The notes under the pieces are model-generated. The model was given only the letters and a program-made list of their open reading frames with translations, ran no database searches and was not told where the DNA came from. A DNA stretch of 64,000 nt from assembly GCF_018977255.1 (NCBI RefSeq), contig NW_024704751.1, positions 16,244,001 to 16,308,000 of the forward strand, read 5' to 3'. How positions within the stretch are numbered: position 1 is the stretch's first letter; the number at the start of each line of letters is the position of its first letter. Shown here in pieces: positions 1-64,000 of this stretch. The stretch is from Callorhinchus milii (lineage: Eukaryota). A program made the position numbers and the translations under genes.

Positions 1-194
1 TCCTCAGCACAGCTCCACAGCCCCAACTGCAGGTAGGGGTGAGGGTGATGGACAGAGAGAGAGTGAGGGAGAGATAGAGAAAGGGAGACACGGACAGAGA
101 GACAGAGAGAGAGAGACAGATAGAAGAAGGGACACGCAAAGCAAAAGAGAGACAGTCAGGGACATGGAGAGACAGGGAAAGAGTCAATCAATAC

Positions 195-3077
195 CTTGTG
201 TTGGGTCATGATTTTCCCAGAAGACTTTAAGCAGCTCTTCATAGGTGACTTCCCGTGGGTTGTAGACGACTCTCACCACCTCAGTGTGGCCGGTCAGCCC
301 TGCAACGGCAACACATCAGCACTGCACCCACTAACCCCCACCAATGTCTGTGTCAGTGAGTCTGTGTGTGAGTGTGTGTGTGTCAGTGAGTGTGTGTGAA
401 TGTGTGTGTCAATGAGTGGGTGTGTGTCAGTGAGACTGTGAGTGAGTGCGCTGTGTGTCTGTGTTAGTGTCAGTGGGGGGGGTGGTTACCTGTGCACACC
501 TCTTGATAGGTGGGGTTGGGGGTGAAGCCGCCAGTGAAGCCAACCTGTGTGGAGAAGACACCTCTCTGCTCCCAGAATCTTCTCTCCACTCCCCAGAAAC
601 AGCCCAAGCCTAGAGCACAAACACCAGAATATCAATCACCATCCTCTGTATGAACCCTTGCTCAGCGCCTCACCCGACCCCGAGGAGTTACTGTGGTGAC
701 TGGGATTTCCAATGGTGACCAGGCTCCTTTAAGACGATCAGAAAGTTCCCCGGAGGCGACAGCGTGAACTCACCAAACACAGCGAATTGCATTCCAGGCG
801 GGAAAGGAGGTACTGATGTGTGACCGTTCACAGCATGTTTAGCTGCAGGAAGAGAGAGGGGAGGTTAGAAATGCAGAGAAGCACCTCTGTTCAGTCACTG
901 AATGACAGAGGGTGATCTGTGAGCTCAGTGCCTCTGCCAATTGACTGACATCCACCCCCACCCCCTCCGCTATAATCTATCCCGAGCCACCACATCCTCT
1001 GAGGCATCTTGCGGTTTCCCGGCCAAGAAACTCACTCACGTCACTCGTATTCGGGATGTTGCTGTGAGCTGCTGTGTTGGCCTACAAGATATACAGTCAC
1101 TACACTTGACAGCGATTACCATGGAATGCTCTGAGAGCTTTAGTGTTTGGGGCTCTGTATCTCTCTGTCTCTCAATTTAATATCGACAATCAGCCAGTGT
1201 TTTGTGCTGTGCCAATTAGCCACTGGGCAAAAGGCAAAAAACTGCAGACGATGGAAATCCGTCCACTGGGCAAAGCCGTCGCTAATTCAACGCGATCCCG
1301 ACTGCAGCCGCAGAGAGAAGGCGTAATCCCAATGGAACCAACTCCGTCCCATTCCCTCCCACTGAAGAAGATATAAAATGTGACAGGAAGTAAACAGAGA
1401 ATTGGGATTAGAGTGTGTTTAGCTCTGGTGGATGGGCCCAGGGCAGCGTTAGGCTATTCCTCTCCTGTCCTGTCCTTTCTGTTTCTCTGATTGAATTGCA
1501 GTCCAACCAGTAGACTCTTCGTGCTTCACCGGCTCTATGCGGCCACTGCCTCTCTTTGCTGTCTCTCAGCGATGAAGCTATCGTTGAAAATTACCATCAT
1601 AAATTACTGCGGGGGAGCGGGGAATGGGGGTAGATGATGGGGGAGGAGGTAAATTTTGTCCAACAAAATACACAGTCGAAATTTGCAGTAAATCCTGTGA
1701 CGGGAAACATCTTGACAACATGATAAGGTGCTGCATCAAATCCAAGGATTATTATTAGGCAACACATGTCTGGCACACTCCCTGATGCCCCTCGGGCAGG
1801 TTGCTGACAGGTGGATTCCTTGCCGTGGGGTGGGGCAGGCTCTGTGGCGAGCTCCCCGTGCCCACAATCTACAGTTTCTTAAGTAATGGATTCACACAAA
1901 GTGCCCAGCGCTCACTCAGCCAGAAAATCAACATGTGCATTAATAAGCGAGATCTCTGGAGGAAGGGGGGGGAAGCGAATGGGTTTAACTTCCGGAGCGT
2001 TTTAATGATTGAAGTCAACACATCAACGTGTCCAGGTCAGCGTCAGTGAAGGGGCAATCTTCATCTGACAATCCAATGAAGACGTTGACTGTAGGGAGGA
2101 AAGAAATGAGTTCGAGCCTATTCCTGCCCCCCCCCCACACCCCCCCCCACTCCCACCCACCCGCCGTGCACTCTACATCCAAACATATCTGTTGCCATAC
2201 TTGGGAGTGGTAACCTGACAATAACTGAATTGGACCCTCCGATACACTTTCAACCCCTATCGAAAACGGCCGCTTTAAACAGCGACTGTTGTCAAAAGTG
2301 GCGACTCAGTCACCACGTGTCCAATACACTGTCCATCCACTTTACTTTCCTTTCCTCTTTGACTGTGATTTCAATCTCCCGCACACACGGCACAGCACAC
2401 ACAGCACACACGGCACAGCACACACAGCACACACAGCACACACGGCACAGCACACACAGCACACACGGCACAGCACACACCACACAGCACACACGGCACA
2501 GCACACACGGCACAGCACACACGGCACAGCACACACGGCACAGCACACACCACACAGCACACACGGCACAGCACACCACACACGGCACAGCACACACGGC
2601 ACACACGGCACAGCACACACGGCACACACGGCACAGCACACACCACAGCACACGCACAGCACACACGGCACAGCACACCACACAGCAACACACGGCACAG
2701 CACACACCAGCACACACGGCACAGCACACACCACACAGCACACGGCACAGCACACCACACCGGCACAGCACACACGGCACACAGCACACACAGCACACAC
2801 GGCACACACAGCACAGCACACACAGCACAACACAGCACAGCACACAGTACAGTACACGGCACAGTACACACTCCCCCCCCCCCCTCCCGGGGTATTAATG
2901 ACCTACTGTTTCCTGGTGTGTACCTGAGACCCGGAGCGGTTTGCCTCTCCCGGGCAGTGGCTCCCGGTTGCTGTTGTTGTCGGCGGCTCTCTGGCCCCCC
3001 CTGTCCCCCCCGCGGGCGGCCCGCGGGCCGGAGCCGAGCGGGAGGGCGATTGCGGGCAGTCGGCCTGAGCCCCGCAT
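195..3077 (-). CDS. Peptide methionine sulfoxide reductase A-like (MSRA paralogue); 5' four coding exons, 3' exons lie left of the window
   Basis: Exons 3077-2924 (MRGSGRLP...[13 protein letters not shown]), 842-774 ([23 protein letters not shown]), 609-490 ([40 protein letters not shown]) and 299-195 ([35 protein letters not shown]). All are GT-AG and phase 1. The GCFWG catalytic motif is present, and internal exon sizes 69/120/105 match MSRA as recalled. Exon 1 assignment is less certain than exons 2-4. Confidence 0.93.
2381..2871. repeat. Degenerate CA-rich tandem repeat (CACACACGGCACAG / CACACACAG variants) in MSRA-like intron 1
   Basis: Direct reading; explains the HTAQHT/CVLCRV low-complexity ORFs. 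Confidence 0.95.
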
Positions 3078-3123
3078 TCTGCGCCTTCCCGGTCCGTGCG
3101 TTCGCTTCCTGCAAACTGCGAGC

Positions 3124-3750
3124 GACCGTCACTCCCCCCACAGTCCCTCCCCCCCACACCGTCACTCCCCCCCACCGGGACTGCGCCCCTCCCCCACCGT
3201 CCCTCCCCCCCACACCGTCACTCCCGCGCCCCTCCCCCCACCGTCACTCCCCCCCACACCGTCACTCCCCCCCCACCGGGACTGCGCCCCTCCCCCCACC
3301 GTCACTCCCCCCCACACCGTCACTCCCCCCGTCACTCACCTCCTCACTCCCCCGTCACTCCCCCCGTCACTCCCCCGTCACTCCCCCCGCACTCCCCCGT
3401 CACTCCCCCCGTCACTCCCCCCGTCACTCCCCCCGTCACTCCCCCATCACTCCCCCCGTCACTCCCCCGTCACTCCCCCCCGTCACTCCCCCCCCCCCCG
3501 TCACTCCCCCCGTCACTCCCCCCGTCACTCCCCCCGTCACTCCCCCCCCACACCGTCACTCCCCCCCGGACTCGCCCCTCCGTCACTCCCCCCCACACCG
3601 TCCTCCCCCCCCACCGGGACTGCACCCCTCCCCCCACCGTCACTCCCCCACCCACCCCGTCCCTCCCCCTCCAACGGGACTGCGCCTCTGCCCCCACCGT
3701 CACTCCCCTCCCGTCACTCCCCCCCCCAACACCGTCCCTCCCCCCCCAGG
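3124..3750. repeat. C-rich minisatellite (CCGTCACTCCCCC core, ~12-13 bp, with CCACCGGGACTGCGCCCCT inserts) immediately upstream of the MSRA-like ATG
   Basis: Direct reading; G-run-rich on the minus strand. Confidence 0.93.
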
Positions 3751-4613
3751 GGAGGGCACAGGGGGAGGGGAGGCACTCACACAGAGACAGATACACACCC
3801 ACAGAGACACACACACAGACACACACACACAGGGAGACAAGTCTCACACTCACTGTCCCCTCTCAGTAACTGCAGCTGCAGCCCCGGAGTGTGTGTAAAC
3901 GTTGTCTATCCATATTGTTTGATTAAAATGGAAGTAGTCATTGCAAACCAAACAGTGGAGCAGATTTGGTCGCAGCTCTGGTGTTGGTATTGGGGTGGGG
4001 GGGATGTTCGGTTCTCGCTCTCAGTGTTCATGGCGGATCTTGATTTAATGTGGTACAATTAAGGCACACGGTGAATGCTAAGGGAGGGGCCGGCGGACAG
4101 CCCAGGGCAGATACAACCTTGATTCCTTTGCCTCCTCCATTGCCTCCTTCAAGGCACGTCTCAAGATCTCCTCGTCGACTGCTCCCATGGCCACCCTCCT
4201 AATCCCAACCCCCAGCTCGGGTCCAAATCCCTGGCTGTCCAGCACCTTAAGCCGTCCTCCTGCTGTGAAAGGCGGTGTATAAATATAATTTGTTGTTGTT
4301 GTTGATTCCTGTTTTTAATCCCAATAGAGTAGGCCATTCCCTCTGGGAAAGATCCTGGATGACTCTTATTCCGTAATTATATTTACAGATTGGAGAATAT
4401 TGTGTATTCTGTATTTCTGGCTGCACCTTACCTCACTCGCTGAAATAATAACCCTTGCAGCGCCTTATCACATCAGAAGGATGTCTCAAAGCACTTCACA
4501 AAATTTACTGTGAAATGGAGTAACTGTGTATTCGTAGGTGAACACAACAGCACGATTGCACACAGTAATGCTGTACATTTCATCCCAACCCAGGAACCAT
4601 CAGAGCATCTGTG

Positions 4614-4930
4614 AATAATAATATAACAATCCTTGCATTTGATATAGTGCTTTTCATGTCTTCTCGACATTGCAAAGCGCTCCACAGAATAGACTGTAAA
4701 GTGAATTGACTGTATATTTGTGGGCGAACGCGGCAGCCAATTGCGCACAGTGTCCCACAAACAGTCGTGGATTGAAAATGACCAATTTATTATTGTTTTT
4801 TTATTTTGGAAGGATGATTATTAGGCTCTGTGTGGAGTAAGGAAACTTGCCCAAGGTTTCGCCCTGGGGAATTGAACCCAGGTGTCTCACTTGCAAAGCG
4901 AGTGCTCTAACCACTGAGCTACAGGACTCC
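4614..4930 (-). mobile_element. tRNA-derived SINE (near full length)
   Basis: Reverse complement of the head GGAGTCCTGTAGCTCAGTGGTTAGAGCACTCGCTTTGCAAG... and the L2-like tail; same family as 40812-41136. Confidence 0.9.
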
Positions 4931-6167
4931 ACGATGGGTTATTAATGCGAAGTTGTGTGCCGAAGAGACACCGAGCCAAATATTGATGTGCACAGATCTT
5001 GGTCATTACTGGAAGCTAAATTGGAAGATGGGTACCAAAATGATAATAGCGTTTCCAAATGAAGACAGAATGCAGTTAGTTATTCTCTCTGCGGGAATTA
5101 TTTAATTAGGTTGGAAACAGGTCGCGTCTTCCCTGGACGGTGGGAGAGCGAGGGATTTATTTTGTATTTTTACTTATTTATTTGTGCGTTTCAGGTTAAT
5201 GAAGTTCTGGCAGGAATTGAGTGTGTCACTGCTATCGTCCAACCGTTTAATGGTTAATTTTCATACCCACTGGACAGAAGCAGCAGATCATGTGCACAGT
5301 CACACGAAGGTCCATTAGTTGTGTTTAGTGATAATAATCCATTCAAACTCCAGCATCCAAGAGGGTACCGAGACCCAGGAGCTGAACTGTGTGCTCACAG
5401 GGTCTGCGTCACCGCTCTCCCCAGCTTGCATTGTCGATGAAGATTACATCATAATTTTTTTAAAAAATAATAGTTTGGTCATTCAATCCATGACTGTTTG
5501 GGGGACATGGCTGTGCAGAATTGGCTGCCAAGTTTTGCCCACAATGTACAGTCAACCCACTTCTGTGAAGCAGCTCAACGACCCGATAAGGCGAATCAAA
5601 TGCAAGCATTATGATTATTACTACTACTGGTATATTTACATAGCGCCTTTCACGTCAAATGCTCAGGGCAACCCATCCGCCTCACAAAACCTCTCCCTCC
5701 CTGTATCCCAGCTGTTTCCCCAAGGCACCTCCTATCCCATCCGAGGCTGGGATTTCAAGCCTCCGCCTGCATTGTGCCCAACTTTTTAAAAAAATATAAA
5801 AACAAGATTTCCCATCAATCTCACTGAGCTGTGCCATTAGCTTTATCACGCATTCAACAATTGCATTTATATAGCGCCTTTCACATCAGGGGGATGTCCC
5901 AAGGCGCTGGACAGTGAAGGGTTTGCATCCAAGATGGGGGTTGGAATCAAGAGGAACACAACCGCCAATTTGCTGACGAGAACACAATGCAGTGCTCTTT
6001 GGGTCTAAATCCAGCTCCTCTGCAATTGTCGCGATAGCTGTTTCTGTGACAAGGTCCTCCCCCCCACACCCTCAGAATCAGACTTTGTTGACCTGAGCAT
6101 AAACAGCTGAGACGGCGCTTGTCCCCACATCCGAGAGCCGTTCAACAGAGACAAGAAATTAATTGTG

Positions 6168-6183
6168 TGGCGCCCCCTAGTGA
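6168..6183 (-). promoter_or_regulatory. CTCF-like motif between the YTHDF2 3' end and the MSRA-like promoter
   Basis: Minus strand TCACTAGGGGGCGCCA closely matches the CTCF core (CCACYAGRKGGCRS); motif match only. Confidence 0.6.
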
Positions 6184-6468
6184 CGAGCGCAATGCTCTGC
6201 AACCGTTGACTCAATATCGCAGTTTGCGCTCTCCTCCCACTGGCACGGATTCTGCTGTCCCCGGGTGAAACAGGCAATAGGACAGTCACTAACTGAAACC
6301 ACGGGCGGCGATGACAGCATTGCCACTAGAGTTGCAGCACTGTAGAGCGGTGCAGGTGGGCAGTCAGTTTACCCATCTCTGCGGCACCACACTGGAAAGG
6401 TCCGTGTTGAAGCCATGAGGTTCAACAAGAACATCATGATCCAGGCCACTCGAATACCCGCCTGCTAC

Positions 6469-6682
6469 CCTAATAATAATCCCTCCAAAACCAAAAAAAA
6501 CAATAATAAATTGGTCATTTTCAATCCACGACTGTTTGTGGGACATTGCTGTGCGCCATTGGCTGCCGCGTTCGCCCACAACTATACAGTCAATTCACTT
6601 TACAGTGTGTTCTGTGAAGCGCTTTGGGACGTCCTCCCGACGTGAAAAGCGCTATATCAAATGCAATTATTATTATTATTAT
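6469..6682 (+). mobile_element. 5'-truncated copy of the young SINE
   Basis: Body and tail ...GCGCTTTGGGACGTCCTCCCGACGTGAAAAGCGCTATATCAAATGCAA(TTA)n. Confidence 0.9.
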
Positions 6683-6920
6683 AATTGCAACCCCTGCCAA
6701 CACGATGCATGTTGTTTATAGAACACTGAGCAGCGCAGTCCTAATATCTACCTTCCACTGTTTCCCTTTCCGCCCGCCCGCGCGTCCGTGCGTGTGTGTG
6801 TGTGGGGGGAGAGATGGTGGGCACGGTAGCCAGAAATCAGGGTTGAGACATTGGTTCAATGGTTTGAAAAAGCAGGACAGAAACATATTGAACAAGATTG
6901 CTGCTGAACAGGATATCACA

Positions 6921-6926
6921 TTTATT
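6921..6926 (-). terminator. Probable YTHDF2 polyadenylation signal (AATAAA)
   Basis: TTTATT on the plus strand ~800 nt past the YTHDF2 stop, at the end of an AU-rich 3'UTR-like tract. Confidence 0.5.
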
Positions 6927-7720
6927 ACCGATAAGTCATTAATAATGAAGAAAGGGTAGAATCCCATCATATCATTGTTGACGAGAGCTGGAAAAAAAAG
7001 GTCCAAAGCAGTTTTTCTTAAAGTTCAATGTCCAAAAGTTCCTTATAGTATTTCTTGTCCTTTTTTAATTAGGCGGATTAAACTTAATTGAGGCAATTTA
7101 AAAAATAACTTGCTCGCATACGTTTCTGAACAGCCACCAATCCCCCCCAGCCCCCCACTACCAACAAACAAGCCAAACAAAGAAAGGGACCACAGAAAGG
7201 TAACAGTTACTCCGTGAGCACTTGCAAACAAAAGAACCAGCGTCTTCGGGGGAAGGGAAGGCATTCCCACAAAAGAGAGGCTCTATAAAATAAGCCAATG
7301 TTGGGAGACCGGATTCGTGCAGGAGCTGGGCATTTGGGGCCATCCTTCCGATACTTGCTGGGTCCGTTCCTTCAAGGAAAAGCCTGGTGCGTTCGGACCA
7401 TAAAAATCAAATTGATTTTTTTCTTAAATAAAAAAAATCAAAACGAGGAAACACGAGTTAAATCGTGTTGAAGCCACAACCGATTGTTGAGAAAAGATTT
7501 TAAATTTTTTTTCCACCTAGCTTTGCTATTGTTACATAGTCCTATAGAGAGGTTTAAATTTGACATCTACAAGTCTGAAATAGTCGGAGAATCCACTGAA
7601 ACGAAAGAGGGGGTGAGGAGGGGGGGGGGCGGGTCTTCATTATCACTCAATTTGTTGAAGAAAAAAAATCAGGACATGACATTTAGATCGATGTTCACAA
7701 CATTTGCAGAGAGTGCACCG

Positions 7721-10700
7721 TTACTTGCCACGACCCTGGCGTTCCTGTCAAACACAAAATAGAAGAGTTAGTATGGCTGGCCATTGCATATCATTACTTT
7801 TCAAACTACTTAAACTACTTAAACATTAGATTTGTTGAGTTGATCGCCCGCAGGAGTAGATTCTCACTCGAGTGTGGCTCAATGGGCCTTTTGGACCATG
7901 CCCAAGTGGCCATTCTGCACATGGGGATCATTATTATTATTATTATTATTAAAGTGGAGGGCACTGCAGCCAAGCTTGACCCCATTCTCATCCAATGTCC
8001 ACACACATACAGTTGCCAGGAAGGGGGACATTATTCTGTCTCTAGCAAATACAGGAAAACTGTTTATAATCCAAATGCAAACATATACATTTCTCCTGCT
8101 AAAGAAAACATGAATGTCTCAGTGACGTGCAGATGGTGGATCTAAGATACACACACACAAAAATAGTAATAACTTCTGGCCCAGTCATAGGCAATGCAAG
8201 AACAAAGGTCAACTTGTTTCATATAATATGGGGCCTATTGGAGCAGACACTGAGACAATATAGAGATGCTCTTACAACAGCCCAATGTATGCAGCGAATA
8301 CTTTTGCCTAAGCAAACGCACTAACCAATGGGGTGGTGCGTGCTGCAAACAATTAGCCCCTTTTACATATTATTTTCTAAAGAGAGGACAAGATCAGCGC
8401 TAAACTTTATCCCCCAGATTAATCAATTTTGAAGTGCTGCACGAAAAGGTGCGAATCATTTCTAAACAGTCTTTGGTCCTGAATGAGCTAGTGCGCCTGT
8501 AACATTACAGTTAAAAGTCCTCAAATACCTCGAGCCCCTAGAGCTCATAATCCAGCACACCACTGGAGTACTGGGGAAGCTGCAGTTTCAGATGATGAGT
8601 TAATCTGAGGGCTTTTCCTGCTGCTATTCACGGATGCTGTGGGTCTCTTTGGAAAAGGAGGGAATATCTCCTCATGTCCTGCCAATAGTCCTCTTATTCA
8701 AACTCACCAAGAAACAGATTAATTGGCCATTCAACTTTCCCCTGTTTATGAGATGTTGCTGGCATGGATTAGATACCACATTTACCCACACAACAGTTAC
8801 TGCACATCAAAGTAACTGATTATGTGAGCGCTTTGAAATGTTTCAACGCAAAGCAGTTCTGAAGTAATTATTTACCCAATATGTAATTCCTACTGACCAC
8901 TTCAGAAATGCAAACAACACTTCCAGAGATGTGCTTGTTTGTATAATTAGATTCAAGTTAGCTAGATCCTCAGAGAAAAAAACATGGTTTATTAAATCTA
9001 GTCCGAGACACTCCAGGATTGCTCTCAGATGCTGGAGGTGATCTCGGCTGTAAAAATATCTCTTAAAATGGCTAGAGTATGATGGAGAGCAATGTGTAGA
9101 AGAATGGCTTTCCACTGATCTCCTCATTCTCCTGTATTGTCTAAACTTATTACACCTTACAGTTCCAAACAAAATATAGATTAAATCTCAATCATTAAGC
9201 AGATATTGCCTCTGAGGCCTTTGAAAGGTTTAAGGTTTGAAAAAGTCAGACTGGGAGACGGGAGAGTGAGACTTGCGCTAAACTTACGCTGTTTGCAAAA
9301 CATTCTCAAACATTTATGTTAATCTCCTGGATTTACAGTAGCCTTCACTCTAACCACACATATATTTCCAGTTTCTAAATATATATCAAATTCATTGCAA
9401 AAAGAGCCCCTACAGGGACCACTCGCTCCCCACATACATCCTGCTGACCTGAATGTCACGCACCACAGGGTCAGGTGAACATAAGCAGCTCCCACCTTAC
9501 AACTGTTAAAAAATAAACTTTCAGTATTTGGTTAAACTAATGGATGCTCGACCTTGGAAAGGAGGTCACCTATGATTTCCCCCTCCCCTACTCAGTCAAA
9601 TGAGCGTATAAGTAGGTTGGGTGGAGAGGAGAAAATAGGTGACTTTTTTTTTTGGAGTGGGTGGTGGTAGAAGAATGAAGATAGTAGATGAGAAAACAAA
9701 AAAAATTAAAAGGGGCAGGGGTGAAAAGTGTCACGAGAACCAGCGTAATGGAAATCAACTAAAAGAGCTGCAAGTTGGGAGCTTGTAAGCATTCCTGGTC
9801 AATTGGGTCTGAAAACTCCCCACACATTCTTCCACCCAGCTGTTACCTTTGCACTTTTGTACCTGAGTTACACCCACTGTGCAGCACGCAGACTAGCAAT
9901 ATCAGGTTACCATGTAATAACCAGCACTGTCTCACACTCCCATTAATACACTCCTGACACAAAGCAACAACGAAAGGCCTGAAGAATTGTATCAAGCTCT
10001 GAGCAATAACATTCCCACTGTAAAGTAAAACTGCAATTACCTAGAAGCTTATGCCTAAACCACACAAATGAGATGGGTTTATACAATTATAGGAAAATGT
10101 TATGACTCACTTCCGAGAGTCAAAATCAAGCTACAGACGCCCGGGAAGGAATGAGTTAATTTCCTGGTTGGTGCAGAGGAGTAGCATAAGAATCCCTACG
10201 TTTTGCCACCGGATTTATAATCTTCCTCAAGTGCTACGGTGGAAAATCACGTGGATAGATAGTGAACATGTCGATTCTGGGGCACCATGTGTAGTCGGTG
10301 CAAGACCTCACCAAGATACAATTCGGCCGGGCTGTTTGGTGTTCTTTACAATGTAACTCCTGTGCAATTTTCGAATTTGGAAAAGCTATGTTGAGGTGTC
10401 TTTGTGTAATCCATATTCAATATATACAATGTCACAAATCACACAATACAAAACCAAACCTCAGACTGGGAGCTGGCTAGTTAGCTCACATAGATTGCTA
10501 ATTACTTTGTGTAAACTTCAACCCAGACTAGGAACAGGAGGAATGCAGAGTGTTGACAAAACTATCTGCAGGGGTCTGCAATGAGACATGAATCCATTAA
10601 AGGATTCACCTCACTAAATATACCCAATAGAACATGATGTTGACACTAAGTCAAGTATCATCTCTTCACACCTTGAACTTGGTTTCTAATCCAGCTCAGA

Positions 10701-13700
10701 CAGGATGAAATTCTCAGCTCCCAAATGGCTTCTAAGTGTTCCAAGTGGACTGAATACAAATGACCTCAACCCAGCTCCCAACCCGAAAAAGCCACTGCTT
10801 TACAGAGGCCATAGGTTGCTAAACGGAAGTAGCATTTTGCGCCTGCCGTTGTGCAAGTGATGGCTGTCACAAACACCATAAGTGGTAAATTACTGGATAA
10901 TCTACTCAAGAATAGCACATGGTTTTCAAATGGAGACTATTCCCTGACATGGAATCAGTGCATATTTTAGATCACTTGATAAGTGAATGATTGAAAATGT
11001 CTAGCAGTGCCAGGAAGAGCACACAAAGGTTAATGAGTTACACAGGGTTGAGCAAACTTTATGCCAGTCCTACACACTGATTTGTGCTGAAATGATTTTT
11101 CAAATAAACTTCACAAGAGCATTGCCCTCATTCACTTTAATTCATAGATAATGAACGGTAAAGGTGTTTATGAATATTTTACAAATTTGTTCACTTGAAG
11201 TGAGTACGACGGCAAAAGGACGTTTCCAATTTCAGCAAGGGCCAAAGACAAGTCCTCCCAGGTCAGGTACAGAGTAAAGTTACTTCTACACTGTCTCCAC
11301 CACCTCTCTCGTGTCAGCTACGGTCTTGATTCGAATAAGAACAATCCTCCCCTTATCTCCAAACTCAGAAGAACATTAAAATGTCCTATTAACCTGGGTG
11401 CACCAGAATCACTTAGAGAGGCTAAAAGGCAGAATTTATAATCTTCCAATTCCCTAGAATTAGATGAGAGTCATTCAGCAACAGTGGATCAGTGAACACC
11501 AGTCTCCGTGGGCCAAAACCTCCGTCTATGCTGCAGTCTCTATGAAATTATGTTTAGAAACCGGACCAGGACTCCTAGCACTGTGAGCCTTAGTGCTCAC
11601 AGGTTTACCCAAACCTCCAATTTACACCTGAAGCCACCAACCTTTTTAACGCTCTCCTCTTCCTCCTGGCGTTTTTCGTAATGAGAAAAGTCATCAAAGA
11701 TGGAGGTGGTATGCTTGTAACTGGCAATAATTTTCAGGACCTGCTTGGCTTTTTCCAAGGGCACCTCCTGAGTGTCTCGGGAGTTGGTCACTGGCTTATT
11801 CTCATTGTTCTCCAAGCGGATGTGCCGCAGCTGACTGTTGGGCACATCCTTGACAAATATCCACCTCACATCGAATCGTCCCTTCCACTTGTCCTGAGAC
11901 CACACCCCAGCGCAAGTGCTGTAGTCCACAGTCGACTTCATCTCGGCCACGCCACAGAAGTGGCCGCTCCCGTTGACACTGAACAAGAGGTAAACCGGCC
12001 CTTTGCCATTCATGGTGCGGTAGGCGCTGTCCAGACGCTTGTTGCCATGCTCGGTGCTGCACCAAATGGAATATTTAATGGAGCGGTGGATGTCATCCTC
12101 AGAGTAGCTCTTGATGATGAAAACCCGCCCGTGCTTAGGATTCCAGTCAAACTCCTTCGGATTGTAGTTGTTAACGGAGCGCAGTTTCTCCAGCACGGGG
12201 TGTGCCTCGGCTGGAGCCACATTCGAATTGCCGTGCCCCAGCCCCATGCCGCCAGTGTCCACTCCGTTCTGACCAAACCCGCCCGCGCGGTTCCGTGGGG
12301 CCACCCAGCGGTTGGGTGGGGTCTGCTGCGGGACAGCCTGCAGTGTTACCTGCTGCTGCCCTGAAACCACCTGTTGCGGCTGCATGTGCACCACCTGCTG
12401 ATTCATCGGTTGCACGGGACCCTGGGCAGCCTGCTGGCTAACAGCTGGAGCGTGAGGTTGAGGAGCCGCCTTAGCTCCAGTGCCCTTGTTATCCCAAGTC
12501 CCGATATCCATGTTATGCTTAATCGGAGGTGGTGGAAGGGAGGACCCACAAGTCCCACCTTTTGCCTTCTTGGGTTGGGGTTTTGCTGGTTTACTTGCAA
12601 TATCTGCCCAGGAGGTTGGTTTTGGGGGTGCAATGGTGACTGGTGGCATGGGATTGGAAGGCATGACATTATTTGTAATGGTGGATATAGGGCTACTGCC
12701 CACAGCAGAACCAACCATCTTAGAGACATTACTAGCCACCTCGCCACCGCTGATCTTCAGTCCAGCCATACCCTGGTCAATGCTATTCATGCCTGGTGCC
12801 TTATTCAGCGTCTCATTGGCAAAAGCTGAATGTCCGTCTATCATAGCTCCACCCAGGGAGCTGGGAGGGTACGCATAGCTGCTGGGGCTGTAGGCCGAGT
12901 TTTGGGTGGACTGACCCTGAGAACTGCTGGCTCCCCAGGCTGAGAAGTCCATGCCACTTGGAAAGAAGTTAAACCCATGTTGGCTCAGGAAAGGAGTGTT
13001 CCCCAAAGTCCCTGGCTGGCCAAACATTGCGTCAGGCAGGAAGTGATGCTCCCCATTGCTCAGCTGTCCGTAGGATGTCAGATAGGGCATGGGTGGATCC
13101 CCACCTGTGGACCAGGCAGCCTCACTTAACGAATACTGGAAGCCGATAGACGGGCTATAGTAACTTGGCATGTAGGAGTCAGACATGGCAGTGTAGGTAT
13201 TGTTCTGTAAAAAAAATAAACTGTTTAGTGGTGTGGAACATAAACAGTTGTCAAGTTACAGACTCAGAGATTTTCAACAGATTAGCAGTGGTTGCCTGAT
13301 CCCATCTGGAATCAGTCATTTGCTGTGTTTTTTCTCGCTAGCGTAGTTGAGAATTGTGCTGTGGGAGAGTTAATGAAAACACCTATTGATTTATATCTCG
13401 GCTAAGAAAAGGATCTGTGCCTGAGGAACTCATTCATAAAGACCTTCAATGGAGAAGGGAGAGAAGTACCAGAAAATCCCTCCTCTAACACCCCCAATCT
13501 TTCAGGGAACATATGTTGTTGCAGGAATCACAAGCACTAGCGCCTAACTCTAGACTACACAAACTGTAAAGAGTTAAGAGTCACTCTATAATAAACTACA
13601 AGACAGCTTTAAGGCAAAGATTTATCCAGCTTCAGAGAGCTAATTATTTATTTTCACAAAGAATTTATAGGACAATCCTAAAGTACTGTTCTGAGTCACT

Positions 13701-16700
13701 TCGACCAAACATATCCATGGAAATCCACAAGCATGGTCTTTGTTCAACCACCGAAACCTGAGCTGTCCATGCGATTGTGCTGCATTTCTGCCGGGAAGAA
13801 GCGAAATTGGCAGCGCTCTACAATACTACGCTTTCTACCATAGCTCCCATTAAACAAACAGCTCTCAGAAACCAGAGATCTTAAAGGAGAAATCAATACA
13901 CCAGTGACTGAGCAAACGCTTACTTGTTTTTTTTTTAAAAAAGTTTTAAGTGTTTCACTTCCAGCATGAGCAGAAATGAATAGTACAGTTAAGAGCCTCG
14001 GCAAGGCAAATGTCAAATACTGGTTCCATTTGAGTTGATTTCCTATAACACTCGCTCTACCACAGATAATTGGCAAGGGGGGGTGGGCGGAGAAGTGCGA
14101 AAGGAGAAGTGAAGTGCACATAAATATTTTTCTACACACAATAATTACTCTTCCCGTTCCCTGATGACCTAGCTTACAGGAGTGATTGGACTTGATAGTG
14201 TTTCTGGTCTATCCTCTCTGCAGGTTCTGGGTCTTGGTTTCCATCATTTGAGTCTCAGACACAAAGAACTGCATCACCCTAATCTCAGAGACAAACACGG
14301 TGCCCTTCTATTGTATTTGAACTCGCAGGAATCCATTCCCCACCCTCCACAATTGGGCTGCATAGCACAATGCAAGTGTAATAATCTCAGATCCACAAAT
14401 AACTGAAATTTTAAATTGCACCGTGCTGCCTAAATTTGTGTGTGTGTGTGTGTGTGTGTGTGGGGGAGGAAGAGAAAGACACAAATAGCAGATTTTCTTG
14501 ATCAGTGAAGTACGCACCGACACAGAAAAACATTTTTTTTCTCTTGACAGAATAAGTATATAACTACCCACAAAACAAGCACATTTCAAATAATTAGGAT
14601 TACAAAAATATGGATTTGGGGCAAATCCACTACGACTCTGTTGAAGCCACAAAATGCTGAAGCCATGGCAAGAGGCTAGCAGACAATTCAGTTGGAGCAG
14701 AGGAGCAGACCTCAAAGCAACAGACATTTCATTGGTTACTATAAGGCACCTTCTATTGACATTGCTAAACTCAGAATAATCAGGTTGGATATCCATCTGC
14801 AATATGAAATGGCAGCAATTTTACTGTCTCAACCAACTGTACACTCCATAACTTGCATTGAAACCCTAAACTACAAGCTTGACTAATATGTTCTACAGAA
14901 CAACCAGATTACACTTTAAACAATCCTTTATTCAATAGCTGTATCAATTCAAGAGACTGGCTTGTGGGGTATATCCAATTTTCAATCGTCCCTGTAAATG
15001 TTTCTACCTTCAAATACTTCTATAATTGTCTTTCAAGAATGAATAAATGCATCAGAGCCTCATTTGCTTTGCATTTCAGTTGCAGAGCTTCAGCACATTC
15101 AATGTTCAAACATCAATAATGCGATCAAACTTGAGTATATATGGCTCAGGATGTTGATGCGCAGTTCGAGAAGGGAAAAAATAAAGCTATAAATATTTCA
15201 ACATTTCAGCTAATGTCTTCCCAGCAACAAACACTGATACTCGCATTGTTTCGTCTCCAGTGGACAAATTACAGTACTGCATGTTCAAAGATACTTTGAA
15301 TACTCACATGATCTAATATTAAGACAAACTATTTTAAGAATGTGAATTTTCTAAAGGGCATTAACGATATAATTACAGATGAAACAGATATGTTAAGTTT
15401 TACTTGACTTACAAGTTTCTTGCGGGGAGAGGGGAAGAAAGGGAAGTAAAAGCAAAAAACAGTAAACTAAGGGTAGAATCCAGCCACTTGATTTACAAGT
15501 CATCCATTTAAACCTCACGGCAAGATGATGTTCGATTCAAATTCTCCCCCCTCTCTCTGTCAGATTATAAACCTTGCATTGATGTTTTGATATTACAGGC
15601 ACTATATCAAACACAAAGATTATTATACACAGCACTTTTAAATATCTCAAAGAATTTGATGGTGGCAAAGTTTCATTGGCACCCATTCCACTAAACTGAC
15701 ACCAATTACAACAACAACAACAAGATTTCATTTATAGAGCGCCTTTCACGTCGGGAGGACGTCCCAAGGCGCTGGACAGTTGGGTCAGTGACCCGAGCAT
15801 TGGGGGGGAAATGGTCAGGGCAATTACCTTGCGAAGCGCTTTCGAGACATTTTGAAACCGTGTCAAATTCAAGGACTACCGTTTACATTCTCACACACTC
15901 ACCTGCCGGGTAGGAGTACTCAAATAGGGCTCAAAATCATCATCGTTCAGAGTATCCTTCTGATGAACTGCTCCATTTTGTACTGGAATAAAATTGAACC
16001 AAGGTAAATAAAAGCCGTCACCGCATTACCAGGAGAGGTGTCTTACGATCTGCCATCAGACACGTTAACCTAAACTAACCAGAGGTGCGGGTTGGTCGTC
16101 ACCCTATTATTTTTAATAATATGGAGAGCGTTGGGGGGCCTCGTACATCGATCGCGGTAACGCCTGGTTCGGAGACGCGAGCAGTGAGAGAGGCACAGGT
16201 CGGACTGGCCCTCCACCCGGCGCCGGGACTGCCTTCGACCACATGGCGCCGACTCCTCGGAGGAGAGGAGAAATAAAAAAAGAGTGGTACAAGAGATCCC
16301 TTTACCAGAGAGGCGACTCCGAGGCCCCGAGGACAAGGCATTCATTCGGTGGGTAGTTTTCGGAGTCGTGTTTTTTTTTGGGGGGTAAATGAACGTAAAG
16401 CCGGTAACAGGCGGCGAGTGCGGGGGGTGTGCGGGGGGGAGACTCGGGCAGGAGGAACCCCGCGCGGCCTGAGGAGCCACGGGAGGCGGAGGCGAGGAAT
16501 GGAGAAGTGCTGCCCGTGGGAAGCGGGAACTGCACCGCCACTGCACTATCGGCCGTAAATGACTTTGCACATTACTCGGCGGAAGATTTTTTTTTTTTTT
16601 TTTTGGTTTGGGAGAGTGGGAGAGTGGGAAGAAAAAAAAACACGTTGCGGCAAAAGAGAATGCGACACGAGGCCGCGCGGATGCGAGGGCCCCCCCCGCC

Positions 16701-17025
16701 AGCACGTTTACTGTGGTGGAAAGGCGGTTAAATCGAGTCCGCGGTCTGGGCCCGAAGCCCGAGGCCACAGCCCCGGCCTCGCTTACCTTTACTGCTTTGC
16801 CCTTTCGGTCTCTGCGGCGATTCCCAGGCGGCGGCGGGTCACACGGGAGGAGCGGGGGGTGGGTGGGGGGGGTGCGGGGGGTGGGGAGGGAGGGAGAGAG
16901 AGGATCGTTAATGGAGTCCGAGGCTGCGGCCTAGCGCGGGCCCGATTCCGAGCTCGAGTTGCGTGAGCGGCAGAGGCCGGGGGTGGGTGGGCGCTTACCT
17001 GCTCCAGGACGCTGCTGGCAGACAT
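7721..17025 (-). CDS. YTHDF2: YTH N6-methyladenosine RNA-binding protein F2 (572 aa, 5 exons)
   Basis: Exons 17025-16999 (MSASSVLEQ), 16811-16787 (RPKGQSSK), 15982-15903 ([27 protein letters not shown]), 13204-11642 (low-complexity region plus YTH domain with [15 protein letters not shown]) and 7744-7721 (ERQGRGK*). The termini are YTHDF2-type, and the gene lies next to GMEB1 as in human. Confidence 0.97.
8540..8845 (+). mobile_element. Old, decayed SINE fragment resembling the Deu-domain (SacSINE1/AmnSINE1-type) family
   Basis: Degenerate ...CTGCAGTTTCAGATGATGAGTTAATCTGAGG...GTCCTGCCAATA...ACTGCACATCAAAGTAA... pattern recalled from Deu-SINEs; family name unverified. Confidence 0.5.
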
Positions 17026-17400
17026 TCTTCATGAACCCGGAGTGTGAGGCGGTGCGGTGCGGGCGGTGCGGGGCGTCCGTGTCCCGGGGTTTCGTTGCGC
17101 GCGGCTCCTCTCACTCGCACACTGACTCGGCTCGGCTCCGACTTCCGTTTGTCGCGCGCCCTCGCCGCCGCTTCCCGCGCCCTCCCGCTCCCCACAATGG
17201 CGGAAACCCAGCGGCGCGGCCAAGAGGCGACCCCCCCCGCCTGCGCCCGCCAGACGTGCAGTCTCGAGTCCTCCAAGGGCCAGCGCCACCTGCAGGCGGT
17301 CGCCAGCGAGACCTCCGCAGGTACAGCGCCACCTCCAGGCTCCTGGGGGTGGTGGGGGGGGACCCAGTCTGCAAAGAGCCTTGTGTGGCTGTGGGAAGAC
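16050..17400. promoter_or_regulatory. CpG island / promoter of YTHDF2
   Basis: CpG-dense, covers exons 1-2. ETS-like ACTTCCG at 17141-17147 and YY1-like AATGGCGG at 17196-17203. Confidence 0.85.
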
Positions 17401-20286
17401 GGGTTGGGTATTGTGGAAGGATGAGATAAAATGGGTGCGAGAGCTCTCTTCATTCATGGACGTTGTGTGGGGGTCATTTTATTGCTGTGTTCCGCACCAG
17501 GACTGTGTGTGTGTGTGTGTGGGGGGGGGGCACTGCTGTGCGCAATTGGCTGCTGCGTTTTGCCCACAAACTATAGTCGATTTACTTTACAGTATATTCT
17601 GTGGAGCACTTTGAGGCGTCTCGAAATGCGATGGGGCGCTGTACCAAATGCAAATGCAGGGCTGATTACTGTCATCGTATTATGTTATTATTATTATTTC
17701 AACAACGTCCATACCACGCGGCTGCTCGTCCCCAACTCTGAAGCCGTTACTGCTGTTAAGTTCAACCAAGTTCGCTTTGCTCACAATCAGCGCGGCTACA
17801 ACTGGTACTATATTGTGCTCTTCACGCACAATAGTCATGGAGCGCTTAATCAAAGGGTTTATAAAGCAGATCTCATACCATTTCGGATATCCTCCCCCCG
17901 CCCTAAAAAGAGTTTTATTTCCATTAAGTCAGAGATTCTTCAGTAAGTTAAGCTCTGGCCACGTTCCAGTTTCTGTTCTTTTATCCTGTTATCTATCTTG
18001 TAAACAGTGATGAAAATGAACACAATACTCACAATAAAGCTCCTGGCACTGGACATCATACATATTTACTCACATATTCTTTTACATAATAGAATTGACT
18101 CCAGACGATGTGACACTCTTTGGTTGCCTCACATCCTCCACATCAAGTACTGCAGCACATTGTGCTCAGACTTGTCATTTCAAAGATAAACATTACCATA
18201 CATTCCTTACTATTCCTGATATCCAAAATTCCATGGCTATCTCAAAGCCATTTGAGAGCAGTTAGTTGAAATAAATTGTCTATGAATTTCAGTCAAGTTA
18301 TGGACATCAATAATTCTGGACATCAATGTAATGGTTTGATGTTCTTTCATTCAGCATCTCTGATATACATGTGTAACAAGCAGTAACCAGTAAAGTGGAG
18401 TTATAGCCAGATTCTGTGTATGTGTTGGAATTATCATCAAACAGATACGATTTTGATAACATTGTGAAGGAGACAAAATCTCTCTTGGCATATTACCATT
18501 CCATGCTTTGCTGACAAATGATTCATTACTTACCAATAACAGGATTCATCAAAATGTTTGCCTGCATTGCACAAATAAATGGCTTCATGAAGTTCATGAA
18601 CTGAATAGTGGAATTGAAGGTTACATCTGAACAAATACAAATCAAACATCATTTTTAAAATATCTTGACAGCATTTTAGCAATAAACACATTAAAACATA
18701 GTCTGAAAAAATCCTGAATCTACACTTTAGCTTTTATTCTTTGTCACTGGGTGCCACGGGCTGAACAGAAAATGCGCACGAGATTCAATTTAGGACATCA
18801 ACAGTACCGCCCGAGAACAGAAACAGCAACGTACAACAGTGTATTCACCCCATCGATCTTAGCTGGTCCCAGCTCTCTCACTATCTACTCCAATCTCAAT
18901 TCCCTATCTTTCTCCCAGCGTGTTTATGCTGGCGCTAGCTCTGTCATTGCGGCTATCTACTCCAATCTCAATTCCCTGCCCTTCCCCGTTTGGGAAACCC
19001 CTCCCCCCAACACACATTATTCTGCCTCTTCAAATACATGTTCTTTGCTAACACATCATCACATTTAGACCTTTTATATAGGGGTTTCAACTATAAAAAA
19101 CTAGGCCTTTAGCAACAGAATAACTTGGATTTCTAAGCACCTTGTATGTTGAAACATTTCAAAGCGCTTTACAGTAAGTAGTCAAGTGTAGTGACTGTTT
19201 TTTATTCTTTAGCAATGCTAATACTTTTCATCAGCAGTAATTCAAGGTTAAAAGCCCCTCCCCCTAAGTCAACAATGAGAATAAAAAAGGGTAAATAAAA
19301 TTCTTCTAAAAAAAAGTATTTTCAGACATGACACAAAAAGCATTTGAATATTTTCAACCACCATTCAGTCACATGCATTTAATTGCTATACAGGAATGCT
19401 ATGCATATTTTTTTTGTTGGTTTAGTTAAAAAAGGAAATGTACATAGTGTGTCTTAATAAGAAGCTAATGAAAAGAGTTTATGTTCATTTCCTGAACTTG
19501 TGAAAACATCATTGGGAAAAGTATATTAAAGCCACCCTTACACAGACAAGGCTGATTGAATGGTGAGAAGGATGTGAGGCGCCTGCAAGTGCCCACCAGG
19601 TTGTTGCACCATACATTTAACGACATCCATTCACATCATCAAAATCCACTAATGACAAGATTTTCTTTTACTGAATGGTTTTGGTTTACCCCATTCCCCC
19701 TCACCCCCAGTAAAGAAATCAAAATCCAATGCTACATTGAGACTGGCCAAAGCAAAATCATTCTAATTCCATACTGGATGCGCTCTGGGCCCAAGAAACT
19801 GTCGGAAGATTATGGAGTACAGAGTGACTTGCATAAGTAAATGCAGATTAACATTTACCTTCCCAAACCTGGCCCGAAACACGAACAGCTAACACAGACT
19901 CACTGAGTGTCAGGCACTAGAGGCCTCAAATTTCTCATGTTTTCAGGCTTAAAACCATCGATTTAAAACTTATTGTGTAGAATTTTGGAAAATTTGGAAT
20001 CTGATTTTCTAGATCTCTGGGCTCCAGATTCTGTATCTCTTTTCAACTTGTCACTTGGTGGTGACTTTCCTAGTGTGCAACAAAGAGGCCAACAAAGACA
20101 GCACTGACCTATGATAGGATCTGAGCAAGCAATCTGAACGTAGCTTTTTAAAAATAATATTGCAGCCTCTTCCTTTCCGTTTTAAAAAAAACATAATTTT
20201 CAACTTCAGATCTGTTACACATACTACATTTTAAAATACAGTACATTCAGAAACAGCCAAGCAGTAGCCCATCAATAGAAAAAAAA

Positions 20287-23200
20287 TTAACTCTCTTTCT
20301 TTTCTTCCTCTTGTTCTTCCTGGGTCACCACCTCAATGGCTTGTATTTGGACTTCATGATCTGCCTGCACGGCCTTGTCGTCAGGCTCGGTGTCTGGCAC
20401 AGGCTCTGGATCCGAGTCCATCTCTGGACCCGGGTGGATTTCAATCACAGTCTGTGATTCTCCTGTGGACTGGTCAAGACAGTCGCTCTGGACCATCGAA
20501 GTGATCCCCGAGTCCACAGTCACCAGCTGCATGGGGCTAGCATCGACTCCAGCCATGGTCGTGATGGCGTTGCTCTCCTGAATGGCGGCTGTACTCAGGA
20601 GAGCGAGGCTGGAGGAAGGGTGAATGGTAACTGTCTCAGAGGTCGAGGTCTTGGGTGCAGAGACCACAGCAGTGTATCTGGTGAAGAGTTGGGAGCCACC
20701 GGACAACGTATGGACTGTAACAGGGCTGGACTGGTGGCCCAGGGCTGCCATCGGCATGGTGGTAACATTGGCGACGGAAAAGTTTGTTGCCATTGGAGTG
20801 ATTGCGATCGGAGATATGACCGTGAACTGTGGATGCTGCAGTGGGGTGGTCGGTGTGAGGATGGTGGCAGAGGCAGGTCTCTGTAGCCGGGGGCGTTTGT
20901 TGGGTTTGGGAGTAGCAATGGGCATCAGCACCACGTTCTGCAGAGTCTGACTCCTCAGCTTCTGTTCCTTGGCTCGCTTTTTCTGCTCCTCCAACTGACG
21001 CTCCAGTTCTGAAAGGAAAGAAAATATCCAGGATTCAGCATCTTACCAGATCAAAACAAGAGGTTCCAATGCACCTGCAGGCCATTTGATCTCATCCTTC
21101 CTAACCCCACCGTCATCCACTGCAGCATCAAGAGCTTTCTTGAATCAGTCTGAGTACTCTAGTCTCAACCATCTTTCTTATAACATGATCCACTCATTAA
21201 CGGAAAAAAAATACTTCCTGGTTTCTATTCTAAACTTTTCCTTTACAATCCAGAACAAGGGCCTTTTTCCTGTTACTCTGGTGCATCTGAAGACATTGGT
21301 TTACTTTCTCTATCTCATTTAGAATCTATATACTGAATCTTTATAAAATGCCAGAGATATCTGCTTTCAAGGCTGATAAGTCCTTACTTATCCAGTCATT
21401 CCACACAACTGATTGTGATGTCTGGTCATCCATTTGAGAAGATACTTCTCCTGAAACATGCATCTCAAGTTCTTCAAGTACTTAACATCAAAGGGAAGAG
21501 TACCTGTCAGGTCACTGTGGATCTGCTCCTGACTCTGATCAGTTTGACTTTTTCTGTTGTCCAAAACTTTCTTCACAGTCTCCAGGAGGCCGAATGTTTG
21601 TGCCATGTTATTGAGGACTGCAGCGTCTGAAAAAATAAATTACACACTGCTTTTATTCTGACAGTTCACCAGTAACTAACAAAGTACAAAGACATTGATT
21701 TCCCTCATTCCATTTTCTACTTCTGTGGCCATGTCCCACAGCGCTCTGCGTTCACACACACTGTCAATCCCCACTCATTATGTATCCTCATGCAAACTAC
21801 TCACAACACTGGTCATTTGTCCCACCCCCCACATACCCCGATGTTAACTCCACACCTGTGACTTGCAGCGGGGTCAGTCCCATTCTCTGCTGAACTCCTG
21901 TCAGCATCTCCATCAGCTCCTTCTGAATGTTTGTCACCACCTCTCCCAGCAAACCCACATCAGCAATTCCTTTCCAGAAAGCCAGCGTGTCCTCTGTAGC
22001 AAGAAATACAACAGATCAGAAACCAGGACTAAATACTAGCACGTTTAAAACCACAGTGGCTCCCTATAACTCAGTCCATATAACAGCTACATCTCTAATT
22101 ATTCTACAAAGTATGTGCAGCCCTCAATAACATGGCACACAATTTCATTTCAGACACACATGAAAAGTTGACTAAGACCGGAACCAATAAAACGAGTTAT
22201 TTCCAGCTGTGCCTAGTGCAATGACTCCGCAATGCATGGCGACTCCATTGTAATGGACATTCATTTTATCCAGGGCAGCAGGAGACAATCAGAGCAATGA
22301 AACTCCGGCATTTTGCATCTCTAAAATTCAATCTAACCATGTTATCCCAGATTGCTCCCCTCTTAGCGATTATGAAACACCCACTCTTCGTACTCTAACC
22401 AATTTTCTCCTCACTGTCCAAATGTGCATTCTTTAGGCCCCAACTGCCACTCACCGGAGATCTCTTCACCATCTTTCCGGTTCAAATCTTCTGCAGTAAC
22501 AGCAACTGTGGTCAACGCTGGGCTCCACTCAATGCATTCCTCAGCATTGTCTTCAGAAATGGAGATCTGCGCCCCATTACCTAGGAACCCAACAAACACT
22601 CAGCAAAAGAACATACCAATTATACAAGCTGTAGCTCAAAATTTTCTTTCAAAAATAAATCTACTTTTTCTTGAAAAAACATAACAGCCAATTTTGCATG
22701 ACAAAAGATTTACAACAACTTGCATATATATTTTGTGCGGGCAGGAATCCTGGCGTTGGAGTTTTGAAGTAATTGAATTTTGTGTATATTTTGTTTGGAG
22801 CTGGGAAAACCAGCAAGGAGGGCATTGAAATAGCCCTCACGGGAAGTGATGAAGGCGTGGACAAGGGTTTTGGCTGCGTTGCTTGTTAGGTACAGAAGGA
22901 GGCGGGCAATGTGACAGCTGGAAAAAAGAGGTCCTGGTCAAGGAACAAATGTGGAGTAGAAAGGAAAGCTAACTCTAACAATAATAATCCTTGCACTTGA
23001 TATAGCTCATTACATCTTCGAGACATCTCAAAGTGCTTCACAGAATATACTGTAAAGTGAATTGATTGTATATTTTGTGGGCAAAATTGCTCAGGGTGAG
23101 GGGAAACGGCCTCATGCCTCATCATTACTTGGCAATCCTCTGCAAGTTCTTCCAGTCTTTATCACTATAATCGCAGAAACATGTGGGAACAAACAGAACT

Positions 23201-26200
23201 GACTACAAGAACAGCAAGATAATGGAATGACTGGAACTAATATTGGAAACCATTCATCTAAAAGTTCAGAGTGAAATCTTCCCAAAGAACACAGTATCTT
23301 CCCCAAAACTTGCAGCAGGCTATTTCCACTGTGGCACTCTGTAGGTCATTGCTTACCATCTGCAGAGATAGGCGTCTGCACCATATTGCTCTGCTGGCTG
23401 GGGACAGGAGCCCTGGCGCTGCTGATCAGAAGGTCAAACTTTGTGCTGCGGCAGGTGTTGGTGCAAACCTTATCATGCTGATAAAAATCCAACTGACCAG
23501 AATCCATCATCTTCCTGTATGGGAAGCAGTCAGAAACAGTCACTTACACTGAGCCCCAGAAGACTCAACTCACCTCCAGAGAGTACTTTTGGTGACTACC
23601 TTATGCCACCCCCACTCCTTGCCCCACAACTTGCACCCTGATCAACACAATGTCTGGCATAATTAAGAAATAACAAAAGCTATTGAATTCTATTGTATGA
23701 AATTCGACCACAGTAAACTCCGGATAACTCGTCATTCTGAGGGAAAAGGACTCAGTGACAAGATATCCAATGGGACAAGTTAGCCATTGGTCCTCTGAGC
23801 TCAATCACCTCTACCACCAGCTCAGCAATGCTATTGGCTGGCACTCAGTCACACTCCTGGGAACCAGGATCAGCACAGGTCAGCAACACTGTTGGGACAG
23901 GAAGAGGAACAAAAACTGGCAAAATGCAGGGAATATATCTGGATAACACTAACCTTAACATTACACCTCCTATTCGGATTGCTCGTTTCCAGTCTTTGAG
24001 TGTGGATTTCCCCGCAAAGTGAACAAACTGTTTTGGGCTTATAAGATGATCATTAAACTGAAAAGAAAAACAGAGTAAAGAATTCCGTCATAATGGAGAA
24101 TACTGACAAGACTGACTTCACATACAAACATGAAAAAATGTCTTGTGTGTAATTAATGGCTATTCAGTCCCACAGAGTCTGTTCTGCCATTCTATAAGGC
24201 CATGGCTGATCTGTACCTCAACTTCAATTGCTCATCCTTGCCCCATATCCCTTGATACCCGTACCTACAAAAATCTACCTCAGCCTTGAAATTTTGAATG
24301 GATCCAGCATCCACAGCTGGCTATTGCAGTTTTAATTATTATTACGGTTTTAATTGTCATAATTATTACTGGTGATAAACTATCATTGCTGATAATTAGT
24401 ATCTCTCCTGGTAAGTGGCTGTTTGATAACTGGTAAACACCCCAACTTCGTGAAAGCAGTTGAGCCCAAAGCCATTTGCAGTAGCCATTACACCAGCCAG
24501 CAATGCCTCTGAATTTGCCACCTTAGGGATTTAGATATTTGAACAGCAGAATACTTTCAAAGTTGATTTTACTTGTATTTTAGGGACCAGTTCTGAGATG
24601 CAGCATTATTCAGGGTAGTTAATTAGAAGGCTCCCCAAGCTGCCTCTTGGATGCTGCATGTGTTTTATAAGTTTCAGGTATTTGTGTCTTAGCTGGAGCA
24701 AAATTGAATTTTTTTTTCTCCATTCTTAGATTATTAATGAAATATCACTCCTCCATTACAACCCAATTTAATAAAATAGACGTGGACAGTACAGTATTAA
24801 CAGATGGAATAGTTATGCATGGTTCATACCTTCACGCATTTTACATTAATTCCTGGGCAGACAAATTTCTTCCACAGCAGAATGGCTTTGCTTTCCCCAC
24901 AGGTAATAGGATAAGCAATTTCAACCTCCTCATTGTTGATATCTGGAATTAAAACTCAATAGTCGGTTTCTCTTTGCAAAGAAATTAAAGCTTTTGCAAT
25001 GAAGCAGCCTACATTATTTTTTAAAGTTATTTCTTCCTCACTGAATCCCATTACAGCATCAAGCTGTTTCATAAATCACAGCATTCATCATTGTGGCTTA
25101 AACCACCCATACTGACATCCAGCTGTTAATTACCCTATGGGTAAAGAAAAACTTCCTAATATCCATCCTAAATTCACCCTTCCCAACCTGAATCTGAATT
25201 CTTGTCTTGGTGAATTTGGAACTATTGGAACTATAAGCTGGAAGAGTCTGCTGATGCCCACAGACAAAAAATTGAGTGAGGCAAAGTTATTGTCCCCTTT
25301 CCAGACCCAGGCAACAGCGCAGGTTGGTGTCTCCAGCAGAGGAGAAACATACAAAAAAAAGCAGAAAATCAGGTGTAAAGGTAACAGCTAATAGTGTTTT
25401 CAATAGTCACACACATCCAATTTTTATACTTTATAAAATTATTTTGTATAAATACAGAAATACAAGAATCAACTTTAAATGCCGCCCCTTCATTCCCCCG
25501 TTGAAGTTTGGCAGCATTCTGCTTCAACGAGAAGGCTGCTAACTTTGATGGAGTGACTGTCTCGCAGGCGATCTAGTATGTTAAGTGTCAGAAGTGTCAG
25601 AGCTGTACCACAAGGACAAAGGGAGTCGTTGCCCAAAGTGCTGCAACCTTAAGGTCCCTCCAGCTCAGTAACCGTTCCAGCCATCGCTTCTCCTTTTTAA
25701 GCAGTTACCTGCTGGCATCTAGAGTCTGTTGACAGAGCATTATTAGTAAATGATAATAGCTTTAAACCGAGGCACAAGCCTACATCTCCTACGAATTTAG
25801 TTCTCTCCACCACCCTTTGTTGGATCAGTAACTCAGTAAACTTTGATCTCTCACCTTCCCCCTCTGCCATTTTCTGCAAAGTGTGAGTCCCCACAGACAC
25901 CACTGAAGCATTGCAGTTTGATTCTGATCCTTCTTCACACATGCTGTTGGAATAATTTGAAACCAAGGTTAGTGCAAAGGTGACACACAGCAATTTACAG
26001 TTATAAATCTCAATGACGTGTTTCCATATTCAACAATGAATCTTGTATATATATATGTATATTGTACCCTTCATGTGGGATAAAGTATTGGTGCACTTCA
26101 CAGTGGCAGGATTGCCCACTCTTCTTGGTAATCCATTCCAGGTGTTGATTGTCCTCTGTGTAATCAAATACTTCCTGGCGTCCGTCTTAAAATTGCCCCA

Positions 26201-27848
26201 CACAACCTCTTATACATCTGCCTTGACATATTTGAAAATATTGTTCTGGATGTACTTTCTCCATCAATTAGTATCTCATGCAACCCCAAATCTCCAATGA
26301 GACATCTTTAAAGACTGAAGATCCTAAGTCAGGCACAACTAGCCTTCAGCTCCCCTCTCGACTCTCTTCCCCCTCCTCGCTCCCTCCCTTCCCTCCCCTC
26401 ACCCTGACCATTTCCCCCCTCCTCGCTCCCTCCCTTCCCTCCCCTCACCCTGACCATTTCCCCCCTCCTCTCTCCCTCCCCTCACCCTGACCATTTCCCC
26501 ACTGCTCGGGTCATGACCCAACTGTGCAGCGCCTTGGGACGTCCTCCTGACGTGAAAGGCGCTTTATAAATGGAATCTTGTTGTTGTTGTTGTTGTTATA
26601 CCTTACAAAGAGCTGCCATCCCTCCTAATCCTCTCCACCATAATTAAACCTTAATTTCATTCTCCCTCATGTATGTTCCCTTATCACAGTCCCTCACATG
26701 TGCGTGTGTGAGGGGCTGCGCTGGTGAGCACACACATGAGTGCGCGTGCATGTGCAAATGCATGGTGGGGTGTGTGTGTGTATGGTGGTGTGTGTGTGTG
26801 TGGTGAGGAGGGTGAGTAGTGTCACGGTGTGTGTGTCAGGTGTCTGTGAGGGTGTGATGTATGAAGGTGTGTGTCATAATGTGTGCTGTGTGGGGGAGGG
26901 GGCTGTGTGAGAATTTGTGTCACAATGTGTGTGCGCGGCTGTAGGTGGGACTGTGTGAGGGTGTGTGTCAGCGTATGTATGAGGGTGTACATCACAGTGG
27001 ATGTATGAGGGTGTGTTGTATCAGTGTGAATGATGGTGTTGTGTGTGTGAGAGTGTATGTGGGGAGGGTCTGTGTCACAGTGGGTATGAGGGTGTGTGTG
27101 GGTGTATGTNNNNNNNNNNNNNNNNNNNNNNNNNNNNNNNNNNNNNNNNNNNNNNNNNNNNNNNNNNNNNNNNNNNNNNNNNNNNNNNNNNNNNNNNNNN
27201 NNNNNNNNNNNNNNNNNNNNNNNNNNNNNNNNNNNNNNNNNNNNNNNNNNNNNNNNNNNNNNNNNNNNNNNNNNNNNNNNNNNNNNNNNNNNNNNNNNNN
27301 NNNNNNNNNNNNNNNNNNNNNNNNNNNNNNNNNNNNNNNNNNNNNNNNNNNNNNNNNNNNNNNNNNNNNNNNNNNNNNNNNNNNNNNNNNNNNNNNNNNN
27401 NNNNNNNNNNNNNNNNNNNNNNNNNNNNNNNNNNNNNNNNNNNNNNNNNNNNNNNNNNNNNNNNNNNNNNNNNNNNNNNNNNNNNNNNNNNNNNNNNNNN
27501 NNNNNNNNNNNNNNNNNNNNNNNNNNNNNNNNNNNNNNNNNNNNNNNNNNNNNNNNNNNNNNNNNNNNNNNNNNNNNNNNNNNNNNNNNNNNNNNNNNNN
27601 NNNNNNNNNNNNNNNNNNNNNNNNNNNNNNNNNNNNNNNNNNNNNNNNNNNNNNNNNNNNNNNNNNNNNNNNNNNNNNNNNNNNNNNNNNNNNNNNNNNN
27701 NNNNNNNNNNNNNNNNNNNNNNNNNNNNNNNNNNNNNNTGCACGGGCTGCAGTTGCAGGATGACCTGCGTTTTCCCCGCCTCCGCGCTATCCGCCTCCAG
27801 GCTCGCGGTTTCGGCCGTTACGACCACCACCTCCCCGACGCTCGCCAT
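20287..27848 (-). CDS. GMEB1: Glucocorticoid modulatory element-binding protein 1 (SAND/KDWK domain)
   Basis: Exons: 27848-(27739, into the gap) MASVGEVVVV...KTQVILQLQPV; 25943-25855; 24942-24830 (EIAYPITCGESKAILLWKKFVCPGINVKCVK); 24057-23954 (AGKSTLKDWKRAIR); 23514-23357; 22580-22455; 21993-21856; 21626-21504; 21008-20287. Phases are consistent. SSARAPVP and KRPRLQRPAS are GMEB1-type motifs. Confidence 0.95.
26340..26597 (+). mobile_element. L2 LINE 3' end with internal tandem triplication (CCCTCACCCTGACCATTTCCCC...)
   Basis: Tail GCGCCTTGGGACGTCCTCCTGACGTGAAAGGCGC...(TTG)n, matching the 3' end of the 29257-29868 element. Confidence 0.8.
27110..27738. other. Assembly gap (629 N) next to a GT-rich low-complexity tract (26700-27109)
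   Basis: Run of N; removes the splice donor of the first GMEB1 coding exon. Confidence 1.
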
Positions 27849-28140
27849 ATGCTCCAAGTGCCCGCGGGCCGATCGCGCTCCCCGCCGCCGCCGCCGCCCC
27901 TACCGATTCCCCTTCGCACGAACCGGAGCGGCCGGTGTGGGAGCCGCCGAGGAACCGGGCCCACGCCGCCCGCAGCCGCTAACTGGCGCCTCCCGCACCC
28001 CGCCAAGCCGAGCGGCGCCGCGTGACGTGATCCGCACGCACGCACGCAAGCACGTCGCGTCACGTCACGGCGTCGGGAGCCTGGCGGGCGGCACGTGACA
28101 CGACGTTGCGATCCAGCGCGCCCGCCATCTTTGATGCTGG
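27739..28140. promoter_or_regulatory. CpG island / promoter of GMEB1
   Basis: CpG-dense. TGACGT half-sites at 28023 and 28062 (reverse), CACGTGAC at 28092, YY1-like CCGCCATCTT at 28122. Confidence 0.85.
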
Positions 28141-28204
28141 CAGAGCTCCATCCCCTCCCCCCCCCCCTTCCTCCCCCTCTGTCTCTGGTCTCTGCAGCAA
28201 CGTT

Positions 28205-28237
<33 letters not shown>

Positions 28238-28238
<1 letters not shown>

Positions 28239-28862
28239 GTGACCTCTGTTGTATATGATCAGTACCCAGTGAGCAAGAAGCATTTACTGAACTGAGCGGC
28301 TTCAAACCGACCGCCCCATAACATCGTTCACGGAGATACCACTTAAAAAGCTGAAGCCCCATCGATAGGAATCTCCGTGACCCGCACCCACTTGACCCGT
28401 CCCGTTGCCTTTCGCGTGAAACGAAACGCCTCGAAGCGCTTTGCAAACGCGACGCTGATTAGAAGGTTATTTGCCATTCGGAGAACTGTCAATAATAAAT
28501 TTTGGTCATTTTCCACCCACGACTGTTTGTTTGAGGGACGTCGCGGTGCGCCGTTGGCCGCCGCGTTCGCCCACAAATATACAGTCAATTCACTCTACAG
28601 TGTGTTCCGTGCAGCGCTTTGGGACGTCCTCCCGACGTGAAAGGCGCTATATCAAAATGCAAGGATTATTATTATTATTATTAACCTCGGGGTGGATTGG
28701 AGACGCAGCAAAGCTGTGGGTCACTGAGATTCCTATCAATGGGCTTCACCTTTTTAAGTGGTATCTCCGTGAACGATGTTATGGGGAGGTCGGTTTGAAG
28801 CCGCTCAGTTCAGTAAATGCTTCTTGCTCACTGGGTACTGATCATATACAACAGAGGTCACT
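28238..28862. repeat. ~150-bp inverted repeat (arms 28238-28386 and 28715-28862) enclosing a SINE 3' fragment (~28490-28682)
   Basis: Manual alignment gives 5 substitutions and one 1-bp indel between the arms; the outer ~75 bp are identical. Confidence 0.95.
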
Positions 28863-29256
28863 ATTTCACACATGCAGTACAGAATTCTATTGCCCAAACT
28901 GCTCAGCTCCTGTGTAACTCAAGATACCACTCACACATTTCAAGCAATGCCATTGTGCACTTTGTGCACCCAATGACCATCCACATGCCTGGGACTCTAT
29001 GGGGAACCTGAGAAATCCTACCCGTTACAAATAGCACATGAGAAAATCAGGAAGTGGTGGTGGGTCACACTAAAATTGGAAGAGTTTTAGGGACATCCTC
29101 CCAATGTGAAAGGCGCCGTACAAATGTAATTTGCTTGTTGTCGGTAGTAGCAGAGGGGTTTGAACAACAATATATAGCACCTTTCACATCTAGGGATGTA
29201 TCTAAGTCGTCTGACCCAGAGGCAAAAAGTGCTATTGAGCGAAGTAAGCTGCCCTA

Positions 29257-29868
29257 TAACAACAACAACATGATTGCATTTATAGAGCGTCGGGAGGATG
29301 TCCCAAGGCACTGGACAGTTGGGTCGGGACCCGAGCAGGGGGGAAATGGTCAGGGTGAGGGAAGGGAGGGAGCGAGCAGGGGGTAGAAAGTCGAGAGGGG
29401 AGCTGAAGGCATGGTTGAAGAGAAAGGTCAAGACCGGCCTTGAAGGAGGAAAGGGAGGAGGGGGCGAAGGCACTGGGGGATGGAGTTCCAGAGCCTCGGG
29501 GCTGAGAGGCTGAAAGCCTGGCCACCGATGATAGGGCGGTTAGGGCGGGGGATGTGGAGCAGACCAGAGCCAGAGGAACGGAGGGTACGGGCAGGTAAGT
29601 AGGGGAATAGTAGGTCGGAGAGGTAGGAGGGAGCGAGGCCGTGAATGGCCTTGTAGGTGAGGATGAGGATCTTGAATTCGATCCTCTAGGGGATGGGGAG
29701 CCAGTGGAGGCGAGCGAGGGTGGGAGTGATGTGGTCCCGAAGCCTGGTGCGGGACAGTACACGAGCTGCAGAGTTCTGAATGACCTGCAGCTTGTGGGGG
29801 GAAGTGCCGGGAAGGCCGGCGAGGAGAGAGCTCCCGTAGTCCAGCCTTGAGGTGATAAAGGCGTGGAC
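29257..29868 (-). mobile_element. 5'-truncated L2 LINE (ORF2 C-terminal remnant plus 3'UTR)
   Basis: Minus strand reads ...[19 protein letters not shown]...[10 protein letters not shown]...[13 protein letters not shown]..., and ends in (TTG)n with the shared stem-loop tail. Confidence 0.9.
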
Positions 29869-31694
29869 CTATATAGGGTGCTCTGGATTCTTAAGACACT
29901 CACTGTGCTGACAACAAGATTTATTACACATTAGAAGGGATTTGGAGGGTTGCTGGCTCACGTGGAGTATAAACACTGGCCGGATTAATTGGGACAAAGT
30001 CCTGTTTCTCTGCAGTATCATTCTGTCTACTTAGAAAATTCTGCACGAATATTAAATGTTAAAACAGCTATTACCCTGTCACCATGGGGGACAGGGAGGT
30101 GCAAGGATCATAACCTAATTTTAAAAGGGTCTTAATGACCCACATGTTGTTTGTGATCTCAGCGGATGCTCTGATCCTCTATCGTTGTGACACTTCAAAA
30201 TAAGGAGCTTCCTTTACCATAGAGATAGAATGCACTGACATCAACAGTGATACACAACCTATTGCTGTAACCATGGCAATTCACACTTCCAACACCAGCT
30301 GCTTTGATGTGAACCATAACCAGGCCAGTCACTTTGCTTACAAGCTTGTTGGTGAGCGCTTTGGTGGGTGGATGAATCGTAACAGCTTTTCATCTTCGAT
30401 GAAATCATCTTAATGTTTCTGTTTGTCAGAAATAAGAGACAACTTGCATTTTGTAAAAACCTCCCTCCCCCATCACCTCGAAATGTCACAAGTAATTACC
30501 ACTGAGTGTGGTGACTGTTTATGTAGGGTGACACAACAGCCACCAGGCCCCCGCACATCCATGAGATGAACGACCAATTAATCTGGAGGATTGCTGCTGT
30601 GGACAACTCTGCTCTCTGTTTTTGTTAAGATTCCAAAATAACTATTTTGGATAAAAGTATTGATTATTTATCTATGCTCTATTTGTAAGCGAGAGAGGGA
30701 ACATCTATACACAGAGAGGTATAATGCCCATATAGATAGTCAATGATGCTATAAATATGGAAACAGAGCTATTGTAGAGATACTGCAATTTCACCCACTA
30801 CGCCCTGGCTCTGAATCCAACCCAGACTGATAGGGTGAGAGTCTCTCCTGTCTGATGGCTGTAGAGGGTCTTGCGTGAGCAGTCTGAGCTGAGTTCTCAG
30901 TGAGCAAAAGGCACACAGCATGAAACTGCCCTGAATTCAGCACTAAATTGACAGTGTCACAGAATGGTTAGTATAAAGAATAGAAAATGTTACACCGGTG
31001 CAATAGGAAGTGCTTCTTTAAGATAGGGAAAGAGGTAGAGAGGGTGTTCCTGAGACTGGCACTGTTTGCCTGGAATGGGGAAGAGTTCCATCTCTCAATG
31101 CTAAATACCTCTCACCTTGATGAAGGCAAAATTCACCAAAAACACCAATGGTGCAATGGGTTCATGTTTTGCCTCTCTCTGTTGCCATTTACGTTGCGAG
31201 AGAAATCTCTCATCTCTCTGCGTCTCTGGTGAATCAGGAGTGGAATGTAACTGGAGCTGACCAACTCTCTGGCTCTTTCTCTCTCTCTCTATCTCTCTCT
31301 CCCTTTCGCTCTGTCTGGACAATATTCACACAGAATCCGACGCAGGGAACAAGTGGAAGGATTGAGAGCAGTGTCAGTGAATTCTCAAGTCTGCTGGGCA
31401 CCTTTGTAGCAAGTCAGTCAGAGGGAGCAGAGCAAGGAATTAAAGAGGCTTCCTGAGCTAACAGCAGCACACTAGTGCACAATTGGCTGCCGTGTTTTGT
31501 CCACAAAATATAGTCAATTCGTTTTACAATATATTCGGTGAAACACTTTGAGACGTCGCAATGACCTGATAAGGCGCTATATTAAATTCAAGGATTATTT
31601 TCACACTAATGGCTTTACCACCACCTGGAAATCACCAGAACCCAGCTGATGGAGTAGGCCTCTATATTGTGTTTGTTTTCTCAGACAAGCAGCG

Positions 31695-34600
31695 ATGACT
31701 GAAAGAAGGCGGTCCTCAAGTGATGAGAGTCTTTATGATATCTTAGAAGTGAATAAGAAAGCCACAGTGGAAGAGATCAAAGCAGCGTACAGGTGAGACA
31801 GCAGCATATAATAATAATAATCCTTGCTTTTGATATAGCGCTTTTCACATCGGGAGGACGTCCCAAAGCGCTTCACAGAACACACTGTAAAGTGAATTGA
31901 CTGTATATTTGTGGGCGAACGCAGCAGCCAATTGCGCACAGCAATGTCCCACAAACAGTCGTAGATTGAAAATGACCAATTTATTATTGTTTTTGGTTTT
32001 TGGAGGGATTATTATTAGGCTCTGTGTGGAGTAAGGAAACTTGCCCAAGGTTTCGCCCTCTGCCTGAAATTGAACTCAGGTCTCTCGCTTGCAAAGCGAG
32101 TGCTCTAACCACTGAGCTACAGGACTCCACCATATATAGGAGGATATCTCATGTCAGTGAGCAATCGTGAATGTGGATTGAGCTCTTCCCTCGTAACGGA
32201 GAGCGGTCGCTCTGAAACTGGTGTTTGGCAAATACATCCAAGGCCTAACATTTCTTCAATGTCTTCAAACGCTACGCCATCTTGTTCAAAATCTCAGACT
32301 ACACAGAATCCTGCAATAATCTTCAGTTCAGTCTGAATTTGGAAGTTGGATTACAAATTAAGACTGAATTTAAGATTTTTCCATAATCCTCCATGAGTAA
32401 GTAAGTAGGAACCTGGTTGTTAGTCGATTGAAGGTTCACTTTCCGAGGGAGACAATCATTCAAAAAAAAATTGGTCACTCAAACCATGGCTGTTTGTGGG
32501 ACACTGTTGTGCGCAATTCACTGCCGTGTTTTGTCCCCCACATACAGTCAATTCACTTTACAATATATTCTGTGAAGCACTTTGAGACATCTCAATAACA
32601 TAATAAGGCGCCATATCAAAATCAAGGATGCAAAATGATATCAAGGGCTGAGACGTGTTTGAGGAATAAGCTATGAGCAATAATTAGATAAGCTGGAGCT
32701 CTTCAGTCTCGAGAGAAGACAACTCAGAGGCGATCATCTAAAGGTAAATAAAATTTTTAATGAGATTGAATAATTAAACCCACATCAATATTTTAGGATA
32801 CAACAAGATAGTAGAACAAGAGGACACAAGTTTAGAGCCGTAAAAAGCAATTTCAGGACACACCCCTGGAAGTTTTTGTGTACTCAGAGGGTAATTAAGC
32901 AATCCAGGACACTACCCCGCGTGAAGGGTGCTATAATAAATGCAAGTTGTTGTTGTTGTTGTTTAATGACTGGAACCCGTCAAGGGTGGTTGAGGCCAGG
33001 ATACTGGGATTCATTTAAAAAGCAGTTTGACCCTGTGATGGGAGGTCGGTAGCGTGGGTGTTCTGGAAGGGTGAGATCAGATGGGCCAAAGGGCCTTCTT
33101 CGTCCGAACCGATCTTGTGGAAATTATTGTTTTTTTGGGAGGTGAAATAATGTTGAGTAACTCTGAGGCTGGCTATTGCTCAGGAAGCTGGCACTGAAGT
33201 ACCACCCGGATAAGAATCGCAATGACCCAGCTGCAGCTGAGATGTTCAAGGAAATAAACAAATCGTACATCATCCTCTCGGACCATCGGAAGAGGAGCAT
33301 CTATGATTCATATGGTTCAGCGGGGCTGCAACTGGCCTCCATGTTAGGGCAAGAGGGAGAGAAAGTGCTATCAACGAAGACGAACTACTGCTTCAAGGTG
33401 AGTTGCCTCTGAGGACATGTTTCTCCTCATTTCCTCTCCCCATCCCCACCCCCACCCCTATTTCTCTCCTGAAACCACTGCCATGTGCTGGGGGGGAGAC
33501 AGTGAAATATTAAAGGTTACAATGGGATCACTGGGTAAACCACGACTTGCAGAATGACAAGACACCATATTCTGTGGGTGCCTCAGTGTCTCACCCGCTC
33601 TTGTGTCTCGCTCTCGAGACAGAGCAAAATACAGGTACTATTTTTAGTGTATCCTGTGAAACTCTGAGAAGACTCTGATCATGTTCTCGGACTTTGGGGG
33701 CATCAATCAGCCCACATCCTGTCCTCACCCCACATCTGCACAGGAATGTCCGCACAGGGCATTGCTGAATCCTACTCAGGAAAGTTGAAACAAGTGACTC
33801 AGCTGAGATCAGTGACTCAGACAGTGGTCCATTAGGGCAGTTACACAATGGGTTGTATATAATCACTAAGTACATTCATAGTTTGGTCAGTGACATGTTA
33901 ATGAGACTCAAAAGCAACAAGCAAGATTTTCCAGAAATAATTAATCTCTATGTTGAGTCAGTTTTAACCCTTGCTGTGATGTCCTGCAGTGTTTAGCCTA
34001 TTTCTGCTGTCTCATCACCTGCTGCTGTTGCTTTCTGTGTTGCTGTTTCTGCTGCGACAATAAGAAGGAATCTGATGTGATTAATGACTTTGACCGCCTT
34101 CCCCTGTACAAAGGTGAGCACCCCAGAGTAACAACAGTGACTGAGTAAGTCTGATATTCATTATACACTAGCATTCCCAGCACAGAGCAAGAGGGCTGGC
34201 TGCTGAAGGCACTGCACTTGGAATGAAACGTTACAACAACTACAACAAAATTACATTTAAAGAGCGCCTTTCGGAAAAATGTCGGGAGAATGTCCCAAAG
34301 CGCTGCTGCACACAAATCCCAACTGACCATCTTTCCTCTGGATATTAAAGATCCTGTGACGTTAGTCTTAAAGAGAAGGGAGGTTTTTCTGTTTGTCTAC
34401 AAAATACAGGTACTATTTTTAGTATATCCTGTGAAACTCTGAGAAGACTCTGATCATGTTCAAACCAAACAAAGTGCTTTACATAATAGGGATAGAGACA
34501 TAGAAAATCAAAACATAGAAACAGAAGAGGGTTATTCGGCCCCTTGTGCCTGTTCCACCATTTTATAAGATCATGGTTGATCTGTACCACAAGTCCAAGG

Positions 34601-36326
34601 ATAGTCTGCACCAAGGAGCCATAGGTCCCTTAGAGCCCGGAAAGAGGCATCAATAGCCACAATTGCCATTTACACAGCGACTCTCACATAAAACCTCTCA
34701 AAAGTTTTATAGAATGAGATTCATTCAAAATTCCAAATGTGACAGTGATTCTCCACCAGCAACTTTCCCTGCACACAACTACTCATCTAAATTTTAATCT
34801 ACGAGGAGAATGTAAACCAGGAGAAAGTGCTCTCTCCCCATTGTGTCTGTGCTGGTGTTTGCTCTCCCACTGGAGCTCTCTTCTCTGCTCCCATCCCTGA
34901 TCCCTCCCCATCGTGACTGTGCTGGTGCTCAACAACAATAACAACAACAACTTGGATTTATATAGTGTCAACCCTGGACAGCGTCTCACAGCAATAGATC
35001 CCGAGACCGAGCCATGGGGAGGGGGATGAAGGTGCCAAAAGCACGGTCAAAAACAAAGGTCTTCAGCAGAGACCTGAAAATAGGAAGGGAGGGAGCGAGG
35101 TGAAGGGAGTGAAGAAGGGAGTTCCAGAGCCTTGGGGCATAGTGGCTGAAAGGACGGCCGCCGAGGGTGGAGTGGAGGACTCAGGGGACGAGGAGGAGGC
35201 CAGATCCGGTGGAACGAAGGCAACGGGTACTGTTTTGAGGAGAGAGGAGGTCAGAGAGGTAGAGGGGTGCAGAGGAGTGCAGGGACTTGAATACAAGGAT
35301 GAGGATCTTGAAATCGATCCTCTCTGGGATAGGGAGCCAGTGCAGGCTGGCAAGGACTGGGGTGATCGGGGAGCTGACTTTTGTGAGGGTGAGAATGCGG
35401 GCGGCAGAGTTTTGAATGATTTGGATTTTATGGATGGTAGTGGATGGGAGACCGGCGAGGAGGGTGTTGGAGTAATCCAGCCGAGAGGTGACAAAGGCAT
35501 GGACCAGGGTTTCAGCGGCTTTTGGAGTGAGGTATTGGTGGAGACTGGCGATGCATCGGAAGTGGAAGAAAGCGGTGCTGGTGAGGGACCACATGTGGGG
35601 AGGAAGGATAATTGGGGGTTGAACCTGATGCCTCGGTTGCGTATGGGTTCAGAGAGTTTTAGGGGGAGGTCGGGTGTGTGGAGGAGGTGAGAGCTGTGAG
35701 ATTTTAGATGTTGACGAGAGCCAAAGAGTATGGCTTCCGTCTTGTCAACGTTCAGCTGAAGGAAATTTGCGCTCATCCAGCCCCTGAGATCTGATAGGCA
35801 GCTGACAGAACATCAGAGGACTGGGGGTTGCAAAGAGAGGTGGAAAAATAGAGTTGAGTGTCATTTGCATACATGTGGAAGTGTACCCCATGTCTGCGGA
35901 TGACATCCCCAAGAGGGAGTTTAGATCAGAAAGAGGAGGGGGCCAAGGATGGATCCTTGGGGTACCCCGCAGGTGGGAGAGGGAGGAGAAGCCATTTGTG
36001 CAAAGGTACGACTGGCAGTTTGTGAGGTAGGACTCGAACTAGGCGAGTGTGGTCCCATTGAGGTGGATGATGGAGGAAAGGCAGTGGAGGAAGTTATTCC
36101 TCCATTGGGGCTCTCCACTCAATTCTCTGCTGTTAACATTTAGGATTCTGTGAAGAGCGAACCCAGTGAATAATCTTTACTGTGGCCAGCACATTTTAAA
36201 AACTCTTTTATGTTTTTTTTTGCAGATGACCATTCTGAAAGCTCCAGCCAAAACAGCGAAGCCAAACTAACAAAGGAGATGCCTACAATGAAGATAGTTA
36301 ATGGGCAGAATGATCCAATTCACTAA
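31695..36326 (+). CDS. DNAJC5-family cysteine string protein-like co-chaperone (~178 aa)
   Basis: Exons 31695-31792 ([33 protein letters not shown]), 33184-33397 ([11 protein letters not shown]..., 214 nt), 33990-34113 ([23 protein letters not shown]...) and a putative last exon 36226-36326. The J-domain HPD motif and a cysteine string are present with DNAJC5-type intron phases. The last exon is lower confidence. Confidence 0.88.
31809..32128 (-). mobile_element. Full-length young tRNA-derived SINE, inserted ~16 nt after a DNAJC5-like splice donor
   Basis: Near-identical to the other young copies. Confidence 0.92.
32640..33118 (+). mobile_element. Decayed CR1 LINE 3' fragment, interrupted by an L2 tail (~32905-32962)
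   Basis: Degenerate ...[17 protein letters not shown]...RTRGHKFR... reading and CR1-like 3'UTR (GATGGGCCAAAGGGCCTTCTTC). Confidence 0.7.
34931..36110 (-). mobile_element. Degraded L2 LINE with reverse-transcriptase remnants
   Basis: [26 protein letters not shown] (YADD motif mutated), [32 protein letters not shown]; frameshifted. Confidence 0.92.
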
Positions 36327-37954
36327 TTAGATGGCTGAACCTATTCGCTACAATTTTTAAATTGCATCACTGCCTTTTCCCCAAACCCCAACTATTTTAA
36401 TTTCTCCAATTCTGCCCGCTCCTTTTCTTTCTTCCCTCCTCCCCCCTCCCCTAATTCCGAAGACACTGACTCGTGTTGGGGAATGGTATCACAGAGGCCC
36501 TCTAGTACCTCGCTCAAAGGCTCAACCTTCAGGAGTGATCATGGACGGAGAGAGTTCAGAGGGTCAGTGAACAGTAGGTGGGGGGGTCTCGCCCCGAGGA
36601 CAGGATCACTGAGGCTGCCTGTGTCCCCCACTCTACGGCAAGTGCAAAGGTAGTAACCAGTATGTGTAATATCTGTTTCAGTGTCATTGGATTTCTCTAA
36701 GTGATGTTTCCTAAGTGAATGTGAAACTAATCATTGTTAACGCTAATGTTTGCAACTGTTTAGTATACAACACGGAATGGAATAATAGACATGCTTTAAA
36801 ACCCAGAAATATCTTACTGTACTGAAATGGTTAATTATCTGATGTGTCAAAAGGTGTATATATGCACACTGTACTTTATAAATTCTTTATTTCAGAAAAT
36901 GTATTATGTGTGTTTCATACCATTAAAAGTCCCTCCATCAATACTAACCCAGTGACAAACAGTAAGAGTACATTGCATTTCTTCTAAACGGTGAGGGTGA
37001 TGTTATGATGGCAATGAGCTATAAAGTCTGAGAGTGAGTTCAAGAAAGTGAGTGAGGGAGGGAGTCAGTAAGGAAGCATCAATGCTGATCAAGATAGGAT
37101 CAGATCACTCTCTCAGGGTCACCCTCACCATGAAGAACCACACTTGGCTGTTGGTTGCTCTTGGACTTTAACCGAGTAGAACTGGGGAATGCTGGAAAAA
37201 CAAGATAATGGAGTCGCCAAAAAATGAGGACTCCCTCTTTAAATAGGCTGCTGGTATACTGTGACCGTCTCTTTAAATGGAATCCTATTATTTATACTTG
37301 GACAGTATCTTTAAATAGAATCCTAATACACTGGAGCTGTGCAATGTTTTATTTTGGTGAAGGTCTTGAATTTTGCTGACTTAAAGGGACCTTGCCTCAC
37401 AAGGCAAGGGGGTGCGGTGACCGAGGGCCGAGACACATTTTGACACCCACATGACATAATGACATTTGCACGATTGTTCTCAACGTGATTTGGACCATGG
37501 GCCGACTCAGAGAAGCAGTTTGCAGAATATTTGAACACCCTGTTTAAAAACATGTACTATACTTTTCTAGTCACCTTGGTGCTAATGAGATGAGTTAGTT
37601 CTGCAACCAGTTACCACTGTGACTGAGCAATCAATGCACACTCAGCAAGTTTAGAACACAAACATTTTTTAATACAAAGTCAATGTAAAAATATATGTGC
37701 AGCATGAAATAAACAATGTGAAAATGTCTCCTCAGCCTTTCTTGGTCACATGGCTGGAGTTGTTCTTACCTGATGGTGCAAGATCTGTTTCCCGGTCACT
37801 GCCTCTGTGGTCCCCACACTGGGCGTGTGTGTGTGTGTGTGTGTGCACAGTTCCATCTTGTACAATTTAAGATAAAATGGCTTATCAAGCTGAGACTGGG
37901 GGATATTTCAGCCTTTGCATGGTTTGAAGGAGGATGCAAACGTCCACTGTTGCA

Positions 37955-38237
37955 CTGAGCATTATTGTTGCTTAGTAGTTAGCGCGCTTGCCTCGTAAGC
38001 GAGTGGACTCAGGTTCGATTCCCGGGCCCTAGGCAAGTTTCCTTATTCCACCCACCTCCATTTACCTAGCAGCAAGTAGGAAACCGGTGGTTAGTCAATT
38101 GGTGGATTGCTTTCAGGCAATAATTCCTTTTAAAAAATTATAATTTGGTCACTCAATCCTCGACTGTCTGTGCGACACTGCAGTGCCCAATTTGCTGCTG
38201 CGATTTGCCCACAAAATACATAGTCAATCCACTTTAC
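37955..38237 (+). mobile_element. Older tRNA-headed SINE subfamily with an extra central segment, truncated by a young SINE
   Basis: B-box GGTTCGATTCC at 38012; central TTTACCTAGCAGCAAGTAGGAAACCGGTGGTTAGTC; body homologous to the young SINE. Confidence 0.75.
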
Positions 38238-38567
38238 AATAATAATAATAATAATAATCCTTGCATTTGATATAGCGCTTTTCACGTCGGGAGGACGTCC
38301 CAAAGCGCTTCACAGAACACACTGTAAAGTGAATTGACTGTATATTTGTGGGCGAACGCGGCAGCCAATTGCGCACAGCAATGTCCCACAAACAGTCGTA
38401 GATTGAAAATGACCAATTTTTTATTGTTTTTGGTTTTTTTTGGTGGGATTATTATTAGGCTCTGTGTGGAGTAAGGAAACTTGCCCAAGGTTTCGCCCTC
38501 TGCCTGGAATTGAACTCAGGTCTCTCGCTTGCAAAGCGAATGCTCTAACCACTGAGCTACAGGACTC
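38238..38567 (-). mobile_element. Full-length young tRNA-derived SINE
   Basis: Same family as 40812-41136. Confidence 0.92.
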
Positions 38568-38960
38568 AGTGCAGGGGAGGGAGAGGAGGGGAAAGAGGTG
38601 GGGAGGGGTGAGCAGGACTGAGTGAAAGTGCATCCGTGTCGTTTGTTGGAGTGACAGTCACCACATGGCACAGCTGCAGAGCCATTCATTCCGGGGACAC
38701 CAGACTGTATCACATCACGGCCATTTCTGTTTGTGACCCGAGCGCTCCTGATTATTCAGCGGTTTTTAATCTGCCCTTATGTTGAGCCGTCACTTTCTCT
38801 CACCTCTGGATTTAGGTCCCAGATTTCACAGCGTCCAAAATAATCCCGGCCTCATTCAGGTGCTGAAATGTTTCATATACAGTACTGCAGTAGAGTGTGT
38901 CCCAGTTAATGGCCGTGCCCTCACCAAGTGCTGTTGAGTTTGACAACTCACCCACTGTGT

Positions 38961-38992
<32 letters not shown>

Positions 38993-39185
38993 GCACGGGT
39001 GACTGGTGCAGGTTAGCTGCTGCATTTGCCTCCACAACAACGTCTGAAATTAAAACAGAGCTTATTACTTATTTCCAGATCATCAGTTTCGCCCACAAAT
39101 ATACAGTCAATTCACTTCATAGTATATTCTGTGAAGCGCTTTGAGACATCTAGAAGACATGAAAAGCCCTATATCAAATGCAAGG

Positions 39186-39218
<33 letters not shown>

Positions 39219-40811
39219 TCCCTCCCCTCCACCCTCCCCCACCCCTCCAATCTCACATTAACTGACCATCGTTGTACAACTTCTTTCGGACAATGCTGTC
39301 AGTCTCCTGGCTCCTTAACAGGATATATCTGCAATAATAATGATCCTTGTATTTGAGACAGTGCCTTATCATGAATTCGAAACGTCTCAAAGTGCTTCAC
39401 AGAATAGACTGTAAAGTGAATTGACTGCCTATTTTGTGAGCCAAATGTGACAACCAATTGCTCACAGCAGTGTCCCATAAAGAGTTGTGAGTGATCAGAT
39501 TATTATTATTATTTTATGTCCAGAGCAGGTCCCAGGGCTGTCAGCGGCCACCTGCCAGCATGGTTTGTGCGAAGGAATATTTTCATCATATCTCAGTCGC
39601 TGCAGTCTGCAGAATGTTTCCCTGAGTTATTACCTTCCCTCACACTTCCACCAGCGGCTCTTAAATTAGCCCATGGTCTCAGTTACTGCCACAGCCGACA
39701 GCTGGCGTAATTCAACAAATCCAGCCCGGCTGTAAATACCCCAAACCTATCACATACCCTCTCCTCGTCCTGCTCCCCACTAGCTGTACAGTCACCACCG
39801 ATCGATCCTTGCACACTCACACACCCCTCAGACCCCCACTTCTCCCCTGCACTCATCCCCCTCCCAACCCCCTTGCACACTAATCCCCCCCCACTCTCTA
39901 CACACTCACACATACATGCTCCCTGCACATTCACACCCCCACCCACCCACGAGCTGCACACTCACACACATGCGCTCCCTGCACACACTCGCACGCCTTC
40001 AGGTCTACTTTAACCATGCTCCAACTCGGGGACCAGAGCCCTGAAAATCCAAACAGTCTTAGCCTGTCAGACCATTTTATCTTAAGATTCAAGATCACCC
40101 ACGATCCACTCTGCATTTCTTTAAATAAAGACCCTGTCCAGGTCAGCGACAGCTTGGTTTGGGACAGAGTAAAGCTCCCTCTTGGCACAGTCTGTCCAGC
40201 ACTCCCGTCCCAGGCCAGTGAGAACACAGGTTCACTGTGACAGACAGAGAACAGCAAGTGATATAGCCTGTTGATGTCCATTCACATCTCTGAACTCCCC
40301 CCCGCCCTCTCTTGTCATAACAACTGGTGTCCTGTTTACACATTGCTTGGAACTGGGGAGTAGATGGCGCGGGGGGGGTGGGGGGGGGGGTGGGGGGGGA
40401 GATGATCCAGAATATTGCATCTGAATGACAGTAGCCGTACAAACATATTTGAGCTGAGAGATGGGAAGCGAAACTGACAAAGGAAGTGAGTTGGCGGGAG
40501 GCGAGAGTGTAAGCCCAGTTCCTTAGGGAATATGACAGAACATTTTTTTATCGTGTAAAGAAGACTTGTGCCTTTTTTCAGTTGAGTTACTGCTGCTTGG
40601 CCCATCTCACCAGTCAGAGCGGCAACTGTTCTACCCCACGTAGAGCCTGGCTCTGACACCCCCTCTTCCACTGGAATAGAATTTACAACTTACAAGTTAC
40701 ATCTGTCACTGGAACAAAACAGGAAGAACTTTACTCTGTAAAGTTTACTCTTTACTCTGTGTGGATGGACAGGGTGGAGGCAGCTTTACTCTGTCTCTAA
40801 TGCATAATTGT

Positions 40812-41136
40812 GGAGTCCTGTAGCTCAGTGGTTAGAGCACTCGCTTTGCAAGTGAGAGACCTGAGTTCAATTCCAGGCAGAGGGCGAAACCTTGGGCAAG
40901 TTTTCTTACTCCACACACCTAATAATAATCCCTCCAAAACCAAAAACAATAATAAATTGGTCATTTTCAATCTACGACTGTTTGTGGGACATTGCTGTGC
41001 GCAATTGGCTGCCGCGTTCGCCCACAAATATACAGTCAATCACTTTACAGTGTGTTCTGTGAAGCGCTTTGGGACGTCCTCCCGACGTGAAAGCGCTATA
41101 TTAAATGCAAGGATTATTATTATTATTATTATTATA
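40812..41136 (+). mobile_element. Full-length young tRNA-derived SINE (reference copy)
   Basis: A-box TAGCTCAGTGG, anticodon-like loop TTTGCAA, B-box GAGTTCAATTC, body, L2-like tail and (TTA)n. Confidence 0.93.
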
Positions 41137-42469
41137 ATGTCACTGACTTGGGAGTGTAGATGGATAGTGGAGAGGAAGTTTACTCTGCCTCTAACCCATG
41201 CTGCCTCTAACCTGTTGTATAACGTATCTGGGCACTCAGAGAACTGGAAATCAACAAGCAATCACATGGTTTAACACAAGTTAATTTCAATCTACAATGG
41301 GGCGACATGAGTGATGTGGGTCAGCACGGCTCATCAAGTGACACCCACACGAGGATGAGCAGGTGATCGGGTTGCTGAGAGCCGCTCTGTCAACAAAGAA
41401 TAATTTAAAGGTCAGTTACGTCATTTTCAATTTTTCGAGTAACTCTTTGACATCATTCACACAAAAAATATCCATCCCAATGTATTTGCTCACTACAAAA
41501 TACAGCAAAACTATGATATTATCCCAAACTTTTAAAACAATTGATTTGTGATGGATTTATACATTATATAGTGCTTTTCATTGAGGGCATCTACAATTCC
41601 ATCTGCACATGTGTTTGCATACGGTTTTGCACATAATGCTCAAATCTCCTTCAAAGTTTTGAATTCCTTAATAAAAGTGTAGAATTCCTTCAAAAAAATA
41701 AAAACATTGGTCACTCAATCCTCGACTGTGTGTGGGACACTGCTGTGCGCAATTGGTTTTCACATTTCACCCACAATATATACAGTCAATTCACTTTACA
41801 GTATATTCTGTGAAGCGCTTTGAGACATCTAGAAGACTTGATGAGGTGCTATATCAAATGCAAAGATTATTATTATAATCAAAACATCTGCATGGTCTTT
41901 TCCAACAGTTAAACATGTTAAAGGATTGCACTTGAAAACATTTCTTCCAACCTCCCCAGTAATATCTCTGATGTTATGTTACAGATTCGCCAACTGGAGG
42001 GAATTGTTTTTCGCCTTCTATTCCCTGGAAATGTTTAGGATTTTCAAGCTCTCTGTTACATCCAGTCGTAAATTCCTGTGTTCTAGTGAAAACAGAGCCA
42101 CTTTTCACAAACCAGCTTTCTCATAAATACATTTTTTGCCTACAAAATACTCGGTAAACTCACTTTACACTATATTCTGTGAAGCGTTTTAAAACATCTC
42201 AATGACATGACAAGATTCTGTATCAAATGCAAGAATTATTATTATAACCTCATTCCAGGCATCAGCACCATCTGCATGGCACAAAATGGGGCGTATATAA
42301 CATGTAGGTTGTACAGTATATATACTTTATATAAAGCCTTTTTATGGACTCTCCTATATGTGCCTCAAACTTTAGAGATCAATGTGTTCTTTACATTAAT
42401 CAAAAATCTGGACTGTGATTTCCTTACCTAACACTGGTCATTTGATCTGGCTGTTGTCAATGACTGCCT

Positions 42470-42715
42470 CGGACACCGTGTTCTGGTTGAAGACGCCTCT
42501 GTTTACGTTGACAAAATGGGTCACTGGTTTGGAGATTGGTTATTATTATTAATTTGGTTCTTGGAAGGCTTGTATTTTGGTTTTGTTTTTTACCGTGTGA
42601 CTGTGTCCCAGGTCCGTGTGTTCCTGGTGTCACATTTCAGGTTACTAATATGGGGAGAGGTATGTCGGGAACGCCACATCCCACCCGGCACATGACCCGG
42701 GAACTCTTTATAAAA
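42470..42715 (+). promoter_or_regulatory. TRIM63 proximal promoter: GRE, FOXO site, M-box and TATA
   Basis: CGGACAccgTGTTCT at 42470-42484, TGTTTAC at 42500-42506, CACATGAC at 42689-42696, TATAAAA at 42709-42715. Confidence 0.7.
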
Positions 42716-42908
42716 GGAGAGCAGAGCCTCCTCTCTGCAGACATCGAACAGAACACAAGACCTTTTCTTATCGTCAGACGACTTTGACTAACCTGCTCTA
42801 AAGGAGGGAAAAGGATTGGTTACATCGCGAAAAGCAGTCAATAGAGACCGACCGGAGAGAAGTTGAACAACTCACCAGGATCCCTGTCTGTCCCGTTTAT
42901 TCATTAAC

Positions 42909-45900
42909 ATGGATTTCCAGTCTGAGAGTATAATCCCGGAGGCCAGCACCATGGACACTCTGGAGAAGCAACTCATCTGCCCAATTTGTCTCGAAATGTT
43001 TGAAAAACCGGTGGTGATCCTGCCGTGCCAACACAACCTGTGCCGCAAATGTGCCAATGACATTTTCCAGGTCAGTGCCAGCAACGTTTAGATTTTTTTG
43101 ATTGCAAGAAAATTTCTTCCTGTGAATTCACATTCTAATGACCTTGACATCAATACGGTTGTAAAATGTGAAATGGGAAAATGTGCTCGTTTTCGGATGC
43201 TTGCTGTTGAGTGGTTTGCGGTTGTGACCTTGGTTTTGGGGACTTCTGTCTAGATGTCTAGATGTAGAGGTGGGACTAATGTTGTTCTCTGTCTTGCTCT
43301 CCAGGCTGCCAACTCGTACTGGCAGTCGCGGAGCTCCTCCATATCGGGAGGAAGGTTCCGGTGCCCATCTTGTCGGCACGAGGTCATCCTGGATCGGCAC
43401 GGAGTGTATGGGCTGCAGCGGAATCTTCTGGTAGAAAACATCATCGACATCTACAAAGAGGAGTGCACCAGGTCAGCATCAGCTTGGTTACCATCCCTGT
43501 CCGTTTAGCAATAAGAATAATAACCCTTGCATTTGTTACAGCGCTTTATCACACCATTGAGACAAATCAAATCTCTTCACAGAATATACCGTAAAGCGGA
43601 TTGACTGTATATATCAAGGGAAACACCTTTCACTGTTGTGGGGGGGTGGGGGAGGTGGTGATGGGGGAGGAGGAGATCAGGCCAGATATGGGTTTGTCGC
43701 CTGTCGCTTGATGCATTATCCACACATTCCATTGCAATTTGATCACCGTGAAGGTCTGGCACATGCTTTACATAGACACTGTGCCCTTTTGAACACCCTT
43801 ACTGTAATGGGCACGGGCCCCAAACACAGCCAGGCGGACGGCAATGAGGTTTTCACTTGTGCCAACGCCAGATTAATGTCAGAGAAACTCAGGCTACATT
43901 TGTCACTAATTCCTCCTCAGATGAACACGATCTAACATAGCCCAGGGCAACCAAAAGCCAAGTGATCAACATTGATTTGATAAACAACAACAACAACAAA
44001 TTACACTAGTATAGCGCCTTTCAGTTGGAAAGACGTGAAAGTAGTGAACGTCAAAGAAAATTCAGATATATTTTATCACTCTGCAATTTTTGTTAAGATA
44101 AATATTTGATAGACTTTATACAAAATTTTACACATAATTTACTCCGAGATGCGCTGGAGGCAAATGTCTTCCTTTAAAACCTCACCAAAACAGCTTTTAT
44201 ACAGCGTCAGGGGAGCTGCCCAATGCCTGTTGAGATGTTCTCTAAACAGATTTGATGTGAAAATTATTTTGAAAAGTGTTTTTTTTGGGGGGTATCCTTC
44301 AGGCCCGTGAAGAAGAGGGGAAAGCAGCTGATGTGTGAGAAACACGAGGACGAGAAGATTAACATTTACTGTGTGACCTGCCAGACCCCCACCTGTTCCA
44401 TGTGCAAGGTCTTCGGGGCTCACAAGGATTGCGAGGTGGCCCCTTTGCAGAATGTATTTGAACGACAGAAGGTAAAGATCAGGCGGGCAGTGGGGGTGTG
44501 GGGGAGAGAGGGCAGGGAAGGTGGGTGGGGAGGGAGAGTGGGAGTAGGGAGGGGGTGAAGGGAGGGCTGAAGGAGGTGAGAATAACCTTCCTGCTGAAGC
44601 TGCTGATCTCTGGGCTAATTTTAGCCACTGGGCTGTAGCACGATAACAGCTGTGCTGCTGGCCTGGGCTCCAGTCAACAAAACTGGGGAAAACCATGTGA
44701 ACCATACCATCGCCATCTGCTCCAGTCTCCTGACCATGTGTAACTTCACACACAGGGACATCTGCCCTGAAGTGACAAAATACATTGATATTTATAGTGT
44801 TTACCAGGATAGAGCTGTTGTTAAAAGTCTGATATGAAGAAAATTGCCCTCGTGATTCAGTTGTTAAGATAAGGGTCCCGGCTGGCACTCAATGTCTCGG
44901 CTCGCACATGGGAGGAACAATTTGTGAAAGTTAACGTGTGATCAGCCATGTGACATGCATTTTCTTGCCTCCTGTCGGACAGGTGGAGCTGACCGATTGT
45001 ATCGCCATATTGGTGGCTGGAAACGACAGAGTCCAGTTGGTCATCAGCCAGTTAGAAGAGTCGTGCAAGTCCATCGAGGTAGGAACAACCGGCAGCCAGG
45101 AGAGAGCTGAGCCCAGCTCCCCAAATAGCCGCAGACACTCTCCACCCCCCCACTCCCTTCCCCTACACACATCACAGCTCAACTACACAACTCCTTATTA
45201 GTGGTGTGCACTCGTTCCTGCTTCTCCAGCTCTATTCCTGAACAGTGACACAACGCTGAAAGAAATTCCAGCATTTAGGAATATGCGGCCGCTCTATTTT
45301 TCCTCCTGAAGGTGGGAATGGCTACGGTCTGCATTTGGGGGTGCTCCACATTGAAGGCTTTTCTCCATGTTATTTTTCAGGAGAACAGCAAATACCAGAA
45401 ACAATCGCTTGCTGAACAGTTTGACACCCTCTACGCCATCCTGGAGCAAAAGAGGCAGGACCTGCTGCAAAGCATCACCAAAGAGCAAGAAGCCAAAGTC
45501 GACCATGTAAAGGGTCTGATCAGCCAATACAAGGCACACCTTGAGGGGTCCTCCAAACTGGTGGAAAATGCCATTCAATCCGTGGAGGAAGCAGGAGTGG
45601 CCACTTTCCTGATCGTAAGTCGTGCAAGACACATGCAAGAGCTGTTAGTCAAGTGTAACGTAAGCAACCACAACATATGTGTGTTACAAGAAGTAACACA
45701 CGGTGTGTTATTATACAGAGGACATCCCCGTCATAATGCAGTCACCTGGGTGCAATATTCCAGGACGCTGTGTTATAACGAAGTGGGGAAGCAATGGCCA
45801 ACTTCCTGGTCGCTTCTGACGAAACTTCCTGCATTTATGTCAGCGGTACTTCCTACACAAATCACAACAAGGGGCCACCTGGTTCTGCCTCCAGTGCTCT

Positions 45901-48055
45901 GGGGTTTGGTGCTGGGTGTGGTTTCCGGTGCAGACACCTACAGAGTTACTGATGTCAGGACAGGTCAGACGTGAAAAGCGCTGTATCAAATGCAAGGATT
46001 ATTGTTATTATTATTATTAAACCAGTAGCTGGAATTACAACAGTAGCTTTTGGTTTAACGTATGAAGCACCTTGTACACAACCGCTACGAAATCTCAAAA
46101 CATTCCCCTTTATACCCCAGGATCTTACTGCAGATTGCAAGGATATAAAGTGGCCAGTTACAGTCATTAATCCTGCAGTCAGGGAATCGATGCCAAGTAA
46201 CTGAGCTGCCACTCGTATCCCTGCGTATTGCACCGTGTTCACTGCCAGCCCGAGATTAAATCACTTCTTGGTGATGCATTGTCTTTCATGGTCATAAATC
46301 AACGCTTTAATCAAATTGTCCTTTTCTTTCACAGAATTCAAAGATGCTGATCAAAAAGTGAGTATCAACAGCAATTGGGTATCAATAAAGGGTTCAGACT
46401 GAATTGTGACTGTGGATTCCACCCCCCCCCCCACCCCCAGCATTATCAGCCCCTTGTTATGGTTTCAAGTGGGGGGGTGGCGGGGTGGCAGCCAGTTTGT
46501 TCAGATTGTGCAGTTTATTAACAAAAGTGGTGCAACAAGGAGATGAACAAGTTCCTGACACTGAAAGTGGTTCGGTGTTTAGGAATTGTATGGGGCAGAG
46601 GAGGGTCACTGCCTGAAACTCCCCCAACAGCTGGAGTTTAATGAATGAACTGCCTGCAGTCAACAACAACAACAAATTACACTTGTATAGCGGCTTTCAC
46701 GTCGAGAGGACGTCCCAAGGCGCTGGGAGATGGGACAGAGAGTGTGAGGGACAGAGAGTGTTAGAGATATGAAGTGTGAGGGACAGAGAGTGTGGGGACA
46801 GAGAGTGTGGGGACAGAGAGTGTGGGGACGGAGAGTGTGAGGGACAGAGAGTGTTAGAGATATGGAGTGTGAGGGACCAAGATGCCAACGCTTAGACAGT
46901 AAAAAGGGCTCTTCGCTGCCAGCAACGCAGGTGGTGGATCTGAGGGTTTATACATAAGCTGACCTGAAACACTTTCTTCACCTCTTTATTCAGGATGATG
47001 GAGGCATCTAAAGCTTCTCACATACAAAGAACGGAGGTGGGCTTTGAGAACATGGAGGAGTTCACAGTTAGTGTGGAGCAGGTAGAGGAGGTGCTGCAAA
47101 ATCTTCAGTTTGGATCAGGTATGTAGAGCGCACAGCCTGGAGCCTGGGTTTCAACTCAGTGACTCACAGAGATTGGATGTGTCCTCAGCCCACAGTGTAA
47201 AACTCTCCATTCAGTACACGTGGAGTTCGCTCAGTGTGACTAATTCAGGGATGGGAAGGTTAGCTTGCCCACAGTGGGAGACGATGATAATAAACCTTAT
47301 CATTTTAACCCTGATCTCACATCTCATCCAAAGGACGATATCTGTGACAATGCAGCTTCCTCTACACAGTCTCCCCCAGCCCCAAAGCCGCTCGCTAACA
47401 TCAGGAGGACGTCCCAAGGGGCTGGATAGTCAGGAATCTGCACCCAAGCTGGTGGTTGGGATTAGGAGGGGTGGAGGGCGGGGAGGGTAGGGGTGGGTGA
47501 TTAGTTGGTAGGAGGGTGCTAGAAGGCATAGAATATACTATAAAGTGAATTGACTATATTTTGTGGGCAAAAATAAGTACTCCTAAAGCCAGCTTAGGGA
47601 CACAGGATGAAAAAGCACATTAAATATTCCAGTAGCAAAAGTGAGTAACAGTTCTGAACATTTCAACTTTCAGATTATGATGATGAAGATGAAGAGTTGG
47701 AAGAAGAGATAAAGGAAGAGGCTGAAGAGGAGGAAATTCAAACTGATGGTGAGAGAGAGACCTATACAAATATATGTTCACAATGTATACAAAATATACA
47801 TTCACCCAGCACTACACACATGGATATATATGATATGTACACAGTATATTATACCTTCACCCACAAAATACAGTCAGTTCACTTTACAATACATTCTGCC
47901 AAGACGTCTCAACTTTGAAACATCTCAACAATGTGATAATGAGCTATATCAAATGCAAGGATTATTATTATACATACCCCCAACAGCGCACACACAGACT
48001 GACTCAGCCTAGTTACCTTGTTCTTCTCACAATGCCGCCTGCAGGCCAGCAATAA
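42909..48055 (+). CDS. TRIM63: E3 ubiquitin ligase TRIM63/MuRF1 (353 aa, 9 exons)
   Basis: Exons 42909-43070, 43305-43471, 44303-44471, 44983-45078, 45381-45614, 46335-46357, 46994-47118, 47674-47748 and 48045-48055. RING ([25 protein letters not shown]), MFC, B-box2, coiled coil and an acidic tail ending GQQ* are present. The short C-terminus and the EXTL1 neighbour favour TRIM63 over TRIM54/55. Confidence 0.93.
46731..46878. repeat. Minisatellite (GGGACAGAGAGTGTGR, ~16 bp) embedded in an L2 3' remnant
   Basis: Direct reading. Confidence 0.85.
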
Positions 48056-48594
48056 GATTGAAGTGACAGGAGAACCCAGATGAAGACTTGGTGACCACTA
48101 GAGACAAAGCACGTCTGGTTTTCCATTTGGATCAGCTTCCCTGGAGGTCCCGGACGAGGTCATGAATGATGCTGTATTTTGATGTGTTGTTAGTTGATAA
48201 AAAACACTTTAAAAAAAAATCAATTTTTTTTTATATGGTGCAAAATGGATCATTTTGTACTTTTTCTACACTATTTTTGTATATAATGCAAAGAAGTGAA
48301 TATTGATTGTACTTCTGTAAAAAAAAAATCAATGTGCATTTTAGGAGCCAAATGAGATCAAGTTATCCTTTGCTGTAGTTTACGATGTTTGATAAGACCT
48401 CTGTAGTGTTATTTAGCTCGTGAACAAAGGGAATTTGTTCAGCAGCACTGAACCTTACAAACCCAGCAAGTTAGTGGAGTAAGTCAGCGATGAGATCTAC
48501 AGATTTTATAATGAGTCACAGATTGTATGTATCTTTAGACTTCACATTGGTATTTTGTACAGACTCTTGTATGTGGCTGCTATTATTTCACACA

Positions 48595-48600
48595 AATAAA
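48595..48600 (+). terminator. Probable TRIM63 poly(A) signal AATAAA
   Basis: About 540 nt after the stop, followed by a GT/T-rich element. Confidence 0.6.
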
Positions 48601-48685
48601 CTTATTTAATATACTCAGGTGTATTTTTTTTTACTGAACTCTGGCACAGATCAGGTGAGGAGGCAGCCGGCTAGGGGTGGGTGAC

Positions 48686-48945
48686 TGGGGCCTGGCTGGC
48701 AATAGGTGAGTGGAGCCTGGCTGGCAATAGGTGAGTGGAGCCTGGCTGGCAATAGGTGAGTGGAGGTGGGTTGGCAATGGGTGAGTGGAGCCTGGCTGGC
48801 AGTAGGTGAGTGGAGCCTGGCTGGCAGTAGGTGAGTGGAGCCTGGCTGGCAGTAGGTGAGTGGAGCCTGGCTGGCAGTAAGTGAGTGGACCTGGCTGGCA
48901 ATGGGTGAGTGTAGGTGGGTTGGCAATAGGTGAGTGGAGCCTGAC
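48686..48945. repeat. 25-bp minisatellite (GGTGAGTGGAGCCTGGCTGGCARTA), ~10 copies
   Basis: Period 25 read directly (e.g. 48705 and 48730). Confidence 0.93.
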
Positions 48946-50339
48946 TGGGAGTACTGGCTCTCACATCGCCATCGGTGAGTAGCACACAGCCTGAGAGTGC
49001 TTCTCATCCCATGAGCTCCAAAGGTACCACCACCGGCTCTAACATTTGGACATTCCTTTAATTTGCTTTTTCACACAATTGGCACTGGAATCCCAGAGTT
49101 ACCGCATAGGAGGCTATTCAGCTCCTCAGACCTATGCCAACCTTTGAAAGAGTTTTCCATTCTCATTCTCCCACTTTCAGATTTTTCTTTTTCAAATATT
49201 TAGTACAATCCCTTTTAAAAACTGTTACAGGTTCTGTTCAAAGCATAGGATACCGTTGAGATTCTGGTTCAGTTTAACATGGGTGGGGGCGGGGGTGGAG
49301 TGTGATCTGGAATGATATATAAAGTCAATTTATTAACAATGTATTTTACATTGCATTTTAAGGTTCACACAACAACAGTCAGGGCCGGGCTGTGGGACAC
49401 TGATCTTTTAGCTCGAGTGATCTCTTTTGCTGTACGTTTACATCGGTGCTACTGATCGCAGTCTGATGGGTCCCTGAATTAATACAGTAATGCTGCCATT
49501 TTGCAGTGTGGGGTTTGAAATTGCACAAAGGATGCAGATACCACATCGCACCACTCAGTGGCACCTCTGGGCTGCTACCAGTCTTAGTGCTAAGGTATAA
49601 AGAGGTACTGCAGTTTTATTATATAATGTTTTGATACAATATAAATACAACAACTTGCATTTCTATAGTACCCTTCACGTGGGTGCATCTCAGAGCCGGA
49701 AAGAGAGGAGAGGTAACTGAAGGCACGGTTGGAGGGTCTTCAGGTGTAGGGGAGGGGGCTGGAAGCACGGTCACCAATGGTGGAACGGAGGGGATGCGGA
49801 GCCTGGTACTGGTGAGGACACGTGAGTTACAGTTTTATATTATTTGTATCTTGTTTATAGCAATTGGCTGCTGCGTTTCACCCACAAAATATACAGTCAA
49901 TTCACTTTACAGTACACTCTGTGAAGCAATTTGAGACGTCTCAATGACGTGATAAGGCACTATATCAAACCAAGGATTGGTATTATTCATATTATTCATC
50001 CCACCGGCTCTGTGGTCTGACCGGAGTTTGTCTAGAGCAGCATTTCCTTGCTCTCAGTTACCTGACGTGGTGAAGCCTGGTTTACCATTGCTCTGTCATC
50101 GCTTCCCGCACATGTGAACCGTCTTTTAAATGACCCGCGTACTCGAAAAGCTCTCAAATTGGCCGAAATTCTCTCTCTCTCTCGCCCCTATTCCCCCCCC
50201 GGAACTGAACTGGGTCAGGAATCACAATCTGCCTTTTTTAAACCTCTTTAACCCAAGAACCTCCAAAGCCACAGTTCCCCCCCCCACTCCACCCCCCACA
50301 ACCCCCACCCAGAGTGACCTCCCGGTGCAGAGTTTGGCC

Positions 50340-50890
50340 CCAGAGTGGTGACAGCAGTTGCGCCCGTGAACAGCGCCGGAAAGAGGCCGCGATGTGAGAT
50401 TGCGCTACTCGAAGCGGATCGTTCGCCCCTTTTTTTTTGCACACAGAATCACTCTCTTTCCCCCCACCCCCCTCCCCCCAACACACACACCCCTCCCCCC
50501 CCCACACACACCCCCCCTTTTCACCCCCAGGAGCTCGGAAGTGATGTGAGAGTCTCCATGTCATTGGTTCCCTGATAACAAGACACTTCCTGTTCCAATA
50601 TTGAAAGTTTCTATTTTGCATAAAATAAAAGCTTTGGTGTGTGTGAGAGAGAGAGAGGAGAGAGAGAGAGAAAAAATCTGCAGTTTTTTTTAAAAAAAGA
50701 GGTAAAAAAGACTTTCTATTTTGCGCCGCCAGAGAATCTGCAGCAAACATCTGCTCTCCTTCCTGACCCGCGGGAGAGAACTTTCTGTGGCTTTTGTGCA
50801 GAGGAGTGACTCGGGTTTTTGCCGATTTGATGATCGCGTTTAAAATGCCCAAATAATGGTTGTAACTGTGTAACTGCGAGTGAGTGAGTG
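50340..50890 (+). promoter_or_regulatory. Probable promoter / non-coding first exon of the MED30-like gene
   Basis: CpG-enriched, ETS CGGAAGTG at ~50536, candidate donor CGA/GTGAGT at ~50880. The coding exon at 52887 begins with an acceptor, so an upstream exon is required. Confidence 0.55.
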
Positions 50891-50934
50891 AGTGAGTGGA
50901 TGGGGCGGGAGAGGGCGAGAGATACGTTGTGTCG

Positions 50935-51720
50935 CGGAGGGAGTGGGGGGCAGTGGGGGGGGAGAGGGGGAGTGGGGGCAGTGGGGGGGAGTGGACAGTG
51001 GGGCGGGGAGTGGGGGCAGTGGAGGGGAGTGTGGGCAGTGGGGGGGAGTGGGCAGTGGGGGGAGTGGGCAGTGTGGGGGAGTGTGGGGGGCAGTGGGGGC
51101 GAGTGTGGGGGAGTGTGGGGGCAGTGGGGGCGAGTGTGGGGGGGCGAGTGTGTGGGGGGGAGTGGGCAGTGGGTGGGAGTGTGGGGGGGAGTGGGGGCAG
51201 TGGGGGGGAGTGTGTGGGGGGAGTGGGCAGTGGGTGGGAGTGTGTGGGGGGAGTGGGCAGTGGGTGGGAGTGTGGGGGGAGTGGGGCAGTGGGGGGGAGT
51301 GTGTGGGGGGGAGTGGGGGCAGTGGGGGGAGTGTGTGGGGGGAGTGGGCAGTGGGGGGAACAGAAGGAGCAGCGCTACAATGTAGCGGAATGTTTGTTAC
51401 ATTGTGTCGCGTTTCAGCGCCTGAAAAACAAGACAAGTGCAGACCCCCTCCACACCCCCCCCCCACCCCATACACCCCCCCCCACACACACACCCTCCCC
51501 ATACACCCCCCCCACACCCCCCCCACCCCACACACACCCCCCCCCACACACACACCCTCCCCATACACCCCCCCACCCCCCCCCCCCACCCCCCCCCACT
51601 CCCCCCCACCCCACACACCCCCCCCACCCCCTTCCCCCCCCCACCACCCCCCCCACACCCCCTCCTCTTCCCACGGCGTGAGTCTGAACTCTTCCCTCCC
51701 CCCCCCCCCCCCACCCCCGG
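50935..51720. repeat. G-rich tract (50935-51360) followed by a C-rich tract (51445-51720), low complexity
   Basis: GGGGGCAGTGGGGGGAGT-type units, then CCCCCCCACAC-type units. Confidence 0.9.
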
Positions 51721-52227
51721 GGGGTAACTCGGATCCCTTCCCCTCCCGTCCAAACAGAGGTCGTTTCCCGTCCGCAGAGATAATCTGACGATCTCCTCTC
51801 TCTTTCCGCTGTGACCTCGGATCCGCCTTCATCTTTTCCACAAAACAAAGGTCTTTTAATTCTAATTTCTTAACAGGGATTTTAAGCAAAAAGGATTTAT
51901 TTTATTTTTTTTGTGTGTGCTGTCGCTGTCCTGAGTCGGTGATGCTGTGAAGACAGTCCCTGTTCTCTTGTGTTATTTTAAAGGTGATTTTTTTTTATCC
52001 CCAGAGTGAGAGCTCTCACAGTGTAGGAGGCAACGACCCGAAGCATCTTCAGAGCGAGAGTGAGGTACCAGTCCGCGCATTGGACACAGCTCTACATTGG
52101 GAAACGGTTCCCAATTGCTCTCAAGTGTAGTGACTGGCATTTACGGGTAAAGCAATGAAGTCCCGTGAAGTGAAGGTCCCAGTGAATTCGCTTTGGGACG
52201 TCCTCCCGACGTGAAAGGCGCTCTATC

Positions 52228-52523
52228 AATAATAATAATAATAATAATAATAATCCTTGCATTTGATATAGCGCTTTTCACGTCGGGAGGACGTCCCAAA
52301 GCGCTTCACAGAACACACTGTAAAGTGAATTGACTGTATATTTGTGGGCGAACGCGGCAGCCAATGGCGCACAGCAATGTCCCACAAACAGTCTTAGATT
52401 GAAAATGACCAATTTATTATTGTTTTTGTTTTGGAGGGATTATTATTAGGCTCTGTGTGGAGTAAGGAAACTTGCCCAAGGTTTCGCCCTCTGCCTGGAA
52501 TTGAACTCGGGTCTCTCGCTTGC
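52228..52523 (-). mobile_element. Young SINE (head truncated)
   Basis: Same family as the other young copies. Confidence 0.9.
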
Positions 52524-52682
52524 ATCTTCTTGTTGTTGTTGTTCATTGTGTATGTGAGCGGCGCTGTATTAAATGAAATTGTTGTGCAATCTGGAGAATT
52601 AAGTCACCCCCCCCACTCTGAGAAACAGCCCTCCCTTCGATAACGGTGTCCATGGATCTTTTTCGAGATCCGCCAGAAACAG

Positions 52683-54000
52683 ACAGAATTTTTAATGTTT
52701 AATGTTTCACCTGAAGGATTGCACCTCTGACAATGCGGTGCTCTTCTCTTCCCCCCTCCTGTCACTGTGCTGGAATGTCGGCCTGGACAATGATCCTGAT
52801 GTGGGGCTTGAACCCACCACCACCTCATGAGTAGGAGGTGAGAGCGCGAGTGGCTGAGCCCAGGCTGACAGTGTTGTGTTTTGCAGGTTTCTGTGGCCTG
52901 TGATGGCCTCAATGCCGGGGGCTGGGGCCAGGCTGCCTGGGCTGCTCTCCCAGCCTCCACCCCCAGGGCACCCCTTGCAGCCCCTGCCCCCACCCCCACA
53001 GGGGGCCATGCGAGAGATCACCTGCGTTACGCTCTGCAATGTTGGCCAGGAGACCGTCCAGGATATTGTCTCCCGCACCATGGACGTCTTCCACATGCTT
53101 CGTGCTACTCAGGTGAGCCCCAGCCCCTTGCCGGCCCACCCCAAATGAGCCCTGCCCTCACACTGACAATTCCCTCCATTTCCCCCCTACAACACCCCCA
53201 CCTCCCCACCACACCCTTCATCTGGATGATTGGCTCTGAGCCTGTGAAGTGTGTGGGAAATAATTCTCATTAGAGAGAGCAGAAAATAACTTGTAATTAT
53301 ACGGCACCTTGTAAGTTACGTCAAAAGATCTCAAAGCATTTCATGGGTAATTGCTTCCAAGATCCAAGGGAACGAGATCTACCCACAGCTCTGGGGCTCG
53401 GGGCCATGGCGGGGCAGGGGCTGTAGTGGGGGGCTAGGGCGATGGCAGGGGAGGGGTTGCTGGAGAGGGCTGCAGTGCGGGAGGGGCTGCTGTTCCGGCT
53501 TCATCGCCTCCTGTTTCCCAGCAGCTGCCGAACGGTGTGACGCACAACCACGTGGTTTACCAGGAACGCTACAACAAGTTGCAGGAGCACCTGCGTCAGC
53601 TCACGCTCCTCTTCAAGAAACTGCGACTGCTGTACGACCGCTGCGGAGAGACATGTGCTGTCTCCGACGTGCCACCAACAGAGGTACGTATTGTACTGCT
53701 CAGTGATCTCCGGCCTCCATGTACCCTGCCCGGCCCGCCTCACCATCGGCAGTCAGGCCTTCTGCCTTTCTGGCCCCAACCTTTGGAACTCCATCCAACA
53801 TGCCTCCCTCCCTTACCTCCTACAAGGCAAGTCTCAAGAAGAACCTCTTCGACCACGCCTTCGCTCACCCCACAGAATTTTTAATGTTTAATGTTTCACC
53901 TGAAGGATTGCACCTCTGACAATGCGGTGCTCTTCTCTTCCCCCCTCCTGTCACTGTGCTGGAATGTCGGCCTGGACAATGATCCTGATGTGGGGCTTGA
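52683..54000 (+). repeat. Perfect 129-bp direct repeat (52683-52811 and 53872-54000)
   Basis: Base-by-base comparison found no mismatch. Confidence 0.93.
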
Positions 54001-55036
54001 CATCCCTCCTCATCCCAACCCTCAGTTTGAGTCCAAACCCTTGACTGTCCTGTGCCTTGGGACGTCCTCCTGATGCAAAAGATGCTTTGCTATTTTTATT
54101 TGTTTTTTGTTGTTGCATCAAACCTGTTGGGGGGTGGCGGGGAGCAGCCTATTTATCTAAATTCTCAATCTGATCCAAAATAGTTTTATTCACTGAAAAC
54201 TGGCAGTTGTCTGGTGCCAGGCTTGGTGCTAAGCTTCGAAGAACACTTCTCTCACACCCGTTTATTTCTGTGCAGTTAATCCCCTTCGTGGGAGAGGAGC
54301 CGGGGAGGCCGGAGAGGCAGAGTGCTGGTGGTTTGGGTAGTAAGGAATGCCAGGAGGTTCTGGGGGTGAGTAATAAAAATAATAATCCTTGCATTTGATA
54401 AAGCGCCTTATCACGTTTTCAAAACGTCTCAAAGTGCTTCACAGAATATATTGTAAAATTAAGTGACCGTATTTTGTCGGTGAAACGCGGCAGCCAATTG
54501 CGCACAGCAGTGTCCCACAAACAGTCATGGATTGAAGTGACCAATTTATTATTATTCATTATTATTAGCAGAGCAGAAAACGTTTCCGATCTTATTTCTA
54601 ACCAGTTAAGATTCTCCTTGTTTTGGACCCCTTCACTTAGAGGGAAGACTCCTCCACTAATCGATGTCTTTGTTGTATCAAACATCTCAATCAGATCAGA
54701 GAGTGAACGCATTCCATTCTGACAATCTATATCTGGAATTTTCATGGAATTCTCAGTTTGGTTTGGATACTTTTAAACATGGTGATGGGTTTCTGCATGT
54801 GTCAGACACCCACCCAGCTGACCCCCACCCCCCAAAAAAAAAAAATTCTCCAGCTTCGCCTCTTCGTGAGGGGCGAGGATCAGGGTGGTACCTGTACAGT
54901 GGAGCACTCACTCCCAAATCGCTATCCTCTGCTCCCCCAGAAGCTGCGTCAAAAGAACCAGGAATTGAAGCACATCACAGACCAACTGCGGAACCTGATC
55001 TGGGACATTAACTCTATGCTGGCAATGCGGAACTGA
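52903..55036 (+). CDS. Mediator subunit MED30-like protein (~184 aa, 4 coding exons)
   Basis: Exons 52903-53112 (...REITCVTLCNVGQETVQDIVSRTMDVFHMLRATQ), 53525-53683 (LPNGVTHN...; CAGCAG tandem acceptor), 54276-54365 and 54941-55036 (KLRQKNQELKHITDQLRNLIWDINSMLAMRN*). MED30 signature termini and exon layout. Confidence 0.92.
54372..54568 (-). mobile_element. SINE 3' fragment inserted directly after MED30-like coding exon 3
   Basis: Tail AATAATAATCCTTGCATTTGATA... and body on the minus strand. Confidence 0.85.
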
Positions 55037-56618
55037 GACTGCTCGCAGCCAAACACAGCCCGCGCTCACCCATCACCGCCCTGACACAGCCTGGGGACAA
55101 ACACAGGCGAGGGCTGGGTCAGGCAGGTACTTTCTCACACTCTGTATGATGGGATTTTTATATTTAGTAAAAAAAAAAGGAAAAAATTTAACAAAAACAT
55201 TTTTTTTTACCTGGGAAATTAATCTTAACATTTAAATAGTTTAATACTGTATTTGATTTATTTGTTTAGATGCCAGTTTCATTGATTAACTTACTTCTGT
55301 GTGTGTGTGTGTCTTAGTCCAGGCTTCTTGTACCAAGTCGATAGTGTATGGATTAATATTAATCCTTGTATTTGATACAGCGCCTTATCACGTTGTTGAG
55401 ATGTCTCAAAGCGTTTCACAGGATATACTGTAAAGTGGATTGATTGTGTATTTTGTGGGCGAAACAGATTCTGAGAAAAAAGCCAGATTGAGTTCAGCGT
55501 AAGGTTCTGACATTGTTTATCGGTGGTGGGGGGAAGGGGAAGGATTATTTGTCTTAATCCCAGTCAATGATTTGCTGCTGGTTTATTTCTAAAGTCACCT
55601 GTAAATGGTGTTGTTGCCAGTAACTCCGTCCCCAGGCCAGAAATTCCACCCAGTTAAGACCATTTAATATAGTGCGACATTTTAAAATTCTGCTTTGATT
55701 TGGTGCTTTTTCTGCTATTTATGCACAATTTTAATTCGCCTCCATATGGAGGGGAATAGTCAGTGTTCTGAACCCCCCCGCCCCCACCGCCCGTCCCTAG
55801 CTGACAGGGTTGCAGGTGTGAGAGTGGGCAGGGTTTGGCTGTGATGCCTCTGTGGGGAGAGGGATGTTTTTTCTAAGTCTAGAAAACCCTGACTGCGCTG
55901 CGCATTTCACATGCCCTCCCACAGGTCCCCATTCTATTCTAGGTATGTCACTGTCTGGCTGTGTTGAGAGAGAGGAACTGATGGAATGTTCTGGAACTTG
56001 TTACAGCTGTCGACTGGTTCTGAACTGTAATATTTTCTTAAAATAATAAAATAAAAATCCGAGAAGATATGTTGCGACTCAATGAGTGTGTGTGGGTCTG
56101 TCCACCTTGATGTGTTTTGCGCTGGATGGAGTGTTCATTTGGCACAATTCAAAATTCACTGGATTAAAAGTGTCATTTAATAAATCATCCTGTGCACAGC
56201 ATCCTACCTGAATGTGTATTTGAAGAAAATTCTTTTTTTTTAAACTTCAAAAACATATTGATATTGAACCAACTAGCAGCATTGACGTGTAAATCGCTCC
56301 CTCATAATGAGGACATCCCTGTTTTGTCTCAGCGAGCCGTCAGTTAACAAACACCAGGAGTGACCGACCTACACATCTGCAACACGAGAGAAGAGACTGA
56401 CGCAGTGTCTCAGGGAGTGACTCACATTCAGCACCAGTATTTGATTTTCACTGAATACGATTGGGGTTCAGATCAACCCTGACTGAATAAGTCTACAAAC
56501 GGAACAGAGGCAGTTTGGCGGTTACAGTGCGTACATATAGCGCTGGCCCATTGCGCAGAGTCTGTCTGAAGAGCTGTTTCAGTCAGTGGAGGGCAGTTGG
56601 TCGGTCAATCGCTGGGTG

Positions 56619-59600
56619 TCACGAGCGCTCAAGGTCACGGTATTTTTTTCTAAGCACAGAAACTTGATCCTTGAAGAGGACAGGGTCAAGGCGGAGCTGG
56701 GAGTGGACGAGGGGCATGTAGCCAAACCAGCTGGCAAATGTGTTAATGCAGTTCTGTCGCTGAGCAAAGTGAACTGGATCAGTCCAGCGTGTGCTCTTGG
56801 AGCCCTGGGTGAGAGAAACAGAAAGGTCAGAGTTAGGGAGCTCAAACCTGGGTCACATGGATGGAGAAAGCGGCTGCAATGCCAGGCACTGACCAACTGG
56901 GGGAGGCAGCTTAAACATGAAAATAAAATTGCATTTGTAATAATAATAATAATCCTTGCATTTGATATAGCGCTTTTCACGTCGGGAGGACGTCCCAAAG
57001 CGCTTCACAGAACACACTGTAGAGTGAATTGACTGTATATTTGTGGGCGAACGCGGCAGCCAATTGCGCACAGCAATGTCCCACAAACAGTCGTAGATTG
57101 AAAATGACCAATTTATTATTGTTTTGGTTTTGGAGGATTATTATTAGGCTCTGTGTGGAGTAAGGAAACTTGCCCAAGGTTTCGCCCTCTGCCTGGAATT
57201 GAACTCAGGTACACCATCTACAACAGCAAAACATCTCAAAATGGTCACAGAAATTGCCAACAAATGCAGTTGCAATTTCCTGCAAACAGCAATGACCTAA
57301 ATGACTGATTTATGTGTGACACACACCTGGCGCTGACTGACAGAGGCGTGAGGAGTAAGGAAACTTGCCTAAGGTTTCGCCCTGTCCAGGAATCAAACCT
57401 GGGTCATCTTGCTAGCGGAGGCAAGTGCTCTAAACAATTCGCTGCAGATAAAATACTGCAGGAACTGGAGCGACTTTGAGATGCTGCCCCCGTCACTGCG
57501 TTCAAAGGGTGCTGAAACCACACACACAGCGTCACAGACCTGGACAGCACTGCACACCTGCTGCATCAGCGGCTCCTTGTGTTGTTTCTTCTGCGTGACT
57601 TTGACTGGAGGAAGTTTGGTGACAGCGGAAACCAGGAAGTTCATCAGGATGTCCTCGCAGTTGGAGGTACTGTCCACAAGATCGAGCAGGTGTGTGGGCA
57701 GGTAGTGTGTGAAGAGGTGATGGTAATATCTGCACAGCAACACATGCAGCAATCAGAGACTCGCTGGACACCTAGAGCAGCCTTTTGGCAACCAGTTTGA
57801 CATATTTTCCCCCACAAGAGGCTCCCCGTGTCCGCAGAGGTTGGGGGTATCAGATTACCCCGTGTGTGTCACACACACACACGCGCGCAGCATTGCTCAT
57901 TACCTGTGATAAAACGCTGCCCCTGTCAGCACCATGGAAAACTCATTGGTCCACTTTGATGTGTATCCCCACAAGCGTTTGCTGCTGTCCCAGAAGTGGC
58001 TGCGTGCCGGGAAACCCACGATCCGCGTCGGAAAACTGCACCACACGATGAACGCGAAATCCACCTGCAGTGAGAAACCGCACGGCGTCAGCGGGGAATC
58101 GGCTGAGCCAGAGGCTGCCCGCAGCGAGAAACGCGCTCTGGTTCAGTGCTGTATCCCCCTACCCTCCGCCCCCTCTTCATTCCAACCCTCCTCTTTGACT
58201 TCGTCTTCGGTCATCTACCCTACCCACTCCCACCCTCTATGCCCTCCAGTCATCTTAATCCCAACCCTCAACTTGGGTGCCAACCCTTAACTGTCCAACA
58301 CCCTGGTAAATCCTTCTTCTGACGTGAAAGGCACAATATAAATGTATTTTTGTTGTGGTTGTATTGGTGTCGTTATTCCAATGGTGCTGCTTTGCGCTGT
58401 TGCTGCACACTTTCCTGACCTAAGCGACCGCTCACCTCGCTGGTGGAGAGCACGATGTCCTCGTCCAGGCTCAGCACGGCCTCGCTGCTGATGTTGTGGA
58501 ACGGGAGGAAGCGACTGCTCATGACCTGAGGAAACAGCAGGGCAGAGGTAGCCACACCCTCGCCAGCCGCATTTACACAAACAATCAGAGCTTAGTTGGG
58601 TTTAGTAGATATTTCATTGGACAAAACTTTTTTTTTTATACAGCCTCTTATCACGCCCATTGCTTCCCAGGTAAACACTTGACAGGTGCAGTGATCAGGT
58701 TTGTCACAGCTCGTTGCACTAGCAACATCCCACAGACAGCCACGAGGTGAGTGACTGATGAACTTAGGGGATACCGGGAGGGAGAAACTATCTTCTTTTC
58801 TGATAGTGTTTTGCGATCTTTACCGTTCCCCCTAGAGAGAGGCCATCCTGTTTAATGTGGGATGTGACACTGAGCCTCTTATGTAAGTGACAACTCTGAA
58901 GTGATGGCAAGCGCAGACAAACACGTCCCTTACCTTGCGATCTGCCTGTACGACTATCAGAGGCATCCTGGTGGGTGGCCATGTGCCCCTGCTGGCTAAT
59001 GGCTTGTCACAGTTCCATAGGATTATTATCTGGAGGCGGAATAATGAGCATTATATTTCAGGCACATTTAACCTTCAAGCTGAATTCTTAAGAGTCAACA
59101 GAAGTTTATAACACAGGAGGAGACCATTCAGTCTGTCATGTGCATTCTGGTGCTCGCTCCCCCACTGGAGCTCTCTACTCTAATCCCATTCCCTGCTCTC
59201 TCTCCATCGTGTCTGTACTGGTGCTCGCTCCCCCACTGGAGCTCTCTGCTTCATCTCTACCATTTCCCTCTCCTAACCTCCCCCACATTAGAAGACAAAG
59301 AAAAACTGAAGGTAAGGAGGAAGTGAAGATCACACTGTTTACCTGACCACAGTACTTGGATTTCGCCAACGCTTTGACTAACTTGATGATGGTCTGAGAC
59401 TGAGAGACCAGGGGAGAGACGGAGTGAATTAGAGCACTGAACTCTCTCGGGGGAGTTACACCTGCAAAAACAAAGGAGGCTCATTAGCCAAACCCCATGG
59501 TGAGAACAGCAGGAACGTCATGGGATTTGCAGGGGTACTATAGGATTTTCTGGGCTAGAGGGGGGGCACTTACCCTGCTCCAGGTAATAGAAGGGAAAGT

Positions 59601-60998
59601 CCGCGGTGTGAGTGGAATACTGAGGAAGCACAAACAGTCCTCCCGGCATCTGGTTCCACATGATCTTATTTCGTGACACGTGTGTAAATATCCGATCTTT
59701 AATAATCTGCAAAACACAGTGAGAGTGTGAGCCTGAATTGACATCGCCGAGATTCCTCTCTTCACTGAATGACTGACTAACAGAGAGGATCAGGCCCCTG
59801 GTTGCTTCCTCTGTTGGTCTTTTCATGATCTGTGCTGTAGAATAAAAATACACTGACAATTTAAGTGCTCCGAGACTCTACCCCGGGTATAGGGCGCTAT
59901 ATTCATGTAAGCTGTTCTTGTTGTTGTAAATGGCTTTAGCCAGTAACCAAAGTTTGTCGTTTGTTCAGAACTAAGGGCCTGTAGTTTGGGCCGAGTCGTC
60001 CCTCACCTCCAGCGTGGTCGACACAATCTTTTCTACAGAGGAAAAATAGGCATCCCATAAGAACTGAGTGTGCTGCCGGAATGCCAGAATCTTGTCATTG
60101 GGAATGGCCCGGATTGTGGACGGAATCTGTGAGGAGAAAGAGGAGAAGCTTTAGTCATACACATTATCCAGAGAGCTTCCAAACGGAAAGAAAGAACTCA
60201 CATCCTATAGCACTTAAATCACAGTGAAACAACTCGTAAAGCTTCACGGGTAGTTACTGCCAAGTGTAGTGACTGTTTATGTAGGCAAGGAATAAAGGAG
60301 GGCAGCAATGAAAGTTGAGGCTGGTTGTTGAGCAAACCCCCCCCCCACCCCCAGAGCTCGCTGGAGCACTAACCTGGAGCAGGAGCCGCTCGTCACCCAC
60401 AACCGCAGCTTTGCCCCAGTCAATGATGTCCGCGAAGGGCAGTTCCCAGCCGTTGCTGAGCAGTACAGGGATACACGCAGCCTGAGCCCAGGCCAAGAGA
60501 GCAGAATTAGCCAGGTATCAAGGGGTTAACACTGTACATCGCAAATCACCACCACCACCAGCAACAACACGTTACATTTACACAGCGCCTTTCACGTCCG
60601 GAGGATGTCCCAAGGTGCTGGACAGTCAAGGATTTTATGTTCTGGGGGTTGGAATCAGGATGGGTGAAGGGCAAGGAGGATGGGGGTAGGAGGGTGACCA
60701 AACGTCGTGTCGAAGAGACGAGTCTTGAAGGAGGCGCAAATGAGGGGGTGAGGTGAAGGGACCGTGTGACGGAGCTCCATAGGTGGGAGCAAACTTATTT
60801 TAGCGAAGTTTAACACACATCTGAGCAGGAACTCCTGACAGAAACCAGACAAGAGACCGCAGTGACCAGACAGTGTAATGACAATTTATAAACAAACGTA
60901 ATACCTGAAGAGCCTCCAGAAAGCGGAAGGAGCCCAGACGTCGCCCTCTGGGGATGAGGCAGAAGGTGGAGTTGTGCATCAATTCCTGATAATCAAAC
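56619..60998 (-). CDS. EXTL1: Exostosin glycosyltransferase, EXT1-like and syntenically EXTL1; exons 2-11 (exon 1 beyond the window)
   Basis: Exons 60998-60905, 60481-60374, 60126-60007, 59706-59574, 59461-59343, 59029-58934, 58525-58436 (LSLDED, DXD motif), 58064-57904, 57729-57558 and 56804-56619 ([24 protein letters not shown]). Sizes 94/108/120/133/119/96/90/161/172/186 follow the EXT1/EXTL1 pattern as recalled. The symbol rests on synteny with TRIM63 and the small introns; family call ~0.97, orthology less certain. Confidence 0.8.
56938..57210 (-). mobile_element. Young SINE (head truncated) in the last EXTL1 intron
   Basis: Same family as the other young copies. Confidence 0.9.
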
Positions 60999-63639
60999 CT
61001 ACAGGAGAGAAATCCATTTACTGCAGAGAGAGAGAGAAAGCAAAAAAGCAAGCAAAAAAGGAAGGAAAGGAGCCTCTTCTAAATATAAAATACACATCCC
61101 TCACAGTTAATAAAGCACTCTGGGACGATACGCAGTGTGAGTGGCGCTATATAAATGCAAGTTGTTGTTGGAATATCAAACGCAATGATTATTAATGATT
61201 ATTAATATTAGAAATACTGGGCACAAGGTAAGTGTCACTGCTGTTATCATGGTGGGGGTGGGTGGGGGGCTGTACTGTTTACACAACATACATCATTCTA
61301 GTTTCAGAGCCGGACAAACTGTACAGTGAAGCAGCTGCACTCTGCTCCTTCCTTCCATTGTCCAAATTGTTCTCTGTTGCTTCCATGTCAGGAGTTAAAC
61401 CCAATGTGAACAATATGAGAGAGCAGAGGGAGGGAGGGAATACGCCACTGGGAGTGTAGACAACAACAAAATGCATTTATACTGCGTCACTCACACTGGG
61501 TAGAACACTTTTAACACAGCGGTGAACGTTTGCAGAAAGTACTGTCTGGAAAGTAAAACCTGCCTCAGAAGCAGTTGGACTGGATTTATTAAACAGGAAT
61601 TTTTCTCAGCGGATAGGAAGTGGTACTTTCCTCCCCTTCCCATGGCCCGACCTCCTGACAATCTGAGCCTCAAGGTCATTGTCATAAAATCTCAGAACAT
61701 CGCTCAGTGTTTTGGGAAAATTCTTAAATTCAATCGGTGCCTTAACCTGACTCAGTGTCGTGAGCTGCTCTGGTGGCAGAGTTGAAGGGTCCGTGTCTGA
61801 CCCCTTGCTCAGCAGCAGCGACACAGTCCAGTCAGTGCAGAGCTTGATGCCCCTTTGATACAACAGCTCTCGGCTCCTCGGGAGCCAATAAATCTGATGG
61901 ATGATGTTAATTCTATGTGAAACACTGACACTGCACTGTGCTGTCAGCTGCTTCAGTACACTCTGAGCCAGATTCTGTGATAAACCGTCTGCCTCGCAGC
62001 CTCATGCTGTCACTGCGCAATGGCTCTCAGCCTTGTTGTCTCAGTGTGAACGTTTGGCTCAATATCTGTATACTCGGCCACCCCAGGAGGGACCTGTGGC
62101 TGAGCCCCACACACCTGAGGTCCCATCGTCCCATCAGACAGTAAACATTCGTTATGCAGTTGGTTACCCTCTTAACCCTGATCCAAAGAGGCACAAAATT
62201 TCATCCAGATTTTGCCTGTGACACTATTTTGTCTTATAATTTAAGAATGTGTAGAAACATGCAATCAGTGACACAGACACAAATCCTGTTTCCCACCTTC
62301 CCCAGTGCCACATACCAGCTCAGCGCTCACACACACTGCACCGCTCTGCCATCCCCCACTCATGGCTTTACTCCCGTTCTTTAATCACAGAGTTGCTTCA
62401 TCTCACTCCTCTGTGAACGCTCGGACAAGCACCATGATATTCACAGGAAACAAGATATTGTGTGACATTTTGCAATAAACATCTCCTCATTGTACTTCAC
62501 ACATGAGTAGGTGTCAGCTCGGCTCAGTCAGTAACGCTCTAATTCTCAGCTCTGGACCAGAAGGCGGGTCCAAAGACATCTTAACATCTGGTCTCAGTCA
62601 CCTGAGACTGAGGTCTCAGACCTTTAGTTTCCCAACAATCATCGATGACCGCCCGGGACACCCCAGCTACCAGGCTGTACCCCCACCTCAGTGCTGATGA
62701 GTCAAATAAACATAGCCCTGGATGCGCTGCGGTAAGCATCTAATCAGAACCAGAGGGTACACGCTGCTCACCCATTGCGTCTTTCAATTTGTTATATTTG
62801 TGGATGTAACAGGTTGAATTGAACATTTTCCCCAAAGATTACACTGACCTTATTTTATTTATAGTGTGCACTGATTGTCTGGATTAATGAGTTTTGAAAT
62901 GCATTGCAGATTGTGCCATTTCCAGGTACCTACTAAAGTCGCTCATTAACTGTAAGGTAGGCTGCTGCCTCTGAGATTTGACTGTGACTGGAAAGAAAGA
63001 TCAGGAAAGACAGGCTGCTGGATGCTGTGTTAATGTTCAGTGGATGGTCCCGTTGGCTAGTGCTGGAGCTGGGATAGGGTGAGAGGCCAATGCTCTCCAT
63101 CCAAGGACCAATTTCCCTAATTAGAATACTGAGGCCCGAAATTCTTTGCCTCAAAACCATGGTCTTAGAGGTTAAATTGTACAGAATTCTGGAAAATTCT
63201 TACATTCAGCCTTAATTCTGTGTTTTTAAATTGACCTTATATTTTGTTTGACCCACAAAATATGGTGTCAATTCACGTCACAGTATATTCTCAGCGCTTT
63301 GGGACGTCCTCTCAACATGAAAGGCGCTCTATACATGTAATTTTGTTGTTGTTGTTCTCAGAAGCACTTTGAGAAATCTTGAAGACGTGATAAGGTGCTA
63401 TATCAAATGCAAGGATTATTAGTAGTAGTAAATTGAAGCTTGCTCCTCCATGACATCGAATAAAAAAAAATCAATTCTTTATTTGTCTCAACTTTTTCTC
63501 ATCTGTTTTGTGATGTTTTCTCCTGACGTTTGGAGAGGGGTTTCTGTCCGAGAGGAGGAGAGGGAGTTAAACTGGAAATACCTTCATTCTGTGTGTATAG
63601 GCACGTATGGCTTCATTTTTGAGAATTTCAAGTCCTGAC

Positions 63640-64000
63640 TGCGGAAGGCTAACGAGGAAGTACCTGTTTAACATGGCTGTCAGGGCAGAGAGCGGTGTGA
63701 TGCCAGTTCTCACTGCTAATGAACCTCAACCTCATTTATAGGACAGTTATCTGATGAGGAGTAAATACTGAGCCACCATCTGGTCCACATCAAGGGAATA
63801 CAGTCTAAATTAGAGCGAGATGGTTAGAATTGAGATCAGAAATCATCCCTTCACACGGAGGGTTGTGAGAACGTGCAACCCTTCACCCCGGAAGGTTAAA
63901 TTAATCAGAAATAGATACTTACTTCTCTTGGTCCAGTGAGCAAAGAGCATAAGAGGAATTGCCGTGATCTAATAAATTGCGGAGCAGGCTGGGTGGGCTG
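63640..64000 (+). mobile_element. Decayed CR1 LINE 3' fragment
   Basis: AAGGGAATACAGTCTAAATTAGAGCGAGATGGTT...CCTTCACACGGAGGGTTGTGAGAACGTG... resembles CR1 ORF2 end and 3'UTR. Confidence 0.6.

Follow-up and report, generated by a model that had tools for sequence, protein, structure and literature searches.

A candidate fourth cysteine string protein gene upstream of TRIM63 in the chimaera Callorhinchus milii

The stretch of Callorhinchus milii DNA analysed here (the window, 64,000 nucleotides of contig NW_024704751.1) carries a spliced J-domain and cysteine-string gene. Orthologues of it occur in both sharks and rays, where DNAJC5G is a separate gene. We consider it probable (roughly 0.8) that this is a fourth cysteine string protein (CSP) copy dating from the two rounds of genome doubling early in vertebrate evolution, which cartilaginous fishes have retained next to TRIM63 and bony vertebrates seem to have lost. 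An ancestral CSP-MuRF tandem would have been copied fourfold, and the TRIM63-linked copy would be the sister of DNAJC5G. A CSP at this locus is named in none of the literature texts or supplements searched, and no paper was found that calls the genes of this clade an ohnologue. A fourth ohnologue had been proposed in a preliminary description of the window, and it withstood, as far as they were run, three tests that might have refuted it, concerning its place among the CSP clades, the identity of the neighbouring TRIM gene and the presence of spliced transcripts.

The CSP-like gene and its surroundings

The gene consists of four exons, all with GT-AG ends, and its open frame comprises 178 codons (Table 1). 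In sequence searches the closest relatives of the encoded protein are CSPs, the best PDB match being 2N04 (CSP-alpha, 101.7 bits), and residues 13–74 match the Pfam DnaJ domain with 93.3 bits (cut-off 27.8). Exon 2 shows 62–69% identity to its ten best elasmobranch matches, and exon 3 encodes 12 cysteines, or 13 if the end of exon 2 is included. For exon 4 the 178-aa frame fits the elasmobranch tails best of the three frames (p = 0.028, 400 shuffles); an ancestral tail hidden in another frame was ruled out (p = 0.955 and 1.0 against shuffles). No second CSP copy was found in the window by tblastn, though this search also missed exon 3.

Table 1: Positions of the CSP-like gene and of neighbouring features in the window.
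Feature	Position	Strand	Remarks
YTHDF gene, large exon	11600..13255	-	best match YTHDF2; context
GMEB gene	20290..27848	-	matches GMEB1; context
CSP-like gene, coding exon 1	31695..31792	+	RRRSS kinase-type site and J-domain start; covered by X1 record 1; in RefSeq model P0328
Second acceptor AG	33186..33187	+	4 nt downstream of the in-frame acceptor; shifts the frame, stop at 33197
CSP-like gene, coding exon 2	33184..33397	+	HPD loop, remaining J-domain, diverged linker
CSP-like gene, coding exon 3	33990..34113	+	cysteine string; in X1 record 1 and X2 record 9; absent from P0328
CSP-like gene, coding exon 4	36226..36326	+	diverged tail without [VIAP][VIT]xxQP motif
CSP-like gene, likely 3' untranslated region	36327..36927	+	ends near ATTAAA at 36922
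TRIM63 (MuRF1)	42909..48055	+	9 coding exons, 353 aa; product identical to XP_007893094.1
MED30-like gene	52903..55036	+	intact, 184 aa, four exons; context
EXT1/EXTL1-type gene, exon	57561..57731	-	40/56 residues identical to human EXT1

That the gene lies directly upstream of a MuRF gene on the same strand was confirmed: this gene, probably TRIM63, starts 6,583 bp past the CSP-like stop. Its identification as TRIM63 agrees with the NCBI RefSeq name of XP_007893094.1 and with neighbours that match YTHDF2 and GMEB1, but not with the automatic labels in UniRef and the ESM Atlas, which read TRIM54 (ESM Atlas names hold at the family level only). The MuRF product is 84% identical to a Heptranchias TRIM63-like protein versus 72–73% to the MuRF parts of the gene models P0408 and P0421, and the B-box alone gives a near tie (35/44 with TRIM63, 33/44 with TRIM54). 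Over one span of 133 aa the YTHDF exon scores 296.9 bits with YTHDF2, 278.7 with YTHDF1 and 277.1 with YTHDF3, and the GMEB gene shares 31 consecutive identical residues with GMEB1 of PDB 1OQJ, GMEB2 being absent among the matches and so not compared directly. We take GMEB1, YTHDF2 and EXTL1 to be located on human 1p; TRIM63 is found at 1:26.05 Mb in human and on 23 in chicken. A six-frame scan with a short motif, which is a weak test, gave no CRH/urocortin-like remnant beside TRIM63.

Transcripts and state of the chimaera copy

The gene had been described as intact-looking, and its HPD, 12 cysteines, RRRSS stretch and open exons bear this out, but the sole RNA-type contig to span every exon (record 1 of run X1, depth 4.8) is frameshifted. 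Spliced transcripts had been expected at three junctions: this contig confirms 33397/33990 and 34113/36226, but splices 31792 to 33188 rather than 33184, with a letter-for-letter match to the 31792|33188 joint. By its use of 33188 the frame is shifted and translation stops after 35 residues, 324 nt ahead of the last junction. The in-frame junction 31792/33184 occurs only in RefSeq model XP_042194799.1, itself without exon 3; the RefSeq model of the chimaera gene skips the cysteine exon and gives a product of 118 aa. Taken one by one, the three in-frame junctions all occur in records, but no single record has the 178-aa form, and this form has no entry in a protein list ending at 183 bits, despite an expected clade-profile score of 209.8 bits. 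The full-length chimaera product is putative; its four-exon frame is open, and as contigs at a depth of about 5 drop variants the in-frame form may be hidden.

It is possible, if doubtful, that the ohnologue is real and the chimaera copy is decaying, with little or no working membrane-bound protein, which would be compatible with a fourth ohnologue. Besides the frameshifted contig and the cysteine exon missing from the RefSeq model, the pyrimidine-poor exon-2 acceptor (0.60, the lowest among 11 in-frame acceptors scored) points in this direction, as do the loss of the Gly after the cysteine string and an end branch of 0.58 in the core tree, versus about 0.3 from root to tip for elasmobranchs. 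Lost as well is the motif [VIAP][VIT]xxQP, which the available part of PMC4571948 describes as the zDHHC17/13 docking site of the CSP-alpha tail and which 19/20 elasmobranch orthologues possess. Decay sits less easily with four open exons that keep the HPD, the 12 cysteines and the GT-AG ends, with relative-rate tests of the chimaera J-domain and linker (0/15 significant, no faster change), with the presence of every in-frame junction in some record and with mammal-type 5G, where the motif is missing too (0/5 possess it). Both the linker and the C-terminus had been called diverged; the divergence of the linker is clade-wide and only that of the tail is peculiar to the chimaera.

RNA-type contigs extend into the likely 3' untranslated region as far as 36689 (X1), 36854 (X2) and 36892 (X3). 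None of the listed pieces of run X3 covers the coding exons, which has no bearing on expression; its piece at 31340–31492 might be either a 5' exon or DNA.

Distribution and origin

The gene is not retained in one lineage, as had been assumed, since its clade is found across cartilaginous fishes, including 21 named shark and ray species. The clade gene and DNAJC5G are located on chromosomes of different length in nine elasmobranch species. In Heptranchias the TRIM63-like proteins XP_067862996-7 and the CSP-like proteins XP_067862998-3003 have consecutive accessions and contigs of equal length, so that adjacency of CSP and TRIM63 was read in two species, this one and Callorhinchus milii. Two read-through models, P0408 and P0421, join a CSP and a MuRF in one gene, which implies the same gene order and strand. 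Among the sequences retrieved we saw no bony-vertebrate member of the clade: P0413 and P0322 did not join it in trees, P0305, P0312, P0359, P0401 and P0428 (gorilla) form a group of mammal-type 5G, and P0434 is a locust protein.

In the phylogenetic tree the window protein and seven elasmobranch rows form a clade of their own (support 100/100), not nested in another CSP clade. This clade groups with 5G (95/88; 93/84 without the window row), all 5G unite at 91/90, and DNAJC5 joins 5B at 96/92. The free tree places the split between the clade and 5G before the parting of sharks and bony fishes, a point that the core-only and window-less trees do not resolve; deep branching as a whole is not resolved on the core, and a quick tree of 71 rows places the clade beside long invertebrate branches. 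The length of the string span, counted from the Lys encoded in exon 2 up to the Gly that follows the string, agrees with the grouping, the clade and 5G sharing a string four residues shorter: it is 22 residues in 20/20 clade members and 20/22 DNAJC5G, but in 0/13 DNAJC5/5B (26–27 in all 13) and 0/8 invertebrates. DNAJC5G also resembles the clade gene in its MuRF neighbour and its four coding exons, a number given for human 5G and 5B in the available part of PMC12226341, but it is 46–48% identical to the window protein, compared with 48–58% for single-copy clade members, and its linker keeps aromatic residues which the clade linker lacks. DNAJC5 shares the order of J-domain, linker, cysteine string and tail as well as the N-terminal serine site, but differs from the clade in its longer string span and its linker; DNAJC5B has the same architecture, but only 44–45% identity to the window protein and a span of 26 residues.

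The genomic position points to a fourth ohnologue. TRIM is a quartet family (TRIM54/55/63/101) of the opioid/CRH paralogon (PMC7406891, in part), a fourfold region from two genome doublings for which the available parts of the papers give three CSP members (PMC7406891, PMC2865548, PMC8805411). In reedfish dnajc5b adjoins trim55, dnajc5 adjoins trim101 and dnajc5g adjoins trim54 on three chromosomes (PMC9353778, in part), and thus the TRIM63-linked gene, which sits on the fourth block beside the matching MuRF gene, completes the quartet.

An alternative origin, which we regard as quite unlikely, is that DNAJC5G was duplicated in the cartilaginous-fish ancestor and that the new copy moved here, alone or with a MuRF gene, and evolved rapidly afterwards. 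A union of the clade with shark 5G is not rejected by AU tests (p = 0.165, or 0.171 if the window row is left out), both share the 22-residue span, and the clade's long stem (1.1 changes per column) could attract it to the 5G base; fast evolution is also seen in mammal-type 5G. Moreover, the automatic names of the neighbour are TRIM54, and local CSP duplication is known from three sharks in which two copies share a chromosome. Such a duplicate would have had to keep its four coding exons and insert, in the same orientation, just upstream of the only MuRF gene that lacks a CSP partner. The neighbours there match YTHDF2 and GMEB1, and the free tree, which unites shark and bony 5G without the clade, exceeds the tree constrained to the shark 5G union by about 5 log-likelihood units. 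That the gene is a translocated and diverged shark orthologue of DNAJC5B or DNAJC5 is very improbable: RefSeq lists the chimaera and two ray proteins as '5B-like' (and clade genes as 'DNAJC5-like'), AU tests leave a union with 5B standing (p = 0.081) and neither shark gene was among the sequences retrieved, but the tests reject one with DNAJC5 (p = 0.026), and the shorter span and the grouping with 5G argue against both.

Significance and predicted role

Three vertebrate CSP genes are counted in reviews. A fourth, if true, would imply a full quartet in the jawed-vertebrate ancestor, each member by a MuRF gene, would fix the pairing of the family as (alpha, beta) and (gamma, new) and would correct the misleading RefSeq names '5-like', '5B-like' and '5G-like'. 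Retention of extra ohnologues is the expected pattern in cartilaginous fishes, so the surprise is moderate. The clade is also a natural variant with a rewritten linker, which is otherwise conserved from arthropods to mammals, and might serve studies of CSP sorting and palmitoylation, processes relevant to adult neuronal ceroid lipofuscinosis.

By analogy to CSP-alpha, whose palmitoylation, membrane binding and stimulation of Hsc70 are described in the available part of PMC12226341, we predict that the product is a membrane-anchored co-chaperone for Hsc70. Palmitoylation of the cysteine string would tether the protein to secretory or endolysosomal membranes, where the HPD-bearing J-domain would stimulate Hsc70; the rewritten linker may lead to different partners or sorting. 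The chimaera copy, which lacks the docking motif kept by elasmobranch copies and appears loosely spliced, is likely to yield little full-length membrane-bound protein. More speculatively, and in our view unlikely, a "CSP-delta" with rebuilt linker and extra cysteines might serve its own membrane compartment and clients, with splicing in the chimaera switching between tethered, soluble J-domain-only (exon 3 skipped) and non-productive forms; the block would then keep a second lost ohnologue, the MED30-like gene, as a near-complete relic of an ancestral CSP-MuRF-MED30-EXT segment. The N-terminal serine is a putative kinase switch by analogy to CSP-alpha. Within the RRRSS stretch Ser7 corresponds, in an ungapped alignment to PDB 2N04, to the Ser in the RSLS motif of CSP-alpha, a residue that we take to be the phosphorylation serine Ser10, and a serine at this position is conserved in at least 90% of alignment A2.

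Gene structure and transcripts

The gene for a cysteine string protein (CSP, DNAJC5 family) consists of four exons (table below), which joined give 178 open codons. The preliminary description had placed a J-domain gene with a string of 12 cysteines here, and this is borne out by four exons with GT-AG ends, the HPD and the 12 cysteines they encode. The J-domain scores 93.3 bits with Pfam DnaJ, above the cut-off, and among solved structures those of DNAJC5 match it best. In the alignment Ser7 lies opposite the N-terminal regulatory serine of CSP-alpha (DNAJC5).

Positions of features in the window
Feature	Positions	Strand	Remarks
Assembly gap	27110-27738		629 N, within the GMEB1 gene, directly after the end of the first coding stretch
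CSP exon 1	31695-31792	+	GT-AG ends
CSP exon 2	33184-33397	+	GT-AG ends; HPD
CSP exon 3	33990-34113	+	GT-AG ends; 12 cysteines
CSP exon 4	36226-36326	+	GT-AG ends
MED30-like gene	52903-55036	+	intact, four exons; between TRIM63 and the EXT-type gene
EXT1/EXTL1-type gene	from 57561 upwards	-	one exon 71% identical to human EXT1

Four sequencing runs were compared with the window as contigs. One contig (run X1, record 1; 515 nt, depth 4.8) is composed of all four exons, record 9 of run X2 joins exon 3 to exon 4, and the listed contigs of run X9 cross exon-intron boundaries. Spliced transcripts had been expected and were found, but in the X1 contig the first junction is at 31792/33188 instead of the proposed 31792/33184. 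As this acceptor lies four bases beyond the in-frame one, the frame of the X1 contig comprises 35 residues with a stop 324 nt ahead of the last junction, and the transcript is likely a decay substrate. The RefSeq protein XP_042194799.1 ('5B-like', 118 aa), made of exons 1, 2 and 4, has the first junction in frame and is missing the cysteine string. The 178-aa form was not among the best 120 of 936 matches of the profile search described below, though its 209.8 bits would rank there. Every in-frame junction is backed by some record and no single record combines all three; since contigs drop variants, the missing full in-frame record does not show absence. Two mammal-type DNAJC5G models (P0428 and P0339 of our protein collection) carry extra residues at the first coding intron, the site of the shifted chimaera acceptor, hinting at a labile splice site in the gamma-side lineage. 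In exon 4 the runs show single-base differences at 36273 and 36278 (A>G in X1, G>A in X2 and X9).

A chondrichthyan clade in the CSP family

Using exon 2 as query, the ten best matches (best 120 of 1,264 examined) were all elasmobranch 'DNAJC5-like' proteins with 62-69% identity. A profile built from nine of them gained three further shark proteins among the best 120 of 936 matches, followed mostly by DNAJC5 gamma names, one bee model apart. With cluster members counted, 21 named species of sharks and rays are represented in the clade, and the window gene is a real, spliced and chondrichthyan-wide paralogue, an additional member of the known CSP family. RefSeq already annotates the clade genes under generic names; a fourth CSP is described in none of the open-licence papers found, while subscription papers, figures or further supplements may mention one. 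No bony-vertebrate member was present among the best 120 of 936 profile matches (down to 183 bits) or among 150 cluster representatives (down to 115 bits; 11 identified by name, about 30 in trees, the remainder judged by eye on the linker). As a diverged member inside another 50% cluster would escape, loss in bony vertebrates is graded as likely only.

Mustelus (P0125/P0255), Scyliorhinus canicula (P0126) and Stegostoma (P0127) possess a second, more diverged clade copy on the same chromosome; the consecutive accessions of the two Mustelus copies suggest a tandem duplicate. An unnamed Logan protein (P0413, 179 aa) is a strongly diverged CSP rich in Ala and Gly; it has HPD, its cysteine string is broken up, and it falls outside the shark clade in the trees that included it.

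We consider it about 80% probable that the clade is the fourth ohnologue of the family, and it is synteny rather than the tree that carries this argument. The tree, for which all versions were computed without shark DNAJC5 and shark DNAJC5B (5B), is compatible with it and is no proof. A careful tree of 35 rows, picked after a quick 71-row tree had been seen and omitting unnamed long rows, mammal-type DNAJC5G (5G), second shark copies, the tunicate and echinoderms, united the window CSP with the elasmobranch proteins (100/100), the clade with 5G (95/88), all 5G (91/90) and DNAJC5 with 5B (96/92). The quick tree placed the clade (98) beside long invertebrate branches. When the core alone was used and mammal-type 5G included, the clade was recovered again (98/99), with the elasmobranchs grouped to the exclusion of the chimaera (87/87), but deep resolution was lost. 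Leaving out the window row gave clade plus 5G at 93/84, with 5G unresolved within that group. AU tests do not reject uniting the clade with shark 5G (p=0.165; 0.171 without the window row) or with 5B (p=0.081), and reject its union with DNAJC5 (p=0.026). The string span, from the exon 2 Lys to the Gly after the cysteines, agrees with the 5G pairing: it is 22 residues in the window protein, 20/20 clade members and 20/22 5G, and 26-27 in 13/13 DNAJC5/5B and 7/8 invertebrates (one not parsed).

The MuRF neighbourhood

As had been described, a MuRF gene follows on the same strand; it has nine exons and begins 6,583 bp past the CSP stop. Its product and XP_007893094.1 ('TRIM63 [Callorhinchus milii]') have the same sequence throughout. 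Against TRIM63 as its identity count the name TRIM54 in UniRef and the ESM Atlas and a B-box nearly tied between TRIM63 and TRIM54. The YTHDF gene of the window matches YTHDF2 on a matched span and the GMEB gene matches GMEB1; with human positions that we take to be 1p35-36, both fit the TRIM63 quarter of the paralogon. TRIM is listed as a quartet family of this paralogon, with TRIM63 at 1:26.05 Mb in human and on chromosome 23 in chicken (PMC7406891). In the reedfish dnajc5b is paired with trim55 (chromosome 6), dnajc5 with trim101 (chromosome 10) and dnajc5g with trim54 (chromosome 3) (PMC9353778, supplement); trim63 is absent from the text and supplements of that paper. Read-through models fusing CSP to MuRF (P0408 from bichir, P0421 from catfish) imply the same gene order as in the window. 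For Heptranchias perlo the accession order (TRIM63-like XP_067862996-7, CSP-like XP_067862998-3003, on contigs of equal length) suggests that both genes adjoin. In nine species (Hemitrygon, Hypanus, two Mobula, Narcine, Mustelus, Stegostoma and two Scyliorhinus), the chromosome that carries the clade member differs in length from the one that carries DNAJC5G.

The MED30-like gene may be a second retained ohnologue, as human MED30 presumably adjoins EXT1 on chromosome 8; only 29/51 residues of its exon 2 are identical to mammalian MED30. The EXT1/EXTL1-type gene is probably an EXTL1-type paralogue.

Predicted function and selection

CSP-alpha, tethered to membranes by its palmitoylated string while the J-domain drives Hsc70 (PMC12226341), serves as model. 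By analogy, a palmitoylated string would anchor the window-type CSP to membranes of the secretory or endolysosomal system, and its J-domain would stimulate Hsc70 there. The linker, otherwise kept from arthropods to mammals, is replaced throughout the clade, with cysteines added at its end. Since the linker has been tied to CSP sorting (review PMC12226341), altered trafficking of the clade CSPs is a fair prediction. The [VIAP][VIT]xxQP motif, which binds zDHHC17/13 (PMC4571948), is kept in 19/20 elasmobranch sequences and lost in the chimaera. J-domain and linker of the chimaera were significantly faster than the elasmobranch ones in 0 of 15 tests, which makes long-term selection on the gene likely and recent relaxation on the chimaera copy possible, as judged from sequence comparison.

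Follow-up and report, generated by a model that had tools for sequence, protein, structure and literature searches.

A second, divergent MED30 gene in Callorhinchus milii, probably an ohnologue with counterparts across cartilaginous and ray-finned fishes

Introduction

Variation of the vertebrate Mediator complex is usually discussed for the kinase module only, and the accessible text of two reviews names just CDK19, MED12L and MED13L as vertebrate Mediator paralogues (PMC3852498, PMC12985170). A MED30-like gene in the stretch of Callorhinchus milii DNA analysed here (64,000 nucleotides of contig NW_024704751.1, hereafter the window) raises the question of whether it is the only MED30 of this species, a duplicate confined to its lineage, or an older paralogue whose product could still serve in Mediator. 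In the accessible part of the survey of Bourbon (2008), the three fish examined were the only metazoans with two Med30 paralogues, and a single Med30 was given for each Ciona species (PMC2475620).

The accessible part of a cryo-EM study of mouse Mediator describes MED27 to MED30 as each having a two-helix coiled coil and a third helix (PMC7921410). The coiled coils of MED28 and MED30 are packed together with MED27/MED29 into a six-helix bundle; a four-helix bundle, stabilised by hydrophobic contacts, joins the C-terminal helices of MED28 and MED30 to MED11 and MED22 (PMC7921410). MED30 itself is placed there in the upper Tail, bound to the Head, while a 2026 review, in its accessible text, places it as tethered to the Head (PMC12985170). 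The term "head subunit" in the preliminary description of this locus was therefore loose. According to the accessible text of PMC8432849, a change of mouse MED30 I44 leads to cardiomyopathy, and MED30 is needed for core stability in the mouse heart.

The MED30-like gene is intact and spliced

The coding sequence occupies four exons on the plus strand. Exon 1 (52903..53112, 70 aa) encodes a low-confidence Pro-rich tail followed by helix 1, exon 2 (53525..53683, 53 aa) the LPNG loop and helix 2, exon 3 (54276..54365, 30 aa) a divergent linker and the start of helix 3, with a 3' end of ancestral length, and exon 4 (54941..55036, 31 aa and the stop codon) helix 3. The introns follow the GT..AG rule, all exons are in phase 0, the 184-aa frame contains neither stop nor frameshift, and GC3 is 0.73. 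That the open reading frame is complete, as described earlier, was borne out: the spliced product is identical to the C. milii RefSeq protein "MED30-like" (NP_001279156.1, P0056), and a single contig spans the four exons, with the three introns removed, in two of four sequencing runs (X11 and X6, from different studies, which are RNA runs only by our guess). No four-exon contig was obtained from runs X7 and X9, which says nothing about absence. Just one coding difference was found among the run contigs, at a third codon position. A processed pseudogene was ruled out by the presence of introns.

A tandem acceptor 3 nt downstream in exon 4 (54944) gives a 183-aa isoform, XP_042194293.1 (P0001); the one-residue-shorter form at this acceptor pair (54941-54944) was also seen in six teleost second copies. 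The likely 3' UTR extends over 55037..56077 on the plus strand, with an AATAAA at 56045 and ends of (strandless) contigs at 56047-56077. On the 5' side, there may be a further, non-coding exon, given a splice acceptor at 52887 and the eight unaligned letters with which the X6 contig begins. The sequence at 50001-50500, upstream of exon 1, is richer in CpG. An identical stretch of approximately 125 bases occurs twice, upstream of exon 1 (52686-52812) and in intron 2 (53875-53999), and is likely a repeat copy or a recent local duplication.

C. milii also has a canonical MED30

Canonical C. milii MED30 is XP_007901414.1 (P0480), located on a 125.6-Mb contig; MED30-like is on a 22.4-Mb contig. Over the core, defined as MED30-like residues 37-184, the MED30-like protein matches fox MED30 at 84/147 residues (57%) and XP_007901414.1 at 85/148 (57%), compared with 123/153 (80%) between the canonical C. 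milii protein and fox. MED30-like, with the lower identity to fox and without the three-residue extension of canonical proteins, is not the canonical orthologue; P0480 is. With two MED30 genes in C. milii, simple orthology can be ruled out. The preliminary description was thus right to call the gene a second, divergent MED30, more diverged than a typical orthologue, and the sole-copy case that it had named against its own reading is excluded by XP_007901414.1. The MED30-like core is 84% identical to that of its Heptranchias orthologue, and in the helices chimaera and shark share 85-91% of residues.

Family membership and predicted structure

Three of the four MED30-like exons separately passed the curated cut-off (28.1 bits) of the Pfam Med30 family (PF11315), with scores of 37.6, 55.7 and 40.7 bits and E values of 3.6e-9, 9.8e-15 and 4.2e-10, respectively; exon 3 alone gave no match to this family. 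By the four Med30 signature motifs of Bourbon (SSM1-4) the protein belongs to the family, matching at 20/21, 8/8, 6/6 and 20/22, compared with 21/21, 8/8, 6/6 and 20/22 in the canonical C. milii protein. It further retains 33 of 35 hydrophobic helix columns (defined from six canonical proteins) and the residue equivalent to mouse I44, which is invariant in 18/18 rows.

AlphaFold predicted three helices, at residues 41-69, 79-113 and 144-183, in agreement with the MED30 architecture in the accessible description of the mouse complex (PMC7921410). The monomer model has a mean pLDDT of 63.8 and a pTM of 0.43. A Foldseek search with it returned six significant matches, all of them Mediator chains with 50-58% identity, but with TM scores of 0.35-0.39 and an rmsd of approximately 16 Å; the predicted monomer does not reproduce the in-complex shape. 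MED30-like shares with canonical vertebrate MED30 (TRAP25; PF11315) the family, the four motifs, a predicted three-helix layout and the I44-equivalent residue, while it differs in having a core of only 57% identity, a linker of 31-43% identity, no three-residue gain at the exon 3/4 junction and, in C. milii, a location on a different contig.

Second copies form a clade older than the split of cartilaginous and bony fishes

Comparison of 334 MED30 proteins gave a clean split into 187 canonical proteins (class A) and 147 of the second-copy class (class B). Both classes were present in 18 chondrichthyan and 8 ray-finned species, which were paired by hand, and the ray-finned species include bichir, sturgeon, paddlefish, gar and bowfin. 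The phylogeny that had been suggested as a check was inferred from 55 rows (quick mixture), 29 rows (LG+G4) and 19 rows (mixture); the smaller trees and tests used 29, 29 and 19/16 of the 55 rows, and N-terminal tails were trimmed. Class B was recovered as one clade in every case (SH-aLRT 100 for 55 rows, 100/100 for 29 rows, and 100/99 for 19 rows with the mixture), comprising second copies of sharks, rays, bichir, sturgeon, gar, bowfin and teleosts. MED30-like groups there with zebrafish AAH97178, apart from canonical MED30, and by accession match this zebrafish protein (AAH97178 / NP_001028926) is the Med30#2 of Bourbon. At six diagnostic columns, 10 second copies agree on a residue that none of 14 canonical proteins and 5 outgroups has; five columns are fixed likewise for the canonical class, and none joins chondrichthyan A and B.

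A duplication restricted to chondrichthyans was rejected by the AU test (p=0.0006), as were both ways of splitting the second copies (p=0.003 each). Together with the class B clade, these tests place the MED30 duplication before the chondrichthyan-osteichthyan split. The idea that MED30-like is the sole MED30 (an orthologue or a case of reciprocal retention), a duplicate of chimaeras only, or a gene in decay can draw only on its low identity to mammalian MED30 and is hardly credible: the sole-copy and chimaera-specific forms are refuted by XP_007901414.1 and by the AU result, orthologues occur across sharks, rays and ray-finned fishes, and decay is contradicted by an intact frame and spliced contigs. 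The preliminary description had also tied a possible alternative Mediator to "this lineage", a restriction that did not hold, because the second copy is common to cartilaginous and ray-finned fishes and two Med30 genes were reported for three teleosts in 2008 (PMC2475620, as far as its accessible text goes). The teleost-specific genome duplication was likewise rejected as the origin, since both copies occur in sharks, bichir, sturgeon, gar and bowfin.

Some features of the trees call for caution. Raw identity of MED30-like to ray-finned second copies (55-61% over the core) is no higher than to canonical proteins (57-59%), because ray-finned class B has a long branch of its own. Rooted trees place class B inside bony-fish canonical MED30 (support 85-87) rather than as sister to all canonical proteins, a position that carries a long-branch warning; canonical monophyly was not recovered in these rooted trees and was not rejected by the AU test (p=0.31). 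Classes A and B with hagfish were separated from the outgroups with support of 99/97 for 29 rows but of 57/82 in the small set.

The stem branch of class B is 0.5-0.9 substitutions per site, compared with short canonical branches. One could read this as a protein that left Mediator or took up an unrelated job, the more so as it carries fixed changes at positions otherwise conserved out to hagfish and as ray-finned members kept changing (stem 0.44-0.57). We regard such a departure as very unlikely, given that the signature motifs and hydrophobic helix positions were retained and that the helices differ so little between chimaera and shark.

The tree alone does not fix whether the duplication belongs to the first (1R) or the second (2R) genome doubling. 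An origin of MED30-like in 1R or in a segmental duplication, with the same function, could be argued from hagfish, as its MED30 is closer to the canonical class than to the second (63% vs 51%) and as its grouping with either class, or outside both, was not rejected by the AU test (p=0.37, 0.22). Against this, one tree places hagfish outside A and B, although weakly (81/82), and the genomic placement of the copies, described below, also weighs on the side of 2R.

The 147 class B proteins include no named lobe-finned protein, and coelacanth was found in neither class among the best 120 of 275 and the best 120 of 589 matches. All 35 second-copy-like proteins without a species assignment were nearest to teleost or sturgeon references. 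In the accessible table of Bourbon, human, mouse, chicken and Xenopus have a single Med30 apiece (PMC2475620). From these comparisons, the second MED30 was likely lost in the lobe-finned line.

The N-terminus and exon 3

Two features had been singled out as odd in the preliminary description. The first, a Pro-rich N-terminal extension, is present but not special. There are 43 residues (28% Pro) before the first conserved motif in MED30-like, 13 more than the 30 residues (17% Pro) of canonical C. milii MED30; the same stretch measures 43-50 aa in second copies, and 39 aa both in hagfish and in one teleost canonical copy. The pLDDT of the MED30-like tail is below 50, and it is best described, on the model, as an unremarkable low-confidence tail. 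With hagfish and teleost canonical tails almost as long and with low pLDDT, the tail was rejected as a special feature.

The second feature, a shortened and rewritten exon 3, is indeed divergent, with identity of 11/30 to the canonical C. milii copy and 20/30 to the Heptranchias second copy. The exon is approximately 7 residues shorter than the matching stretch of the canonical copy, a boundary inferred from the alignment. For three of these residues, the supposed shortening is ancestral, so that the polarity had in part been read the wrong way. The spacing at the 3' end of exon 3 was scored by a sequence pattern, which 241 of 515 proteins did not match. Of 115 scorable second copies, 108 have a spacing of 7 residues and the other 7, which have the alternative-acceptor form, one of 6; it is also 7 in 22 of 24 scorable others (hagfish, outgroups and one second-copy fragment), the two exceptions being canonical fragments. 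Canonical MED30, on the other hand, has a spacing of 10 in 123 of 135 scorable proteins and of 7 in 11, these 11 being short isoforms of sharks, rays and paddlefish. As second copies and outgroups have the shorter spacing, it is canonical MED30 that gained three residues where exons 3 and 4 meet, a shift of the splice donor being the likely cause, while exon 3 of MED30-like keeps the older state at its 3' end. The gain lends additional support to the canonical class as a clade. Canonical isoforms of 175 aa in sharks, rays, sturgeon and paddlefish lack exactly the three gained residues, as if the ancestral donor were still used.

A genomic neighbourhood that fits a proposed 2R ohnologue

The window carries, in order, YTHDF2, a GMEB gene, a DNAJC5-like gene, a MuRF-type TRIM gene, MED30-like and an EXT gene. 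The large exon of YTHDF2 (11600..13255, minus strand) was assigned with 326 bits vs 303 for YTHDF1/3 over the same 147 residues. A GMEB-family gene, seen in part and with a SAND domain, follows (20290..24087, minus strand), and then a DNAJC5-like J-domain gene (31690..34100, plus strand); together with the YTHDF2 exon, these served as synteny markers. The MuRF-type TRIM gene (42867..48100, plus strand) has RING, B-box and coiled-coil regions, and its best PDB match is TRIM63 (85.7 bits) by a thin margin over TRIM54 (82.3). The ends of the last two genes are approximate. The visible 3' part of an EXT1-subfamily gene lies on the minus strand (56151..61020), with its stop at 56621-56619 and contig ends at 56151-56159. 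Compared with human proteins it scored 85 bits for EXT1, 47 for EXTL3 and 38 for EXT2, EXTL1 being absent from the PDB matches; we infer that it belongs to the ext1c/EXTL1 side. With MED30-like on the plus strand, the tail-to-tail arrangement described earlier was confirmed, and human MED30 is presumably convergent with an EXT1-type gene in the same way. The facing 3' ends of the two genes are only approximately 75-100 bases apart (56045-56181).

In human, YTHDF2, GMEB1, TRIM63, SLC30A2 and EXTL1 lie on 1p36-35, with SLC30A2 adjoining EXTL1, and YTHDF3, DNAJC5B, TRIM55, SLC30A8, MED30 and EXT1 lie on 8q. Between the TRIM gene and MED30-like (48100-52880), 28 long and 75 short ORFs gave no relevant Pfam match for SLC30A. 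The TRIM-(SLC30A)-MED30-EXT block is therefore not fully conserved, and the SLC30A2-like gene missing beside C. milii MED30-like is possibly a reciprocal loss. Human DNAJC5B presumably lies by TRIM55 and DNAJC5G by TRIM54. The DNAJC5-like gene of the window is divergent and just upstream of the TRIM63-like gene; it may be another ohnologue lost in humans.

Other genomes were also informative. Human MED30 is given at 8q23-24 in the accessible text of PMC8432849. In the accessible part of PMC7662092, a salmonid med30 adjoins ext1c near prdm1b/znf683, and we infer that this is the second-copy paralogue. Of 17 chondrichthyans with contig data, 16 have the canonical copy on the longer of the two contigs (the exception is Scyliorhinus), although these 17 are related rather than independent and some entries are common to two species. 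In elephant shark, 2R pairs typically comprise one large and one micro-chromosome (PMC8302630). Taken together, the neighbours and the placement on small vs large contigs make a 2R ohnologue the best reading of MED30-like. The earlier proposal of an ohnologue is likely right, and the neighbours YTHDF2 and TRIM63-like are of the 1p36 type. The rival origin in 1R or by segmental duplication is correspondingly improbable, because the large/small pairing fits 2R pairs and because several neighbours belong to families that presumably have paralogues on human 8q, which argues against a single-gene event.

In 12 teleosts, both paralogues were found on contigs of the same reported size; sharks, sturgeon, gar and bowfin have them on separate contigs. 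The locus tags of the two paralogues in Dallia are DPEC_G00199900 and DPEC_G00199670, and the accessible part of Bourbon (2008) gives one Tetraodon scaffold for parts of both Med30 copies (PMC2475620). It may be that the two paralogous MED30 blocks came to lie near each other in the ancestor of teleosts. A tandem origin, as the teleost same-contig pattern might suggest, was rejected, since all non-teleosts examined have the copies on separate contigs.

A possible role in Mediator

We consider it probable that MED30-like is an ohnologue from the jawed-vertebrate genome doubling and that its protein takes the upper-Tail slot of canonical MED30. In this scenario, the whole TRIM-(SLC30A)-MED30-EXT block would have been duplicated, and tetrapods would later have lost the second MED30 copy. 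Retention of the four signature motifs and of nearly all hydrophobic helix positions suggests that the protein is likely able to fill the normal MED30 slot and assembles into Mediator; judged from sequence, it probably enters this single slot as an alternative to canonical MED30. In the six-helix bundle with MED27/MED29, the partner of helices 1-2 would then be MED28, and the four-helix bundle would be made up of helix 3 with MED28, MED11 and MED22, as in mouse MED30. A fish cell that expresses both genes would contain two kinds of Mediator, distinguished at the MED30 slot chiefly by the linker and by some fixed surface residues, and an effect through dosage or tissue partition would be more likely than a new biochemical job.

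The further idea that Mediator cores of two distinct functions occur in cartilaginous and ray-finned fishes, through exchange of the upper-Tail anchor MED30 for a paralogue retained from the origin of jawed vertebrates onwards, and that tetrapods lost this paralogue, is offered tentatively, as it is rather doubtful at present. If it were true, zebrafish would allow a direct test, with a natural variant of a non-kinase structural subunit. In any case, chimaeras, sharks, rays and ray-finned fishes have retained a second MED30, which offers a natural experiment with a structural subunit.

Relation to known paralogues

Part of this was known already: the gene is in RefSeq, and the two-copy state has been printed for teleosts. 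The teleost Med30#2 belongs to the same clade as C. milii MED30-like and has the same diagnostic residues and exon-3 length. The neighbourhoods also correspond, the salmonid gene adjoining ext1c and the C. milii gene an EXT1-subfamily gene; the cores of chimaera and ray-finned second copies are only 55-61% identical. In its accessible text, Bourbon (2008) covered Med30#2 in three teleosts only and gave neither date nor origin, whereas chimaera, sharks and rays are included here, which makes the clade older than teleosts. No printed source was found for the date before teleosts, for the reading as an ohnologue or for the polarity of exon 3; these points are useful but unsurprising. No paper dating the MED30 duplication or covering sharks was found in a search that fell short of most subscription journals. 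MED30 is absent from the one supplement seen of a 2026 ohnologue database paper (PMC13450315), whose web database may list the pair already.

Like MED12L, MED13L and CDK19, MED30-like is a vertebrate Mediator duplicate that might permit alternative assemblies (PMC3852498, accessible part). Those three, however, belong to the dissociable kinase module and persist in mammals, whereas MED30-like would be a structural upper-Tail subunit, of which no lobe-finned member was found among the matches listed.

In practice, the name "med30" in fishes covers both of these old paralogues, and knockouts in zebrafish may be affected by redundancy. Canonical MED30 of Narcine has at least 10 annotated isoforms of 141-235 aa (P0155, P0229, P0233, P0288 and P0489-P0494), and the same 178-aa canonical protein of this ray appears under two distant accessions, perhaps as a recent duplicate.
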